Part shown: positions 1-43,523 of the stretch, in pieces
Layout: each line of letters begins with the position of its first letter
Position numbering within the stretch: position 1 is the stretch's first letter
IMG/VR virus record: IMGVR_UViG_3300030332_000461
Span: 1 to 43,523 of that record
Reading direction: 5' to 3' (one strand)
From: a virus
Lineage: Duplodnaviria; Caudoviricetes
Length of the DNA: 43,523 bases
The notes under the pieces: model-generated
The model's database searches: none
Seen by the model: only the letters and a program-made list of their open reading frames with translations
What the model was told of the DNA's origin: nothing
Position numbers and translations under genes: made by a program

Positions 1-61
1 TCGGGAACCGGCCTACTGCGAGCCTGTTTGACTGTCCGGCCCACGCCGTTAGCAACACGCT

Positions 62-207
62 GTTTTGCCCCACTAAACGGAGGAACGGAGATGTTGCAAG
101 CCGTTTTGCCCTCCTAACAGCATGCGAACTAGAGAAATTTTTTCGGAGATTTTTTCCATAATACCCCTTGCGCGACCAATAATCTCAAACCCATATACCC
201 TTTGCGC
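62..207. repeat. Non-coding region with several short imperfect direct repeats
   Basis: gttttgccc-cactaa (62-76) vs gttttgccc-tcctaa (103-117); gagaaattttttc / ggagattttttc (132-156); ccataataccccttgcgc (156-173) vs ccatataccctttgcgc (191-207). Confidence 0.55.
183..201 (+). promoter_or_regulatory. Putative promoter element, copy 1
   Basis: tctcaaacccatataccct begins 30 nt before ATG 213 and matches 585-603 at 16/19 positions; no SD before this ATG. Confidence 0.4.
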
Positions 208-212
208 CTACC

Positions 213-584
213 ATGGCCCTAGATGCCGCTTGGCTATTCCTAAAGGATGACTTATCAGCGGAACTTCAAGCAATAGAACAGCAGATTATGCAGAATAAGG
301 TCCAACTAAAGTTCTTGAAACAAAAAAGAAGGGAAATACGGATGGGAATGAGTGGGCAGGAAGGTACTTCCACTCAAACAAGCCCGTCAGGCCTCGAGCA
401 AAACATCTCCGGGGGTAATATGATACAGGCAGGTGGTGTTACTGTTGACCACCAGGCAGGTATGGTTACTTGGGCTGATGGAAGAACTGCCCCGTTACCC
501 ACGGGCGGTGATGGTAATAATCTTCAAATCCATGGCGGTAGGGTTTTCTATGGGAACGAAGAAGTACTCCCTGAGGAGCAATAG
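213..584 (+). CDS. Hypothetical protein with N-terminal AW-x-x-LK tag and coiled coil
   Basis: 123 aa; starts MALDAAWLFLK; heptad-like segment, then a small Gly-rich beta-type region. Confidence 0.8.
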   Translation: MALDAAWLFLKDDLSAELQAIEQQIMQNKVQLKFLKQKRREIRMGMSGQEGTSTQTSPSGLEQNISGGNMIQAGGVTVDHQAGMVTWADGRTAPLPTGGDGNNLQIHGGRVFYGNEEVLPEEQ

Positions 585-603
585 TCTCAAAGCCACACAC
601 CCT
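585..603 (+). promoter_or_regulatory. Putative promoter element, copy 2
   Basis: tctcaaagccacacaccct begins 31 nt before ATG 616, the same geometry as copy 1. Confidence 0.4.
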
Positions 604-615
604 ATCCGGATGGCC

Positions 616-1413
616 ATGAGTGCTTTGCAGGCATCATGGGCAGTGCTCAAGGACCCTGAAGCAGTTAGTGCTTATGAGAGGGCTTGGGGAAGGCCACCGA
701 AACCCGAATTAGGGTTAGAAGCAATGCAGACAGGGGCAACAATGCCCACCCCGCCCACAAAGGACCCCGACCAGCCTTTCTTCATAGACCACGAGCGAGG
801 TAGACCTAGTTTGCAGGACAGGATACGCAGTTTACCGAACCGTCAAGACATGAGCGACTCGATGAGAGCCGCTTGGAAGAACTTGAGAGGTGGTAGAGAT
901 GGGCCAGCAGTCACAAGGCAGGACATAGCAGGACATAGAGACTGGAAGAAAGCACTGGAACACCACTGGAATAATATCATCGAAGACCGCCGAAACAAAT
1001 GGCTTGCTGGAGGTAAACGCTACACTGGACACGGACTTCAAAGCGACCCCTATACTTATCACTCAAGAGAGGATGATGACTATGCCGCGGGCAACAGGAG
1101 TTACTACCCCGAGGACTTAGCGGACGCTGGTAGTTGGGAGAATTACCGTGCGGGTAGAATGCCACGACCTCCTACTCCTTCAGGTTATTCTAGTGAGGGT
1201 GTCGATAGGCCGACCATGCGGTATTTCTCTCCTGGCCCACATAGTGTTGGTCCTGGTTCCGGAGGTGCTTATGCACAATTAGGCAGGGCGCAACGGAGAT
1301 GGGACGAGAACTTCGGTGGAATGGCCAATACTCCTACGGGACGGCCTGAGACCGAACCAACTATAGTCACTGGTAGTAGGAGTGATAAGGCAGACACTAT
1401 ACGGGGGTACTAG
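616..1413 (+). CDS. Hypothetical protein with N-terminal tag (start re-assigned from 433 to 610/616)
   Basis: MSALQASWAVLK after ATG 616; this start removes the overlap with the upstream gene; Arg/Gly/Pro-rich, probably disordered. Confidence 0.75.
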   Translation: MSALQASWAVLKDPEAVSAYERAWGRPPKPELGLEAMQTGATMPTPPTKDPDQPFFIDHERGRPSLQDRIRSLPNRQDMSDSMRAAWKNLRGGRDGPAVTRQDIAGHRDWKKALEHHWNNIIEDRRNKWLAGGKRYTGHGLQSDPYTYHSREDDDYAAGNRSYYPEDLADAGSWENYRAGRMPRPPTPSGYSSEGVDRPTMRYFSPGPHSVGPGSGGAYAQLGRAQRRWDENFGGMANTPTGRPETEPTIVTGSRSDKADTIRGY

Positions 1414-1414
1414 G

Positions 1415-1993
1415 ATGGGCGGTTTAATCGGTATAATCAAGGCTGCTCGTAGGAGACCCTCCGGACGGAGGTCGGGTGACCCCCCACCTGAAGGCACAGG
1501 CCCCATAGGGGACTCCGGAACTAGAAGTGGTGGTAAGGGCCAAAATGAAAGGGGTCGGACAACTTTCACGGGGACTCACACGAACCCGCCCGACCAAGGG
1601 CAAGAGGATACTCAAGAGACACAGCATGAACTCGAAGGTTTGGAACAACCTGACCTCGGGGTAGACCCCAACGAGCATTTGGACATTGCTGGCAGGGAGA
1701 TGCATGGCGGAGAAGAGGGCTTAGACTCAAATCAGCAAGTCGGGCCCTTGGCACAGGGTATGTATGAGCAGTTCTTTGAACAGGAACATCCAGTTGGTCA
1801 ACACCCAGGATTGCCGGAGTCTGCAAACCGTAGGATTCTCGAGGACCCCCATAGTAATGTCTCACCACCCACAAACAGACCTGAGACTGCGGGTGTCCAT
1901 CGGAACCCCCAAGGAGACCTCCCCTCTAGTCACCATCTCCAACGACCCCCTAGGGCTAGGAGGAAGATTGGGGTCCGAAGTCTTGCTGGGTGA
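1415..1993 (+). CDS. Hypothetical low-complexity protein
   Basis: In-frame ATG 1415 just after the stop at 1413; fills the gap between neighbours; Gly/Pro/Gln/Glu-rich. Confidence 0.65.
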   Translation: MGGLIGIIKAARRRPSGRRSGDPPPEGTGPIGDSGTRSGGKGQNERGRTTFTGTHTNPPDQGQEDTQETQHELEGLEQPDLGVDPNEHLDIAGREMHGGEEGLDSNQQVGPLAQGMYEQFFEQEHPVGQHPGLPESANRRILEDPHSNVSPPTNRPETAGVHRNPQGDLPSSHHLQRPPRARRKIGVRSLAG

Positions 1994-1998
1994 AGACT

Positions 1999-4161
1999 AT
2001 GATGAGACCCCTTAATGAATCGTGGACCCTCTTGAAGAGAACGAACTTTGAGCAGAGGGTGGCTAGCGACAAGAAGCGTCTGATTGACCCGAAGAAGCCT
2101 TGGTTGGGATACACGAAGGCGCTTTTACACCAAGTGGCTCCTCTCAATACCGACTATCTCGATTTCGCCCTAGGTAGAGGCGAATACTCTTATTGGCAGG
2201 ATTGGCCCACTAACTGGGGTCGAGTGGGCCCAAACAGTAGGCTTCAAGCACATTGGTCACACAACAGGAGGGTAAAGTGGGCGAAAGCGAAGGATGACGC
2301 TCATCTTGACGCCCATGAGCGTTACAAGCACGATGATTGGAAAAACTCGCAGAACCAAACCGTCCCAGGTAAGGTAGAGCGTCACCCTGCTGACCTACAC
2401 CTAACTGACAAGAAGGCCCACGAGGAACTGATAAAGCCAACGGGGGGTCAAGGGTGTTCTTGTGGCAAGCCTTGTAAGGGCCTCAGACACTTACCTACAA
2501 ATCCTGATATTAGGGCTCGGGGCATCCGAGAGTTAGGTCGCATAGAGGAGGAGGAGGAGGAGTTCGCACGGCAACATGCAGAGGCAAGGGAGACAATGCC
2601 TCATTGGAACCCACGGAAATCAAAGGGCCGTATATCGAGAGTCGATGGTAAGGCAGAGGACACCAAGAAACTCCAGAAGGTGCGTGCTAAGTTGCAAGGC
2701 ATAATGAGTGGGGATTTGGTCCCTCGAAGAACCTTCAACGAGGAATTGGGCACCGAGAGTGTGAAGCATCAGAATGTCTCCAAGGAGGAGCGTGAGAGTG
2801 ATGAGTGGCAGGCTAAGCACGGAGTGGTGGGCACTGATGGAATCGCGCATAGGAGCGAGAATGTCCTAGGTGGTCAAGTCCTAAAGCATCTCCATAATCT
2901 CGGTCTTGACGCCGGTAGGGTGAGGGGTAATATCTACATCAATCTAGACGGTCACCATTTCGTCATGCCAGTGTGGACAGGTAGAGGGCTGAGAGGTAAA
3001 GACTCCCTTGACAGAAACAACCCACATGATACCACTAACGGGATGTCAGAATCAGACCGATTACAGGCTATTGACCCCGAGGCTGCGGCACATGTGGATT
3101 TCTTGCAGAAATACTGGGGCCGTAGAGACGAGAGGCAGGCAGCACTTGCAGAGGAGACCGAAATCGCACCACAGTCCTACTTTTGGCACAGGCTGAAGAT
3201 GGAGGGTAAAGAGGATTGGATGAATCAACAAAACGCGACAGCGGAGGACTTCGACAGGCTCCGAAACATGCTTCGTGAGACTCTCCCTGTTACTCGTATG
3301 CAAAGCCACGGCAAGAGAGGTACTCCAACACACTTAGCGTCCATGCGTGAGATGGACATGAAGGACTGGGGGCATGGGAAGGGGCCGGGTACTTTCTACT
3401 GGCCACATTACCCCCAAGGGCACGAGCAAGGCATCCCCTCACCCATGACCCCTGTTAGTCAGTTGGGGGAGGAGGCAGGGAAGGGGCGGTTTAGGGGTTA
3501 CAAGCCCCCTGAAACTCCAGATGCCGGGGTGGAAGCCCAGCCTCCCGCTGCTGATTTCGCTGAACAAGAGGAGCGTCGTCTAACTGGTTTAGGTCCAGGT
3601 AAGATTCAGCGCTCACTCGAACCGAAACACCTATTCGGCTCTATCCTATCGGTTGCAAACGAGGGCGGTAGTGTGAGCGCATTCGATGGGGCTTGGGAAC
3701 TCCTCAAAGAGGGAGAGAGCATGACCGCGGCCCAATGGAAAGGTGGAAGCACTGGTGACACTGGTTTCAAGCCCGATTCCTCCAATGGTGCTGAGAAGCC
3801 CGAGAAGACCGAGGAGGAGAAGCAGGCGGAGGTCATGGCTACTCACAACTCCAGTGTCAACAACCCTGCTACCCAAGAGTGGTTCCAAATCCTCTTACCA
3901 CCTAGTATGGAGTACCGACAGAAGTTGTTGGAGGGTATGGATAAGGCCGGAGTCGCCATTCACTCTGAGAACCACAAGAAGGATGTGAAACCCATGGAGG
4001 AGGCTTTCAAGAGCGTTCATAAACTCATTATGCACATGAGGTCCACTGATGGTGATAGCACCGGAACTGGGACTGGTGAGGGGCCACCTTCACTTTTGGG
4101 TAACGATTCCTCAGGCACCAGTCAGTTCGAGCAGGCATACACGGGTGGCGGGGATGACTGA
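1999..4161 (+). CDS. Hypothetical ~720-aa protein with two tags
   Basis: GGGTGA SD before ATG 1999/2002; PLNESWTLLK at the N-terminus and AFDGAWELLK internally; CSCGKPC motif. Confidence 0.8.
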   Translation: MMRPLNESWTLLKRTNFEQRVASDKKRLIDPKKPWLGYTKALLHQVAPLNTDYLDFALGRGEYSYWQDWPTNWGRVGPNSRLQAHWSHNRRVKWAKAKDDAHLDAHERYKHDDWKNSQNQTVPGKVERHPADLHLTDKKAHEELIKPTGGQGCSCGKPCKGLRHLPTNPDIRARGIRELGRIEEEEEEFARQHAEARETMPHWNPRKSKGRISRVDGKAEDTKKLQKVRAKLQGIMSGDLVPRRTFNEELGTESVKHQNVSKEERESDEWQAKHGVVGTDGIAHRSENVLGGQVLKHLHNLGLDAGRVRGNIYINLDGHHFVMPVWTGRGLRGKDSLDRNNPHDTTNGMSESDRLQAIDPEAAAHVDFLQKYWGRRDERQAALAEETEIAPQSYFWHRLKMEGKEDWMNQQNATAEDFDRLRNMLRETLPVTRMQSHGKRGTPTHLASMREMDMKDWGHGKGPGTFYWPHYPQGHEQGIPSPMTPVSQLGEEAGKGRFRGYKPPETPDAGVEAQPPAADFAEQEERRLTGLGPGKIQRSLEPKHLFGSILSVANEGGSVSAFDGAWELLKEGESMTAAQWKGGSTGDTGFKPDSSNGAEKPEKTEEEKQAEVMATHNSSVNNPATQEWFQILLPPSMEYRQKLLEGMDKAGVAIHSENHKKDVKPMEEAFKSVHKLIMHMRSTDGDSTGTGTGEGPPSLLGNDSSGTSQFEQAYTGGGDD

Positions 4162-4358
4162 TGCCCTCAGTCAGCCCTAAGCAGCGGAACATGATGGCAG
4201 CGCTCTCTCATGGGTGGAAGCCTACGAAGGATAAGAAGAAACTACCAAGCAGCAAGGTAGCCTTGGATTTCCATGTGGCTGATTACCCTAGTCATGGCAA
4301 GAAGAAGTCAGCCGATGGGCCTGTGGACCTGGCTTGGTCTTTACTGAAGTCGCGATAG
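4161..4358 (+). CDS. Small basic protein with C-terminal tag
   Basis: TGATG coupling; N-terminus MPSVSPKQRNMMAALSH resembles small basic phage proteins (from recall); ends PVDLAWSLLKSR. Confidence 0.75.
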   Translation: MPSVSPKQRNMMAALSHGWKPTKDKKKLPSSKVALDFHVADYPSHGKKKSADGPVDLAWSLLKSR

Positions 4359-4362
4359 ATTC

Positions 4363-7300
4363 ATGGTCGCACCCCGTTTGCAACAGAATGTGCTAGTTGA
4401 CCCCATAGAGTCCTCTTGGGAGATTCTCAAGGGGCTCATGCTCAAGAATCTGCGTGTTGAGCCACCCTCGGAGACTGAGAAGGTCCTCATCGAGCAATTA
4501 GCGGATTGCGACACCGAGTCTGCAACTAATATCTTGAAAAGTATCCATGATGAGAAACTCCTCGTCCGTCTACAGGAAATCGTCGATAATTGTGATGCTA
4601 ACTTCAATTTGGTGAGAGATGACCCTAATGCTGTCCGAATAATCGACGCTATGAGTGACGAGGATGGTGAGCCCTCTTTCAATCCCGAGGCTTACAATGC
4701 ATTAGCCCATGCTACCAGTGAGGCTGCTCATAATCACCACCAGCGCACGATGGGTCGAGAGCAACATATGAGTGACAGGGGAATCTTGGAACTGACCCAT
4801 CACAAGGACAGGAAGGTAGCCGCCCTGTGGGAAATGAGATGTCGGGAGTTGGCCATGGAGCATCCGAATCAGTTCGAGCCGGAGAAAGCAAGGGAGGTGG
4901 CTCGTCTAGAGTCTCAGATTGAGAAACTGCATGGTTCGGAGAAGACTAGGAAGTCAGCCCGAGCGATGATGTATGGGAAGGACGAAGGGACTTCAGATGA
5001 GGAGAAAGTTGAGGAACACCTTTGGGAACAGTGCAAACTCAAAATCTTGAAGGAGTATTACCGTGACAGGGCCGCCTACGATGTAATCCGCCACATGCGA
5101 GGGGAGAAGCACCATGAGCCGGACTGCATATATGACCATCTTGGTGAGGAGGGTTGTAGTTGTCCTACAGTGATGGAGACTAAGAGAAAGGCAATTCCAC
5201 TGGACGCAGAGGTAGATGAGGGCTTGCAACAGAGGACGAGGCAGAGCGTGCTCGATTTATCCAACATCCTCTATGAGTACACCCGACTGAAACCTAGGGA
5301 CGAGGGAAATGTGGAGCCTCGAGTGAATAGGATAGAGCACTGGTGGAAGGAGACCCCTTCTGACCAAAGAAAACTCATACTTGGTCAAATGGTCGATATG
5401 GGGCATGGCACCCACCTCCCAATGCTTCCCATAGTCCTCGAAGGGTGGAATGTGGGGTTACAGGAGAGAGAGGACTTCCTGCGTTACATCTCAGATTTCG
5501 AGGGCAGAAAGGCCAAACTAGAGAGAAGGGGTTATGGAAAGGCTCGAGACCCTTCTATCATAGGCAACTGGGGTTCTCGTGATTTATTCGATTTCCTATC
5601 CGCCTCCACAGGAGCAGGTGCGTTTGAGAGCACTTCACTTGACCCAGATGACAGTTTGGAGTCCGACAGTGAGTCAAGAGAGGAGGCTGCTGGACCTGTC
5701 AAGGATGCTCCCAAGGAGGACACCAGCACGGGGGTGGGTCAGACTGCCAGTGGTGAGATTGGCGTTGAGAGTGCCAAAACCACTAGTATCCCCTTCCAGA
5801 CCTTCAAACAGATATGGTTCTCTAGAGATGCAGATGAACGACAAGAAATGGCCAACGAATGGTTGAGTGGTTTGCAGCAAAGGGTAGATGACTCCGCTGG
5901 GGTGAACCCCAAGCACAAACCAGGCGAACCCGAACACCTCACCAAGGGTCAGATGGAGAGGATGTTGGCACACCAGAAAATGGGGGTAGACATCATGTGG
6001 CCCGCTACCAGTAGTGGTAAACTCGAGAACATGGAAGCGGCGAGACAGGGACTGGCTGAGATGAGAGAGGACAGGTCCGATGCTTTCGATAATAAGTCCC
6101 GCGCTGCTGGAGTGACTCCGGAGGTCATGAGATTCGCTATACAGGAACTAGCGTGGCTTAGGGACAGTAAGGACGGGAGAGACTGGGGGGATTTGCGGGA
6201 TGCTCTCTATGACTTCAGTGGTGATGAAAAGACCGAGATAGACGACATTCTAGACAGCAAGAAAGGGAGAATCGCACTCAACATGCTGTTGCGACAGGGT
6301 AAGCGGGAGTTCGAGGAGGCGGGTGTAGAGCCGGAACTCGTCCGATGTGATGTATGTGAGGATTCACCCACTCCTGGGAAGTGGAAGAGGAGGAACCAAA
6401 TAGTCGATTGTCCCAAATGTGGTGACAGTCACACTCCTGGGTACATGCCGCTTTACTCCACCCAAGCAGCCAGTGATGCTCAGAAGAGAGAGGTCGTCCT
6501 AGGCATGGAAGCAGATTTGGCTAGACTGGATGCTGTACACACGAGGCACATCCATGATGCGGCTATGGATGCTAACTTCACCGAGGAGTGTGGGGAGTGT
6601 AAGGGGACGGGGAGGGACCCATTCGACAGGAGAGACTCATGCGGCTCTTGTTCCGAAGGTCAAATCATCAATCTTAAGTCCTTCCTTCGGGACATAATAG
6701 GTAAGAAGGCACTGGGTCTCAAACCAGAGGAGGCACTGCATGCCATAATCTGCAGTGCAGAAAGCACACACAGCGTGTTGAACTACAGGTTGAGGGAGAG
6801 GCAGCAGAAGAGGGATATAGCGAACCTCGAGAAGTTCGGTATCATGCCGGACGGGGTCCAAGTCATGTTGCATCTCAATCGCTTGCATATCAATGGAGGG
6901 ACCTTGAGTAGTGAGAATCTTCTCAACATGAGGAGGCAAGTCATCGAGGAGAACCCCAACGCAGGGTTCCGCAAAATCAAGAGGGGAATAGGAGAGAGGT
7001 TGAAGAAGGCCTTCACCTTCATCGACCAAACCCATAACGACCAAGGTGAGCATAGGGGGCTCTATCTCAGGCATGCGATGCACTCCCCGTTCATCGCTGA
7101 CCTGTTGGACATACTGGCAGACAATCCCGATATGTCTAGGGCCTCCGGAGTCATCGAACAGAGGCTCTCGAACCACCTCCGAAAGGTGAATCACCCCAAC
7201 AGGTTTGAGACTCGACCTGAAATGAAGGTATGTCCAGTATGCCATGGTTCAAAGAAGAAAAAGGACTATCAAACTGGTCAGTTCCTAGACCAATCCTGTG

Positions 7301-10300
7301 ATGCCTGCTGGGATAAGAGGAAGGGGGGGTCCACAGGAATCAGCAGGTATGAGCAGGGTGTTGAGGTCCCCAGTCCCCTACATAGCCCCTTACTGAGGAA
7401 TCATACCCCCTCCTGTCCCTGTTGCCAAGACGGGATGAGCAAGATGATTACCCATGCTGGGGGGCTAGGTAGGAAGACGGTTTTACATCATGACCCCCAT
7501 GACATAGACCTCCAAACCGAGGCCGTCTTGGATAGGCTGTTCGAGTTGACAGAGACACTGAGGCGCAGGACTCAGCAGTACACAGAGAAGAAGGAACCTG
7601 ATGAGTTCCTCGAAGGCGAGATGAGGAAGAAGCATCAAGAGATTGAGGATTTGGTGTTGAGGGAGAGTCAAGAGTTGAACAAGGCTCTCGGTACCAGTTA
7701 CAGGGAGGTTTTGGAGAATAAGTCCGGCAGGGACATGGCTCCGTTCGAGTTGGGGTCCTCGGCTCTGACCGAGGAGTCCGAACCGTCGAATACCCCATGC
7801 CCCTTCTGTGCTGAACGGGCCAAAGTAGGGGAACCACCCCTACCGGACTCGGACTCCTTGGGTGTTCCCAACCTCGGAGATGAGGACGGGTATCATGGTG
7901 CGGGCTTCCTCGGCACTCCCCAAGGATGCCCCAATGACCCACACATCGAGGATGGACAGAGGATATTCGAGCAGTTGGATGAGATTCGTTATGCATCACC
8001 CGATATGAGGCGTGTTATCGAGGCTAGTTGGAACAGAGGTCCCCTCATCTCGGACTTGGAGAGTCTCCACCCTAAGATTCGGAAGAGGGGAGGGCCTGAT
8101 GAGGCAGAGTCCTATTCACCCATCCACCCCCAGACCGTGGGTGATTTGGGTTTCGGGAGATGGGCTGCTCTAAGGAGGAGAGGTGGGAAACCCACTCCTG
8201 ACGAGAGGTTCGAGCACAAGTTCCAGTCGAGATACATCGCCACAGAGATGCAGAACTCGAATCCCACAGAGACCCATCTCACAGACACCGCTAGGGAGAA
8301 TTACTCCCACGGTGAGCGCTTCCTAGACCGTATAGAGCATGAGGGGATTCTCGAGGAAGATGATGAGAAACTGAAAGAGTTGTATGCCATACACACACTC
8401 ATACCGGATTATCTCGGTCATCTGCATTACAATCCCTTGCAACTGACTGGTGATGGCGATACTGACCAGCAGAGATGGGCTAGGCGAGTGCTGGGTCTGA
8501 AGAAGGGAGAAACAGTTGGAGAGGAGATGAGGAACAAGTTCAAGCATAACCTACATCTGATTGAACCCCTCTTGGTCCTAGAGAAGGAGTGGGCACGGAA
8601 TTACCTAGCCCCTCGGGAGGAGATGCTGGAGAAGGAGTGGCCGTCCTCGATATTCAACACCGATGAGTCGAAGCAGCCCTTCCTCAAAGAGGATGACCTG
8701 CACAGGGTGTTCGGGGAGTTGAGAGGCCATTACCGAGATTGCCAAGAGTATCTGATGCATGGTTTCCTCTCTGCTGACCACCACGGCTTAATGCCTAGTG
8801 CCAATCACTTCCCAGACCTATTGCTCTTCATGAATAACCCCGATTGCCCTCCAGAGTTGGCTCAGGCTTGGATGGACCATCACCCAGGTCTGAGTACCCC
8901 TGGCAATGACTGGTACGAGAATTATGGGGGGATGTGGGCCACTGAGGGGAGGACCATGAAGGAGATGCAGCCGATAGCCGATGCGATTTGGTCTGCTGCA
9001 CTCGGTGGACGAGGAGAAGAGTACCCGGAATCATACGAAGACTGGATGGAGGAACAGGGTGAATGGTGGGAAGCCAGGACCAATATATCGACCAAGAGGT
9101 TGTGGGACCGAATCAAGAATATGCTCGAGAGGCGTTCCAGTGACCCGGAGGGCTCGAAGAGGGCACTTCTTGCAGTGCGACCCATAAGGGACAGGACCGC
9201 TATGAACCAGTGGGGCTATCCCACTGGCTGCCCGAACTGTTCGGGGGAGGGCCATGTGGATGCTAGGAAGTTCGTGGAGAGTGCCCCTGCTTTCATCGAC
9301 ATGTACGACGAGAGCGGGGAGGTAGTAGGAGAGGCGTTGGACAGAGAGAGACAGCCCTTACCCAAGGAAGGGGGTACACACCTTCTGACAGACCCCGCTG
9401 CCGTGGAGTTCATGAGAGACCATTCGAGACCATTCCGTCATGCCTCTTGGGAGGAACATCCCGAACACGACATAGACAACCCCAGTTACATAGTTAGTGG
9501 GAAATATCGGATACAGTGCCCAGGCTGCAAAGGCACCCATGTCTGCCCGAGTTGCGACGGTCATACAGGATACCATGCCAGCGAGAGTGGGAAGGAGGCG
9601 ATTCACAGAGTTAGGACATTCCTCGGTGGTGTGAAGAGGGAGTTGTGGGGTAACAAGATGAGTTTCCCACCCAACGAGCAGGACCCTCCGGAACTGATAA
9701 CCGACCCCGATGCGGCCCTAATCAACCAAATGCCTGATGATATCGTGGGGGATTATGTTCTTCCGAGTGACCCCGACGAGACAGGGAGGGCTCCTCCAGG
9801 CTTGATTCCCTCCCCTGGATGGCTATGGCACGAGGAGAAGGATGCTGACGGGAATCCCACAGGGAACATCTTCACCATGAGAGACCCATGGTACTCCAAT
9901 TCCGGTGGGATGGGTACTGGGAGTTCCTTCAACAGGCAGTTACAGCAGATGACATCGGAGGAGTTTTGGGGTGGTGAGGGGGTACCTACTGGTTCCGACG
10001 CGGAGGATAGGAGGAAGGAAGCGGAAGCGAGGAGAGCGGAGGAACTGAAAGAGAGTGCTCGGACCATGGCTGCACCCGACGCTCCGCCTATCCAATGGGA
10101 GGGTGGGAAAAAACCCACCCCTCCTGATGAGTGTCAGTTCCCAGGTTGCACACAACAAATCCCAGTAGGTAGCAGGTTCTGCAGGGAGAAAGCCATGAGA
10201 GAGCATTTCACCACTGGGGCGGGTGGTCTCAAGAGCATGGAACTGGTTCCCTCGGGCTTGGCTGCTCCCAACCACTTGGATTTGATGAACAGCCCCCGTA

Positions 10301-12594
10301 TGAAGGCCGCGATGGGAGAGGGCCTCCCCAGCAAGAACTACTATGGTGGACATGAGGGCATCCAGAGAATGCTGGAGTTGGGTTTCAAGTATGAGGGGAG
10401 CAAGGCATTCGGAGTCAAGAACCACATGCCGCCGGAGAAGTACAGGGCATGGGTCGCAAAGGAGTACGATAAGGTGATGAGTAGAATGCTCCATTTCAGG
10501 GATTCAGATAGGCGTCGGCTGAAGAAACAACTGGAGCATGGTGTCTTGACAGAAGACGAGTATAAGCAGCAATCAACTGATATGGAGGAGGCGTGGTTCG
10601 AGGAGACCAAGGAAGCAGTGGCGGAATGGCATAACTCCCTCGAGAAGTTGGATATGCACATCCCCTATTTCACTCATCCCACTAGCGGGGGTGTAGTCTA
10701 TTCCCCCTTCGACATCTTCGACTCCGGAGCCATTCCGGACGATATGTCCATACTGAACTACATCGAACACGGGTTCGACCCCAATAACCCACAACATAAA
10801 TCATTCATCCAAGGACCAGATGGCAGTCTTGGTTTGATGGGAGTGAGAAGTACCTCCTTCTGCCCCGCTTGTCATGCACAGATGGGTAAGGAGAGTATGG
10901 CTGCGGGTGAGTGCCCTAACTGTGGTCTCAAAGGAGAGAGTGATGTTTGGACAAAGGACCACATCCATCCTGGGAACAAGACCAATGCCGGCCAATTGGG
11001 TTGGTTGGGACCAGCACTAGATGCTAGAGAGGACCTAATCAAGAGGCTCAAGTACATAGCGAATCACATGGATGTCGGTGCGGGTGAGATGGACCCAGCC
11101 TTGGTCAAGTGTGACCGCTGCGGGCAGACTGGTGAGCGAAGGGACAAAGACAACAACCTAGTCCCATGCGGTCACTGCATCGGAATCCCTGGGGCTGGCA
11201 GAGTGACCTTCGGGAACTGGGACAATGCACTCGTCACATACCACAGTCCGGATTATGAGTTGCATGTGGGGACCCCTGGTGGTGATTTCAGGCCGATTAA
11301 GAAGTCCGAAGCGGGTGAAGCACTGAGAGCGTTGAGACTGGGGGCCGGAGGCTCGAGGTTGAATGAGAGACTGTTAGCCGCAGATGCCTTGGAGAGCATC
11401 TACGATGTTACTGAGGCCCCCCTCGAACACATGGATGAAGAGGTGAATGAGAGCGCTGCTGACTGGGCTCAGGCCTATCTGACTGCTGTCACAGACCGGA
11501 ACATGTCAATCCCCACTCTACACAAAGGCTTCCTCAGTAATAATGGTTGGAAACACCGGGTCAAAGTCGGTGAGAAAGAGAGGAGCGTTAAGTTCTCAGG
11601 TGCGAAGAGTGTGGCAAAACAAGTCGCTAGTCTGAACCAACAGTGGGCTAGACAGAGTGGGAGCATGAACCTAAGCGAACTACTGAGGGTCACTGGGGCC
11701 TCTAGCATAGACGACTTGGGGAGTGCTTTGGGGCCCACGACAGAGGTAATGAGGGAGAAGAAGCAGGAGAACTGGAAGGATTCAAGGCTTCTCAAGAGCA
11801 AGTTGAACAAGGCTAACCATGCTATCAAGAGACTCGAAGCCAAATCCAAACTCAACAAGTTCGATGAGACCGCATTGGCCGATGCCCGACTGTTGAAGGC
11901 ATTCTGTAGTTGGACCGATTTCGGGTCTCCCATCGCTAGGATAAACAGAGAGTCTGCTGGTGACAAGGTCTACAGACTGGTCGGTAGGATGAATATAGAT
12001 ACCAACAAGACCATCCGTCATGGTGCGGTATTGTCTAAGGGAGGTGTGACGAGTTCAGAAATGGCTCAAGGGATACTAGATGGGAACTTCAACACCGATA
12101 GCAAGCCGTTCTACCTACCGGATGGTTCAGTGTTCGGTACCGCTGGTAGTGTGTACGCAGGCGCACTCGATAACTTGGATAAACGCATCGAGGGCTCTTT
12201 CCATGTAGGGGAGGATGACTTCGACAGGGACCCCGAGACCGGAGAGGTGAGAGTTGATGAGTTCGGGGAGCCCAAGTTGGTCTCATCCAAGGATAGTGCT
12301 GTGATGAGGGATTCCATCTTCACTCCCGCGGCAATGCATGATGAGGCTGTTAGGGCCCACAGGGAGGGCAGGCACGAACACGCCCAGCAGTACCTTACCC
12401 ACATAGGGAATGCCTTACAGGGTACTGGTCTGAAGGCACCCACAGTCGATGATATCCAATCTAGTAGTTTTGAGTCACCTGGGGGAGTAGAAGGTGATGA
12501 TGATTCAGATTACAACGCTTATCTTCCTAAAGCAGAGGGCTCGCCCGTAGAGGTCGCTTGGGATAATATTCTCAAGAATCTCAAACCATTGTGA
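4363..12594 (+). CDS. Giant 2743-aa protein with many CxxC / DnaJ-type CxxCxGxG zinc-finger motifs and tags at both termini
   Basis: 8.2-kb open frame; CGECKGTG, CPVCHGS, CPNCSGEG, CPGCKGT, CPSCDG, CDRCGQTG and others; PIESSWEILK near the N-terminus, PVEVAWDNILK at the C-terminus. Confidence 0.85.
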   Translation: MVAPRLQQNVLVDPIESSWEILKGLMLKNLRVEPPSETEKVLIEQLADCDTESATNILKSIHDEKLLVRLQEIVDNCDANFNLVRDDPNAVRIIDAMSDEDGEPSFNPEAYNALAHATSEAAHNHHQRTMGREQHMSDRGILELTHHKDRKVAALWEMRCRELAMEHPNQFEPEKAREVARLESQIEKLHGSEKTRKSARAMMYGKDEGTSDEEKVEEHLWEQCKLKILKEYYRDRAAYDVIRHMRGEKHHEPDCIYDHLGEEGCSCPTVMETKRKAIPLDAEVDEGLQQRTRQSVLDLSNILYEYTRLKPRDEGNVEPRVNRIEHWWKETPSDQRKLILGQMVDMGHGTHLPMLPIVLEGWNVGLQEREDFLRYISDFEGRKAKLERRGYGKARDPSIIGNWGSRDLFDFLSASTGAGAFESTSLDPDDSLESDSESREEAAGPVKDAPKEDTSTGVGQTASGEIGVESAKTTSIPFQTFKQIWFSRDADERQEMANEWLSGLQQRVDDSAGVNPKHKPGEPEHLTKGQMERMLAHQKMGVDIMWPATSSGKLENMEAARQGLAEMREDRSDAFDNKSRAAGVTPEVMRFAIQELAWLRDSKDGRDWGDLRDALYDFSGDEKTEIDDILDSKKGRIALNMLLRQGKREFEEAGVEPELVRCDVCEDSPTPGKWKRRNQIVDCPKCGDSHTPGYMPLYSTQAASDAQKREVVLGMEADLARLDAVHTRHIHDAAMDANFTEECGECKGTGRDPFDRRDSCGSCSEGQIINLKSFLRDIIGKKALGLKPEEALHAIICSAESTHSVLNYRLRERQQKRDIANLEKFGIMPDGVQVMLHLNRLHINGGTLSSENLLNMRRQVIEENPNAGFRKIKRGIGERLKKAFTFIDQTHNDQGEHRGLYLRHAMHSPFIADLLDILADNPDMSRASGVIEQRLSNHLRKVNHPNRFETRPEMKVCPVCHGSKKKKDYQTGQFLDQSCDACWDKRKGGSTGISRYEQGVEVPSPLHSPLLRNHTPSCPCCQDGMSKMITHAGGLGRKTVLHHDPHDIDLQTEAVLDRLFELTETLRRRTQQYTEKKEPDEFLEGEMRKKHQEIEDLVLRESQELNKALGTSYREVLENKSGRDMAPFELGSSALTEESEPSNTPCPFCAERAKVGEPPLPDSDSLGVPNLGDEDGYHGAGFLGTPQGCPNDPHIEDGQRIFEQLDEIRYASPDMRRVIEASWNRGPLISDLESLHPKIRKRGGPDEAESYSPIHPQTVGDLGFGRWAALRRRGGKPTPDERFEHKFQSRYIATEMQNSNPTETHLTDTARENYSHGERFLDRIEHEGILEEDDEKLKELYAIHTLIPDYLGHLHYNPLQLTGDGDTDQQRWARRVLGLKKGETVGEEMRNKFKHNLHLIEPLLVLEKEWARNYLAPREEMLEKEWPSSIFNTDESKQPFLKEDDLHRVFGELRGHYRDCQEYLMHGFLSADHHGLMPSANHFPDLLLFMNNPDCPPELAQAWMDHHPGLSTPGNDWYENYGGMWATEGRTMKEMQPIADAIWSAALGGRGEEYPESYEDWMEEQGEWWEARTNISTKRLWDRIKNMLERRSSDPEGSKRALLAVRPIRDRTAMNQWGYPTGCPNCSGEGHVDARKFVESAPAFIDMYDESGEVVGEALDRERQPLPKEGGTHLLTDPAAVEFMRDHSRPFRHASWEEHPEHDIDNPSYIVSGKYRIQCPGCKGTHVCPSCDGHTGYHASESGKEAIHRVRTFLGGVKRELWGNKMSFPPNEQDPPELITDPDAALINQMPDDIVGDYVLPSDPDETGRAPPGLIPSPGWLWHEEKDADGNPTGNIFTMRDPWYSNSGGMGTGSSFNRQLQQMTSEEFWGGEGVPTGSDAEDRRKEAEARRAEELKESARTMAAPDAPPIQWEGGKKPTPPDECQFPGCTQQIPVGSRFCREKAMREHFTTGAGGLKSMELVPSGLAAPNHLDLMNSPRMKAAMGEGLPSKNYYGGHEGIQRMLELGFKYEGSKAFGVKNHMPPEKYRAWVAKEYDKVMSRMLHFRDSDRRRLKKQLEHGVLTEDEYKQQSTDMEEAWFEETKEAVAEWHNSLEKLDMHIPYFTHPTSGGVVYSPFDIFDSGAIPDDMSILNYIEHGFDPNNPQHKSFIQGPDGSLGLMGVRSTSFCPACHAQMGKESMAAGECPNCGLKGESDVWTKDHIHPGNKTNAGQLGWLGPALDAREDLIKRLKYIANHMDVGAGEMDPALVKCDRCGQTGERRDKDNNLVPCGHCIGIPGAGRVTFGNWDNALVTYHSPDYELHVGTPGGDFRPIKKSEAGEALRALRLGAGGSRLNERLLAADALESIYDVTEAPLEHMDEEVNESAADWAQAYLTAVTDRNMSIPTLHKGFLSNNGWKHRVKVGEKERSVKFSGAKSVAKQVASLNQQWARQSGSMNLSELLRVTGASSIDDLGSALGPTTEVMREKKQENWKDSRLLKSKLNKANHAIKRLEAKSKLNKFDETALADARLLKAFCSWTDFGSPIARINRESAGDKVYRLVGRMNIDTNKTIRHGAVLSKGGVTSSEMAQGILDGNFNTDSKPFYLPDGSVFGTAGSVYAGALDNLDKRIEGSFHVGEDDFDRDPETGEVRVDEFGEPKLVSSKDSAVMRDSIFTPAAMHDEAVRAHREGRHEHAQQYLTHIGNALQGTGLKAPTVDDIQSSSFESPGGVEGDDDSDYNAYLPKAEGSPVEVAWDNILKNLKPL

Positions 12595-12671
12595 TAAAAA
12601 CGAGAACATGGTCAGTCTCCCAACAGGAGATTATATGTGGTAGTGTTCCCTCGCACGGGTGAGGAAGATAC

Positions 12672-13232
12672 ATGGCATCGTCAAATCTACCACCGCTACA
12701 ACCTAGTGAGACAACCGCTGATGAACTGAGGGTATTGGGGTTAATCACCTTCGTTTCCCTACTTGTGGGGTCAACCATCGCTGTGTTTGATTCTGGTCTC
12801 TGGCTCAAAGCCGGTGATACCCAGACTAACGCTTACACATACGCGATGGCTGCTTTCACCCTACAAGGAATGTCCTTCGTCCTGTACAAGTTACTGATGC
12901 AGGACTCGATGGACCATAAAGCGGGCTTCGCACGCATGGACAGAGAGAGGAGTCGCAGAATGCAGCAAATGCAACAGGAAATGGCTAATCGCCAGATGGA
13001 ACTGGAGATGAGAATGCAAGAAGCGCAGTTCGTTCGACAGATGCAGATGATGGAACACCAGCAAGAATTGGAGTCCACTGGGGCTGATATCACTCAACTG
13101 GGTGATATGCTGGTAATCCCTCAACCTCCTGGCCCTCCCCAGCATGGCGCAGAGGAGAAAGGTTCTATTGACTTGGGCCCGTCCGACAACCAGCCACGAA
13201 GTGCTGGTGGGCAGTTCGCCAAGAAGGTGTAG
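12672..13232 (+). CDS. Membrane protein (two predicted TM helices) with Gln/Met-rich coiled coil
   Basis: GGGTGAGG SD; hydrophobic VLGLITFVSLLVGSTIAVF and YAMAAFTLQGMSFVLY; RMQQMQQEMANRQMELEMRMQ coil. Confidence 0.8.
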   Translation: MASSNLPPLQPSETTADELRVLGLITFVSLLVGSTIAVFDSGLWLKAGDTQTNAYTYAMAAFTLQGMSFVLYKLLMQDSMDHKAGFARMDRERSRRMQQMQQEMANRQMELEMRMQEAQFVRQMQMMEHQQELESTGADITQLGDMLVIPQPPGPPQHGAEEKGSIDLGPSDNQPRSAGGQFAKKV

Positions 13233-13236
13233 TTGA

Positions 13237-13482
13237 ATGGGATGGCTTTTCAAGACTCCCAGTGATGATGCCACTGAAGCGACTCTCAAAGCCCTTCATT
13301 GGCAGAACACACTCGATAATTACTACGAGTACAGTTGGGGATGGTTCAGAACTGTCCTTTTCACTATAGGGGCAGTATTCATCACTTCGGCTGTAGAGAG
13401 CAATGCTAGTATCAGTATATGGGAGAATACAGTAGATTCCTTCATCACATGGGCTCAGGAGACAGTCGGCGGTTGGGTGTAA
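13237..13482 (+). CDS. Small membrane protein
   Basis: 81 aa; hydrophobic WGWFRTVLFTIGAVFITSAV; tightly packed in the cluster. Confidence 0.7.
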   Translation: MGWLFKTPSDDATEATLKALHWQNTLDNYYEYSWGWFRTVLFTIGAVFITSAVESNASISIWENTVDSFITWAQETVGGWV

Positions 13483-13488
13483 GCGTGC

Positions 13489-14205
13489 ATGGCGATTGGC
13501 GGTTCCGTCTTGATGGCAGCGGTAGTATTCGGAAACGACCTCTACAACTACATGAAACCGCGCAGGTTGGGGATATACGGCCCAACCATGGTAGGGAAGA
13601 CCACCTTGGACATGTTCATGACGACACCAGGAGAGATGGCCGATGTCGAGGACAGGACCACTCATTCAGAGAGGCTACTAGGGTCAGGGCATGTTCTACC
13701 TCAACCCACTCGCAAGAGGATACGATACAAGGGGGAGAAGAGAGTAATACACTCATCAGACCTAGGAGGACAACAACGATTCTGGAATCTTTGGATAGAC
13801 GACATGGTGGAGAGGCAGGTCGAAATGGTCATCTTCATGATAGACGACAGGGCTCAGAATGGGAACGGCTCAGATACCATCGACGCAGTGGGAGGGCTGG
13901 AGTATCTCGTAGACGCCTTAATCGACAGGAGATGGAAGTATCGAAGTCTCAGGAGTCGATGGAAAGGACAGAAATACGCCCCCAAACAAATATGGGTTGT
14001 AGCAAACAAGGCAGACCTATGGTGGGACCAGAAGGCCAATATCTTGTGGCAATCTCAACGGCTGAGGGAACATCCTATATTCAACCCCTACCGACCAGCA
14101 ATGGTGAAACTCCAGAAGGCAGGCATCCCCTGTCGAGTGAGCATGATGGCCACCAAGATAGGCTGGAATGTGGAACAGACTCTGGTAGATATGCTAACAT
14201 GGTGA
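13489..14205 (+). CDS. Ras-superfamily (Arf/Rab-like) small GTPase with hydrophobic N-terminus
   Basis: G1 GPTMVGKTT (13579-13605), G2 candidate Thr in DRTT, G3 DLGGQ (13759-13773), G4 NKAD (14005-14016), G5-like MATKIGWNVEQ. Confidence 0.88.
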   Translation: MAIGGSVLMAAVVFGNDLYNYMKPRRLGIYGPTMVGKTTLDMFMTTPGEMADVEDRTTHSERLLGSGHVLPQPTRKRIRYKGEKRVIHSSDLGGQQRFWNLWIDDMVERQVEMVIFMIDDRAQNGNGSDTIDAVGGLEYLVDALIDRRWKYRSLRSRWKGQKYAPKQIWVVANKADLWWDQKANILWQSQRLREHPIFNPYRPAMVKLQKAGIPCRVSMMATKIGWNVEQTLVDMLTW

Positions 14206-14209
14206 CAAT

Positions 14210-15226
14210 ATGGTGATGAACCCGTTCGGACAACCCTCAGAACTACCCCCATTGGGGTCTTACAACAGCCAGCAGATGCTACAGATAGCCGGTAACTCAC
14301 AGGTGCCGTTAGCGCAATTGAGAGAGATGGCCCAGGCTCAGACCTATATGCAGGAAGCAGCAATGCAGACTCATATCGAGATACCCAAGGTCAATTTCTA
14401 CCCATCGAACCATGGTAACCTCAAGAAGGCTCGAAGGTCTGATATCCGCCAAGCCTACAGACTCCTCACCCCCACCAAGCGGAGATTGTGGTCTCCACGC
14501 AGATGGTGGTTCGGTGGAAAGTACCAGTATTCCGGGGACGCCACCCACTGCTGCATCGACGGCTGTGATGTGGATAATCTGATGAGGGCTGCTGGTAATG
14601 TCTATGATATGATTAAGGATGAGGAGACTGGGAAGTCTCTTTGGGACCTATATTTCACAGACCCCGTGAGTGGGGAGTCAAGAGGCTTCCAGGCTCGTGA
14701 GGGTGTGACCAGTGGTAGAATAGTTAGAGGGACATACTGTCCTGAGCACCTTCATCTCTATCACCTGCTCTTGAAGTGGGAGACTGCGGAACAGGATGAG
14801 GAGGATGGGACTACAAGCACCCTCAAGTCCAGGCTGAACAAAGGTGTTTCCATGGTCACTGTCCCAGTGGCTGGTATGGCTGGTGGGGTGATAGGGAAGG
14901 ACAATACCCCCCTTCCATTGCAGAGGTACCAGCCATTCTTCAATATGATGAAGGAGGACAATATCCCTGTAGTGAGATTGCAGAATGTGGACGGTAACAA
15001 TGACCTAACTGTAGTTGTCTTCGATATGAGACAGTTCGAGACAGGGGTCAATTCTAGACTCATCAATGAGGCCATTCTCAATAGTGGTTCTAGTTCTGGG
15101 GCACCCACTATGGGTCTCGGAGAACTGTTAGCACAGACAGCACCTCAGACGGAAACTTCAACTGTGCCACCTCCTACGCAAGAGATGATGGACACTGCTG
15201 AGGCTATGCAAGGGGTGGTCGAATGA
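14210..15226 (+). CDS. Hypothetical protein in the GTPase cluster, possibly metal-binding
   Basis: 338 aa; HCCIDGC and YCPEHLH motifs; starts 4 nt after the GTPase stop. Confidence 0.75.
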   Translation: MVMNPFGQPSELPPLGSYNSQQMLQIAGNSQVPLAQLREMAQAQTYMQEAAMQTHIEIPKVNFYPSNHGNLKKARRSDIRQAYRLLTPTKRRLWSPRRWWFGGKYQYSGDATHCCIDGCDVDNLMRAAGNVYDMIKDEETGKSLWDLYFTDPVSGESRGFQAREGVTSGRIVRGTYCPEHLHLYHLLLKWETAEQDEEDGTTSTLKSRLNKGVSMVTVPVAGMAGGVIGKDNTPLPLQRYQPFFNMMKEDNIPVVRLQNVDGNNDLTVVVFDMRQFETGVNSRLINEAILNSGSSSGAPTMGLGELLAQTAPQTETSTVPPPTQEMMDTAEAMQGVVE

Positions 15227-15855
15227 GTTGGTGGCAATCCAGTCAATCAGCGACTCCTGCTCCACTAGGATTACCTGGTGGTCAACAAACAATGTCCGCT
15301 TATGGGGCGACTGACCCTTATGCTAATCCGTATGGTGCAATGGGCGCAGGGATGATGGGGGGGATGGGATACCAATATCAACAGGCACCACCTTTGGCCC
15401 CTCCGAGCGATTTGGAAGTGATGGCTGCTCTTATACAGACTAGCGTGCCCGTGGACAGATGGTTCGCTGGCCCTAATCTAGATGTGTTAGTTGCTTTGAT
15501 GTACAAAATCAGTGCTCTTGCCACTGTGGAGACTCTGAAGAATGCTACTCTTGTAGAGACTGACGATGGTAAGTTGAAGTTCGAGTTCGTGGACGCAACA
15601 CTCCTCCCCACTGTTGACAGTGTGACGATGGAGAACAACACCCTCGCTACAGCGGCTCAGACCTCCATAACTGCGGCTCACCAGCAACAGCAGGCTATAC
15701 TCAATATGGTTCAGCAGAACCTGATGAGTGATGCACTTGGTGCTGCCATGGCTAACCCTGGCTTTATGCAGAATGTTGGTAGTACCATCGGCAATGTCTT
15801 CAGAGGTGCTGTAGGATTACCACAACCAGTTTCAACACTCCCCCCAACGATGTGA
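15223..15855 (+). CDS. Hypothetical Gln/Met/Gly-rich protein
   Basis: ATGA overlap with upstream gene; GGGGTGG SD; 210 aa. Confidence 0.75.
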   Translation: MSWWQSSQSATPAPLGLPGGQQTMSAYGATDPYANPYGAMGAGMMGGMGYQYQQAPPLAPPSDLEVMAALIQTSVPVDRWFAGPNLDVLVALMYKISALATVETLKNATLVETDDGKLKFEFVDATLLPTVDSVTMENNTLATAAQTSITAAHQQQQAILNMVQQNLMSDALGAAMANPGFMQNVGSTIGNVFRGAVGLPQPVSTLPPTM

Positions 15856-15859
15856 TTAG

Positions 15860-16126
15860 ATGAAAGGCACTAGTATGAACCCCTTACAGTTCATCCCCAT
15901 TGACAGTGTCGTGTATGGCATACATGACATGACTAATGTGAAGAAGTCTTCACTGATTGACATGATAATGGTGCAGGTCATCAGTATCACCCTAGGTGCA
16001 TTCCTGATGATAGCCTTCAATGCCAATGACATGAGGCAGACTGAACTCACATATTCGATGGCTATTCTGTTCACCAGTCTATTGCTGACCGGAGCCGTCT
16101 ACCGCAGACTCTCCGACAGAGGCTGA
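15860..16126 (+). CDS. Small two-TM membrane protein (holin-like size and topology)
   Basis: 88 aa; MIMVQVISITLGAFLMIAF and YSMAILFTSLLLTGAVY, followed by a basic RR tail. Confidence 0.7.
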   Translation: MKGTSMNPLQFIPIDSVVYGIHDMTNVKKSSLIDMIMVQVISITLGAFLMIAFNANDMRQTELTYSMAILFTSLLLTGAVYRRLSDRG

Positions 16127-16396
16127 CCACTTCCCTATTGGGCACTCGCTATTCGTGAGTTTAGTCTTGTAATTGAGAAAGCATCTACAGAGGTTACAAC
16201 GCGTCCCGGTTTTGTGTTCACAAGAGTCACAAATCAGTAGCCTCTCCCTCTGTTCTTTGTCAGTCACATGATTAGCCCTGATGATATCACCAGCGGCCAT
16301 CCTCAAATCTGAAATTGTGGAGGCCAGGGTGGCTTTCTCCGACACGGTTGCAGCCGTGTGTGTCGCTACTGTAGGTGCCCGCCCTAGACCTCGCAC
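16079..16396 (-). CDS. Small Cys-rich protein (DUF6171-like pattern)
   Basis: RLLICDSC...RCNLCRCFLNYKTKL...CPIGKW follows a widespread phage R-L-x-x-C-x-x-C...C-x-x-C-x-C...CP-x-x-KW pattern; only credible minus-strand gene; start uncertain. Confidence 0.65.
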   Translation of the reverse strand: MRGLGRAPTVATHTAATVSEKATLASTISDLRMAAGDIIRANHVTDKEQRERLLICDSCEHKTGTRCNLCRCFLNYKTKLTNSECPIGKWSASVGESAVDGSGQQ

Positions 16397-16449
16397 GAAG
16401 TGCGGAGAAACAGAAAGGGCTTAGAGGCTTCCCCCCATCCGTCCACTAG

Positions 16450-17139
16450 ATGGGCGAACGCGTTACTCGGTCTTCTTGCCGTCTCTGTCAAGATGATGAC
16501 AGGGATTTATTGGAGGAAGGGCTGCTCCAAGGGGGCATAATCCCGAAGCAGTTAGACAAGGACAAGAACTGGCGTGAGGGTACCTCAGACCGCCATTTCA
16601 GAAACCACATGGGAGAGTTTCACATGGGGTCTAACAGTGATTGTGTGATATGCACGCACCCTGAGAGGTTCGAGTTCGAGAACGCCTATTTCCTAGGTGG
16701 TATGAGCAGTGACGCCATCGCCGAGGCCATCGGGTGTAGTGAGTCCACAGTGTATCACCACATCCGACACCATCTCAAACCACTGGTTCAGAAGACTGCG
16801 GCTCCTCTTGTGGCGATACGGACGGGAGAGGAAATGGGCAGTCTTAGGTCCAATGTCGAGAGACTGAATGGGGAATTGGGGGTCTTCTTGGATGATGCTG
16901 ACCGAAATGACCCCTCTTATGTGAAGAACATAACCGCCTTGCACAGAGAAGTTAGGGAGACTCTAGGTCTGATGCTCAAATTACAGGAGAAGACTATAGG
17001 AGATGTACAGCAGACCATACAGGCTGATACTGTGAACATACTCAAGGTAGAACTCGCTAAGGAGTCACCAGAGGTTTGGAAGAGGATTCGCAACAAATTA
17101 CTCCAAGAGGACGAGGTGGTGGAGATAGATGAGAGGTGA
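16450..17139 (+). CDS. Zinc-finger/HTH protein, putative terminase small subunit
   Basis: Two CxxC...HxxxH units (CRLC..HFRNH; CVICTHPER..SSDAIAEAIGCSESTVYHHIRHH, HTH-like), then a coiled coil; upstream of the large terminase. Confidence 0.5.
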   Translation: MGERVTRSSCRLCQDDDRDLLEEGLLQGGIIPKQLDKDKNWREGTSDRHFRNHMGEFHMGSNSDCVICTHPERFEFENAYFLGGMSSDAIAEAIGCSESTVYHHIRHHLKPLVQKTAAPLVAIRTGEEMGSLRSNVERLNGELGVFLDDADRNDPSYVKNITALHREVRETLGLMLKLQEKTIGDVQQTIQADTVNILKVELAKESPEVWKRIRNKLLQEDEVVEIDER

Positions 17140-17572
17140 GCAAGGGCAATTCATGGTACCAGTTTCCACCCTCATGTGTGTGGATTTGAGGATGGCTTCT
17201 CTTCTAAGGGACACTAGGCCGGTACATCGGAAGGAACTACCACTCTTCCTGTCTCTGTTGGATGATGTAGTTGACCGATGGTATGAGGCGGTTGGGGCTA
17301 TGAACCCAGTAATCTACGAGCAGTACAATGACCACACCAGTGCTGTGAAGGACTTGCAAGAGTCTTTCAAGAAGGTCTCTGATGATGATTCTGAGGGTGT
17401 CTTCGAGGAACGGCAGAGACTAGGTGTCTCGATTGACCGTCTATACGAGTTGATGGATTGCTTTGCTGAGGTGTTCACCTCACCTATCGAATTGAGAGAG
17501 TTCTACTACAACATCAGTAGCCGCATTAGACTCACTGTGGATGCTATAACGGAGGGTAAACATGGGTGGTAA
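17129..17572 (+). CDS. Hypothetical helical protein
   Basis: 147 aa; overlaps both neighbours by a few nt; SD-like GAGGTG sequences nearby. Confidence 0.7.
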   Translation: MRGEQGQFMVPVSTLMCVDLRMASLLRDTRPVHRKELPLFLSLLDDVVDRWYEAVGAMNPVIYEQYNDHTSAVKDLQESFKKVSDDDSEGVFEERQRLGVSIDRLYELMDCFAEVFTSPIELREFYYNISSRIRLTVDAITEGKHGW

Positions 17573-18905
17573 GATAAGAGTTTTGAAGGATGTAGGTGGT
17601 GGTCTAAGAGGCTCCACATCCGGTCTCAAGTTCAACCCCCGTGAGGCACCTGAGTTCATGGAGGAAGACAGGAACTTTGGGAGGGATGACCCTGAAGGCA
17701 AGGAACGCGATGACCAAAAGAAGAGGAAAGAGAAGGAGCACAGGGAGAAGAAGATTCACGGGCTCCATCATGTCAACATCAAGATACCTAGGAAGAGAAG
17801 GGCTCGTGGGGACAACCAACGGAATGATGAGGAGTTCTCAGAGATGACTGGCCCAGCAAGTAGCACTGGTTATGCTCTAGATGTAGCGACTGGTGCTAAG
17901 ACCGGAGGGGGCTCTGCCATGGGAGGGGCTCCGGTGAATGTCATGACTGGTGAACCTATGCGGCTCCCTTCCTCCCTCCTACTCAAGAGGGACTTGTCTA
18001 GAACAAGGTCCGGCATAAAGACCATCGAGAACAGGGCCGCATCAGAGAGGCACAAGCAGACTGTTAGTAAGAAGAAGAAGATGGGTATGGATGTCATACA
18101 GGCCCGCAACAACTCCAAGACTGCCTTGAATGTACATGGAACTAGGCACCCTGAGAGAGCCACAAGGTACAGGTTTGGTATCAGCAAGAGGACTAGAACC
18201 ACTAAAGGACTCCCGAAGAATCCGGTCCTTACTAGAAGTAGGCATCGTTCTGGGAAGAATCTGCTTTGGATGCAGGCCAATCCTCAGAAGAGGTTGCAGA
18301 AGACGCATAGGAGTCAAGCCTCTAGAATGGGTGTCACTGCACTCCCCTACACTATCCCTACACCCTATGGAGCCGGTGGTCGTTTGGGAGTCGGTACTGG
18401 TAACACCTTCGCGTCTCTGAGCAAGAACCACGCTCGCAATCCAATCCTACATGCACCCAGTGTCCTAAAGGGGCCGAGAAAACCACCAGTGGCAGGTGGT
18501 ATGGAGCCACTGAGGAGTAGTGCTATTGGGGCTGCTATCCCCCCTGTGAGTGCTGTGACTGCTTCCCCCATCGCTGGAGCCTCACCGATAGCGTTGGCAG
18601 AGACTGTCTATGATAGGCATATGCTTGAGAACTTGGTATTGAAGAGGTCGTCTGGTCTCTCCCTCAATGACATCAATGAGTTCAAGAATCTAATTCGAGA
18701 ACTGAGAAGAATGTTGAGAAGTGGTTTTCTCAGGAAGGCTGGGTTGGAGGACGCTGAACATGATGATGAGAGACCCAGTGCTAACGCTCAGCACCGAGTC
18801 ACTTCTTCTCCCACTGGGGCGACCTCAGTAGACCCAGATGATGACCCCCGTTTCTGGGGTGCTCATCCTATCGGGCTCTTGGCACCTAGAAGGGGACATC
18901 AGTGA
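17562..18905 (+). CDS. Hypothetical basic, likely disordered protein
   Basis: 447 aa; GGAGGG SD; Lys/Arg-rich; contains LLLKR, LVLKR and FLRKA. Confidence 0.75.
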   Translation: MGGKIRVLKDVGGGLRGSTSGLKFNPREAPEFMEEDRNFGRDDPEGKERDDQKKRKEKEHREKKIHGLHHVNIKIPRKRRARGDNQRNDEEFSEMTGPASSTGYALDVATGAKTGGGSAMGGAPVNVMTGEPMRLPSSLLLKRDLSRTRSGIKTIENRAASERHKQTVSKKKKMGMDVIQARNNSKTALNVHGTRHPERATRYRFGISKRTRTTKGLPKNPVLTRSRHRSGKNLLWMQANPQKRLQKTHRSQASRMGVTALPYTIPTPYGAGGRLGVGTGNTFASLSKNHARNPILHAPSVLKGPRKPPVAGGMEPLRSSAIGAAIPPVSAVTASPIAGASPIALAETVYDRHMLENLVLKRSSGLSLNDINEFKNLIRELRRMLRSGFLRKAGLEDAEHDDERPSANAQHRVTSSPTGATSVDPDDDPRFWGAHPIGLLAPRRGHQ

Positions 18906-20719
18906 TGGATTTAATTCTCAAGAGCAGGGGGAACTGGATTGATGGGCACAGGATGCTCAGTAGGGCAGAACTCGAGGAATTGGGTTTGGACAGACCTGAT
19001 GTCGTCCCGTTCCACATCGACCCACGGACGAAGGCTCCCTATGACAAGGACCACATCGTGGAGCACCCGTATGATGCCTTGGTTAGGACACTGGCTAGAG
19101 GTATTCTGAAGACTCCAAACCTCACCAACAATGTGGGTGAAGCACAGATGAAGGCTAGGAGGGACATCAATAAAGCCACTCGTAGATTCAATCACAGGAA
19201 GCGCAAGAAGGGAGATGACCACAACATCCTACCCATGCCCTACCCCGAAGACGGGACCCCAGGTTTGCATCCTGATTACAAGCAGAACTTCTACGGTGAG
19301 AGGTTCGAGAAGCATCCCACTAGGGATAAGGACAACAGACTCGTGACGGAAGTACCACATGGTAAGGGTTCACAACGGGTACATCCTGCTGACAGGGTGG
19401 TTAGGGACATCAATAAGAACCTCATCACTACTTCTCTCAGCGAGAAGGATGACGATGGTATAGAGCACATAGAGGGGGCCCATCTCCACCCCTACAGTGA
19501 TTTGGAGGATGTGGTCCATGAGTCCGGCTATCATTTCCCCTACAAGGAGACGCGTGGGGGAGTCATCAACGCCGATGCAGGTTTCGTGGAGAGAGCAGAC
19601 GGTATGGGGAGGGGTCTGAGGAGATTCCACAGAAACCAAGACCCTACCAGCCCTCTACACGGTGGTGGTACCCCCAAGGACAAGAAGGCTCACCGTGGAT
19701 TGGATGGTGAAGGTTACAACATGCTTCGTGCCATAGCCAGTCTCCACCCCTCGTTTTTCGAGCCGAAGCGCTCTTGGGGGAGTACAGTTAATTCGAGATG
19801 GGAGAGTTTACAACAGATTTTCGGGCAGAAGGTTCCCCCAACCGTCTTACAGAGACTGGCTGCGACTCCAGCAGGAGACCTACTGACAGCAGAGTTCAGA
19901 GGGTTCGCTGACAGGCCTGCAGGGGACAGTAAGCCTGGTAGGTCCATGGGGATGCTGAGGAAGACCGTCAACGAGTTGAGGGCTATGATAGGGGCTCCTG
20001 TCGGAGAGGCAGGGCACATGGAAACAGGTGGAGACGCTCATAGGAGGAAGTCCGAGTTCGAGTGGAATGCTGACAACATACTCCTTGTCATGGGCTTGGA
20101 CCACGGGAGCAGGAACGATTGGGCTGAGACTAGGAAAGTCCTGTCAGAGGCTCTCTATGCCAGTATCATCGCTAGGAAGGGTGGGGGTGTTAGACCCAAT
20201 CCACTGCAGAACGAGTTATTCTCCTATATGCCTGAGGTGACCCCCATAGACCCTGGGGAAATCAAGAGCGTACCCTACAATGAGAACATGGGCCCCCAAG
20301 TAAGACTGCCAACCGGAACCCCCAGCCCTGAGAGAGAGCCCATGGCTGGTGCTAGGGGTGGTTTGACTCCAGGTGACCAAGTAAGCGTGATGGGTACAGA
20401 GCCCACACAACCACCCATGGGAGAACCCTCTGCCAGTCAGATTATGCGTCGTTCCATGGACCCAGTCTTCACATTCATGGAGAGCCTCCAAAGGGCGGAC
20501 GCCCGCATGGACGATGCTGTTCTGAAGTCATTGCCCAGCAATCGCCCCTTTTCGGTGTCGGACAGGGGAGACAGGGAGGACTTGTGCAAGACCTATGACA
20601 TCTCGTCAGCGGATTTGTACTATATCAAGGAAGGGCGTGGTGATTGGGAGAGGCTCGCGCAAGACTTGAATGTAGAGCCACTTGTGGTGAAAGGTGTGAA
20701 GGTAGCGCTGGGGGACTGA
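18902..20719 (+). CDS. Hypothetical protein with possible C-terminal HTH-like helices
   Basis: 605 aa; starts (M)MDLILKSRG; C-terminal DWERLAQDLNVEPLVVKGVK. Confidence 0.75.
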   Translation: MMDLILKSRGNWIDGHRMLSRAELEELGLDRPDVVPFHIDPRTKAPYDKDHIVEHPYDALVRTLARGILKTPNLTNNVGEAQMKARRDINKATRRFNHRKRKKGDDHNILPMPYPEDGTPGLHPDYKQNFYGERFEKHPTRDKDNRLVTEVPHGKGSQRVHPADRVVRDINKNLITTSLSEKDDDGIEHIEGAHLHPYSDLEDVVHESGYHFPYKETRGGVINADAGFVERADGMGRGLRRFHRNQDPTSPLHGGGTPKDKKAHRGLDGEGYNMLRAIASLHPSFFEPKRSWGSTVNSRWESLQQIFGQKVPPTVLQRLAATPAGDLLTAEFRGFADRPAGDSKPGRSMGMLRKTVNELRAMIGAPVGEAGHMETGGDAHRRKSEFEWNADNILLVMGLDHGSRNDWAETRKVLSEALYASIIARKGGGVRPNPLQNELFSYMPEVTPIDPGEIKSVPYNENMGPQVRLPTGTPSPEREPMAGARGGLTPGDQVSVMGTEPTQPPMGEPSASQIMRRSMDPVFTFMESLQRADARMDDAVLKSLPSNRPFSVSDRGDREDLCKTYDISSADLYYIKEGRGDWERLAQDLNVEPLVVKGVKVALGD

Positions 20720-20721
20720 TT

Positions 20722-21888
20722 ATGGACAATATGGATGCCGCTTGGCAGTTCTTGAAGGACTATCCAACATACATCCCCGGTGTAGAAGGTGAAGGGGGGA
20801 TGAACACCCCACAGTGGTTACCAGAGATGCCGGGGGTTTCAGACAGAACATGGCATGACAGGTTCACAGACCCAGGCACTAAGGCTAGAATGAGGGCCTA
20901 CAAGTTGCAACAGGCGAAGTTCGCACAACAGATGCGTGACTGGTATAGGGACAGTAGGATGTCGGGACCCACGGATGAGCCTTTGTTTGAAGCAGGGCCA
21001 AATCAGTGGGGGCGGTCTAGGGACTGGTTCCATTCACCCGGTGACAAACCAAGGCTTGTGACTGCTGATGTTGACACGGACGACCCTGAGCACAAGAGGG
21101 CTAAGCCGTATGCAGCAGGTGAGGTTCTACCTAGGAACATCTTCGGCGAGGGCGGCTATCTACAGGGTCTAGCCAATTGGTTACATGGAAATGACACTGC
21201 CAAATATGGTAGGGAGAGGGGAATGGCAGCACTTAGGGACTCACCTAGGGAGTTCCCAGTTGAGCCCGAGGAAGAAAAGCCCGAGGAAGAAAAGCCCGAG
21301 GAAGAAAAGCCCGAGGAAGAAAAGCCCGAGGAAGAAAAGACCCCTAGAGAGAGGAGGAGTGAGAAGACTCTAGAAAATGCAACTAGTAACTTAGAGGATG
21401 ATTGGCACGAGGGCTTCAACAAGGAAGGTGAACACCATCCTGAAGACCAGAGTTGGGGTGTTTACGGGGACAAACTCAAACTCGTTCACAAGAACAATTT
21501 CACAGTTGACCCACCGGAGTCCGGTAGAGATAACTTGCATAATTTCATGGACAACAAACTCCTAGGTGGCAAAAAAGGCCCAAAGGCCTACTACAAAGTC
21601 CATATGAAGGAGAAATTAACAAAACTGTTCAAAGAGAATCCTAAGGCTGGAATCAAGTGGCTGCGTGCCCACCCTGGGTGGGAAGAGGCAATTCCAGACG
21701 ACTTCGTATGGAGGGATATGGGTACGGCGTCGCAAGAGAGTGGGAATAAGAACAAGGATATGGAGCCACCGGACAAACCACCACCAGTGGAAGGAGGGTC
21801 GAAGATTACTGATGATGAAGATGTGTCTCTTTCCGTCGACCAACTGGACCCCATGGATACCGCTTGGGCCGTATTGAAACTGGGGTGA
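20722..21888 (+). CDS. Hypothetical protein with tags at both termini and PEEEK repeats (start re-assigned from 20644)
   Basis: ATG 20722 just after the upstream stop; MDNMDAAWQFLK ... DPMDTAWAVLKLG-stop. Confidence 0.8.
   Translation: MDNMDAAWQFLKDYPTYIPGVEGEGGMNTPQWLPEMPGVSDRTWHDRFTDPGTKARMRAYKLQQAKFAQQMRDWYRDSRMSGPTDEPLFEAGPNQWGRSRDWFHSPGDKPRLVTADVDTDDPEHKRAKPYAAGEVLPRNIFGEGGYLQGLANWLHGNDTAKYGRERGMAALRDSPREFPVEPEEEKPEEEKPEEEKPEEEKPEEEKTPRERRSEKTLENATSNLEDDWHEGFNKEGEHHPEDQSWGVYGDKLKLVHKNNFTVDPPESGRDNLHNFMDNKLLGGKKGPKAYYKVHMKEKLTKLFKENPKAGIKWLRAHPGWEEAIPDDFVWRDMGTASQESGNKNKDMEPPDKPPPVEGGSKITDDEDVSLSVDQLDPMDTAWAVLKLG
21265..21339 (+). repeat. Perfect 15-bp tandem repeat x5 (cccgaggaagaaaag) encoding (PEEEK)5
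   Basis: Read directly from the sequence. Confidence 0.95.
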
Positions 21889-23297
21889 TTTGCTTGGTTG
21901 ATACTGAAACTAAGGATGTCATTGAGGATATCGACTGGGAGATGTCCAAGAGGGACTTCAAGTTCTTCTTCGAGGAGATACTGGGCTGGCAGTTGGCTGA
22001 CCACCATGCCAAGTGGTTCCATAACCTCAACACTCACAACAGGTACTGTGTGAAAGCAGCCCGTGACCATGGAAAATCTACTCTCTTCATAGGGTACATA
22101 CTTTGGAAGGCGGTATTCTGCGTTAGGACAGACATCATGATATTCAGCCACAGTCTAGACCAGTCGATTCGCCACATGAGAAATCTCAATGACTTGATAG
22201 ACAGTAGTCCCATGCTGGCTAAGATGAAGGACAAGGACGCTTGGTCCAAGACCTTCTTCGGATTCACCAACGGCTCTCGAATCACCGCCAAGTCAGTGGG
22301 TGGTGGTGTTCGTGGTGCTCACCCTGATATCGTTCTCCTAGACGACATCCTGTGGGGGACTACAGAGACCGAATTGCAGAGAGTAGCCTCTTGGTTCTAT
22401 GAGGTCATGGTACCAACGGTCCACCACACCGCCCAGTTGTGCATAGTCGGCACACCATTCACCCCTACTGACCTGTACACAGAACTAGAGCAGAGGGATG
22501 GTTACTTGGTTGAGACATATCCAGCAATCAACGAGGCTGGTGAGCCTCTTTGGCCATGGCGTTGGTCGTTAGAGGCTCTCGATGCTCGAAGGATGGACAT
22601 GCCAGCCATAGCCTTCACCCGTGAATATCTCTGTGAGCCCATGGACGATATGTCCAGCCTGTTCCCCTCTACCATTGTCAGTGCTTGTAAGGACCCCTAT
22701 CTCACTCTTCTAGATAGAAGGGAGAAGGATTCCGATGACCAATATTTCATCGGTTGGGACCCAGCCATCTCATCTGACCGTGGGGCTGACTTCACCGTGA
22801 TGCTGGTCTTACGAAGGCCCTCTGATAACCCCGAGTTGTTGGAATTGGTCCATGTAGTGAGAAGGAAGGGTATGGATTTCCGCACTCAGATTTTTGAGAT
22901 TCAACGACTCAACAACCGATTCCAGCCTGATGTGATTGAACTCGAGGCCAACCATTTCCAGCGTGTGTTCGCCACAGAACTGAGGGCTGACACCGACCTT
23001 CCTATCAAGACATTCATCAGTACCAAGCAGAGGAGGGAGAGCCTTCTTATGGGATTGGTCCTACGCTTCGAGCGCGAGCAGATGCGTCTGCCATGGGGAG
23101 ATGAGAGGTCTCGTGACCTCATCAGCCAATTGGAGCACGAACTCATCATGTTTGGTATGACGAAACAGGGTAAGTTGGAGACTATTGCTCGCCACGATGA
23201 CTTTGCTATAGCCCTCGCTTTGGCTGTTTGGGCCACCACCGAGTTCCGTGAGAGAATTGTAGATTTGGATGACTTGATGCAGGGGCTGATAGATTGA
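21864..23297 (+). CDS. terL: Terminase large subunit
   Basis: Walker A AARDHGKST, Walker B IVLLDD, motif IVGTP, RNase H-like nuclease IGWDPA ... HDDFAIALALA; true start probably TTG 21894 after the GGGGTGA SD. Confidence 0.95.
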   Translation: MGRIETGVICLVDTETKDVIEDIDWEMSKRDFKFFFEEILGWQLADHHAKWFHNLNTHNRYCVKAARDHGKSTLFIGYILWKAVFCVRTDIMIFSHSLDQSIRHMRNLNDLIDSSPMLAKMKDKDAWSKTFFGFTNGSRITAKSVGGGVRGAHPDIVLLDDILWGTTETELQRVASWFYEVMVPTVHHTAQLCIVGTPFTPTDLYTELEQRDGYLVETYPAINEAGEPLWPWRWSLEALDARRMDMPAIAFTREYLCEPMDDMSSLFPSTIVSACKDPYLTLLDRREKDSDDQYFIGWDPAISSDRGADFTVMLVLRRPSDNPELLELVHVVRRKGMDFRTQIFEIQRLNNRFQPDVIELEANHFQRVFATELRADTDLPIKTFISTKQRRESLLMGLVLRFEREQMRLPWGDERSRDLISQLEHELIMFGMTKQGKLETIARHDDFAIALALAVWATTEFRERIVDLDDLMQGLID

Positions 23298-24673
23298 CTT
23301 GGGGTAGCATGCTCATCGGTGACGATTACGACGCCAAGACCAATGAACCTGATTCTGACAGGGCTTGGGTCATCAAGCAGTTGATGCAACACCCTCTGTT
23401 CAAGAACGAGCAGTTGGTTGCACCACAGTTCGAGGGTGACGCTCCCCCCACCCCCGAGGTCGAGAGCGAGTCGCCCCAGTTCACCGATGGGGAGGTTGTG
23501 GATGGCTGGTTCGAGGACCAGTTCGGGAAGACTGCTTCTGAACTAATCAAGGACCTCCGTATGAAAAGGAGGGTCCATAAGGAGTTCACAGGCGATATCG
23601 ACGAGTTGATTGAGGTAGTTAGGAAAGCGAAACAGGCTGAGATAGAATCTGTTCTGTTGGGAGTACCTTGGGCCTCGGAATACATCGAGCCTATCCGGGG
23701 GCTGGGTCTGACAGATAGAGACTTGAAAGCACTGAGAAAGTTCGGGGAAGTTAGAGAGATATCTCTCAAGCAGGCTTGCATCCAGTGGGATAACAGTAAC
23801 ACAGTCATCAAGCGACTGGGTGAAGTGGAAGGGAACTGGGATGACGAGCAACGAGCCCTTTGGGTGGAGGCCATCAACAAGAGGAGTGAGGCTAGGAGCA
23901 TGTGGAGAGGTTCTCTGCACCAAGCGGACAGTCTGAATAAATCCGAGGCGGCGTATCTCAATGTCGCCTCAGACATTCTCTCTAACAGAGGGCCTATGGA
24001 TACTAGGGCTCTGTTGGAGAACATGTCCCACTTGGACGGTAGGAACAAGTCATTCTCTGTACAGAAACTGAGCGCGTTACTCAAGGTATACGGGCCCGAG
24101 TACAACATAGCGAAGCATCTCGAGAAATGGGAATTACTCTCTAGTGACTCTATCATCAAGGACCCTTGGGCCTATGCTGCTGGGTTCCTAGATGCTGATG
24201 GTTACATCACCATCTCCAAGCGAGGGGAGCCTAGAGCAGGAATCATAGCGACTGGGGAGAGGGGTAGAGTGCATTGTGAGCAGATGCATAAGATGCTTGG
24301 TTGTGGTATTCTGCAATTGGATTTGAAAGTTCACGAGAGTAGTAAGAAAAGCCAGCACAGGCTACAATTCTACAGCGCTGATGATTTGAGAAAACTCTTG
24401 AGGGGTACTCAAGACCATCTCAGATTGAAGAAGAAGCAAGCCGTGTGTATCTTGGAACTTCTCGATTTACGGGGCCGTGATGGTGATATGATTACCAAGC
24501 GGAGAGATGAGTTGTTCAAGATAGTTAAATGGGAGAACTGGCACGATGTGAAGGGTGATGAACTGCTTGAAGAGTGGAATGTTGATGAACAGGAGGTCCT
24601 CTCATGGGGTAGGAGCGACCCCGAGGTCATCAGGCTTGTTGACGACATGAGTGGTTTAGTAGGTGATATCTGA
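23294..24673 (+). CDS. Protein with C-terminal LAGLIDADG endonuclease-like domain
   Basis: YAAGFLDADG at 24173-24202, then typical beta strands and HLRLKKKQA; ~290-aa unassigned N-terminal region. Confidence 0.85.
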   Translation: MTWGSMLIGDDYDAKTNEPDSDRAWVIKQLMQHPLFKNEQLVAPQFEGDAPPTPEVESESPQFTDGEVVDGWFEDQFGKTASELIKDLRMKRRVHKEFTGDIDELIEVVRKAKQAEIESVLLGVPWASEYIEPIRGLGLTDRDLKALRKFGEVREISLKQACIQWDNSNTVIKRLGEVEGNWDDEQRALWVEAINKRSEARSMWRGSLHQADSLNKSEAAYLNVASDILSNRGPMDTRALLENMSHLDGRNKSFSVQKLSALLKVYGPEYNIAKHLEKWELLSSDSIIKDPWAYAAGFLDADGYITISKRGEPRAGIIATGERGRVHCEQMHKMLGCGILQLDLKVHESSKKSQHRLQFYSADDLRKLLRGTQDHLRLKKKQAVCILELLDLRGRDGDMITKRRDELFKIVKWENWHDVKGDELLEEWNVDEQEVLSWGRSDPEVIRLVDDMSGLVGDI

Positions 24674-24918
24674 TGGCATTGGAAGATGCTTGGGCTGTGT
24701 TGAAAGAGTGTGCTGAGTGTAAACGGAAGCAGGGGGTTATCGACTATCTACTTCACCATGCTGACATTAACGATATGACGACAATACTGAAACCCGATGG
24801 CTCAACGATGAGCCCCGACATTACAGGCGAAGATTTCAACACCCTGACTCAACCCACAATTCGCCGAGACCCTCACTATCTACAGGTTCTTCCTCAACCA
24901 TGGGAGCGTGAGGACTGA
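24673..24918 (+). CDS. Small hypothetical protein with N-terminal tag
   Basis: AGGTGA SD; TGATG coupling on both sides; MALEDAWAVLKECAEC. Confidence 0.7.
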   Translation: MALEDAWAVLKECAECKRKQGVIDYLLHHADINDMTTILKPDGSTMSPDITGEDFNTLTQPTIRRDPHYLQVLPQPWERED

Positions 24919-26867
24919 TGGCTGAAGAAGAGAAAGGTGTGGTCGGTAGGTTCATTGACAGGATAACCGGCAACTACCGGAGGAAGACTACACCTGAACC
25001 CATAATGCCGCTTTGGAAGGCGGGTATACAGGAGCCGGTCCTAGTTCAGGGTGTGAGTATCCCTGCTCTATATGCTACAGTACAGGAGAGTATCATTCTC
25101 AGAACCACAATCAATACCCTCTGTCAGGAGATATTCAGGAGAGGGCATTACTGGAAGAAGAAGTTCCACATGAAGTGCTCTCAATGTGAGGAGGAGTACC
25201 AGCATGATACTGTCTCCGAATGCTCAATATGCGGTGGTGCTGATTTCCAAACCCCCGATGCAGACCAGATTCTATACCCGCGTTGGTTCGTCAAGCAGAG
25301 AAACGGGATGGACCAATCTTTCACAGATGTGCTGAGAGAGGTCGAGTGGGACCTAGATATCGTCGATGACGGGTTCATGGTCCTCATCAAGGAGTATTTC
25401 CTCAACCCCGATACTGGTAAGATTGAGTTCTATAGGGTCAAGGAGTTGATGCGTGGTGACCCCACCTTCATGAGAATCGTCGCCGACAAGAGGGGTGTTA
25501 GGGGTGGTAGGTATCTGATTTGCCCCGTCCACAGGGACAAGACCTACCCATTCACCGAGGAGGACCACAAGTGTGAGGTCTGTAACCTAGACTTGCAGGA
25601 TGTCCAATTCATCAACACGGCTGGTTCGGGCAAGACCCAGTATTACATAGAGGGGGAAGTCGTCCACATCTCCAAGTTCAACCCATCCAAACTCTATGGT
25701 AGAAGCCCCGTAGCCACGATGTGGAGACAGGCTATGACTCTCACCGCCATGGACAACTACATGTATCTCGCTTACCAAAAGCGGAGGATTCCAAGAGGTG
25801 TCCTGTCCATCACTACTGACAATATCCAGTCCACAGCAGCATTTTGGAAGGGTGCTGAAGAGAAGATGGAGCGTGACCCCAATTACATTCCTAAGATAGG
25901 TGTGGAGTCTGCTACAGGTAGAGGGCGCGTCGAGTTCGTCAGATTCATGGACACACTCGACGAGATGCAGTATGGTGCAGTCCGTGATGAACTACGCATG
26001 CGTATAGCAGCATTCTACGGAGTCTCCAACATCTTCATGATGGATTCCGGTAAGGGTGGTGGTCTCAATAACGAGGGGCTTCAGATACTCGTCACCAACA
26101 GGGCTGTGGAGTTCGGTCAGAAGTTGTACTCTCGTGATATCTTCCCAAGGCTGTTCTCTGAGATGGGGGTCACAGACTGGGACATGACCCTCTATCCCAA
26201 TGAGGAGGAGGATGAAGTCACTCGGCTGAGGAGAGATGAGCAGGAGGTCAACATCGCTCAGAGGATGGCTCAACTCGGGTTCCAGCCTGAACTCACAGAA
26301 GATGCAGGTAGAGATATCAGATTCATTTACAAGAAGCCTGACCCACAACAAATGGCTGCTCAACAACAGGCTGCCATGCAACAGGGTGGCGGCGGTGCTC
26401 CTCCTCCACCCGATGCAGGAGGTGCACCACCAATGATGCCCCCACCACAGCCCGGTATGCCTCCTGGTATGATGCCCCCGATGATGGGTGGTGGTGGTGG
26501 TCCGATGATGATGCCACACGGTGGTGCTCCAGTGGCCCATCCACCAACAGGTGCAGCAATGCCAGCAGCCGGTGCAACGCCAGCACCATCCTTCCACCCA
26601 GGTGATGCGCGTAGGATGCCTATGGTGACTCGAAAGAGTCTAGGGGCAGGTTCAGACTCAGAAAGTAGAGGATTGAGGCACGGCAGAGTCGCTGGCGTCA
26701 AGAATGTCTCTGCTAGAAGCGGTACCCCTTCGGGTGCCACCAAGACCGGCCAAAGGGGGAGTGAGAAGACTCCCATTGAAGAAGCGTTGGATGCTGTAAG
26801 AGACGCAAAAGAATCTGTAGCAGACCCTCTAGGGTCCAAGAAGAAGAAAGGCGGGCTTCCGCGATAG
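24918..26867 (+). CDS. Portal protein with zinc-ribbon insertions and Pro/Met/Gly-rich tail
   Basis: Follows terL; portal-type segments EVVHISKFNPSKLYGRSP, IPRGVL, RIAAFYGVS; inserted CSQC..CSIC and CPVH..CEVC. Confidence 0.88.
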   Translation: MAEEEKGVVGRFIDRITGNYRRKTTPEPIMPLWKAGIQEPVLVQGVSIPALYATVQESIILRTTINTLCQEIFRRGHYWKKKFHMKCSQCEEEYQHDTVSECSICGGADFQTPDADQILYPRWFVKQRNGMDQSFTDVLREVEWDLDIVDDGFMVLIKEYFLNPDTGKIEFYRVKELMRGDPTFMRIVADKRGVRGGRYLICPVHRDKTYPFTEEDHKCEVCNLDLQDVQFINTAGSGKTQYYIEGEVVHISKFNPSKLYGRSPVATMWRQAMTLTAMDNYMYLAYQKRRIPRGVLSITTDNIQSTAAFWKGAEEKMERDPNYIPKIGVESATGRGRVEFVRFMDTLDEMQYGAVRDELRMRIAAFYGVSNIFMMDSGKGGGLNNEGLQILVTNRAVEFGQKLYSRDIFPRLFSEMGVTDWDMTLYPNEEEDEVTRLRRDEQEVNIAQRMAQLGFQPELTEDAGRDIRFIYKKPDPQQMAAQQQAAMQQGGGGAPPPPDAGGAPPMMPPPQPGMPPGMMPPMMGGGGGPMMMPHGGAPVAHPPTGAAMPAAGATPAPSFHPGDARRMPMVTRKSLGAGSDSESRGLRHGRVAGVKNVSARSGTPSGATKTGQRGSEKTPIEEALDAVRDAKESVADPLGSKKKKGGLPR

Positions 26868-26897
26868 ATTGAAGTGTAGAGGGGGTGTGCGGGAAAC

Positions 26898-27251
26898 ATG
26901 GCTGACGAGATTATCAAGTTAGACCCTATGGTCAGAAAGTTAGAGACAACGATGGTAGAGTTCAAGATGGCTCTAGATAACAACGACTTGGTTTCTGCAC
27001 AACAACTACTTCGAGCAATCAGTCAGACCAGTGATTTCCTAGCAGAGGATGTTACCTCACTGAACAAGGCTCAAGAAGACAATCTGTCCTCTGATGGTGT
27101 GAATGACATCTACGCTGGTGGGGCCCCTGTAATGGAGTTCAAGGACCAAGGCTCCATCGTGAAGGGTGACCGACCTCTAGGGTATATCGGCCCCGATGGA
27201 ATCCAAAGCAATTGGCAACCCCAATATGGGTTCGGGCAGAGGGTTGATTGA
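26898..27251 (+). CDS. Hypothetical head-region protein
   Basis: 117 aa; helical N-terminus; between portal and protease. Confidence 0.75.
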   Translation: MADEIIKLDPMVRKLETTMVEFKMALDNNDLVSAQQLLRAISQTSDFLAEDVTSLNKAQEDNLSSDGVNDIYAGGAPVMEFKDQGSIVKGDRPLGYIGPDGIQSNWQPQYGFGQRVD

Positions 27252-27613
27252 TGTCGAATGATGTGAATACCCTAGTCGATGCTCTCATCACAAAGATGGA
27301 GCGAATGGATGGGGATATTCAGACTCTTAGAGACCAAAACCACGAATTGCACAAGATGATGAGTAACCCTGTATCTATGTTACAGAAGGCTGGGTATGTG
27401 AGGGCATCCACACCTTCTACCGAGGATGTTTGGGGTGACCCACTTCGTGGGGATAGGAACGCCGTTATCGAGAAGGCAGCCGTCATGGTGGATGGAATCT
27501 TGGTAGAACCACCTACTGACAATAAAGACTGGCACGATATGGGCTGGGAGGAGATTCACGCTATGGCTGAACAGGCCGCAGTAGCAGAAGGAAGGCCGGT
27601 GGACCAACAATGA
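27248..27613 (+). CDS. Coiled-coil head-region protein with scaffold-like C-terminal motif
   Basis: 121 aa; N-terminal coil; MGWEEIHAMA resembles the scaffold end MSWDDVHRLA. Confidence 0.75.
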   Translation: MMSNDVNTLVDALITKMERMDGDIQTLRDQNHELHKMMSNPVSMLQKAGYVRASTPSTEDVWGDPLRGDRNAVIEKAAVMVDGILVEPPTDNKDWHDMGWEEIHAMAEQAAVAEGRPVDQQ

Positions 27614-28329
27614 AGCCAATGCAGGTAGAAGCAGGGCAGCATGCCCCAGATGTAGACGAAATGATAGAGAAAGCAGGTAGTATGGTTGAGAAGTTGGAGA
27701 TGGATAACTCTCAGATTCGTAATATCACCGGGGTAGAACAAGCCCCAATGAATCATTATCACACCAATCAAGAGTTGCCAAGCGACCTAGAGGAGGTCAC
27801 CAACAAGGGTGCTAGTAGCGAGAGTGTGAGTTTCATAGACGCTAACCCTCATCAGACAGGTTCTACTTTGGACGCCCACGAGAATCCCTCTGGTGGAGAC
27901 CCCCACCCCCCTTCTTCTTACACACACTCCAGTGTGGGTAAGCCCCCTTCTGACATCAAGAAGGAAATTGAGATAATTCTGAAGAAGCGGTGTCCTTGTG
28001 GTGATAAGGGCTGTAAGGGCTGTAAAGTATCCAAAGCAGGCGACCCTCTAGCGGCCCTCTTAGGAGGTGCTGGTGGTGGTCCCCCAGGTGGTGGACCTCC
28101 AGATGATATGGGTGGTGGACCTCCAGGCGATATGCCCCCAGGTGGTGGTGAGGAGGATATGCCCGATGACCCTATGGAACTCGGTGACAAAATCAAAGCA
28201 ATGGTAGACAAACTCACAGACAAGGCTTCCTCAGATGGTGGCGGACCTCCAGATGACATGGGTGGTGGACCTCCTGGTGGACCTCCTGGTGGCGGACCAC
28301 CGATGGGTGGACCTCCTGGTGGAATGTGA
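27610..28329 (+). CDS. Hypothetical protein with GGPP repeats and CPC..CKGC motif
   Basis: 239 aa; ATGA overlap; Gly/Pro-rich C-terminal third. Confidence 0.75.
   Translation: MKPMQVEAGQHAPDVDEMIEKAGSMVEKLEMDNSQIRNITGVEQAPMNHYHTNQELPSDLEEVTNKGASSESVSFIDANPHQTGSTLDAHENPSGGDPHPPSSYTHSSVGKPPSDIKKEIEIILKKRCPCGDKGCKGCKVSKAGDPLAALLGGAGGGPPGGGPPDDMGGGPPGDMPPGGGEEDMPDDPMELGDKIKAMVDKLTDKASSDGGGPPDDMGGGPPGGPPGGGPPMGGPPGGM
28063..28326 (+). repeat. Degenerate GGPP / GGGPPDDM coding repeats
   Basis: ggtggtggacctcc units recur; GGGPPDDMGGGPPG occurs twice. Confidence 0.8.
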
Positions 28330-28347
28330 TAGGGCGGTGGTGATGGT

Positions 28348-31300
28348 GTGCTCGAGAATGCTGAGGATTATTTCCTAAGCAGCAAGGCACGCTACCAGCA
28401 ATCCCAAGACGACGAAGACGCTGCAGAACTCTTCTTCGCCATCAGGAACATGCTCAACCATGGGCTGGATGTAGAGTGGGACGACACCCTTCTCAAGATG
28501 GAGGAGGTCCTCAAGGCCAAGGGAGTCGAGACTAGGGAGTCTATGGAGCCTGTCACAACCAATCAGAGGAAGCCGGGTGTCAGGCCGAAAGAGAGGTTGA
28601 GAGAGGACACGAAGAGGCGAGGTGGACCACCTCCCCAAGTACCCAGTGGGCCCGACCCCGCTGACTCGGACAAGTACATAATCGACCCACATCTAGTGAG
28701 GAGAAAAACTGGGTCGAAATCTCTAGGGGTCGATGAGCAGGGTAAGTCACTCGGGTCTGAGGAGTATCTCTATGACACTATGAGAATGGTGGGTAGCAGA
28801 GAGGCAAAACAGGCTAACACCTCCATTATCCCCAGTAGGGCGTTCGATGTACCGGCACTTCTCCCGTTCGCCAAAATCAAAGACATAGACCCGAACATCT
28901 TCTTCAATAACACGATAGAGGAACTGAAGGAGAAGGAGAATGAGTTGGTTCCAGGGAGCACTGTTATCACCTATGGTCACTATCTCAGTGCTTTGACCGG
29001 CAGGCCGATGTATACTGGGGAGGAGACTAGACTGGACCCCATACAGGCTCTGCACATGTTCAGTGACTCGCGTGGGGCGGGTACTGTGAAGAACTCGGCT
29101 CACAAGTTCCATGCTGACTTCCTCCATCCGGACTCCCCTCATTTTGTGCACAAGGTGGAACGGGAAATCAAGAAGAAGAACGAGGAGGTCTACCGGAGAC
29201 GCAACGGGAAGACGGAGAAGAGCCATCTTCATGACCCGAGGGCTAGGGACAGGCATGGTGAGGTGGTAGGTGACGAACTGCCTCCGGACCACACATTCAC
29301 TAGGATGTACGAGGAGAGCATGATTGACTGGTTCGAGCGCAACAAGGACAAACTAGCAGACGACATGACCGAGAGAGAACTCAGGATACTGTACAGCCAC
29401 TGGTACGATTTACAGTTCGATGGGGCGAGTGATGACTTCATCGCCAAGAGGCTCTTGACTCGAGATGGTAGATTAAACAGGGAGCACAGTCGTAGCGAGA
29501 CGATGATTGACCCAGAGTTCCAAGAGATGAGAGACGACTCCCCGAACCGTGTGGGTCTGCTCCCTCTCTTACTGGGTCTGCAGTTGGCTAGCCCCAATGA
29601 CCGCAAGGACGCCTTCGGTGAGTTCATCTCCTATTTGCAGGATGATAACCGACATCCCATCAATTTACCTAAGCGTGACCCTGAGGGTGGTCCTGACAGG
29701 CACGGTCTGAGAAAACAGAACCCAGCGGACATGCGTATAGAGGACCTGCTCGACCATATGCACACAGCCTTGGCTAGGAACTTGACTGCCATGGGAAGCA
29801 ATTGGATGGGGCATCCCCTAGAGACTAGGGACAACCACATGCCTCCTTGGTTCTCCATGGACTCCAAACTCAAGGAGTCCGTCATCAAGGACGCTCTTTC
29901 TCTAGCCCACCACGCTCCGGTGTCTTCCGACTATCTGAAGACTGTTGCTGGGAAGGGGGCTCTGAAGGGCTATGATGAATCGGGTACCCTTGGGCTGTCC
30001 CGAGCCAAGAGCATGACTTCTCACATGAAGGGCTCAGGAGTACCATGGGACCATAACCTAGGAGCACCGGAGGACTGGGACTATGATGAAGACCCGATGG
30101 AGCAGTTCGAGAAGTTCATCCATTATCTGCCTAGTGAGTTTAGGAAGGGTGCTAGAGAGAGGTTCGAGGTCTGGCTGAACGAGGACCCTAGGGGTTTGAT
30201 TAGGGGGCTTGCACAGCAATACCACCGTGATGCTGCTCATGAGAACTGGGCTCTAGAGCCGATTGTAGAGGGTGATGTCGATGAACATGAGGATGTGCAT
30301 GAGGCCCGTGTCAGCCCCGTGCACCTGTGGCACAGCAGTCTACCCAAGACCGGCTACAACCTCTATGGTCCTGACATCGCAGAGATACTGCACTGTTTGA
30401 TGCCCTGCTTGGCTAACAAGGTGAGAAACAAGGATATGATACTGTTCGACACTCACAAGACCCACGCCCCGGAACTGGACACTGAGGAGTATTACGAGTG
30501 GCTCAAGGGAATCGGCAATGCCAAGGACCCCGATACTTGGGACACCAGCCTGCCCTTCAGCAAGAGAGGTGGGATGTCCGGTTTGGCTCAAGAGATAGAC
30601 ACCTATCTGAGAGGTGGGAAGATGGGGGAGATACTCAAGGATGTGTACGAGCGCTCCTATGGGCATCTCACAGACCCGAGCAAAATTACTAGGCAGAACT
30701 TCATCTCAAGAGTGCTGAGTGCTCGTATCGGAGAGGTACTACAGGAAGAGTCCGGTAAAGAGACCGAGGACTCCTTCGATGTGACGGAGTACAACAACGA
30801 TACTGAGGGGCGTCATCAGCGCTCATCTCTAAGGCAAGCAAGGGAGGCTGGTCCCACCTACACGATGCGGAGGAAGAAGCCTCCCATTGAGGGGGCCGAC
30901 AGCCCTCTTGTTAGGGAACCCAACATGAACTTCCCCCTAGGTCGTACCCCCATCAACGATAGGTGGCTTAGAATGATACTCCCCATAGCCTCTGCCAAGG
31001 ACGCTATGTTCTTGAGAAGCCCTGAGGCACTGGGGGTGAGACCTACTCCTGAGGCTTTGAGGGCACTCGGGGTTAAGGAGGAGAGCCAAGACCCCATTGC
31101 CAACTTGAAGGAGGCTGAGGATAGGAGGAGAGATAAGAGTCGGCAAATGGTAGACAGGGCCACCATACTGAGGGGTTCCTCTGGTGGTATACTGTTCCCG
31201 TATCACATGCGTGGACTGTTCATGCCTTGGAAGAACCTGAAGCAGTGGATGATGTCGTCAGTCTTTGGTAAGAAGGTGGCTAACAGGGCCACTCATGATG

Positions 31301-34300
31301 GGTTAAGGGATGAGCATGGCCTTAGGAGAGGGGCGGGACTACTGGATATCTTGGAGCACAAGGGTGTTTCCGGTAACAGGGGTTTGGATGCTGGGCAACT
31401 GCATCTCCTAGTCTCCTCAATCCTAGGTAACGGGAATGCAGACCCATGGCTCTTCGAGCATGACGGTAACGACACCTTGGTCTTGGACCAGCCCATGGCA
31501 TGGGGTGACAAATGGGCCAAGAAGATGGCTTCGTGGTACGAGCAACTGGACCACCCCCATGTATCGGAATCCTCTCTCAAGGGTCATTTGGGGGTGTTCA
31601 CCAACGATTACTGGAGAAACCACCCCGATGTCCGTGATGGGAGGTACATGTATGAGGTGACTAAGGAGACTGGAGACAGTGGGGATGAAGAGTACAGGCT
31701 CCCGATGAAGAAGGACGAGGCCCATCCCCCTTCCAGCAGTGGTAAGACAGTCGCGGTACCGGACCTCCCTGACAACCCAGTGAGATGTCCTAGCGAGTAC
31801 GAGGGCTATCCTCAGTGGAAGGAGCAGTTCAGTCTGTATCATGAGTCTACTCCCCACCCCCAGTTCCCCGAACGGGGGTCTAGAGAAGGCGGACTGAAGG
31901 ATGTCGTAGGCACTCAGGGGATATATCCTGGGAAGCCTTGGATGGTAGTGCCCAAGGACGCTGTCATCGAGCGTGATGGTAGGTACTTCCTCATTGGGGA
32001 GCACCCCTCGAAAATCAAAGATGAGTACAGTCAGATACTGTCTGACTATGACAGGGGTGGGGGCACTAATGAGCACAGGGACCTCATACTCTCCCTTAGG
32101 AGGGAGGCTAGGAGGATGGCTCCCGACACAGAGGGGGGAAGCGAGAGGACAGCGAACTCCAATGAGAAGATGCTCACCTACGAGTTTGTAGCGAGGTTAC
32201 TCGCTCACAGACACCAAGCCATTAGGGCAGTCCTCCCCTTCCTCATTGCTAGAGTAGCATCCGAGCATGACCCCGGAGACCTAGAGGAGGGGGATTTGAC
32301 TGATGAGGCAAAAGCGACTCTGAAGAGTCGTGACTTCATCAAGAACTACATCAGCCACCAAACTGGAGACAACAGGCAGCAGAGCGCATCGAAGTACGCT
32401 AACATGTGCTATCTCTATGACAAGGCTGCGGAGTACGCTGATTCCTCCCATATAGAAAGCAGGGGGAGGTTCATCGAGAGCCTAGAGAAGAAGGGCTTCC
32501 GCTTCAGTGACGAGGAGAAAGAGAGTTTCCTCTCACGAACTTTAGGCAGCAACGCACGGTTCGGCATGGTGGACTGGAACCTGCCCGAAAAGGGGATTGA
32601 TGCAACGCACCCGTTTTGGGATGCCTTCCAAGAAGGACGGACTAGGGATATAGAGGGCCTTAACCTGTTACGCAGTTATGTTGGGAAGATGTATGAGCGA
32701 GAACGGGGTAGATATGACCCAAAGCACGACGCTGTCATAGAAGCGATGGACTCCCATTTCCGACTGTTCGGTAATTTGGGGAAGACAGGACGCTATGTGC
32801 AGACAGAGGGGGGTAAAGAGCGACTCAGTGGGGGGCCTGGTGTGGAACAGCCTGTTGATGAACCCCTTTCCGAACTACAGAGACCAGGACAAGGAGACAA
32901 GCACATGGCTGCGATTGAAGCGGCTCAGCATCACCAGAAGGGGAGGCTCAGCGATATCTCAGAACCTAAGGTGTCAGACGCCCCTGGGATGGAAGAGAGC
33001 AAGAGGACCACACGAACAGACTTCGCATCTAGGGGGGTGAGGGCTCAGAACAGCCTAGACCTCAAGGACTATTTCGATGAGATGATGAAGGACCCCATGG
33101 AAGCGATTAAGATAAACGACTTCATCAGTGCTATCGGCCCAGTCATCAAGAACCTAGTTGACGACCTAGGTACCGACGATTTACTGTTGGAGCATCGCCC
33201 TCACCAGAAGTTCGACCCCACAAACAGGGACGATGTACTGAGAGAGTACACTAGACTGCTCTACCTAAGGGGTCGAGTCAATCCGAACCACCGACCTACA
33301 CCTATACCCTCGAGGGCCCATTGGAACCAAAACGACACGGGAGACAACAGGCCTGAGGGCTCTGAGTCAGTGGGTCTACACAGGATGAGACTTCTTGACC
33401 CGTCCAGTGTTTGGGCCACCCAGCACTTCTCCAATCACTCAGCCATACCGTTCAGGATAGAGGTGGGGTCAGGGGTCTCCAAGCCTGCTGGTTCTGAGAA
33501 GCATCCAGCGGCGGTAGTCAGAGAGCACACTGTCCCTCCTTGGGATGTACATGTGAGTGGAGGGTATGACGACCCTTCGAGACTACCCACCTTATCACAG
33601 AGGGAACAAAATCAGGCTAAGGGTGACCCAGGAGACCTATTGAGCATCCCCTACAGGACCTATCACCCCACAGTCATCAATTCCGCGTTCGGTCAGCGGT
33701 ATTGTGACAGGAGCGAAAATGCTAACATCGGAGCCGCTACCGAGATGACGGAGGGTGATGACTTGCAACTCTCGTTGGATGTCTTGACTGATGTGGATTT
33801 GCTCCTCAAGGACGAGGACAGGGATAAGGGTAAACCGGGCCCCGTCAAGGCTATGCACCGTATTTTCGACCTTGGTGACCTAGAGTATCTCAGAGGGTTC
33901 TCTGATGATTGGGTGGTCAGTTCATGGCCCCCCGGAACTAGGCTCATTGTGGAGAAGAAGGGGAAGAAGGTGAAGGCTCGCAACTCAGAGGGGAAGGCAG
34001 TCTCTCTACCTAACGAGGTGAAGCGGGGTGTTTCGGACGCCTTCGATAAGAACTTCATGGTCGATGCTGTATGGGATAAGGAGGTGTTGCACATAGTGGA
34101 CATACTGGAGAGTGGCGACACCGACCTGTCTGTCGAAGCCACTAAGGACAGAAGCAGGACACTGAGAGCCAAGTTCGAGTCCACTGAGAAGGTAGTGACC
34201 CCAGCCCCAGTTAACACCAAGAGGGTGGATGGAGAGGGTCTCGAAAGGGCAGTCAAGGACCTGATGAAGGAACCTGATGTGAAGCAGGTCCTGTTGAGAG

Positions 34301-35331
34301 ACGCAGAATCCACCTACATGAGGGGGGAGTCGCGTCACCCGAAGTGGGTCATGCTCAGTCCAGACCAATTGGTCGATGTCCTAGTGCTCTCTTCCTCCAG
34401 TGACGACAACCATTTGATTGGAGTAGGCCCACTCTATGACGAGGATGCTAGAGCCATTGGCAACAGAGCAGTTAGGTATGATGGGAACTACTACATGGAT
34501 GTGGGTTCAGTCTCCCGCTCTGGACTGGAGGAGGGCATGTACATCACCGTGAAGACCTCGGGTATCTCCCATTCCGTCCGACGCAAATACTCCGTCTACC
34601 GATTAAACGCTCCCCGTTATGTCAGAGAGGCGGAGGGGAGTGCTACAGACAGTGTTGAGACATTGGATATACTGCGTAACAGGCAGGAGGGTAATGTACC
34701 TCATAGGGTTCGAGTCAAAAAGGGAAACATACACATCGAAGTACCAACTGGTCATGTTGTCTATGAGACCGAATCATACGGTAACGCATTTTTGTTGAAG
34801 GGGGTGGACTATCCCGATGATTACACCTTGAGAGTCGTTGAGAGTCAAAGGGAATATTGGTCACCCTTAGCGGCAGTTCTGCTCCGTTCTGAGAAGGAAG
34901 CAGTGGTCCCCGAACCACCGGCCAACCATGACAAGAAACCGAAGAAGGTGCTCCCTAAGAGGGACCAGTTGCTCAAAGACCCCGAAGTGGTCAAGACCGT
35001 GGTCATAGCCCTCGAAACAGTCGAGACTATGTTGAAAGAAAAGATTACTTGGACAGGCCCAAAGGCTCTTGGCATGAATTATGGCACCGGCGTGGAGTCA
35101 CCTCATGGGCCTACCAAGGTAACTGAGCCATATGATTTGCCCGACCATGACCCTGCTGCTAGACAGAAGGAGCCCAAGGCTTGTTGGTGTGGTGCTGAGA
35201 AAGGTGAGGACTGTAAACAGGGGTTAGGACAGATGATGGAAGACTGCCCGAAAGCACATGCTCCCAAGAAAGAGAGAAAGCCGCACCACTTGGAAGTTTC
35301 TCAGATTTCTCATAAAGATTCTTCCGCGTGA
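28348..35331 (+). CDS. Giant 2327-aa protein with C-terminal degenerate ATP-dependent DNA-ligase-like domain
   Basis: GGTGGTGA SD before GTG; ligase-like segments in canonical order from ~33900: WVVSSWPPGTR, FMVDAV, LHIVDIL, DRSRTL, VLLRDAESTYMRG..KWVML, then an OB-like region; catalytic Lys appears absent. Confidence 0.75.
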   Translation: MLENAEDYFLSSKARYQQSQDDEDAAELFFAIRNMLNHGLDVEWDDTLLKMEEVLKAKGVETRESMEPVTTNQRKPGVRPKERLREDTKRRGGPPPQVPSGPDPADSDKYIIDPHLVRRKTGSKSLGVDEQGKSLGSEEYLYDTMRMVGSREAKQANTSIIPSRAFDVPALLPFAKIKDIDPNIFFNNTIEELKEKENELVPGSTVITYGHYLSALTGRPMYTGEETRLDPIQALHMFSDSRGAGTVKNSAHKFHADFLHPDSPHFVHKVEREIKKKNEEVYRRRNGKTEKSHLHDPRARDRHGEVVGDELPPDHTFTRMYEESMIDWFERNKDKLADDMTERELRILYSHWYDLQFDGASDDFIAKRLLTRDGRLNREHSRSETMIDPEFQEMRDDSPNRVGLLPLLLGLQLASPNDRKDAFGEFISYLQDDNRHPINLPKRDPEGGPDRHGLRKQNPADMRIEDLLDHMHTALARNLTAMGSNWMGHPLETRDNHMPPWFSMDSKLKESVIKDALSLAHHAPVSSDYLKTVAGKGALKGYDESGTLGLSRAKSMTSHMKGSGVPWDHNLGAPEDWDYDEDPMEQFEKFIHYLPSEFRKGARERFEVWLNEDPRGLIRGLAQQYHRDAAHENWALEPIVEGDVDEHEDVHEARVSPVHLWHSSLPKTGYNLYGPDIAEILHCLMPCLANKVRNKDMILFDTHKTHAPELDTEEYYEWLKGIGNAKDPDTWDTSLPFSKRGGMSGLAQEIDTYLRGGKMGEILKDVYERSYGHLTDPSKITRQNFISRVLSARIGEVLQEESGKETEDSFDVTEYNNDTEGRHQRSSLRQAREAGPTYTMRRKKPPIEGADSPLVREPNMNFPLGRTPINDRWLRMILPIASAKDAMFLRSPEALGVRPTPEALRALGVKEESQDPIANLKEAEDRRRDKSRQMVDRATILRGSSGGILFPYHMRGLFMPWKNLKQWMMSSVFGKKVANRATHDGLRDEHGLRRGAGLLDILEHKGVSGNRGLDAGQLHLLVSSILGNGNADPWLFEHDGNDTLVLDQPMAWGDKWAKKMASWYEQLDHPHVSESSLKGHLGVFTNDYWRNHPDVRDGRYMYEVTKETGDSGDEEYRLPMKKDEAHPPSSSGKTVAVPDLPDNPVRCPSEYEGYPQWKEQFSLYHESTPHPQFPERGSREGGLKDVVGTQGIYPGKPWMVVPKDAVIERDGRYFLIGEHPSKIKDEYSQILSDYDRGGGTNEHRDLILSLRREARRMAPDTEGGSERTANSNEKMLTYEFVARLLAHRHQAIRAVLPFLIARVASEHDPGDLEEGDLTDEAKATLKSRDFIKNYISHQTGDNRQQSASKYANMCYLYDKAAEYADSSHIESRGRFIESLEKKGFRFSDEEKESFLSRTLGSNARFGMVDWNLPEKGIDATHPFWDAFQEGRTRDIEGLNLLRSYVGKMYERERGRYDPKHDAVIEAMDSHFRLFGNLGKTGRYVQTEGGKERLSGGPGVEQPVDEPLSELQRPGQGDKHMAAIEAAQHHQKGRLSDISEPKVSDAPGMEESKRTTRTDFASRGVRAQNSLDLKDYFDEMMKDPMEAIKINDFISAIGPVIKNLVDDLGTDDLLLEHRPHQKFDPTNRDDVLREYTRLLYLRGRVNPNHRPTPIPSRAHWNQNDTGDNRPEGSESVGLHRMRLLDPSSVWATQHFSNHSAIPFRIEVGSGVSKPAGSEKHPAAVVREHTVPPWDVHVSGGYDDPSRLPTLSQREQNQAKGDPGDLLSIPYRTYHPTVINSAFGQRYCDRSENANIGAATEMTEGDDLQLSLDVLTDVDLLLKDEDRDKGKPGPVKAMHRIFDLGDLEYLRGFSDDWVVSSWPPGTRLIVEKKGKKVKARNSEGKAVSLPNEVKRGVSDAFDKNFMVDAVWDKEVLHIVDILESGDTDLSVEATKDRSRTLRAKFESTEKVVTPAPVNTKRVDGEGLERAVKDLMKEPDVKQVLLRDAESTYMRGESRHPKWVMLSPDQLVDVLVLSSSSDDNHLIGVGPLYDEDARAIGNRAVRYDGNYYMDVGSVSRSGLEEGMYITVKTSGISHSVRRKYSVYRLNAPRYVREAEGSATDSVETLDILRNRQEGNVPHRVRVKKGNIHIEVPTGHVVYETESYGNAFLLKGVDYPDDYTLRVVESQREYWSPLAAVLLRSEKEAVVPEPPANHDKKPKKVLPKRDQLLKDPEVVKTVVIALETVETMLKEKITWTGPKALGMNYGTGVESPHGPTKVTEPYDLPDHDPAARQKEPKACWCGAEKGEDCKQGLGQMMEDCPKAHAPKKERKPHHLEVSQISHKDSSA

Positions 35332-35345
35332 TTCATATACCATAA
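35332..35345 (+). promoter_or_regulatory. Possible TATA-like promoter for the protease-capsid operon
   Basis: ttcatataccataa about 30 nt upstream of ATG 35364, with no SD; fits an archaeal leaderless promoter. Confidence 0.35.
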
Positions 35346-35363
35346 GTCCCCATCGCTCGGCCA

Positions 35364-36764
35364 ATGCTGTTGATGGAGGCACCTCTAGACACTCCGATTT
35401 TGCTGAAAGGCAGAACTGGTGACCTTGTTGTTGCAGGCTATGCTTCGGTGGAGATGGTCGATAAGCAAGGTGACCTCATTACGAAGGAAGCGCTCCGAGA
35501 AGCATTCAACAAGTTCATGAAATCACCTGGGTTTAGGAATGTGCAACTAGCACACTCTAACATTCAAGTCGGTTCCGTTATTCCGAAGTACACTGACTCT
35601 AGTGACCGTGTTTGGAAGTCAGAGGTGGATGATACCGGCATGTTCGTAGTCATTCAACTCCGTGATGATATCGAAAAGGCGCGAGAAGTTGCTGCTGAAA
35701 TCCGAAAGGGGAAACTGAAGTCTTTCTCCATAGGTGGGCAGGCCTTCGAGCGCGTTAACAAGAGTAACTCCGAGAGAGGAGATTACCGAGAAATACGCAG
35801 GATGGAACTGCACGAGGTTACCATCTGCGAGAAGGGCATCAATCCAGAGGCCCAATTCCGAATCCTCAAAGAGGACAAAACTGAAACAAAAAAAGGTGAT
35901 AATGAAATGACAGATGCAATGACTGAACTGCAAACTGTCCTAGAACGGTTGTCTAAGAGGTTGGATGAGGTCGATGAGACCGATGAGACCACCCTAAAGG
36001 CCAAGGAGGAGGCTGCGAAGGCAGCCCCCGAAGAGGCTGACAAGGAAGACACCGCGAAGGGCAAGGATGCAAAGGATAAAGACAAAGATGTCGAGGATTC
36101 CGAGAAGTCTGATGCGGAGAAGACCGAAAAGATGGATGATGTGATAACCACAGAATATCTTGATTGGCTGGAGTCGACTGTGAAGTCCGCTGGGTACGAC
36201 CCATCGGCTGCTCGCGGTCACTTCGAGGAGGAGGGTGTCGAGAAGGCATACCTCCAAGAGGGTGCCCATGGCTACGACCATCGTGGACAGGGCAGCATCG
36301 AAGGTGCTGGTGAAGATGATTCGGGGAAGCGACCCAAGATGAACATGGGCGCTGGACCGAGTGGGAACAAGACGGTTATCAAGACCGACGAGTTCATCAG
36401 CCCAGAAATGGTCACTACCGCACAGATTGAGGAAGCCTACGAAGTCTACAAGGCTGCTGCTCTCGAGCAACAGTTCAAGACTGACTTAGGTAATGAGTTC
36501 TCGATTAGACTGCAGAAAGAGGTCCAGGCCAAGGACAGTGAGAGTGACCGAGCAAGATTTGATGCTCGTGGACCCCTCCAAGACCTACAGAAGGCTGTTC
36601 TAGCCCTAGGTGATAGGATTGAGAACTTGGCTTCTGAACCTGGGGAGGACTTCCGTAAGTCCGATTCTGCCGGTGTCACTATTCCCGAAACTACTGAACT
36701 GGCCCAAATGTCGTGGGACGATGTCCACCGACTGGCTTTTTCAGCACTAAGGAGTGATGAGTGA
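35364..36764 (+). CDS. Prohead protease (HK97 type) fused to a scaffold-like C-terminal region
   Basis: VAGYASVEMVDKQGD, catalytic His candidate in QLAHSN, Ser in KSFSIGG, ELHEVTICEKGINPEA; then a long acidic coiled-coil region; immediately before the MCP. Confidence 0.9.
   Translation: MLLMEAPLDTPILLKGRTGDLVVAGYASVEMVDKQGDLITKEALREAFNKFMKSPGFRNVQLAHSNIQVGSVIPKYTDSSDRVWKSEVDDTGMFVVIQLRDDIEKAREVAAEIRKGKLKSFSIGGQAFERVNKSNSERGDYREIRRMELHEVTICEKGINPEAQFRILKEDKTETKKGDNEMTDAMTELQTVLERLSKRLDEVDETDETTLKAKEEAAKAAPEEADKEDTAKGKDAKDKDKDVEDSEKSDAEKTEKMDDVITTEYLDWLESTVKSAGYDPSAARGHFEEEGVEKAYLQEGAHGYDHRGQGSIEGAGEDDSGKRPKMNMGAGPSGNKTVIKTDEFISPEMVTTAQIEEAYEVYKAAALEQQFKTDLGNEFSIRLQKEVQAKDSESDRARFDARGPLQDLQKAVLALGDRIENLASEPGEDFRKSDSAGVTIPETTELAQMSWDDVHRLAFSALRSDE
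35907..36764 (+). CDS. Putative scaffold protein from an in-frame internal start
   Basis: AGGTGA SD (35894-35899) 7 nt before in-frame ATG 35907, right after the protease domain. Confidence 0.55.
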   Translation: MTDAMTELQTVLERLSKRLDEVDETDETTLKAKEEAAKAAPEEADKEDTAKGKDAKDKDKDVEDSEKSDAEKTEKMDDVITTEYLDWLESTVKSAGYDPSAARGHFEEEGVEKAYLQEGAHGYDHRGQGSIEGAGEDDSGKRPKMNMGAGPSGNKTVIKTDEFISPEMVTTAQIEEAYEVYKAAALEQQFKTDLGNEFSIRLQKEVQAKDSESDRARFDARGPLQDLQKAVLALGDRIENLASEPGEDFRKSDSAGVTIPETTELAQMSWDDVHRLAFSALRSDE

Positions 36765-37906
36765 TGGCGCGTAATTATGTAAGGACAATACAGGACATGG
36801 AGCGATACTACTACGGTGGTACCGCATTGACCGGGTACACCTACAGCAGTGGAGACATACTCAAGGCGGACGCACCGCTTCTGAGCACCACCGCTGGTAC
36901 CTACCAGGCAATCTATGGCAGGAAGGTTTGGTCGCAGTTGAACCAAGAGTTCAACGCGTTCAGCATCCTACCAAAGAAGCCGTGGGAGCGAAGTGGATGG
37001 CGCATCATAACTGCCAAGCCTTCGTTCGATGTTGGTGGAGGTCTGGCTGAGAACGCCACACTACCCGACACCACGAAGCCTGACTTCCTGCATGTGGCTG
37101 CAAAGCCGAAGACCATTGGACACTCGTTCGACCTGAGCGAAGTGTCCATGTTCCTTTCTGATAAGGACGATGGTCTCGGAGATGTGCGCCAAGTGCTCAA
37201 GGAAGAGATGGGGAAGCATCACGCTGACCACATCAACAGGATGCTACTGGTAGATGTCGACACACCCTCTGGGAACGACCTCGAGTCACTGGACCGTCTA
37301 ACCACGGACCCGGACAAGATGATTGTTGCCACAGGACATGTGAGTGCTATGACGGACCACGACCTATATTCTATCACACGCGATGGGAGTTCAGACTTCC
37401 ACAGTGCTGAGGTGGATGTTGACGAGACACAGACTGCGGTGAACAGAAACCTAAGCCTGAATCAACTGGACGGATTGTTCCAGCAGATTTGGGTTCGTGG
37501 TGGTAACCCCAAGGTCATGCTGACTGGGTACGATACCCTAATGCGTGTGCAGCAACTGCTGCAGAGCCAACAGAGGTTCATGGAATCGAAGCGGGTCACC
37601 CCCACCTACAACGGTGTGAAGGGTGTTCCTGGTCTCGAGGCCGGATTCATTGTGGCTACCTACAACGGTGTGCCGCTGATTCCGTCCAAGGATGTGACGA
37701 CTGACGGTATTGGAAGGATTTACTACTTCGATACTGACTATCTGTGGTTCCAAACTGCTATCCCGACCCAATACTTCGAGTCGGGTATCGAAACCGGCGA
37801 CCCGTTCGCCATCAACAGACTAGGCCAGGAAGGCCTCTACCGCACCATGGGTGAGGTATGGGACTCCTTCTTTGGTGCAGGAGGTTCTATCCGTGACCTT
37901 AAGTGA
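36761..37906 (+). CDS. Major capsid protein (HK97 fold)
   Basis: 381 aa after protease/scaffold; capsid-type segments FSILPKKPW, GGLAENATLP, KPKTIGHSFDLS, YNGVPLIPSKDV; likely start ATG 36764 after the GGAGTGA SD. Confidence 0.88.
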   Translation: MMARNYVRTIQDMERYYYGGTALTGYTYSSGDILKADAPLLSTTAGTYQAIYGRKVWSQLNQEFNAFSILPKKPWERSGWRIITAKPSFDVGGGLAENATLPDTTKPDFLHVAAKPKTIGHSFDLSEVSMFLSDKDDGLGDVRQVLKEEMGKHHADHINRMLLVDVDTPSGNDLESLDRLTTDPDKMIVATGHVSAMTDHDLYSITRDGSSDFHSAEVDVDETQTAVNRNLSLNQLDGLFQQIWVRGGNPKVMLTGYDTLMRVQQLLQSQQRFMESKRVTPTYNGVKGVPGLEAGFIVATYNGVPLIPSKDVTTDGIGRIYYFDTDYLWFQTAIPTQYFESGIETGDPFAINRLGQEGLYRTMGEVWDSFFGAGGSIRDLK

Positions 37907-37939
37907 GGTTCATGGTAGAGATATAGGAGGCGATGAATA

Positions 37940-38347
37940 ATGGCAGCAAGTACACACAGAGGAATAACATACACGACAAGCGCGTCCGCCACAGTAACGG
38001 TGGACCTAGACCTTCCGCTTCAAGCGGGAGTGGACCAAGACGATACCACATGGATTTCGGCTTACCCCGGAGCACTGACGGACTTCGCAGCCCGTCAGAG
38101 TGATGGAACTAACAGGATGCAACCAAGGTTGGTGTGTCTCACACTTGGCGCACTAGCCAACGCAGAGACCCTAACTCTATCTGGTGGAGCAAATGTAATC
38201 TTGGCTCTCATGGGACATGGGCAGGACAGCACGGCTAATCTCGCTTTGACAGCGAGTGGTCTTGTAGTGACTGCAACCTGTGATGCCACGACTGATGGAA
38301 CTACGAACGATACTAGCAATTGTTCGGTTTGGTTGGTAGTGGCCTGA
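37940..38347 (+). CDS. Putative virion structural/decoration protein
   Basis: GGAGG SD; Thr/Ala-rich beta-type composition; directly after the MCP. Confidence 0.55.
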   Translation: MAASTHRGITYTTSASATVTVDLDLPLQAGVDQDDTTWISAYPGALTDFAARQSDGTNRMQPRLVCLTLGALANAETLTLSGGANVILALMGHGQDSTANLALTASGLVVTATCDATTDGTTNDTSNCSVWLVVA

Positions 38348-38362
38348 TTGAGGTGACCCTGA

Positions 38363-38698
38363 ATGCCAACACTACATTGGAAGGGCCCGACAAGGGCCAT
38401 CCGAACCAAGTTCGGATACTATGACAGACACACACCAGTGGCTGTCAGCCAAGAGTGGTTGGATGAGCGTCGATACTTCTTCGATGACCGATTTGAGATA
38501 ACAGATGACTACCCCGGCGTCCTCTTCGTCCAAGACGATGGTGACGGCTTACCAGATAATAACTGGTTGAAAGCCGACATCAAACTATGGTTGGAGGGCA
38601 ATGGGGTGGAAGTCTCTTCCATTCGCACGACTAAGAGGCGAATGCTCGAGATGGTCACCGAGGTTTTGACACTAGGGGTTACTAACGAGGAGGAATGA
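38363..38698 (+). CDS. Hypothetical protein with possible small C-terminal helical domain
   Basis: GAGGTGA SD; WLKADIKLWLEGNGV...TKRRMLEMV resembles SAP/HeH-like units. Confidence 0.65.
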   Translation: MPTLHWKGPTRAIRTKFGYYDRHTPVAVSQEWLDERRYFFDDRFEITDDYPGVLFVQDDGDGLPDNNWLKADIKLWLEGNGVEVSSIRTTKRRMLEMVTEVLTLGVTNEEE

Positions 38699-38701
38699 TA
38701 T

Positions 38702-38968
38702 ATGGCATTTAGTTTTACGATAGACCAGAGACCTAGCACAATGGGCAATCTGCTGATGATGTTCGGTACCTTTACCAACACCAGCAGCACTACAGGGGGC
38801 GACATTGATTTGTCCGCTTTCCTGAACGAGATTGTCTCTGCAGGCGCCAATGGTGGCGCAGCAGGCGCTACTGACACCGAGATTGATGCGACGGCTACGG
38901 CCACGCTAACGCTTGTAGTAGCAGGCGGCCTCGATGGTAAGTGGTGGGCAATGGGCCGCCGTGGCTGA
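38702..38968 (+). CDS. Small putative virion protein
   Basis: GAGGAGG SD; 88 aa, Gly/Thr/Ala-rich. Confidence 0.65.
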   Translation: MAFSFTIDQRPSTMGNLLMMFGTFTNTSSTTGGDIDLSAFLNEIVSAGANGGAAGATDTEIDATATATLTLVVAGGLDGKWWAMGRRG

Positions 38969-38983
38969 TGGGGGTAAGACCCC

Positions 38984-39139
38984 ATGGGCATAGCGGTATA
39001 CGAGTTTACACCCGACCAGGCTAGAGACCTAACGACTACCACTGGGTCGATAGTCGAGGTGCTGGATAGCATTGCTAATGTAAAGGGTATCACCAGTTAC
39101 ATGGCTGGTGGAAATGTCTATGTTGTGGTCGCCACCTGA
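38984..39139 (+). CDS. 51-aa hypothetical protein missing from the ORF track
   Basis: GGGGGT SD; MGIAVYEFTPDQARDLTTTTGSIVEVLDSIANVKGITSYMAGGNVYVVVAT; fills the intergenic gap. Confidence 0.6.
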   Translation: MGIAVYEFTPDQARDLTTTTGSIVEVLDSIANVKGITSYMAGGNVYVVVAT

Positions 39140-39144
39140 GGTGG

Positions 39145-39429
39145 TTGACCATGTCCATGACTCCCGAGGAACTCCGCCGCTTGTCCAAGCAAGGGTGGAA
39201 GTACGCAACCGGCGAGAGCGTTCGTACAGAGGCAGGGTCTGACGAGCGCCTCGCTGGCCAAATCAGTGGGCAGAATCTACGCTCACGGAACATACGAGAT
39301 GTCATAGACATCGGTAGTGGCACCCGCTGCAAGCACTGCGGGATGCTCCATTTCTGTTACTTGGAGCGTTGCGGTGCTTGCAGCAAACCAATGGAGTATA
39401 ACTTAGGGAGCGTGGATGTGCAGGTATGA
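39145..39429 (+). CDS. Small zinc-ribbon protein
   Basis: CKHC..CGAC; GAGGTGG SD, probable start ATG 39151. Confidence 0.75.
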   Translation: MTMSMTPEELRRLSKQGWKYATGESVRTEAGSDERLAGQISGQNLRSRNIRDVIDIGSGTRCKHCGMLHFCYLERCGACSKPMEYNLGSVDVQV

Positions 39430-40265
39430 GTCCGACTAATGTGGATACTGAAGTTAGGGCTCGTGACCGAAAAGTGATTGCGGCAAGAGAGGCCGAAAAG
39501 CGTCGTAGGGATGCAGCAGCAGCGGAAAAACCCCAAGACACATTGGACATCCGTTACTCTACAGACTCACTTTGGCGTTACTCCCCACTCGAAATGTCAT
39601 TCGCAGTGGTAAAGGGGCCCGCCATAACTGGGGGCAATAACCCTGATTTGTACGAGGCTACTCAGCCGGAAGAGGAGAAGAAACCTAGCCTAGGGCGTCG
39701 CGTATTGGATGCTGGTAAGAGCGTATGGGATGCTGGTAACAGTCTACAGGAAAGAGGCATTGATGCCCTTGCTCCCGTTAATGACCTCTCAGGACAGGTC
39801 GAGCCAGCGATGGATGCTGTGGCTTCTAGAGTTGGAAATGACCCAAGAGTGCAGGCATTGCAAAGGCGCGGTGCTGGGAAAATGGGAGCCATAGACGAAC
39901 ACCAATGGGTGGATGATGGTGATGGTGGTCATAGGAGGGCGAGGGTTGTAGGGAATATCGGTGACACTGGTGCTCTTCAGAGAGTCCTTGGATTTGGTCA
40001 ACATGGGAAGAAACTAGTTATGCCCACTAGCCCTATTGAACGCAAAAGGAATGAGCAGCGGGGAGGTACTCCACTCAGTGAAGAAAGGACGGGTATTGCA
40101 GGCGCGTTAAGCAGATTGCCTATTATTGGTAGCAATCGCAAGATTGACGAGGGAGGAAATGTCGAGCGTAGGAGGCTCTTGATGCCGAAAAAGCCAAGGT
40201 TTGTATCTGACCTCCAAGAGGAACAACTCGACGCTAATGCGACTGCAGATGCGAGAAGACGATGA
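39426..40265 (+). CDS. Hypothetical protein with a variant tag
   Basis: 279 aa; PLEMSFAVVK at 39585-39614; ATGA overlap. Confidence 0.7.
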   Translation: MSPTNVDTEVRARDRKVIAAREAEKRRRDAAAAEKPQDTLDIRYSTDSLWRYSPLEMSFAVVKGPAITGGNNPDLYEATQPEEEKKPSLGRRVLDAGKSVWDAGNSLQERGIDALAPVNDLSGQVEPAMDAVASRVGNDPRVQALQRRGAGKMGAIDEHQWVDDGDGGHRRARVVGNIGDTGALQRVLGFGQHGKKLVMPTSPIERKRNEQRGGTPLSEERTGIAGALSRLPIIGSNRKIDEGGNVERRRLLMPKKPRFVSDLQEEQLDANATADARRR

Positions 40266-40277
40266 GGATGATGTGAT

Positions 40278-41891
40278 ATGCCAATAGTATTCCAGACAGG
40301 TGAACGCGAGCCTAGACCTCTGTTCCCCACGGACCTAGTCTACTCTAGTGCTCAGAAGGTAGCAGACATCCTGCAGATTCCCCTACAAGACCCAGTATAT
40401 CTCGCAGCCGATTCCAATACCAGTGCTACTTCTGCCAAGATAGCCCCCGCTGACCATCGTATGGTCGGGTTCGAGGTAGGGGATAGTGTGGAAATAGCGA
40501 GCGATGTTGAGTTGGGAGAGACTGTAGTCCTAACTACTGTGGCTCGAGACGGCACTGATGTTGTGCTTTCATGGAGTGGTGGGGTCACAGGAGACTACGA
40601 CACGGCTGACAATGCTACCATCCAAAACCTACAGTCATTCACCAATGGTAAGAGGAGAGGGGTGACTCGAGCCGCTGTGGAGACTATGATTCTACGCATG
40701 CAGGACAAGATAGACAACCTCTGTAACAACTCATGGAGGCCGATGCTGCAAACAGCAGAGTATCTCAACTTCGATACATACAAGCCCTACAGGAGAAGGT
40801 ATTACACCGACTATGTAGGCACAGTTCCACTCATGTTCCGTAATGTCCAGCAGATACTTAGGCTGGAGATATGGCAGGGTCAAGAGTACAGGGAGGTAGG
40901 TTCTGCAGAAGCCCGTCTCAAGATACTCGATAACTCCTTACTCACAACCAGTGACTATGTGTTCCTCTGTCCTGGTAGTGGTGGAGTGGCCTCTTTGCAG
41001 GTCGGGAGCACATCGAGCACATGGAGCAACGCCTTCGATGTGACCACTACCGCGCAGGAACTCTCAGACCTCATCAACAAGGACTTGAGGAAGGGGAAGA
41101 ATGGGGTGGCTTTCTCACCCTCAATCACACTTCAAACTGCTAACACCCCTACTGGGACAGAGACAGCGAATGTCCACCACGAGTTTATGACCACTGCTAA
41201 TGCTGATTATGGAACAGGGCAACTCAAACTGACCAGCATGCATCGTGGTGAGGGTGGAGAGAACTCTACTGTGGCTATCACTAATCTCGATGGTATGAGC
41301 ATCACTGGTCTGACAGACACCACACTTACAGTGACTAATGTCTCGGGTAGTTCCGGTAGTGCCACCATTACTATGTCCAGCACATCTGCCTTCGTGCCCT
41401 ATGGTATTATCTGCACTGGTACAGGTACTGCTGTGAAGTGCGCCTACTACACAGGGAAGACTGATACTACTCTCACAGGAGTCACTGATTTGGCTAGCAG
41501 TGGTCTTGTTGCGGCACTGTCGAATGGAACTAATATCACACAGTACGCACTCAAGATAGACTACTTCGGCAGCACCACAGGAGATGAGGCTCGACTCCGT
41601 GACTGGTGGTGTGACTACGACCTAGGTATCATCTACTTCAACAACACATATCCCTACTTCCAGTGGAACTCTGTGAAGGCCACCTATGTTTACGGGGAGA
41701 GATATGTTGAAAAGGCGATAGAAGACATCTGTACCAAGATGGTAGCCATGGACCTGCTCTTGTCTGATGACCGTAGCGTGCTGATGCCGGAGGGGAGTCA
41801 GAACATAGACCTAGGTTCCAAGTATCAACTGTTCAAGGCTCAAGTCGCTGAGACACTACCCCGTTACATGGAGGTGATTAACATTGATTGA
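40278..41891 (+). CDS. Head-tail adaptor-like protein with large Thr/Ser-rich insertions
   Basis: Connector-like pieces YSSAQKVADIL, IDNLCNNSW and VKATYVYG..KAIEDICTKMVA, separated by beta-rich inserts; downstream of the MCP. Confidence 0.6.
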   Translation: MPIVFQTGEREPRPLFPTDLVYSSAQKVADILQIPLQDPVYLAADSNTSATSAKIAPADHRMVGFEVGDSVEIASDVELGETVVLTTVARDGTDVVLSWSGGVTGDYDTADNATIQNLQSFTNGKRRGVTRAAVETMILRMQDKIDNLCNNSWRPMLQTAEYLNFDTYKPYRRRYYTDYVGTVPLMFRNVQQILRLEIWQGQEYREVGSAEARLKILDNSLLTTSDYVFLCPGSGGVASLQVGSTSSTWSNAFDVTTTAQELSDLINKDLRKGKNGVAFSPSITLQTANTPTGTETANVHHEFMTTANADYGTGQLKLTSMHRGEGGENSTVAITNLDGMSITGLTDTTLTVTNVSGSSGSATITMSSTSAFVPYGIICTGTGTAVKCAYYTGKTDTTLTGVTDLASSGLVAALSNGTNITQYALKIDYFGSTTGDEARLRDWWCDYDLGIIYFNNTYPYFQWNSVKATYVYGERYVEKAIEDICTKMVAMDLLLSDDRSVLMPEGSQNIDLGSKYQLFKAQVAETLPRYMEVINID

Positions 41892-42177
41892 TGAAGAACT
41901 AATCGAAACTCTGTTCTTGCACAATCGAGAGATTAGGAAGGAGTCGGTACTGACAGAGGAAAAGCAGTACGCTATGAGGGAGGCTGCTGGTATGCTGGTT
42001 ACAGAAGGTAAGTTCTATACGGTGGAGTATGCACAAGGGAGGAACCAAGTGATGAGTGAACGGGGAGAGCAGTTGCCTGAGGAACATCCTGATTACATTT
42101 GGATTAAGGAGCAAGCACAGAATCAGATACTAGGTGAGGTTAACGAGATAGAGGTGAGACTGAATGGCCTTAGATAG
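41884..42177 (+). CDS. Hypothetical protein
   Basis: GGAGGTGA SD before TTG; 97 aa. Confidence 0.65.
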   Translation: MIDEELIETLFLHNREIRKESVLTEEKQYAMREAAGMLVTEGKFYTVEYAQGRNQVMSERGEQLPEEHPDYIWIKEQAQNQILGEVNEIEVRLNGLR

Positions 42178-42472
42178 TGCATGGTTCCTCTTGAAAAGCG
42201 GCCCTATGCCAGATTGGTCCAGTACCGATAGAGGGTATGACGAGGACCCCCAGTTCGATAACCCCATTGACAGTCCTGAGAATTATCCGGATGAGCAGCC
42301 CGAGGAAGAAGAAAGGACTCCCATTGACCCATCCACCTTGGACAACAACCAGATAATGCGTATGTCGGGGGCAGAACTGAGGAATCTCATCGCTCATGTG
42401 CAAGGTGAGATAGACCGAAGGGCAGATAAGCGAGCCGCTAAAGGGAAAGGCAAAGTGAGAGTGAGGCTCTGA
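42164..42472 (+). CDS. Small acidic protein with N-terminal tag
   Basis: GAGGTGA SD; MALDSAWFLLKSG. Confidence 0.75.
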   Translation: MALDSAWFLLKSGPMPDWSSTDRGYDEDPQFDNPIDSPENYPDEQPEEEERTPIDPSTLDNNQIMRMSGAELRNLIAHVQGEIDRRADKRAAKGKGKVRVRL

Positions 42473-42474
42473 GC

Positions 42475-42915
42475 ATGGCTACTGAATCTATCGAGTTACT
42501 GGTTGTTGGTTTCGACGCTGCTTGGAACCGTTCCAATACCAACCAGAGGAAGCCGGTGATAATGGATATCACCACCCTAGACCCTGGGAGGGGTAAGAGG
42601 TTCGACCTCAATCGCAGTGATGCTGTGTTCATGTATGAGACGGCTCATAACGAGGAGCAACCTGAGATATTCTACGACTTTGTGAACACCCGAATCAACA
42701 TCACTATCGACATCCGGACAGTAAGAGGTAGGGACCAATTGATGAAGATGGAAGATGAGATTAGGCGCATCATCCATTCCAAGCGTCGAGGGCAGGCTGG
42801 TGACTATGACCGACTACTCTATAAGACGAGGACGGACTTGTCAGATAGGACCAAGCATTTGCATAGAATGACCTTCCAGGTCGAAATAATCATATTCAGT
42901 GAACTAATCGCATAG
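42475..42915 (+). CDS. Putative tail terminator / tail completion protein
   Basis: 146 aa directly before the probable tube gene; RINITIDIRT..RDQLMKMEDEIRRII..RMTFQVEI has a terminator-like alpha/beta pattern. Confidence 0.5.
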   Translation: MATESIELLVVGFDAAWNRSNTNQRKPVIMDITTLDPGRGKRFDLNRSDAVFMYETAHNEEQPEIFYDFVNTRINITIDIRTVRGRDQLMKMEDEIRRIIHSKRRGQAGDYDRLLYKTRTDLSDRTKHLHRMTFQVEIIIFSELIA

Positions 42916-42926
42916 GGTGAGGGGAC

Positions 42927-43523
42927 ATGCCGCAGACAATCTACAAGGGCGATTTGGCCGAAGTAACTCTCGGTCACGAAACAGGAATTACAATAACATC
43001 TGGAGCATGGGGGGGCCTTACATGGGCTCATACAACAAGTGGTGATATTAGCATCATCACTTTCAAGACTACTGCTAATCACTCTGCTACTGGTATGGCT
43101 TCCATGTTCGATACCAGTCACCAATTGAAATATCCTAAGGGTCTCCTTGCTGGCTCCAAGTTGAGGATTAAAGGTGCAGGTGCTTTCAGTGCTGACGACC
43201 ATACCAAGGGTAATGTGTACACTATCGTCGCTAATGAGGGGGCTACTCTCACAGTAACACCTGCTTTGAAAACTGCTGCGGCTACAGATTCCACTCATGG
43301 TAGTGCTACGACTAGGGACGAACTCATAATTGAGAGTCTAGGAACTCCTACTATAGATGTAGGCATGGCTTACAACAGTAATGCACAGACTAGTGATGAG
43401 TCAGTTCTCACTGACCAGTTTATCGGTTTGGCTGCTGAGATAACGCTCCCAGAAACCAAGGTCGAAGTCTTCCGTTCCCACATCGTGGGTGTAGGGAGGC
43501 AAGTTGTAGTTCAGGAGCCTCAG
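42927..43523 (+). CDS. Probable major tail (tube) protein, truncated by the window end
   Basis: GGGTGAGG SD; MPQTIYKGDLAEVTLGHETG...; open for 199 codons to the window edge; not in the ORF track. Confidence 0.55.
   Translation, partial: MPQTIYKGDLAEVTLGHETGITITSGAWGGLTWAHTTSGDISIITFKTTANHSATGMASMFDTSHQLKYPKGLLAGSKLRIKGAGAFSADDHTKGNVYTIVANEGATLTVTPALKTAAATDSTHGSATTRDELIIESLGTPTIDVGMAYNSNAQTSDESVLTDQFIGLAAEITLPETKVEVFRSHIVGVGRQVVVQEPQ

Follow-up and report, generated by a model that had tools for sequence, protein, structure and literature searches.

A probable GTPase-centered membrane module of six genes in a magrovirus-type tailed virus and its possible role in exit from the host

The exit of tailed viruses from murein-less archaea is an open question. 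Lysis of the host is common among tailed viruses of Euryarchaeota, their holins remain unidentified, and a 2024 review describes holin genes in archaeal virus genomes as still elusive (PMC10791045). The locus described here, six genes arranged around a GTPase in IMG/VR record IMGVR_UViG_3300030332_000461, offers a short, testable gene list with which to approach this question. A sequence-only reading had proposed that these genes form a GTPase-timed machine for lysis, budding, or a membrane compartment in a host without peptidoglycan.

The window, that is, the whole 43,523-nucleotide stretch of DNA analyzed, is a magrovirus-type genome fragment whose capsid, portal, protease, and terminase are related to those of haloviruses (Pfam, PHROGs, and capsid comparison). 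Because its capsid is 33% identical to those of haloviruses HCTV-1 and HVTV-1, as likewise reported for magroviruses (PMC5434244), an archaeal host is likely, which agrees with the expected lack of peptidoglycan; judged from virus type only, this is likely a tailed virus of marine group II (Poseidoniales). Searches of Pfam and PHROGs with the 37 ORFs of the window found no endolysin or holin. The earlier remark that no endolysin is visible therefore holds for the window, but its force is weakened by a record that is only ~41% complete.

The genes, numbered g1–g6, and their flanking features are laid out as follows.

12615..12645, + strand: TATA-like sequence, putative archaeal promoter and likely operon start, within the 77-nt gap before g1
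12672–13232, + strand: g1, 186 aa, predicted membrane protein with a long helix
13237–13482, + strand: g2, 81 aa, predicted single-pass membrane protein
13489–14205, + strand: g3, 238 aa, GTPase
14210–15226, + strand: g4, 338 aa, protein with a predicted zinc site
15223–15855, + strand: g5, 210 aa, protein with an amphipathic C-terminal helix
15860–16126, + strand: g6, 88 aa, predicted two-helix membrane protein
16079..16396, − strand: DUF6171-like Cys-rich gene (Pfam E 1.9e-5; PHROG 13558, E 1e-13), a convergent neighbor that closes the cassette and is not counted as part of it

These six genes are real and module-forming. In each of them, synonymous codon differences relative to L002 outnumber amino-acid-changing ones (65 versus 18 in the GTPase). 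Successive genes are separated by 4, 6, 4, −4, and 4 nt; the tight packing noted earlier (gaps of 6 nt or less) is thus present but not special, since 21 of the 30 other gaps in the window are also 6 nt or less. Likewise, all six proteins lack the AW-x-x-LK tag carried by many cassette neighbors, as claimed, but so do 21 of the 30 other ORFs, terminase, portal, and capsid among them. A TATA-like hexamer precedes g1 in 34 of 39 representative loci, compared with 0–14 of 39 for g3, g4, g5, g6, and g8, a contrast inflated by the pattern having been picked after viewing the same sequences. In clade I, the cassette thus seems to possess a promoter of its own. At its other end, the DUF6171-like gene is found in 71 of 80 loci.

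The central protein, g3, keeps all five G motifs. Its layout comprises an N-terminal helix (residues 3–22), the P-loop (31–39), Arg56-Thr57 in switch I, DxGG (91–94), an invariant Trp102, NKxD (173–176), and G5 (220–222). The residues of G1 (GxxxxGK[ST]), G3 (DxxG), and G4 (NKxD) are invariant in 52/52 GTPase rows, and clade III has the canonical SAK at G5 (19/19). The structural model (pLDDT 70.8) matched Ras-family chains with a Foldseek probability of 1.0, Rab proteins ranking first, and structure comparison gave Z values of 11–12.7 (rmsd 3.1–5.3, 153–179 residues aligned). The best of these, LokiRagO (12.7), Gs-alpha (12.2), SR-beta (12.1), Arf6 (12.0), and Sar1 (11.7), are tied within 1. 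For the family profile, the best GTPase match was 8OUN (E 2.2e-5), with Rab33B tying Arl8 by sequence, and Pfam Arf scored best in 7 of the 8 distant GTPase matches scanned. Motifs and modeled fold together point to a genuine TRAFAC small GTPase of the Ras superfamily, in line with the original assignment. Single-sequence searches with g3 found nothing in Pfam, PHROGs (E 0.01), PDB sequences, or annotated phages. Matches to RecA were discounted, as they are P-loop repeats in a fused construct, plasmid matches were noise, and a search for the genomic context of the distant GTPases P0272, P0304, and P0294 found none.

Within the superfamily, g3 is nearest to the Arf/Sar/SRβ/Rag branch, yet it fails strict Arf tests (after PMC2063696). 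Arf-family members, including Asgard ArfR (GerdArfR1, PDB 8OUN/8OUM), Arl8, Arf6, Sar1, and SR-beta, share with g3 the G-domain fold, a helix ahead of the P-loop, and DxGG followed eleven residues later by Trp. The helical N-terminal extension of Arf proteins has its counterpart in the predicted helix at 3–22, which is hydrophobic in its first half and amphipathic in its second, and an N-terminal hydrophobic stretch was found in all four clades; by analogy with SR-beta, it could alternatively be a fixed anchor. Within the Arf signature wDvGGqxxxRxxW, the final Trp is invariant (52/52) and the leading Trp is absent. The GG pair is present in 20/23 clade I, 3/8 parsed clade II, and 19/19 clade III sequences (two rows unparsed), whereas the Arg/Lys occurs only in clade II (7/8 parsed). 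Unlike the short, retractable interswitch of Arf proteins (~19 residues in Arf1), that of the viral GTPase is long: 34 residues from Thr57 to Asp91, 32–34 in clades I and II, and 24 in the single clade III row measured, with 18 rows of clade III and 2 of clade I left out. The Asp at Arf position 26 is replaced by Thr, Ser, Pro, or Ala in 52/52, and the catalytic Gln is often Glu or Asp. The viral GTPase also has insertions before and after G4 and, in contrast to the Arf family, comes from a tailed virus that supplies membrane partners of its own. Residue 2 is Gly, the myristate acceptor, in only 1/52 sequences (starts as called); the two studied Asgard ArfR proteins likewise lack a myristoylation signal.

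We then turn to conservation. Among 80 close loci, the order g3-g4-g5-g6 is kept in all 80, g2 is present in 79, and g1 in 78, the missing cases lying at contig ends. Given that g8 and g10, which lie downstream, are just as syntenic (80/80), synteny among close relatives alone shows nothing special about the cassette. Clade II retains all six genes in the same order, with GTPases 32–41% identical. In clade III, whose capsid protein is 36% identical, two hydrophobic genes precede the GTPase in 52/52 loci and g4 and g5 follow it in 40/40 (profiles were built from 25 of the loci counted). There the cassette lies between the capsid gene and a PHROG 17057 gene, directly after the former in 46/46 loci with enough flank and separated from it by short gaps. 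In clades I and II it lies upstream of the terminase-portal block, with the capsid gene upstream in 0/17 and g8 downstream in 24/24 (0/32 in clade III). Because the flanking genes differ between clades I/II and III while the cassette stays together, the block has moved as a unit, always amid morphogenesis genes. The co-occurrence across related viruses on which the sequence-only reading had staked itself is therefore what we observe. One 97% complete clade III genome has the GTPase split from g4/g5 by small unrelated genes (~1.7 kb). Of 32 capsid-selected records searched, 12 contain the GTPase; the 20 negative records cover at most ~22.7 kb on the upstream side of the capsid gene, compared with a GTPase-capsid spacing of ~21–23 kb in the positives, and 3 are borderline. 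Similarity between g8 and HCTV-1 gp103 was not detectable, and the ‘small terminase’ label for g8 is therefore unproven.

Membrane segments were called by Kyte-Doolittle hydropathy only (threshold 1.6; 1.2 for weak segments). The claim that these are the only clearly membrane-type genes in the window survives in part: of 36 + strand ORFs scanned, g1 and g6 alone passed 1.6, and g1, g2, and g6 look like integral membrane proteins, but the other three do not. Neither g3 nor g4 has a segment above 1.6, and g5 has one in only 5/29. The g1 protein has a strong hydrophobic helix and a weaker one, followed by a long helix rich in Gln, Met, Arg, and Glu and by a variable tail. The first of the two membrane segments ascribed to it is strong in 35/35 relatives; the second is weak, exceeding 1.2 in 19/35, but is clear in clade II (10/10). 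The coiled coil ascribed to g1 corresponds to the Gln/Met/Arg/Glu-rich stretch, but its heptad is weak (a/d hydrophobic share at most 0.47). For g2, a small predicted single-pass protein with a Trp-rich C-terminal helix, hydropathy is 1.49 here, below the threshold, but exceeds 1.6 in 20/28 relatives. Clades I and II match each other in g1 (hhalign P 95, 122 columns) and g2 (P 60, E 9e-5). Against the clade III counterparts, hhalign did not detect homology for either gene (P 0.5–19 for g1), and the match is one of position and hydropathy, for g2 positional only.

The third membrane protein, g6, has two helices and a short basic tail. Its two hydrophobic segments recur in 25/29 relatives (clade I versus II, P 97), consistent with the description of a holin-sized protein with two membrane segments, but as a key holin it fares poorly, since it was not detected in clade III: 0/36 loci, with no free-standing match in 18 records (one 97% complete). 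It is an accessory gene of clades I and II; clade III either manages without it or carries a version too divergent to recognize. Small size, membrane location, and a charged tail make a weak criterion for a holin, and g6, g1, and g2 all fit it; none matched a holin family in Pfam or PHROGs at E 0.01, and no endolysin is adjacent. Since holins are diverse, the absence of a family match may be compatible with holin function.

The remaining partners, g4 and g5, are orphans. The soluble g4 has a predicted Cys3-His zinc site (C114, C119, C177, H180), and C114, G118, G169, C177, and H180 are invariant in 52/52, which confirms the Cys/His motif noted previously. Clades I and III match with hhalign P 96. 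The g4 model (pLDDT 69) has no clear fold match, its best structural Z of 5.1 being to helical bundles only; no counterpart was found in phages, and ESM Atlas leads were all <0.9. ArfGAPs carry a C4 zinc finger in which the Cys residues of each pair lie close together, and an Arg finger follows. The ligand halves of g4 are ~62 residues apart in clades I and II, and no Arg follows the last ligand. Resembling neither an ArfGAP nor ArvC, g4 lends no support to the suggestion that the neighbors act as GAP, GEF, or effector. In g5, a low-complexity N-terminus and a helical core precede a Gly/Ala-rich amphipathic C-terminal helix (hydrophobic moment 0.50 at 179–196), and the protein is a predicted peripheral membrane binder. 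It matches across clades (I versus II, P 99; I versus III, P 94). Its description as Gln/Met-rich is fair at 15% Gln+Met, but g1 is higher at 19%.

We assign a probability of roughly 0.85 to the reading that the six genes are a GTPase-controlled membrane module. Lytic exit of the virus by breach of the host membrane is the function we tentatively prefer, at somewhat less than even odds. From what is observed, namely gene order, transfer of the block to another genome position, intact G motifs, and the G-domain fold, we infer the following steps. The block would be transcribed late with the morphogenesis genes, and g1, g2, and, where present, g6 would form a platform in the membrane. GTP binding may expose or reorient the N-terminal helix, docking the GTPase at the membrane. 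Because the catalytic Gln is so often replaced, hydrolysis probably needs a partner, and g4 could be a regulator or effector of the GTPase. Finally, the amphipathic Gly-rich helix of g5 might bend or rupture the bilayer.

Several observations count against lytic exit. Of the six genes, g6 most resembles a holin, and it alone went undetected in clade III; there is no holin family match. In clade III, the membrane genes correspond to g1/g2 by position and hydropathy, and one genome has the GTPase apart from g4/g5. HCTV-1, a cultured relative with the same capsid family, has no match to the GTPase profile, and its lineage therefore apparently leaves cells without such a GTPase. In addition, no phage lysis system is known to require a GTPase. 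The choice between lysis, budding, and a compartment is beyond the reach of sequence data.

The strongest competing explanation, though an unlikely one, is that the cassette serves head assembly or DNA packaging anchored on the inner membrane face, or a virus factory bound to the membrane, finished intermediates being released by the GTPase. Phage T4 is known to assemble its proheads anchored to the membrane, and the cassette always lies among morphogenesis genes in clades I–III; lysis genes also occur in late operons, however, so position cannot separate this explanation from exit. That HCTV-1 has the same capsid family and no GTPase match argues against it.

It is distinctly unlikely that the cassette is a vesicle machine causing infected cells to shed vesicles for non-lytic release, as decoys, or for cargo export. 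The precedent is ArvA, an archaeal GTPase that drives vesicle formation, carries an amphipathic helix at its N-terminus, and is encoded in the euryarchaeal ArvABC (OapABC) operon (PMC10927574). Both operons combine an N-terminal-helix GTPase with a zinc-binding protein encoded downstream, and the strand-1/P-loop motif is near-identical. However, this match is short (hhalign P 94–96, 24–79 columns only), ArvA has DTPG where the viral GTPase has DxGG-W, and the viral cassette adds integral membrane proteins. Equating the viral GTPase with ArvA was rejected: nine ArvA rows formed their own branch in a quick unrooted tree (support 100, length 2.05). ArvB (PF09846) is absent from the window, where controls were positive; the six genes have no Pfam match of any kind, ArvC (PF09845) included, and hhalign of ArvB and ArvC with those viral partner profiles that were compared gave P <5. 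Budding would also be an unlikely route for a tailed virion whose genome is ~100 kb.

Host takeover or superinfection exclusion, through envelope remodeling, receptor block, or interference with host division or host GTPases, also seems improbable. Small orphan membrane proteins often serve such roles in phages, and the apparent promoter of the cassette in clade I would fit. Genes of this kind are usually patchy and fast-changing, whereas this block persists between lineages whose capsid proteins are 36% identical, and in clade III it sits behind the capsid gene across short gaps. Very unlikely is a role at entry, with g4 and g5 packaged as ejection (pilot) proteins that aid DNA across the envelope and the rest acting as loading factors. 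Pilot proteins are often Gln/Met-rich with a Gly/Ala-rich C-terminus, as is g5, and head genes are neighbors in clade III; yet g1, g2, and g6 are too strongly hydrophobic to be likely components of a lipid-free tailed virion, and no cassette protein carries the AW-x-x-LK tag, although the meaning of the tag is itself not known. That the six genes are merely unrelated neighbors in a generally conserved region, as the equal synteny of g8 and g10 and the ordinary gap lengths might suggest, is largely refuted and almost certainly wrong, since three homologous genes and two positional matches stay together at the new locus.

Returning to lytic exit, its most specific form is that magroviruses leave wall-less archaea by a GTPase-timed machine made of a virus-specific Arf-like switch, a new-fold zinc regulator (g4), small membrane proteins, and an amphipathic effector. 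We hold this to be doubtful. If it is true, lysis would here follow a principle of its own, with no relation to holin-endolysin, virus-associated pyramids, or ESCRT, and a trafficking switch of the eukaryotic kind would have evolved within head-tail viruses. The holin lysis cassettes of tailed phages and the putative Adrikavirales holins (PMC11706807) likewise involve small membrane proteins of one or two helices encoded by late genes; the viral block differs in having a GTPase at its center and no holin family match or endolysin in the window. With the cassette, Arf-like GTPases also gain a new branch beyond those of Asgard archaea and eukaryotes; its zinc protein is without a clear fold match.

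No description of the cassette was found in the literature searched, and ‘GTP’ is absent from the main text of PMC11706807, PMC5434244, PMC10160649, and PMC10768690 and from supplementary material of the first three. Ras-superfamily GTPases do occur on mobile elements of different host and element type. Mimivirus encodes a Rab (PDB 5XC5), and a mobile-like region of Atabeyarchaeia carries Arf-clustering GTPases, for which the sections of the source consulted describe no conserved membrane cassette (PMC11529989). A sequencing run (X1) yielded a few short contigs on g1–g3 and on relatives’ capsid genes, which say nothing on expression. The full six-gene block also appears on 8–16 kb contigs in three GTDB bins (Maricaulis, Parvibaculum, and a Promethearchaeati bin), which we read as misbinned viral contigs.

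The window carries a real and conserved viral cassette, with a five-gene core, that links a GTPase (g3) to membrane proteins; it is apparently undescribed, and its function can only be proposed. Literature searches for this gene combination returned no paper. The term 'GTP' was absent from the main texts of four magrovirus papers (PMC11706807, PMC5434244, PMC10160649, PMC10768690) and from the supplements of the first three, tables S13 and S14 of PMC11706807 lying outside the search; those tables, or subscription papers on these viruses, may hold a 'GTPase' annotation. The cassette and its convergent neighbor comprise the following genes.

12672-13232, plus strand: g1, one strong and one weaker hydrophobic helix
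13237-13482, plus strand: g2, one hydrophobic helix
13489-14205, plus strand: g3, GTPase
14210-15226, plus strand: g4, putative zinc protein
15223-15855, plus strand: g5, Gly/Ala-rich C-terminal helix
15860-16126, plus strand: g6, two hydrophobic helices
16079-16396, minus strand: DUF6171-like Cys-rich gene, convergent with g6 and overlapping its end (71/80 close loci)

An ORF check bore out the six frames and gaps of the sequence-only reading, and in each ORF silent differences from one close relative outnumber amino-acid-changing ones. The membrane types assigned earlier largely stood by hydropathy, the exception being the weak second helix of g1; no clear transmembrane segment was seen by this measure in g3, g4, or g5. 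Tight packing and absence of the AW-x-x-LK-type tag had also been offered as marks of a module. Since 21 of 30 other window gaps are equally tight and 21 of 30 other window ORFs also lack the tag, neither singles out these genes. The tag, [AS]W-x-x-(x)-[LI]K, lies close to one end, N- or C-terminal, of many variable proteins at many loci (e.g. those at 6644-7744 and 129-1516 of the loci L246 and L258), including window ORFs starting at 213, 433, 1990, 4161, 4363, 20644, 24673, and 42164. Small tagged genes are inserted at many sites, among them the L258 cassette, where the form is W-x-x-I-[LI]-K. The tag is possibly a capsid-targeting or protease signal.

The predicted synteny was found: gene order is constant among 80 close viral loci (g3-g6 80/80, g2 79/80, g1 78/80, the missing cases being contig ends) and is kept in clade II. 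Because g8 and g10, which lie downstream, match the cassette genes in constancy, this order is weak evidence by itself. g8 (16450-17139; Cys/His motifs, helix-turn-helix, long helix) occurs in 80/80 close loci and in every clade I and II motif locus; it is a candidate small terminase or late regulator and shows no detectable similarity to HCTV-1 gp103. In several clade II loci the position of the DUF6171-like gene is taken by another small, Cys-rich gene on the plus strand. Some clade I loci (L062, at 6712-7767, L064, L066, L069, L071, and L072) have a GTPase-g4 gap of 0.2-1 kb that may contain an extra gene.

A P-loop pattern drawn from our own alignment recovered 120 viral loci, 80 with flanks, and this GTPase family is encoded in 78 of those 80 (13 clade I, 11 clade II, 53 clade III, 1 clade IV). 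In clade II the six-gene order is complete, and profile comparison pairs every gene with its clade I equivalent (P 95, 60, 100, 100, 99, and 97 for g1-g6; off-diagonal pairs below 3). Clade III viruses have a capsid protein of the same family as the window's (36% identity), and the capsid gene is followed by the block in 46/46 loci with enough flank. There the GTPase is followed by g4 and g5 in 40/40 loci and preceded by two hydrophobic genes in 52/52; 25 clade III and 8 clade II loci of this counted set had themselves supplied the clade profiles. In one 97% complete clade III genome g4 and g5 lie ~1.7 kb downstream, beyond small inserted genes. Homology between clades III and I was found for the GTPase (P 99.9), g4 (P 96), and g5 (P 94), the two membrane genes matching by position and hydropathy only. 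g6 was found in 0/36 clade III loci. When whole records were searched (18 from clade III, 1 from clade IV), the sole match was weak, lay in a 2177-residue frame, and was not counted, both clade II controls being positive. This arrangement, with g6 not found and the rest together elsewhere, leaves a conserved core of five genes that has moved as a unit.

The cassette also has a fourth form, on a long branch (L287:1172-6227), which lies immediately 3' of a chaperonin gene and whose g5 carries a CxxCxGxGCxxC motif at its C-terminus. A gene adjoining a clade II cassette (L264:5564-6388) looks by its motif like HMG-CoA lyase; this enzyme is on the list for Aoguangviridae. The cassette also occurs on short contigs (L081, L082, L083) in Maricaulis, Promethearchaeati, and Parvibaculum bins; these are likely misbinned virus, a potential trap for surveys of small GTPases in Asgard archaea.

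The GTPase is Arf-like but not an Arf. No variation was seen in 52/52 sequences at its G1, G3, and G4 residues or at Trp102 and Asp105. Its structural model, with an overall pLDDT of 70.8 that drops around switch I, matches Ras-superfamily structures: Rab proteins rank first in Foldseek, while RagA-like, G-alpha, SR-beta, Arf6, and Sar1 chains tie for first place in the full structural alignment. In the sequence-profile comparison Asgard GerdArfR1 is the top-scoring GTPase (E 2.2e-5; described in bioRxiv 10.1101/2024.02.28.582541), followed by Arl8 and Rab33B near 1e-3; only 156 of 1.84 billion representatives reach E 0.001. Pfam Arf scores best for 7/8 distant matches scanned. Seven unnamed Arf-like proteins (P0294, P0304, P0340, P0379, P0329, P0350, P0358), the nearest outgroups found, have hydrophobic or amphipathic N-terminal helices. 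GTPases that cluster with Arf are reported from a mobile-like region of Asgard DNA (PMC11529989). The catalytic position varies (Gln 18, Glu 24, Asp 7, His 1 in 50 parsed rows), which suggests that GTP hydrolysis may depend on a partner.

In g4, C114, C177, and H180 are kept in 52/52 sequences and another Cys follows at +3 or +5, a set that likely makes a Cys3-His zinc site; its model has a confident core and no clear match in structural comparison. The g5 C-terminal helix recurs in the three clades examined, with GxxxG in 29/29, 8/8, and 16/19 sequences by clade, counts uncorrected for Gly content. A putative TATA-like element, its pattern picked after inspection, lies upstream of g1 in 34/39 loci.

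The P-loop pattern also retrieved many metagenomic ArvA genes, recognized in scanned loci by OapB and OapC downstream. ArvA forms a branch apart, resembling the viral GTPase over only 24-79 columns, and neither ArvB nor ArvC matched any viral partner protein. The cassette is an analogue of ArvABC (as described in PMC10927574), not a copy. Viral use of ArvA appears in sections of PMC10791045, an egress review, as speculation only.

We tentatively favor lytic exit (probability roughly 0.4), because the block is deeply conserved and has late genes around it at either position, and because it holds the window's clear membrane proteins with no other lysis gene visible there. In such a scheme the cassette would be expressed late; g1, g2, and optional g6 would form a membrane platform, g3 a GTP switch carrying a membrane helix, g4 a regulator or effector, and g5 an amphipathic effector. 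Against lytic exit, g6 is dispensable or unrecognizable in clade III viruses, no GTPase was detected in HCTV-1 (neither it nor vir519 matched the clade I profile), and the window covers a minor part of the genome. Sections of PMC11706807 propose holins for Adrikavirales only, and parts of PMC10791045 call archaeal viral holins elusive. An anchor for assembly is the next reading, though an unlikely one; vesicle formation is improbable, host takeover marginally more so, and a role in entry quite improbable.

The record is ~41% complete, with terminase, portal, prohead protease, and capsid genes in 43.5 kb. The best cultured matches of the capsid protein are haloviruses HCTV-1 and HVTV-1 (33% identity), a pattern that PMC5434244 gives for magroviruses, whose hosts are marine group II archaea; on this one basis, the host may be such an archaeon. 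Two giant orphan ORFs, 4363-12594 (2743 aa, many CxxC pairs) and 28348-35331 (2327 aa), have no Pfam or PHROG match. A 459-aa gene (23294-24673) between terminase and portal has a C-terminal domain that resembles an endonuclease (PHROG 5046, E 5e-9).

Follow-up and report, generated by a model that had tools for sequence, protein, structure and literature searches.

A predicted small GTPase and an open frame overprinted on its gene in a conserved cassette of magrovirus-like tailed viruses

The cassette and its virus

The window analysed here is a stretch of 43,523 nt from IMG/VR record IMGVR_UViG_3300030332_000461 (Caudoviricetes), and on its plus strand it carries a gene for a small GTPase-fold protein of 238 residues (13489..14205), recognised from its open reading frame, motifs and predicted fold. 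This gene sits in the middle of a five-gene cassette, all on the same strand, which we followed through 80 loci of the window's own clade (clade A). The cassette opens with a likely membrane protein of 186 residues with a hydrophobic segment at its N-terminus and a stretch rich in Gln and Met (12672..13232; 78/80 loci), followed by a possibly membrane-bound protein of 81 residues whose moderately hydrophobic middle segment stays below the 1.5 cut-off (13237..13482; 79/80). Downstream of the GTPase gene come two orphans present in 80/80 loci, one of 338 residues (14210..15226) and one of 210 residues, rich in Gln, Gly and Met (15223..15855). In the 47 sequences of the 338-residue family C114, G118 and TYCPxH (175-180) are invariant, a likely zinc site that makes the protein a candidate regulator or effector. 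The order of the five genes is kept in all 78 clade A loci that have all five; the other two of the 80 start at a contig edge. A protein of 88 residues with two hydrophobic segments follows (15860..16126; 69/80), found in clade A only in these searches and without a homologue in 80 loci of the second clade (clade B). The plus-strand neighbours in the cassette have no Pfam or PHROG match at E<=0.01, and no holin or other named family matched them in Pfam, PHROG and NCBIfam searches. Finally, an open frame of 243 codons (13485..14216, plus strand) runs over the GTPase gene in the -1 frame. The first-pass annotation of this locus had seen the GTPase, but both the conserved cassette and the overprinted frame escaped it; the latter is new in this analysis.

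The window also encodes a large terminase subunit (21864..23297, plus strand), a portal, a prohead protease and a major capsid protein (36761..37906, plus strand), whose best named matches are those of haloviruses HCTV-1 and HVTV-1, at 33% identity. A 118-kb relative with a 98% identical GTPase, 32 of whose ORFs were scanned for families, adds PolB, an SNF2 helicase, a Cpn60 chaperonin, a clamp-loader-like AAA protein and a PD-(D/E)XK nuclease. The features of Magrovirales clade A (Apasviridae-like) are thus found partly in the window (halovirus-like head genes) and partly through this relative (PolB replisome, SNF2, chaperonin, a genome of about 100 kb); SNF2 is reported for magrovirus group A in the accessible text of PMC5434244. 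Because of these head genes and the PolB/SNF2/Cpn60 gene set, the window virus is likely a clade A magrovirus-like tailed virus of marine archaea, and its host likely belongs to the Poseidoniales. The magrovirus group has no cultured member (PMC10768690).

Several other genes of the window deserve mention. Directly upstream of the cassette, a protein of 2743 residues (4363-12594) carries many CxxC(xG) motifs, matches nothing in Pfam or PHROG and has homologues in just 4/80 loci, at 25-36% identity. A second giant protein, of 2327 residues (28348-35331), lies between portal and prohead protease and matches no family. A helix-turn-helix protein with Cys/His motifs (16450-17139; 80/80 loci) is possibly the small terminase subunit, though it stands 4.7 kb from the large one. 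The only conserved minus-strand gene nearby (16079-16396, minus strand) is Cys-rich and DUF6171-like (E 2e-5, below cut-off), and faces the cassette tail to tail in 71/80 clade A loci. In some genomes extra ORFs of 97-211 codons stand immediately 5' or 3' of the GTPase gene (L100 5445-5993, L133 6666-6962, L144 5056-5996, and L062).

Motifs, distribution and kinship of the GTPase

The Ras-superfamily (TRAFAC) motif set is present in full and in order: G1 (GxxxxGK[ST]; here GPTMVGKTT, 31-39), the G2 Thr, G3 (DxxG, 91-94, within DLGGQQRFWNLW at 91-102), G4 (NKxD; NKAD, 173-176) and an SA[KT]-like G5 (220-222, with ATKIGWNVEQ at 221-230). A hydrophobic helix (2-22) precedes them, and a basic insert occupies 143-166. 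None of 100,000 shuffles of the protein gave the G1, G3 and G4 patterns in order. The earlier reading of the ORF and of these four motifs is confirmed at 13489-14205 (plus strand), but it had overlooked T57, likely the G2 Thr, which is invariant in a 50-sequence alignment of both clades together with G31, G36, K37, T38, T39, D91, G94, W99, W102, N173, K174 and D176. At G5, clade A has MAT and clade B has SAK. The gene is under purifying selection, with dN/dS of 0.045 and 0.060 against two close relatives.

Switch II tells a different story from the one first proposed. A DxGGQ..R.xW pattern had been suggested, and the window copy does have Gln after DxxG, but the letters do not match, Arg lying two residues after the Gln and Trp 11 after the Asp. 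This Gln is usual in the Arf family, although some members lack it. Retention of a catalytic Gln does not hold as a family trait: the residue is Q in 84 of 187 distinct clade A sequences (E 74, D 21, H 5, N 1, gap 2) and E in 181/181 of clade B, so that the "intact catalytic motif set" gives way to a family with mostly Glu or Asp at this place. Since G1 to G4 are invariant across both clades and the Gln is variable, the determinants of binding have been kept and the Gln has not; that the protein binds GTP is, on these motifs, very likely.

With the window GTPase as query we retrieved 473 proteins among 1015 candidates, with 148 viral and 509 metagenome stretches. A clade B query, clade B being 30-34% identical to clade A, gave 401 proteins among 695 candidates, a set that may overlap the first, and 264 viral stretches. 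Clade B includes gp088 of the ICTV exemplar Poseidoniales virus YSH_150918, labelled hypothetical, and some JGI records name its members "GTPase SAR1 family protein". The family is real and, as judged from these comparisons, conserved in two deep magrovirus clades about 32% identical to each other. Much of the cassette travels with it. In clade B, homologues of the two downstream genes (14210 and 15223) occur in 52/80 and 55/80 loci (E<0.001), that of 15223 again 3' of the GTPase gene, and two small hydrophobic genes precede the GTPase (79/80 each), with a weak profile likeness to their clade A counterparts (best E 0.0095, probability 4%). The place of the cassette differs between the clades: in clade A it precedes the terminase block, and in clade B it comes after the capsid gene, from which three small genes separate it. 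It has thus moved as a unit.

How general is the gene among related viruses? Among 20 records chosen by capsid gene alone, 10 had a GTPase match. Three of the ten misses are halovirus-like, one of them a complete genome; in the positives the GTPase is found 20-23 kb upstream of the capsid gene, a distance that six of the other seven fall short of, having no more than 15.3 kb of upstream sequence, and the seventh, with 22.8 kb, may be a true absence. Genome searches found no match in HCTV-1 or vir335. HCTV-1 shares the capsid type but is without the GTPase, so the cassette is not a general release system of such viruses. The two GTDB matches proved to be short contigs carrying the viral cassette. 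Magrovirus-type contigs were also found misbinned into a Maricaulis MAG (three gene copies) and a Promethearchaeati MAG (L082, L083, L097, L098), where they could pass for cellular or Asgard GTPases.

The AlphaFold2 model, built from 59 sequences (pLDDT 76.2, pTM 0.74), shows helix 2-22 and a G-domain core, with P-loop residues 36-40, below pLDDT 50, as its least confident part. Foldseek ranked Rab and Ras first (E 4e-8, though with TM of only 0.35-0.48) and, in a viral structure library, giant-virus Rabs (E 2e-7). VIA-align against 48,161 representatives gave LokiRagO (14.1), SRbeta (13.3), Arf6 (13.2), Gs-alpha (12.7) and Sar1 (12.6), and against the Foldseek top 1000 Arl8 (14.9), HodArfR1 (13.9), GerdArfR1 (13.7), Arl1 (13.6) and Gtr1 (13.5), with the best Rab at 11.8. 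Small GTPases thus head the structure searches, not the ATPases named beforehand as the adverse grouping, and all three methods bear out the idea of a virus-encoded Ras-superfamily G-domain in a tailed-virus late gene block. The profile searches that had been proposed do match small-GTPase families, but Arf comes last: at E<=0.1, of 50 members, 26 matched MMR_HSR1, 24 Roc, 21 Ras, 18 SRPRB and 6 Arf. The best Arf match of any member has E 0.0007, and the window GTPase scores 14.8 bits, below the curated cut-off of 22.3. PDB profile matches were Rab33B (0.0025), GerdArfR1 (0.015) and KRas (0.024), and NCBIfam gave no match beyond the generic small_GTP model.

The N-terminus of the protein is hydrophobic, as first noted: its first 16 residues are uncharged, and hydrophobic genes neighbour it as well. 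Ahead of strand 1, the most hydrophobic 15-residue stretch scores 2.06 in the window GTPase; the clade medians are 1.6 (n=183) and 1.86 (n=179), and Asgard Arf-like proteins give -0.58 (6 of 10 were long enough to score). The peak hydrophobic moment, about 0.5, is similar in the viral and Asgard Arf-like N-termini; in the viral protein residues 14-24 reach 0.5, and residues 1-13 are evenly hydrophobic, with a moment of 0.06-0.12. The segment stays below a 19-residue transmembrane cut-off. A fairly confident reading is that this helix anchors the GTPase on the host membrane, and a standing anchor seems as likely as an Arf-style toggle.

Could the protein be a true Arf, derived from an Asgard ArfR-like gene, with an amphipathic N-terminal helix flipping out on GTP binding? 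Such a helix defines the Arf family in the accessible text of bioRxiv 10.1101/2024.02.28.582541, and the viral protein has both a predicted N-terminal helix and a Trp at D+11. Arl8 and ArfR1 are its top structural scores, about 3 and 2 Z units above Rab. Cellular searches point the same way: 201 genomes from the phylum of Promethearchaeati MAG G006 gave 44 matches to the viral profile at E<=0.01 (one of them a misbinned viral contig; at most 14 candidates were scored per genome), the best matches being unnamed GTPases with Arf as top Pfam family (45 bits, E 1.5e-11 per genome), followed by zinc-ribbon Arf-like proteins with DxGGQxxFWxLW (36 bits). Among 301 genomes from a bacterial phylum, matches besides misbinned contigs reached just 16 bits. 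Yet Rag and SRbeta lie within about 1 Z of Arl8 and ArfR1, Foldseek and sequence profiles put Rab or Ras first, the Pfam Arf model finds fewer members than the four other families, and the viral N-terminus is far more hydrophobic (1.6-2.1 against -0.58). In a 41-row tree (19 viral and 22 archaeal rows, eukaryotes left out) the viral clades join at 93/80 and are not nested among the Arf-like rows, with long branches and a deep split at 53/87. We therefore regard descent from within the Arf family as unlikely. The "Arf/Rab-like" label first given stands for the Ras-superfamily fold but not for Arf membership, and the GTPase is best described as a predicted Ras-superfamily G-domain on the Arf/SRbeta/Rag side, in a divergent virus-specific family of its own.

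The open frame over the GTPase gene

The -1 frame opens with a GTG 4 nt before the GTPase ATG and is free of stops up to a TGATG in which its stop overlaps an ATG of the next gene; upstream, it stays open as far as an ATG at 13419. Its product would have 243 residues, rich in Arg, Gly, Ser and Glu (36 Arg), hydrophilic (GRAVY -1.26) and without a Pfam match. At 62 sites a third-position T would make a stop in this frame, and none does; 14.8 stops are expected from the codon usage of the other window genes, 0/5000 simulations with that usage reached zero, and comparable runs in 19 other genes of the window reach 91 codons at most.

Among 118 distinct clade A genes, the frame is open in 30 (242-245 codons, chosen by openness, so that their zero stops hold by definition), has one stop in 2, two in 1 and 7-43 in 85, and in clade B every one of 80 genes has at least 14. 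The 30 open and two one-stop genes form two lineages (100/99 each); a single origin is not rejected (p-AU 0.48, tested with 43 of the 118 rows, the window's own dropped as a near-copy). A GTG or TTG stands exactly 4 nt before the GTPase ATG in 30/30 open genes and in 6/65 closed ones (20 more closed genes have no ATG nearby).

The sceptical reading is that openness is an unselected by-product of codon bias. In its favour, the GTPase gene has little third-position T (0.11, other genes of the window having 0.21-0.33), the open genes were chosen for lacking stops, and an unrelated closed-lineage gene (L045) has just two stops in the -1 frame, with 8 in the +1 frame and no start codon at -4. Synonymous divergence is not clearly below that of the neighbours either, and closed pairs show the same dip. 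However, even under the codon usage of the GTPase gene itself, a stop-free frame has a probability of 0.0002. In the open genes T is still found at 10-37% before AC, AT, GC, GG and GT, so only the stop-making contexts have been emptied, and compared pairs of open genes differ at 28-60%, about half, of synonymous sites. The start codon at -4 is an independent signal, and in these genomes the -1 frame of the adjoining downstream gene is closed, with a median of 10.5 stops over 600 nt. We thus consider the by-product reading very improbable, and it is highly probable, from the comparison of these genes, that selection keeps this lineage-specific overprinted frame open. What selection preserves is apparently the openness of the frame more than its sequence: the -1 product is 67-68% identical where the GTPase is 91-92%, and 40-44% where it is 74-75%, with no clear sequence constraint in pairwise comparison of the open genes. 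Such a pattern would fit a disordered protein or a device for translation control.

A host-membrane step and known systems

To explain these observations we propose that the GTPase, expressed late, would bind GTP as a switch, be held on the host membrane by its hydrophobic helix and work with the small hydrophobic proteins of the cassette at a host-membrane step, for which virus release is the leading candidate. With the switch II Gln usually exchanged for Glu or Asp, hydrolysis may be slow alone or depend on a partner, for which the Cys/His protein of 338 residues would be the first candidate. Given that the -1 frame begins 4 nt ahead of the GTPase ATG and closes where the next gene starts, it could yield a disordered basic protein or divert ribosomes, setting the ratio of GTPase to partner. 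Joint action of GTPase and cassette is probable; release as their task is a tentative choice, a little short of an even chance, and we hold the explanation as a whole no more firmly than that. More speculatively, and we think it unlikely, an Arf-like module of switch, zinc regulator and membrane subunits would time and drive breakage of the archaeal membrane, tuned by a de novo overprinted gene that shares the ribosome-binding site of the GTPase; if true, such a module would release virus in a manner distinct from holins, pyramids and ESCRT budding.

Two other tasks have to be weighed against release. The GTPase and cassette might act at the membrane in assembling virions or in bringing the genome in, as a platform or as packaged proteins that are ejected into the next cell: both clades have the cassette among head genes, and the Gln/Gly-rich orphans resemble, in composition, flexible virion proteins. 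In clade A, however, no cassette gene has a PHROG structural match at E<=0.01, and HCTV-1 makes a similar head without the cassette, which leaves this a minority reading, clearly behind release. Reshaping of the host membrane to another end (ArvA-like vesicle shedding, a block to superinfection or arrest of cell division) appears more doubtful still. It finds an echo in the likely zinc protein that follows the viral GTPase, as a zinc-ribbon gene accompanies ArvA, but NCBIfam gives the generic small_GTP model alone, the neighbours match neither DUF2073 nor DUF2072 (Pfam, E<=0.01), and a protein that we take to be Era/OapA-like reaches just 18 bits to the viral profile.

A release function would fill a gap, since the exit of tailed archaeal viruses from their hosts is stated to be uncharacterised in the accessible part of PMC10791045. 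We found no paper linking magroviruses to a GTPase. The string "GTP" is absent from the main text of PMC10160649, PMC5434244, PMC5332604 and the accessible part of PMC11706807, and from the accessible supplements of PMC10160649, PMC5434244 and PMC11706807; ICTV profiles PMC10768690 and PMC12999244 name no GTPase. On archaeal tailed viruses and small GTPases, the accessible literature describes a mobile region of Asgard archaea with Arf-like GTPases and, speculatively, host OapA aiding budding; on overprinting or overlapping genes in archaeal viruses, titles and abstracts held nothing relevant. The cassette, spread across two deep magrovirus clades, offers named, expressible candidates for a membrane step in abundant ocean viruses. 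Its GTPases, as a long-isolated branch near Arf, SRbeta and Rag, are useful for the origin of membrane-bound switches outside eukaryotes, and the full overlap, with many open and closed sister genomes, offers a clean case of gene birth by overprinting in an archaeal DNA virus.

The closest structural kin are Arf-family proteins (human Arl8 1ZD9 and 8JC5, HodArfR1 8OUK, GerdArfR1 8OUM, Arl1, Arf1), at 16-19% identity. Compared with them, the viral proteins have mostly replaced the Gln, have a longer and much more hydrophobic N-terminus, and carry inserts before strand 2, after helix 3 (basic/aromatic) and after G4. Identity to Rag/Gtr1, LokiRagO (8YL2) and SRP receptor beta (2FH5) is 12%; Rag has a C-terminal roadblock domain, which the viral GTPase lacks, and no SRP partner gene lies near the latter. 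The unnamed GTPases of 212-224 residues from the phylum of Promethearchaeati MAG G006 (L179-L181, L187-L196) share with the viral ones the missing Gln after G3, WxxW in switch II and a basic insert after helix 3, but they have no N-terminal helix, sit among other genes and are not a supported sister of the viral group. Rab and Ras proteins of giant eukaryotic viruses are also virus-encoded small GTPases, at 10-17% identity; their hosts are eukaryotes and they are listed singly, without such a cassette.

Among archaeal proteins, the haloarchaeal small GTPase ArvA is required to form vesicles, and its operon includes a zinc-ribbon gene whose product is the proposed GAP, according to the accessible text of PMC10927574. 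ArvA/OapA of Haloferax volcanii and the viral system have in common an archaeal small GTPase, a predicted N-terminal helix, a zinc-protein gene (a likely one in the virus) and, in the former, a membrane role. They differ in that ArvA/OapA is cellular and has other partners, shares no family match with the viral protein and belongs with DUF2073/DUF2072 genes that are absent beside the viral gene.

For the second frame, the nearest parallel is lambda Rz/Rz1, a pair of nested overprinted phage lysis genes. Unlike Rz1, the viral -1 frame spans the whole gene, is hydrophilic, shows no lipoprotein-like signal and is limited to two lineages. In both systems, a late gene belonging to a membrane cassette has a second frame kept open within it.
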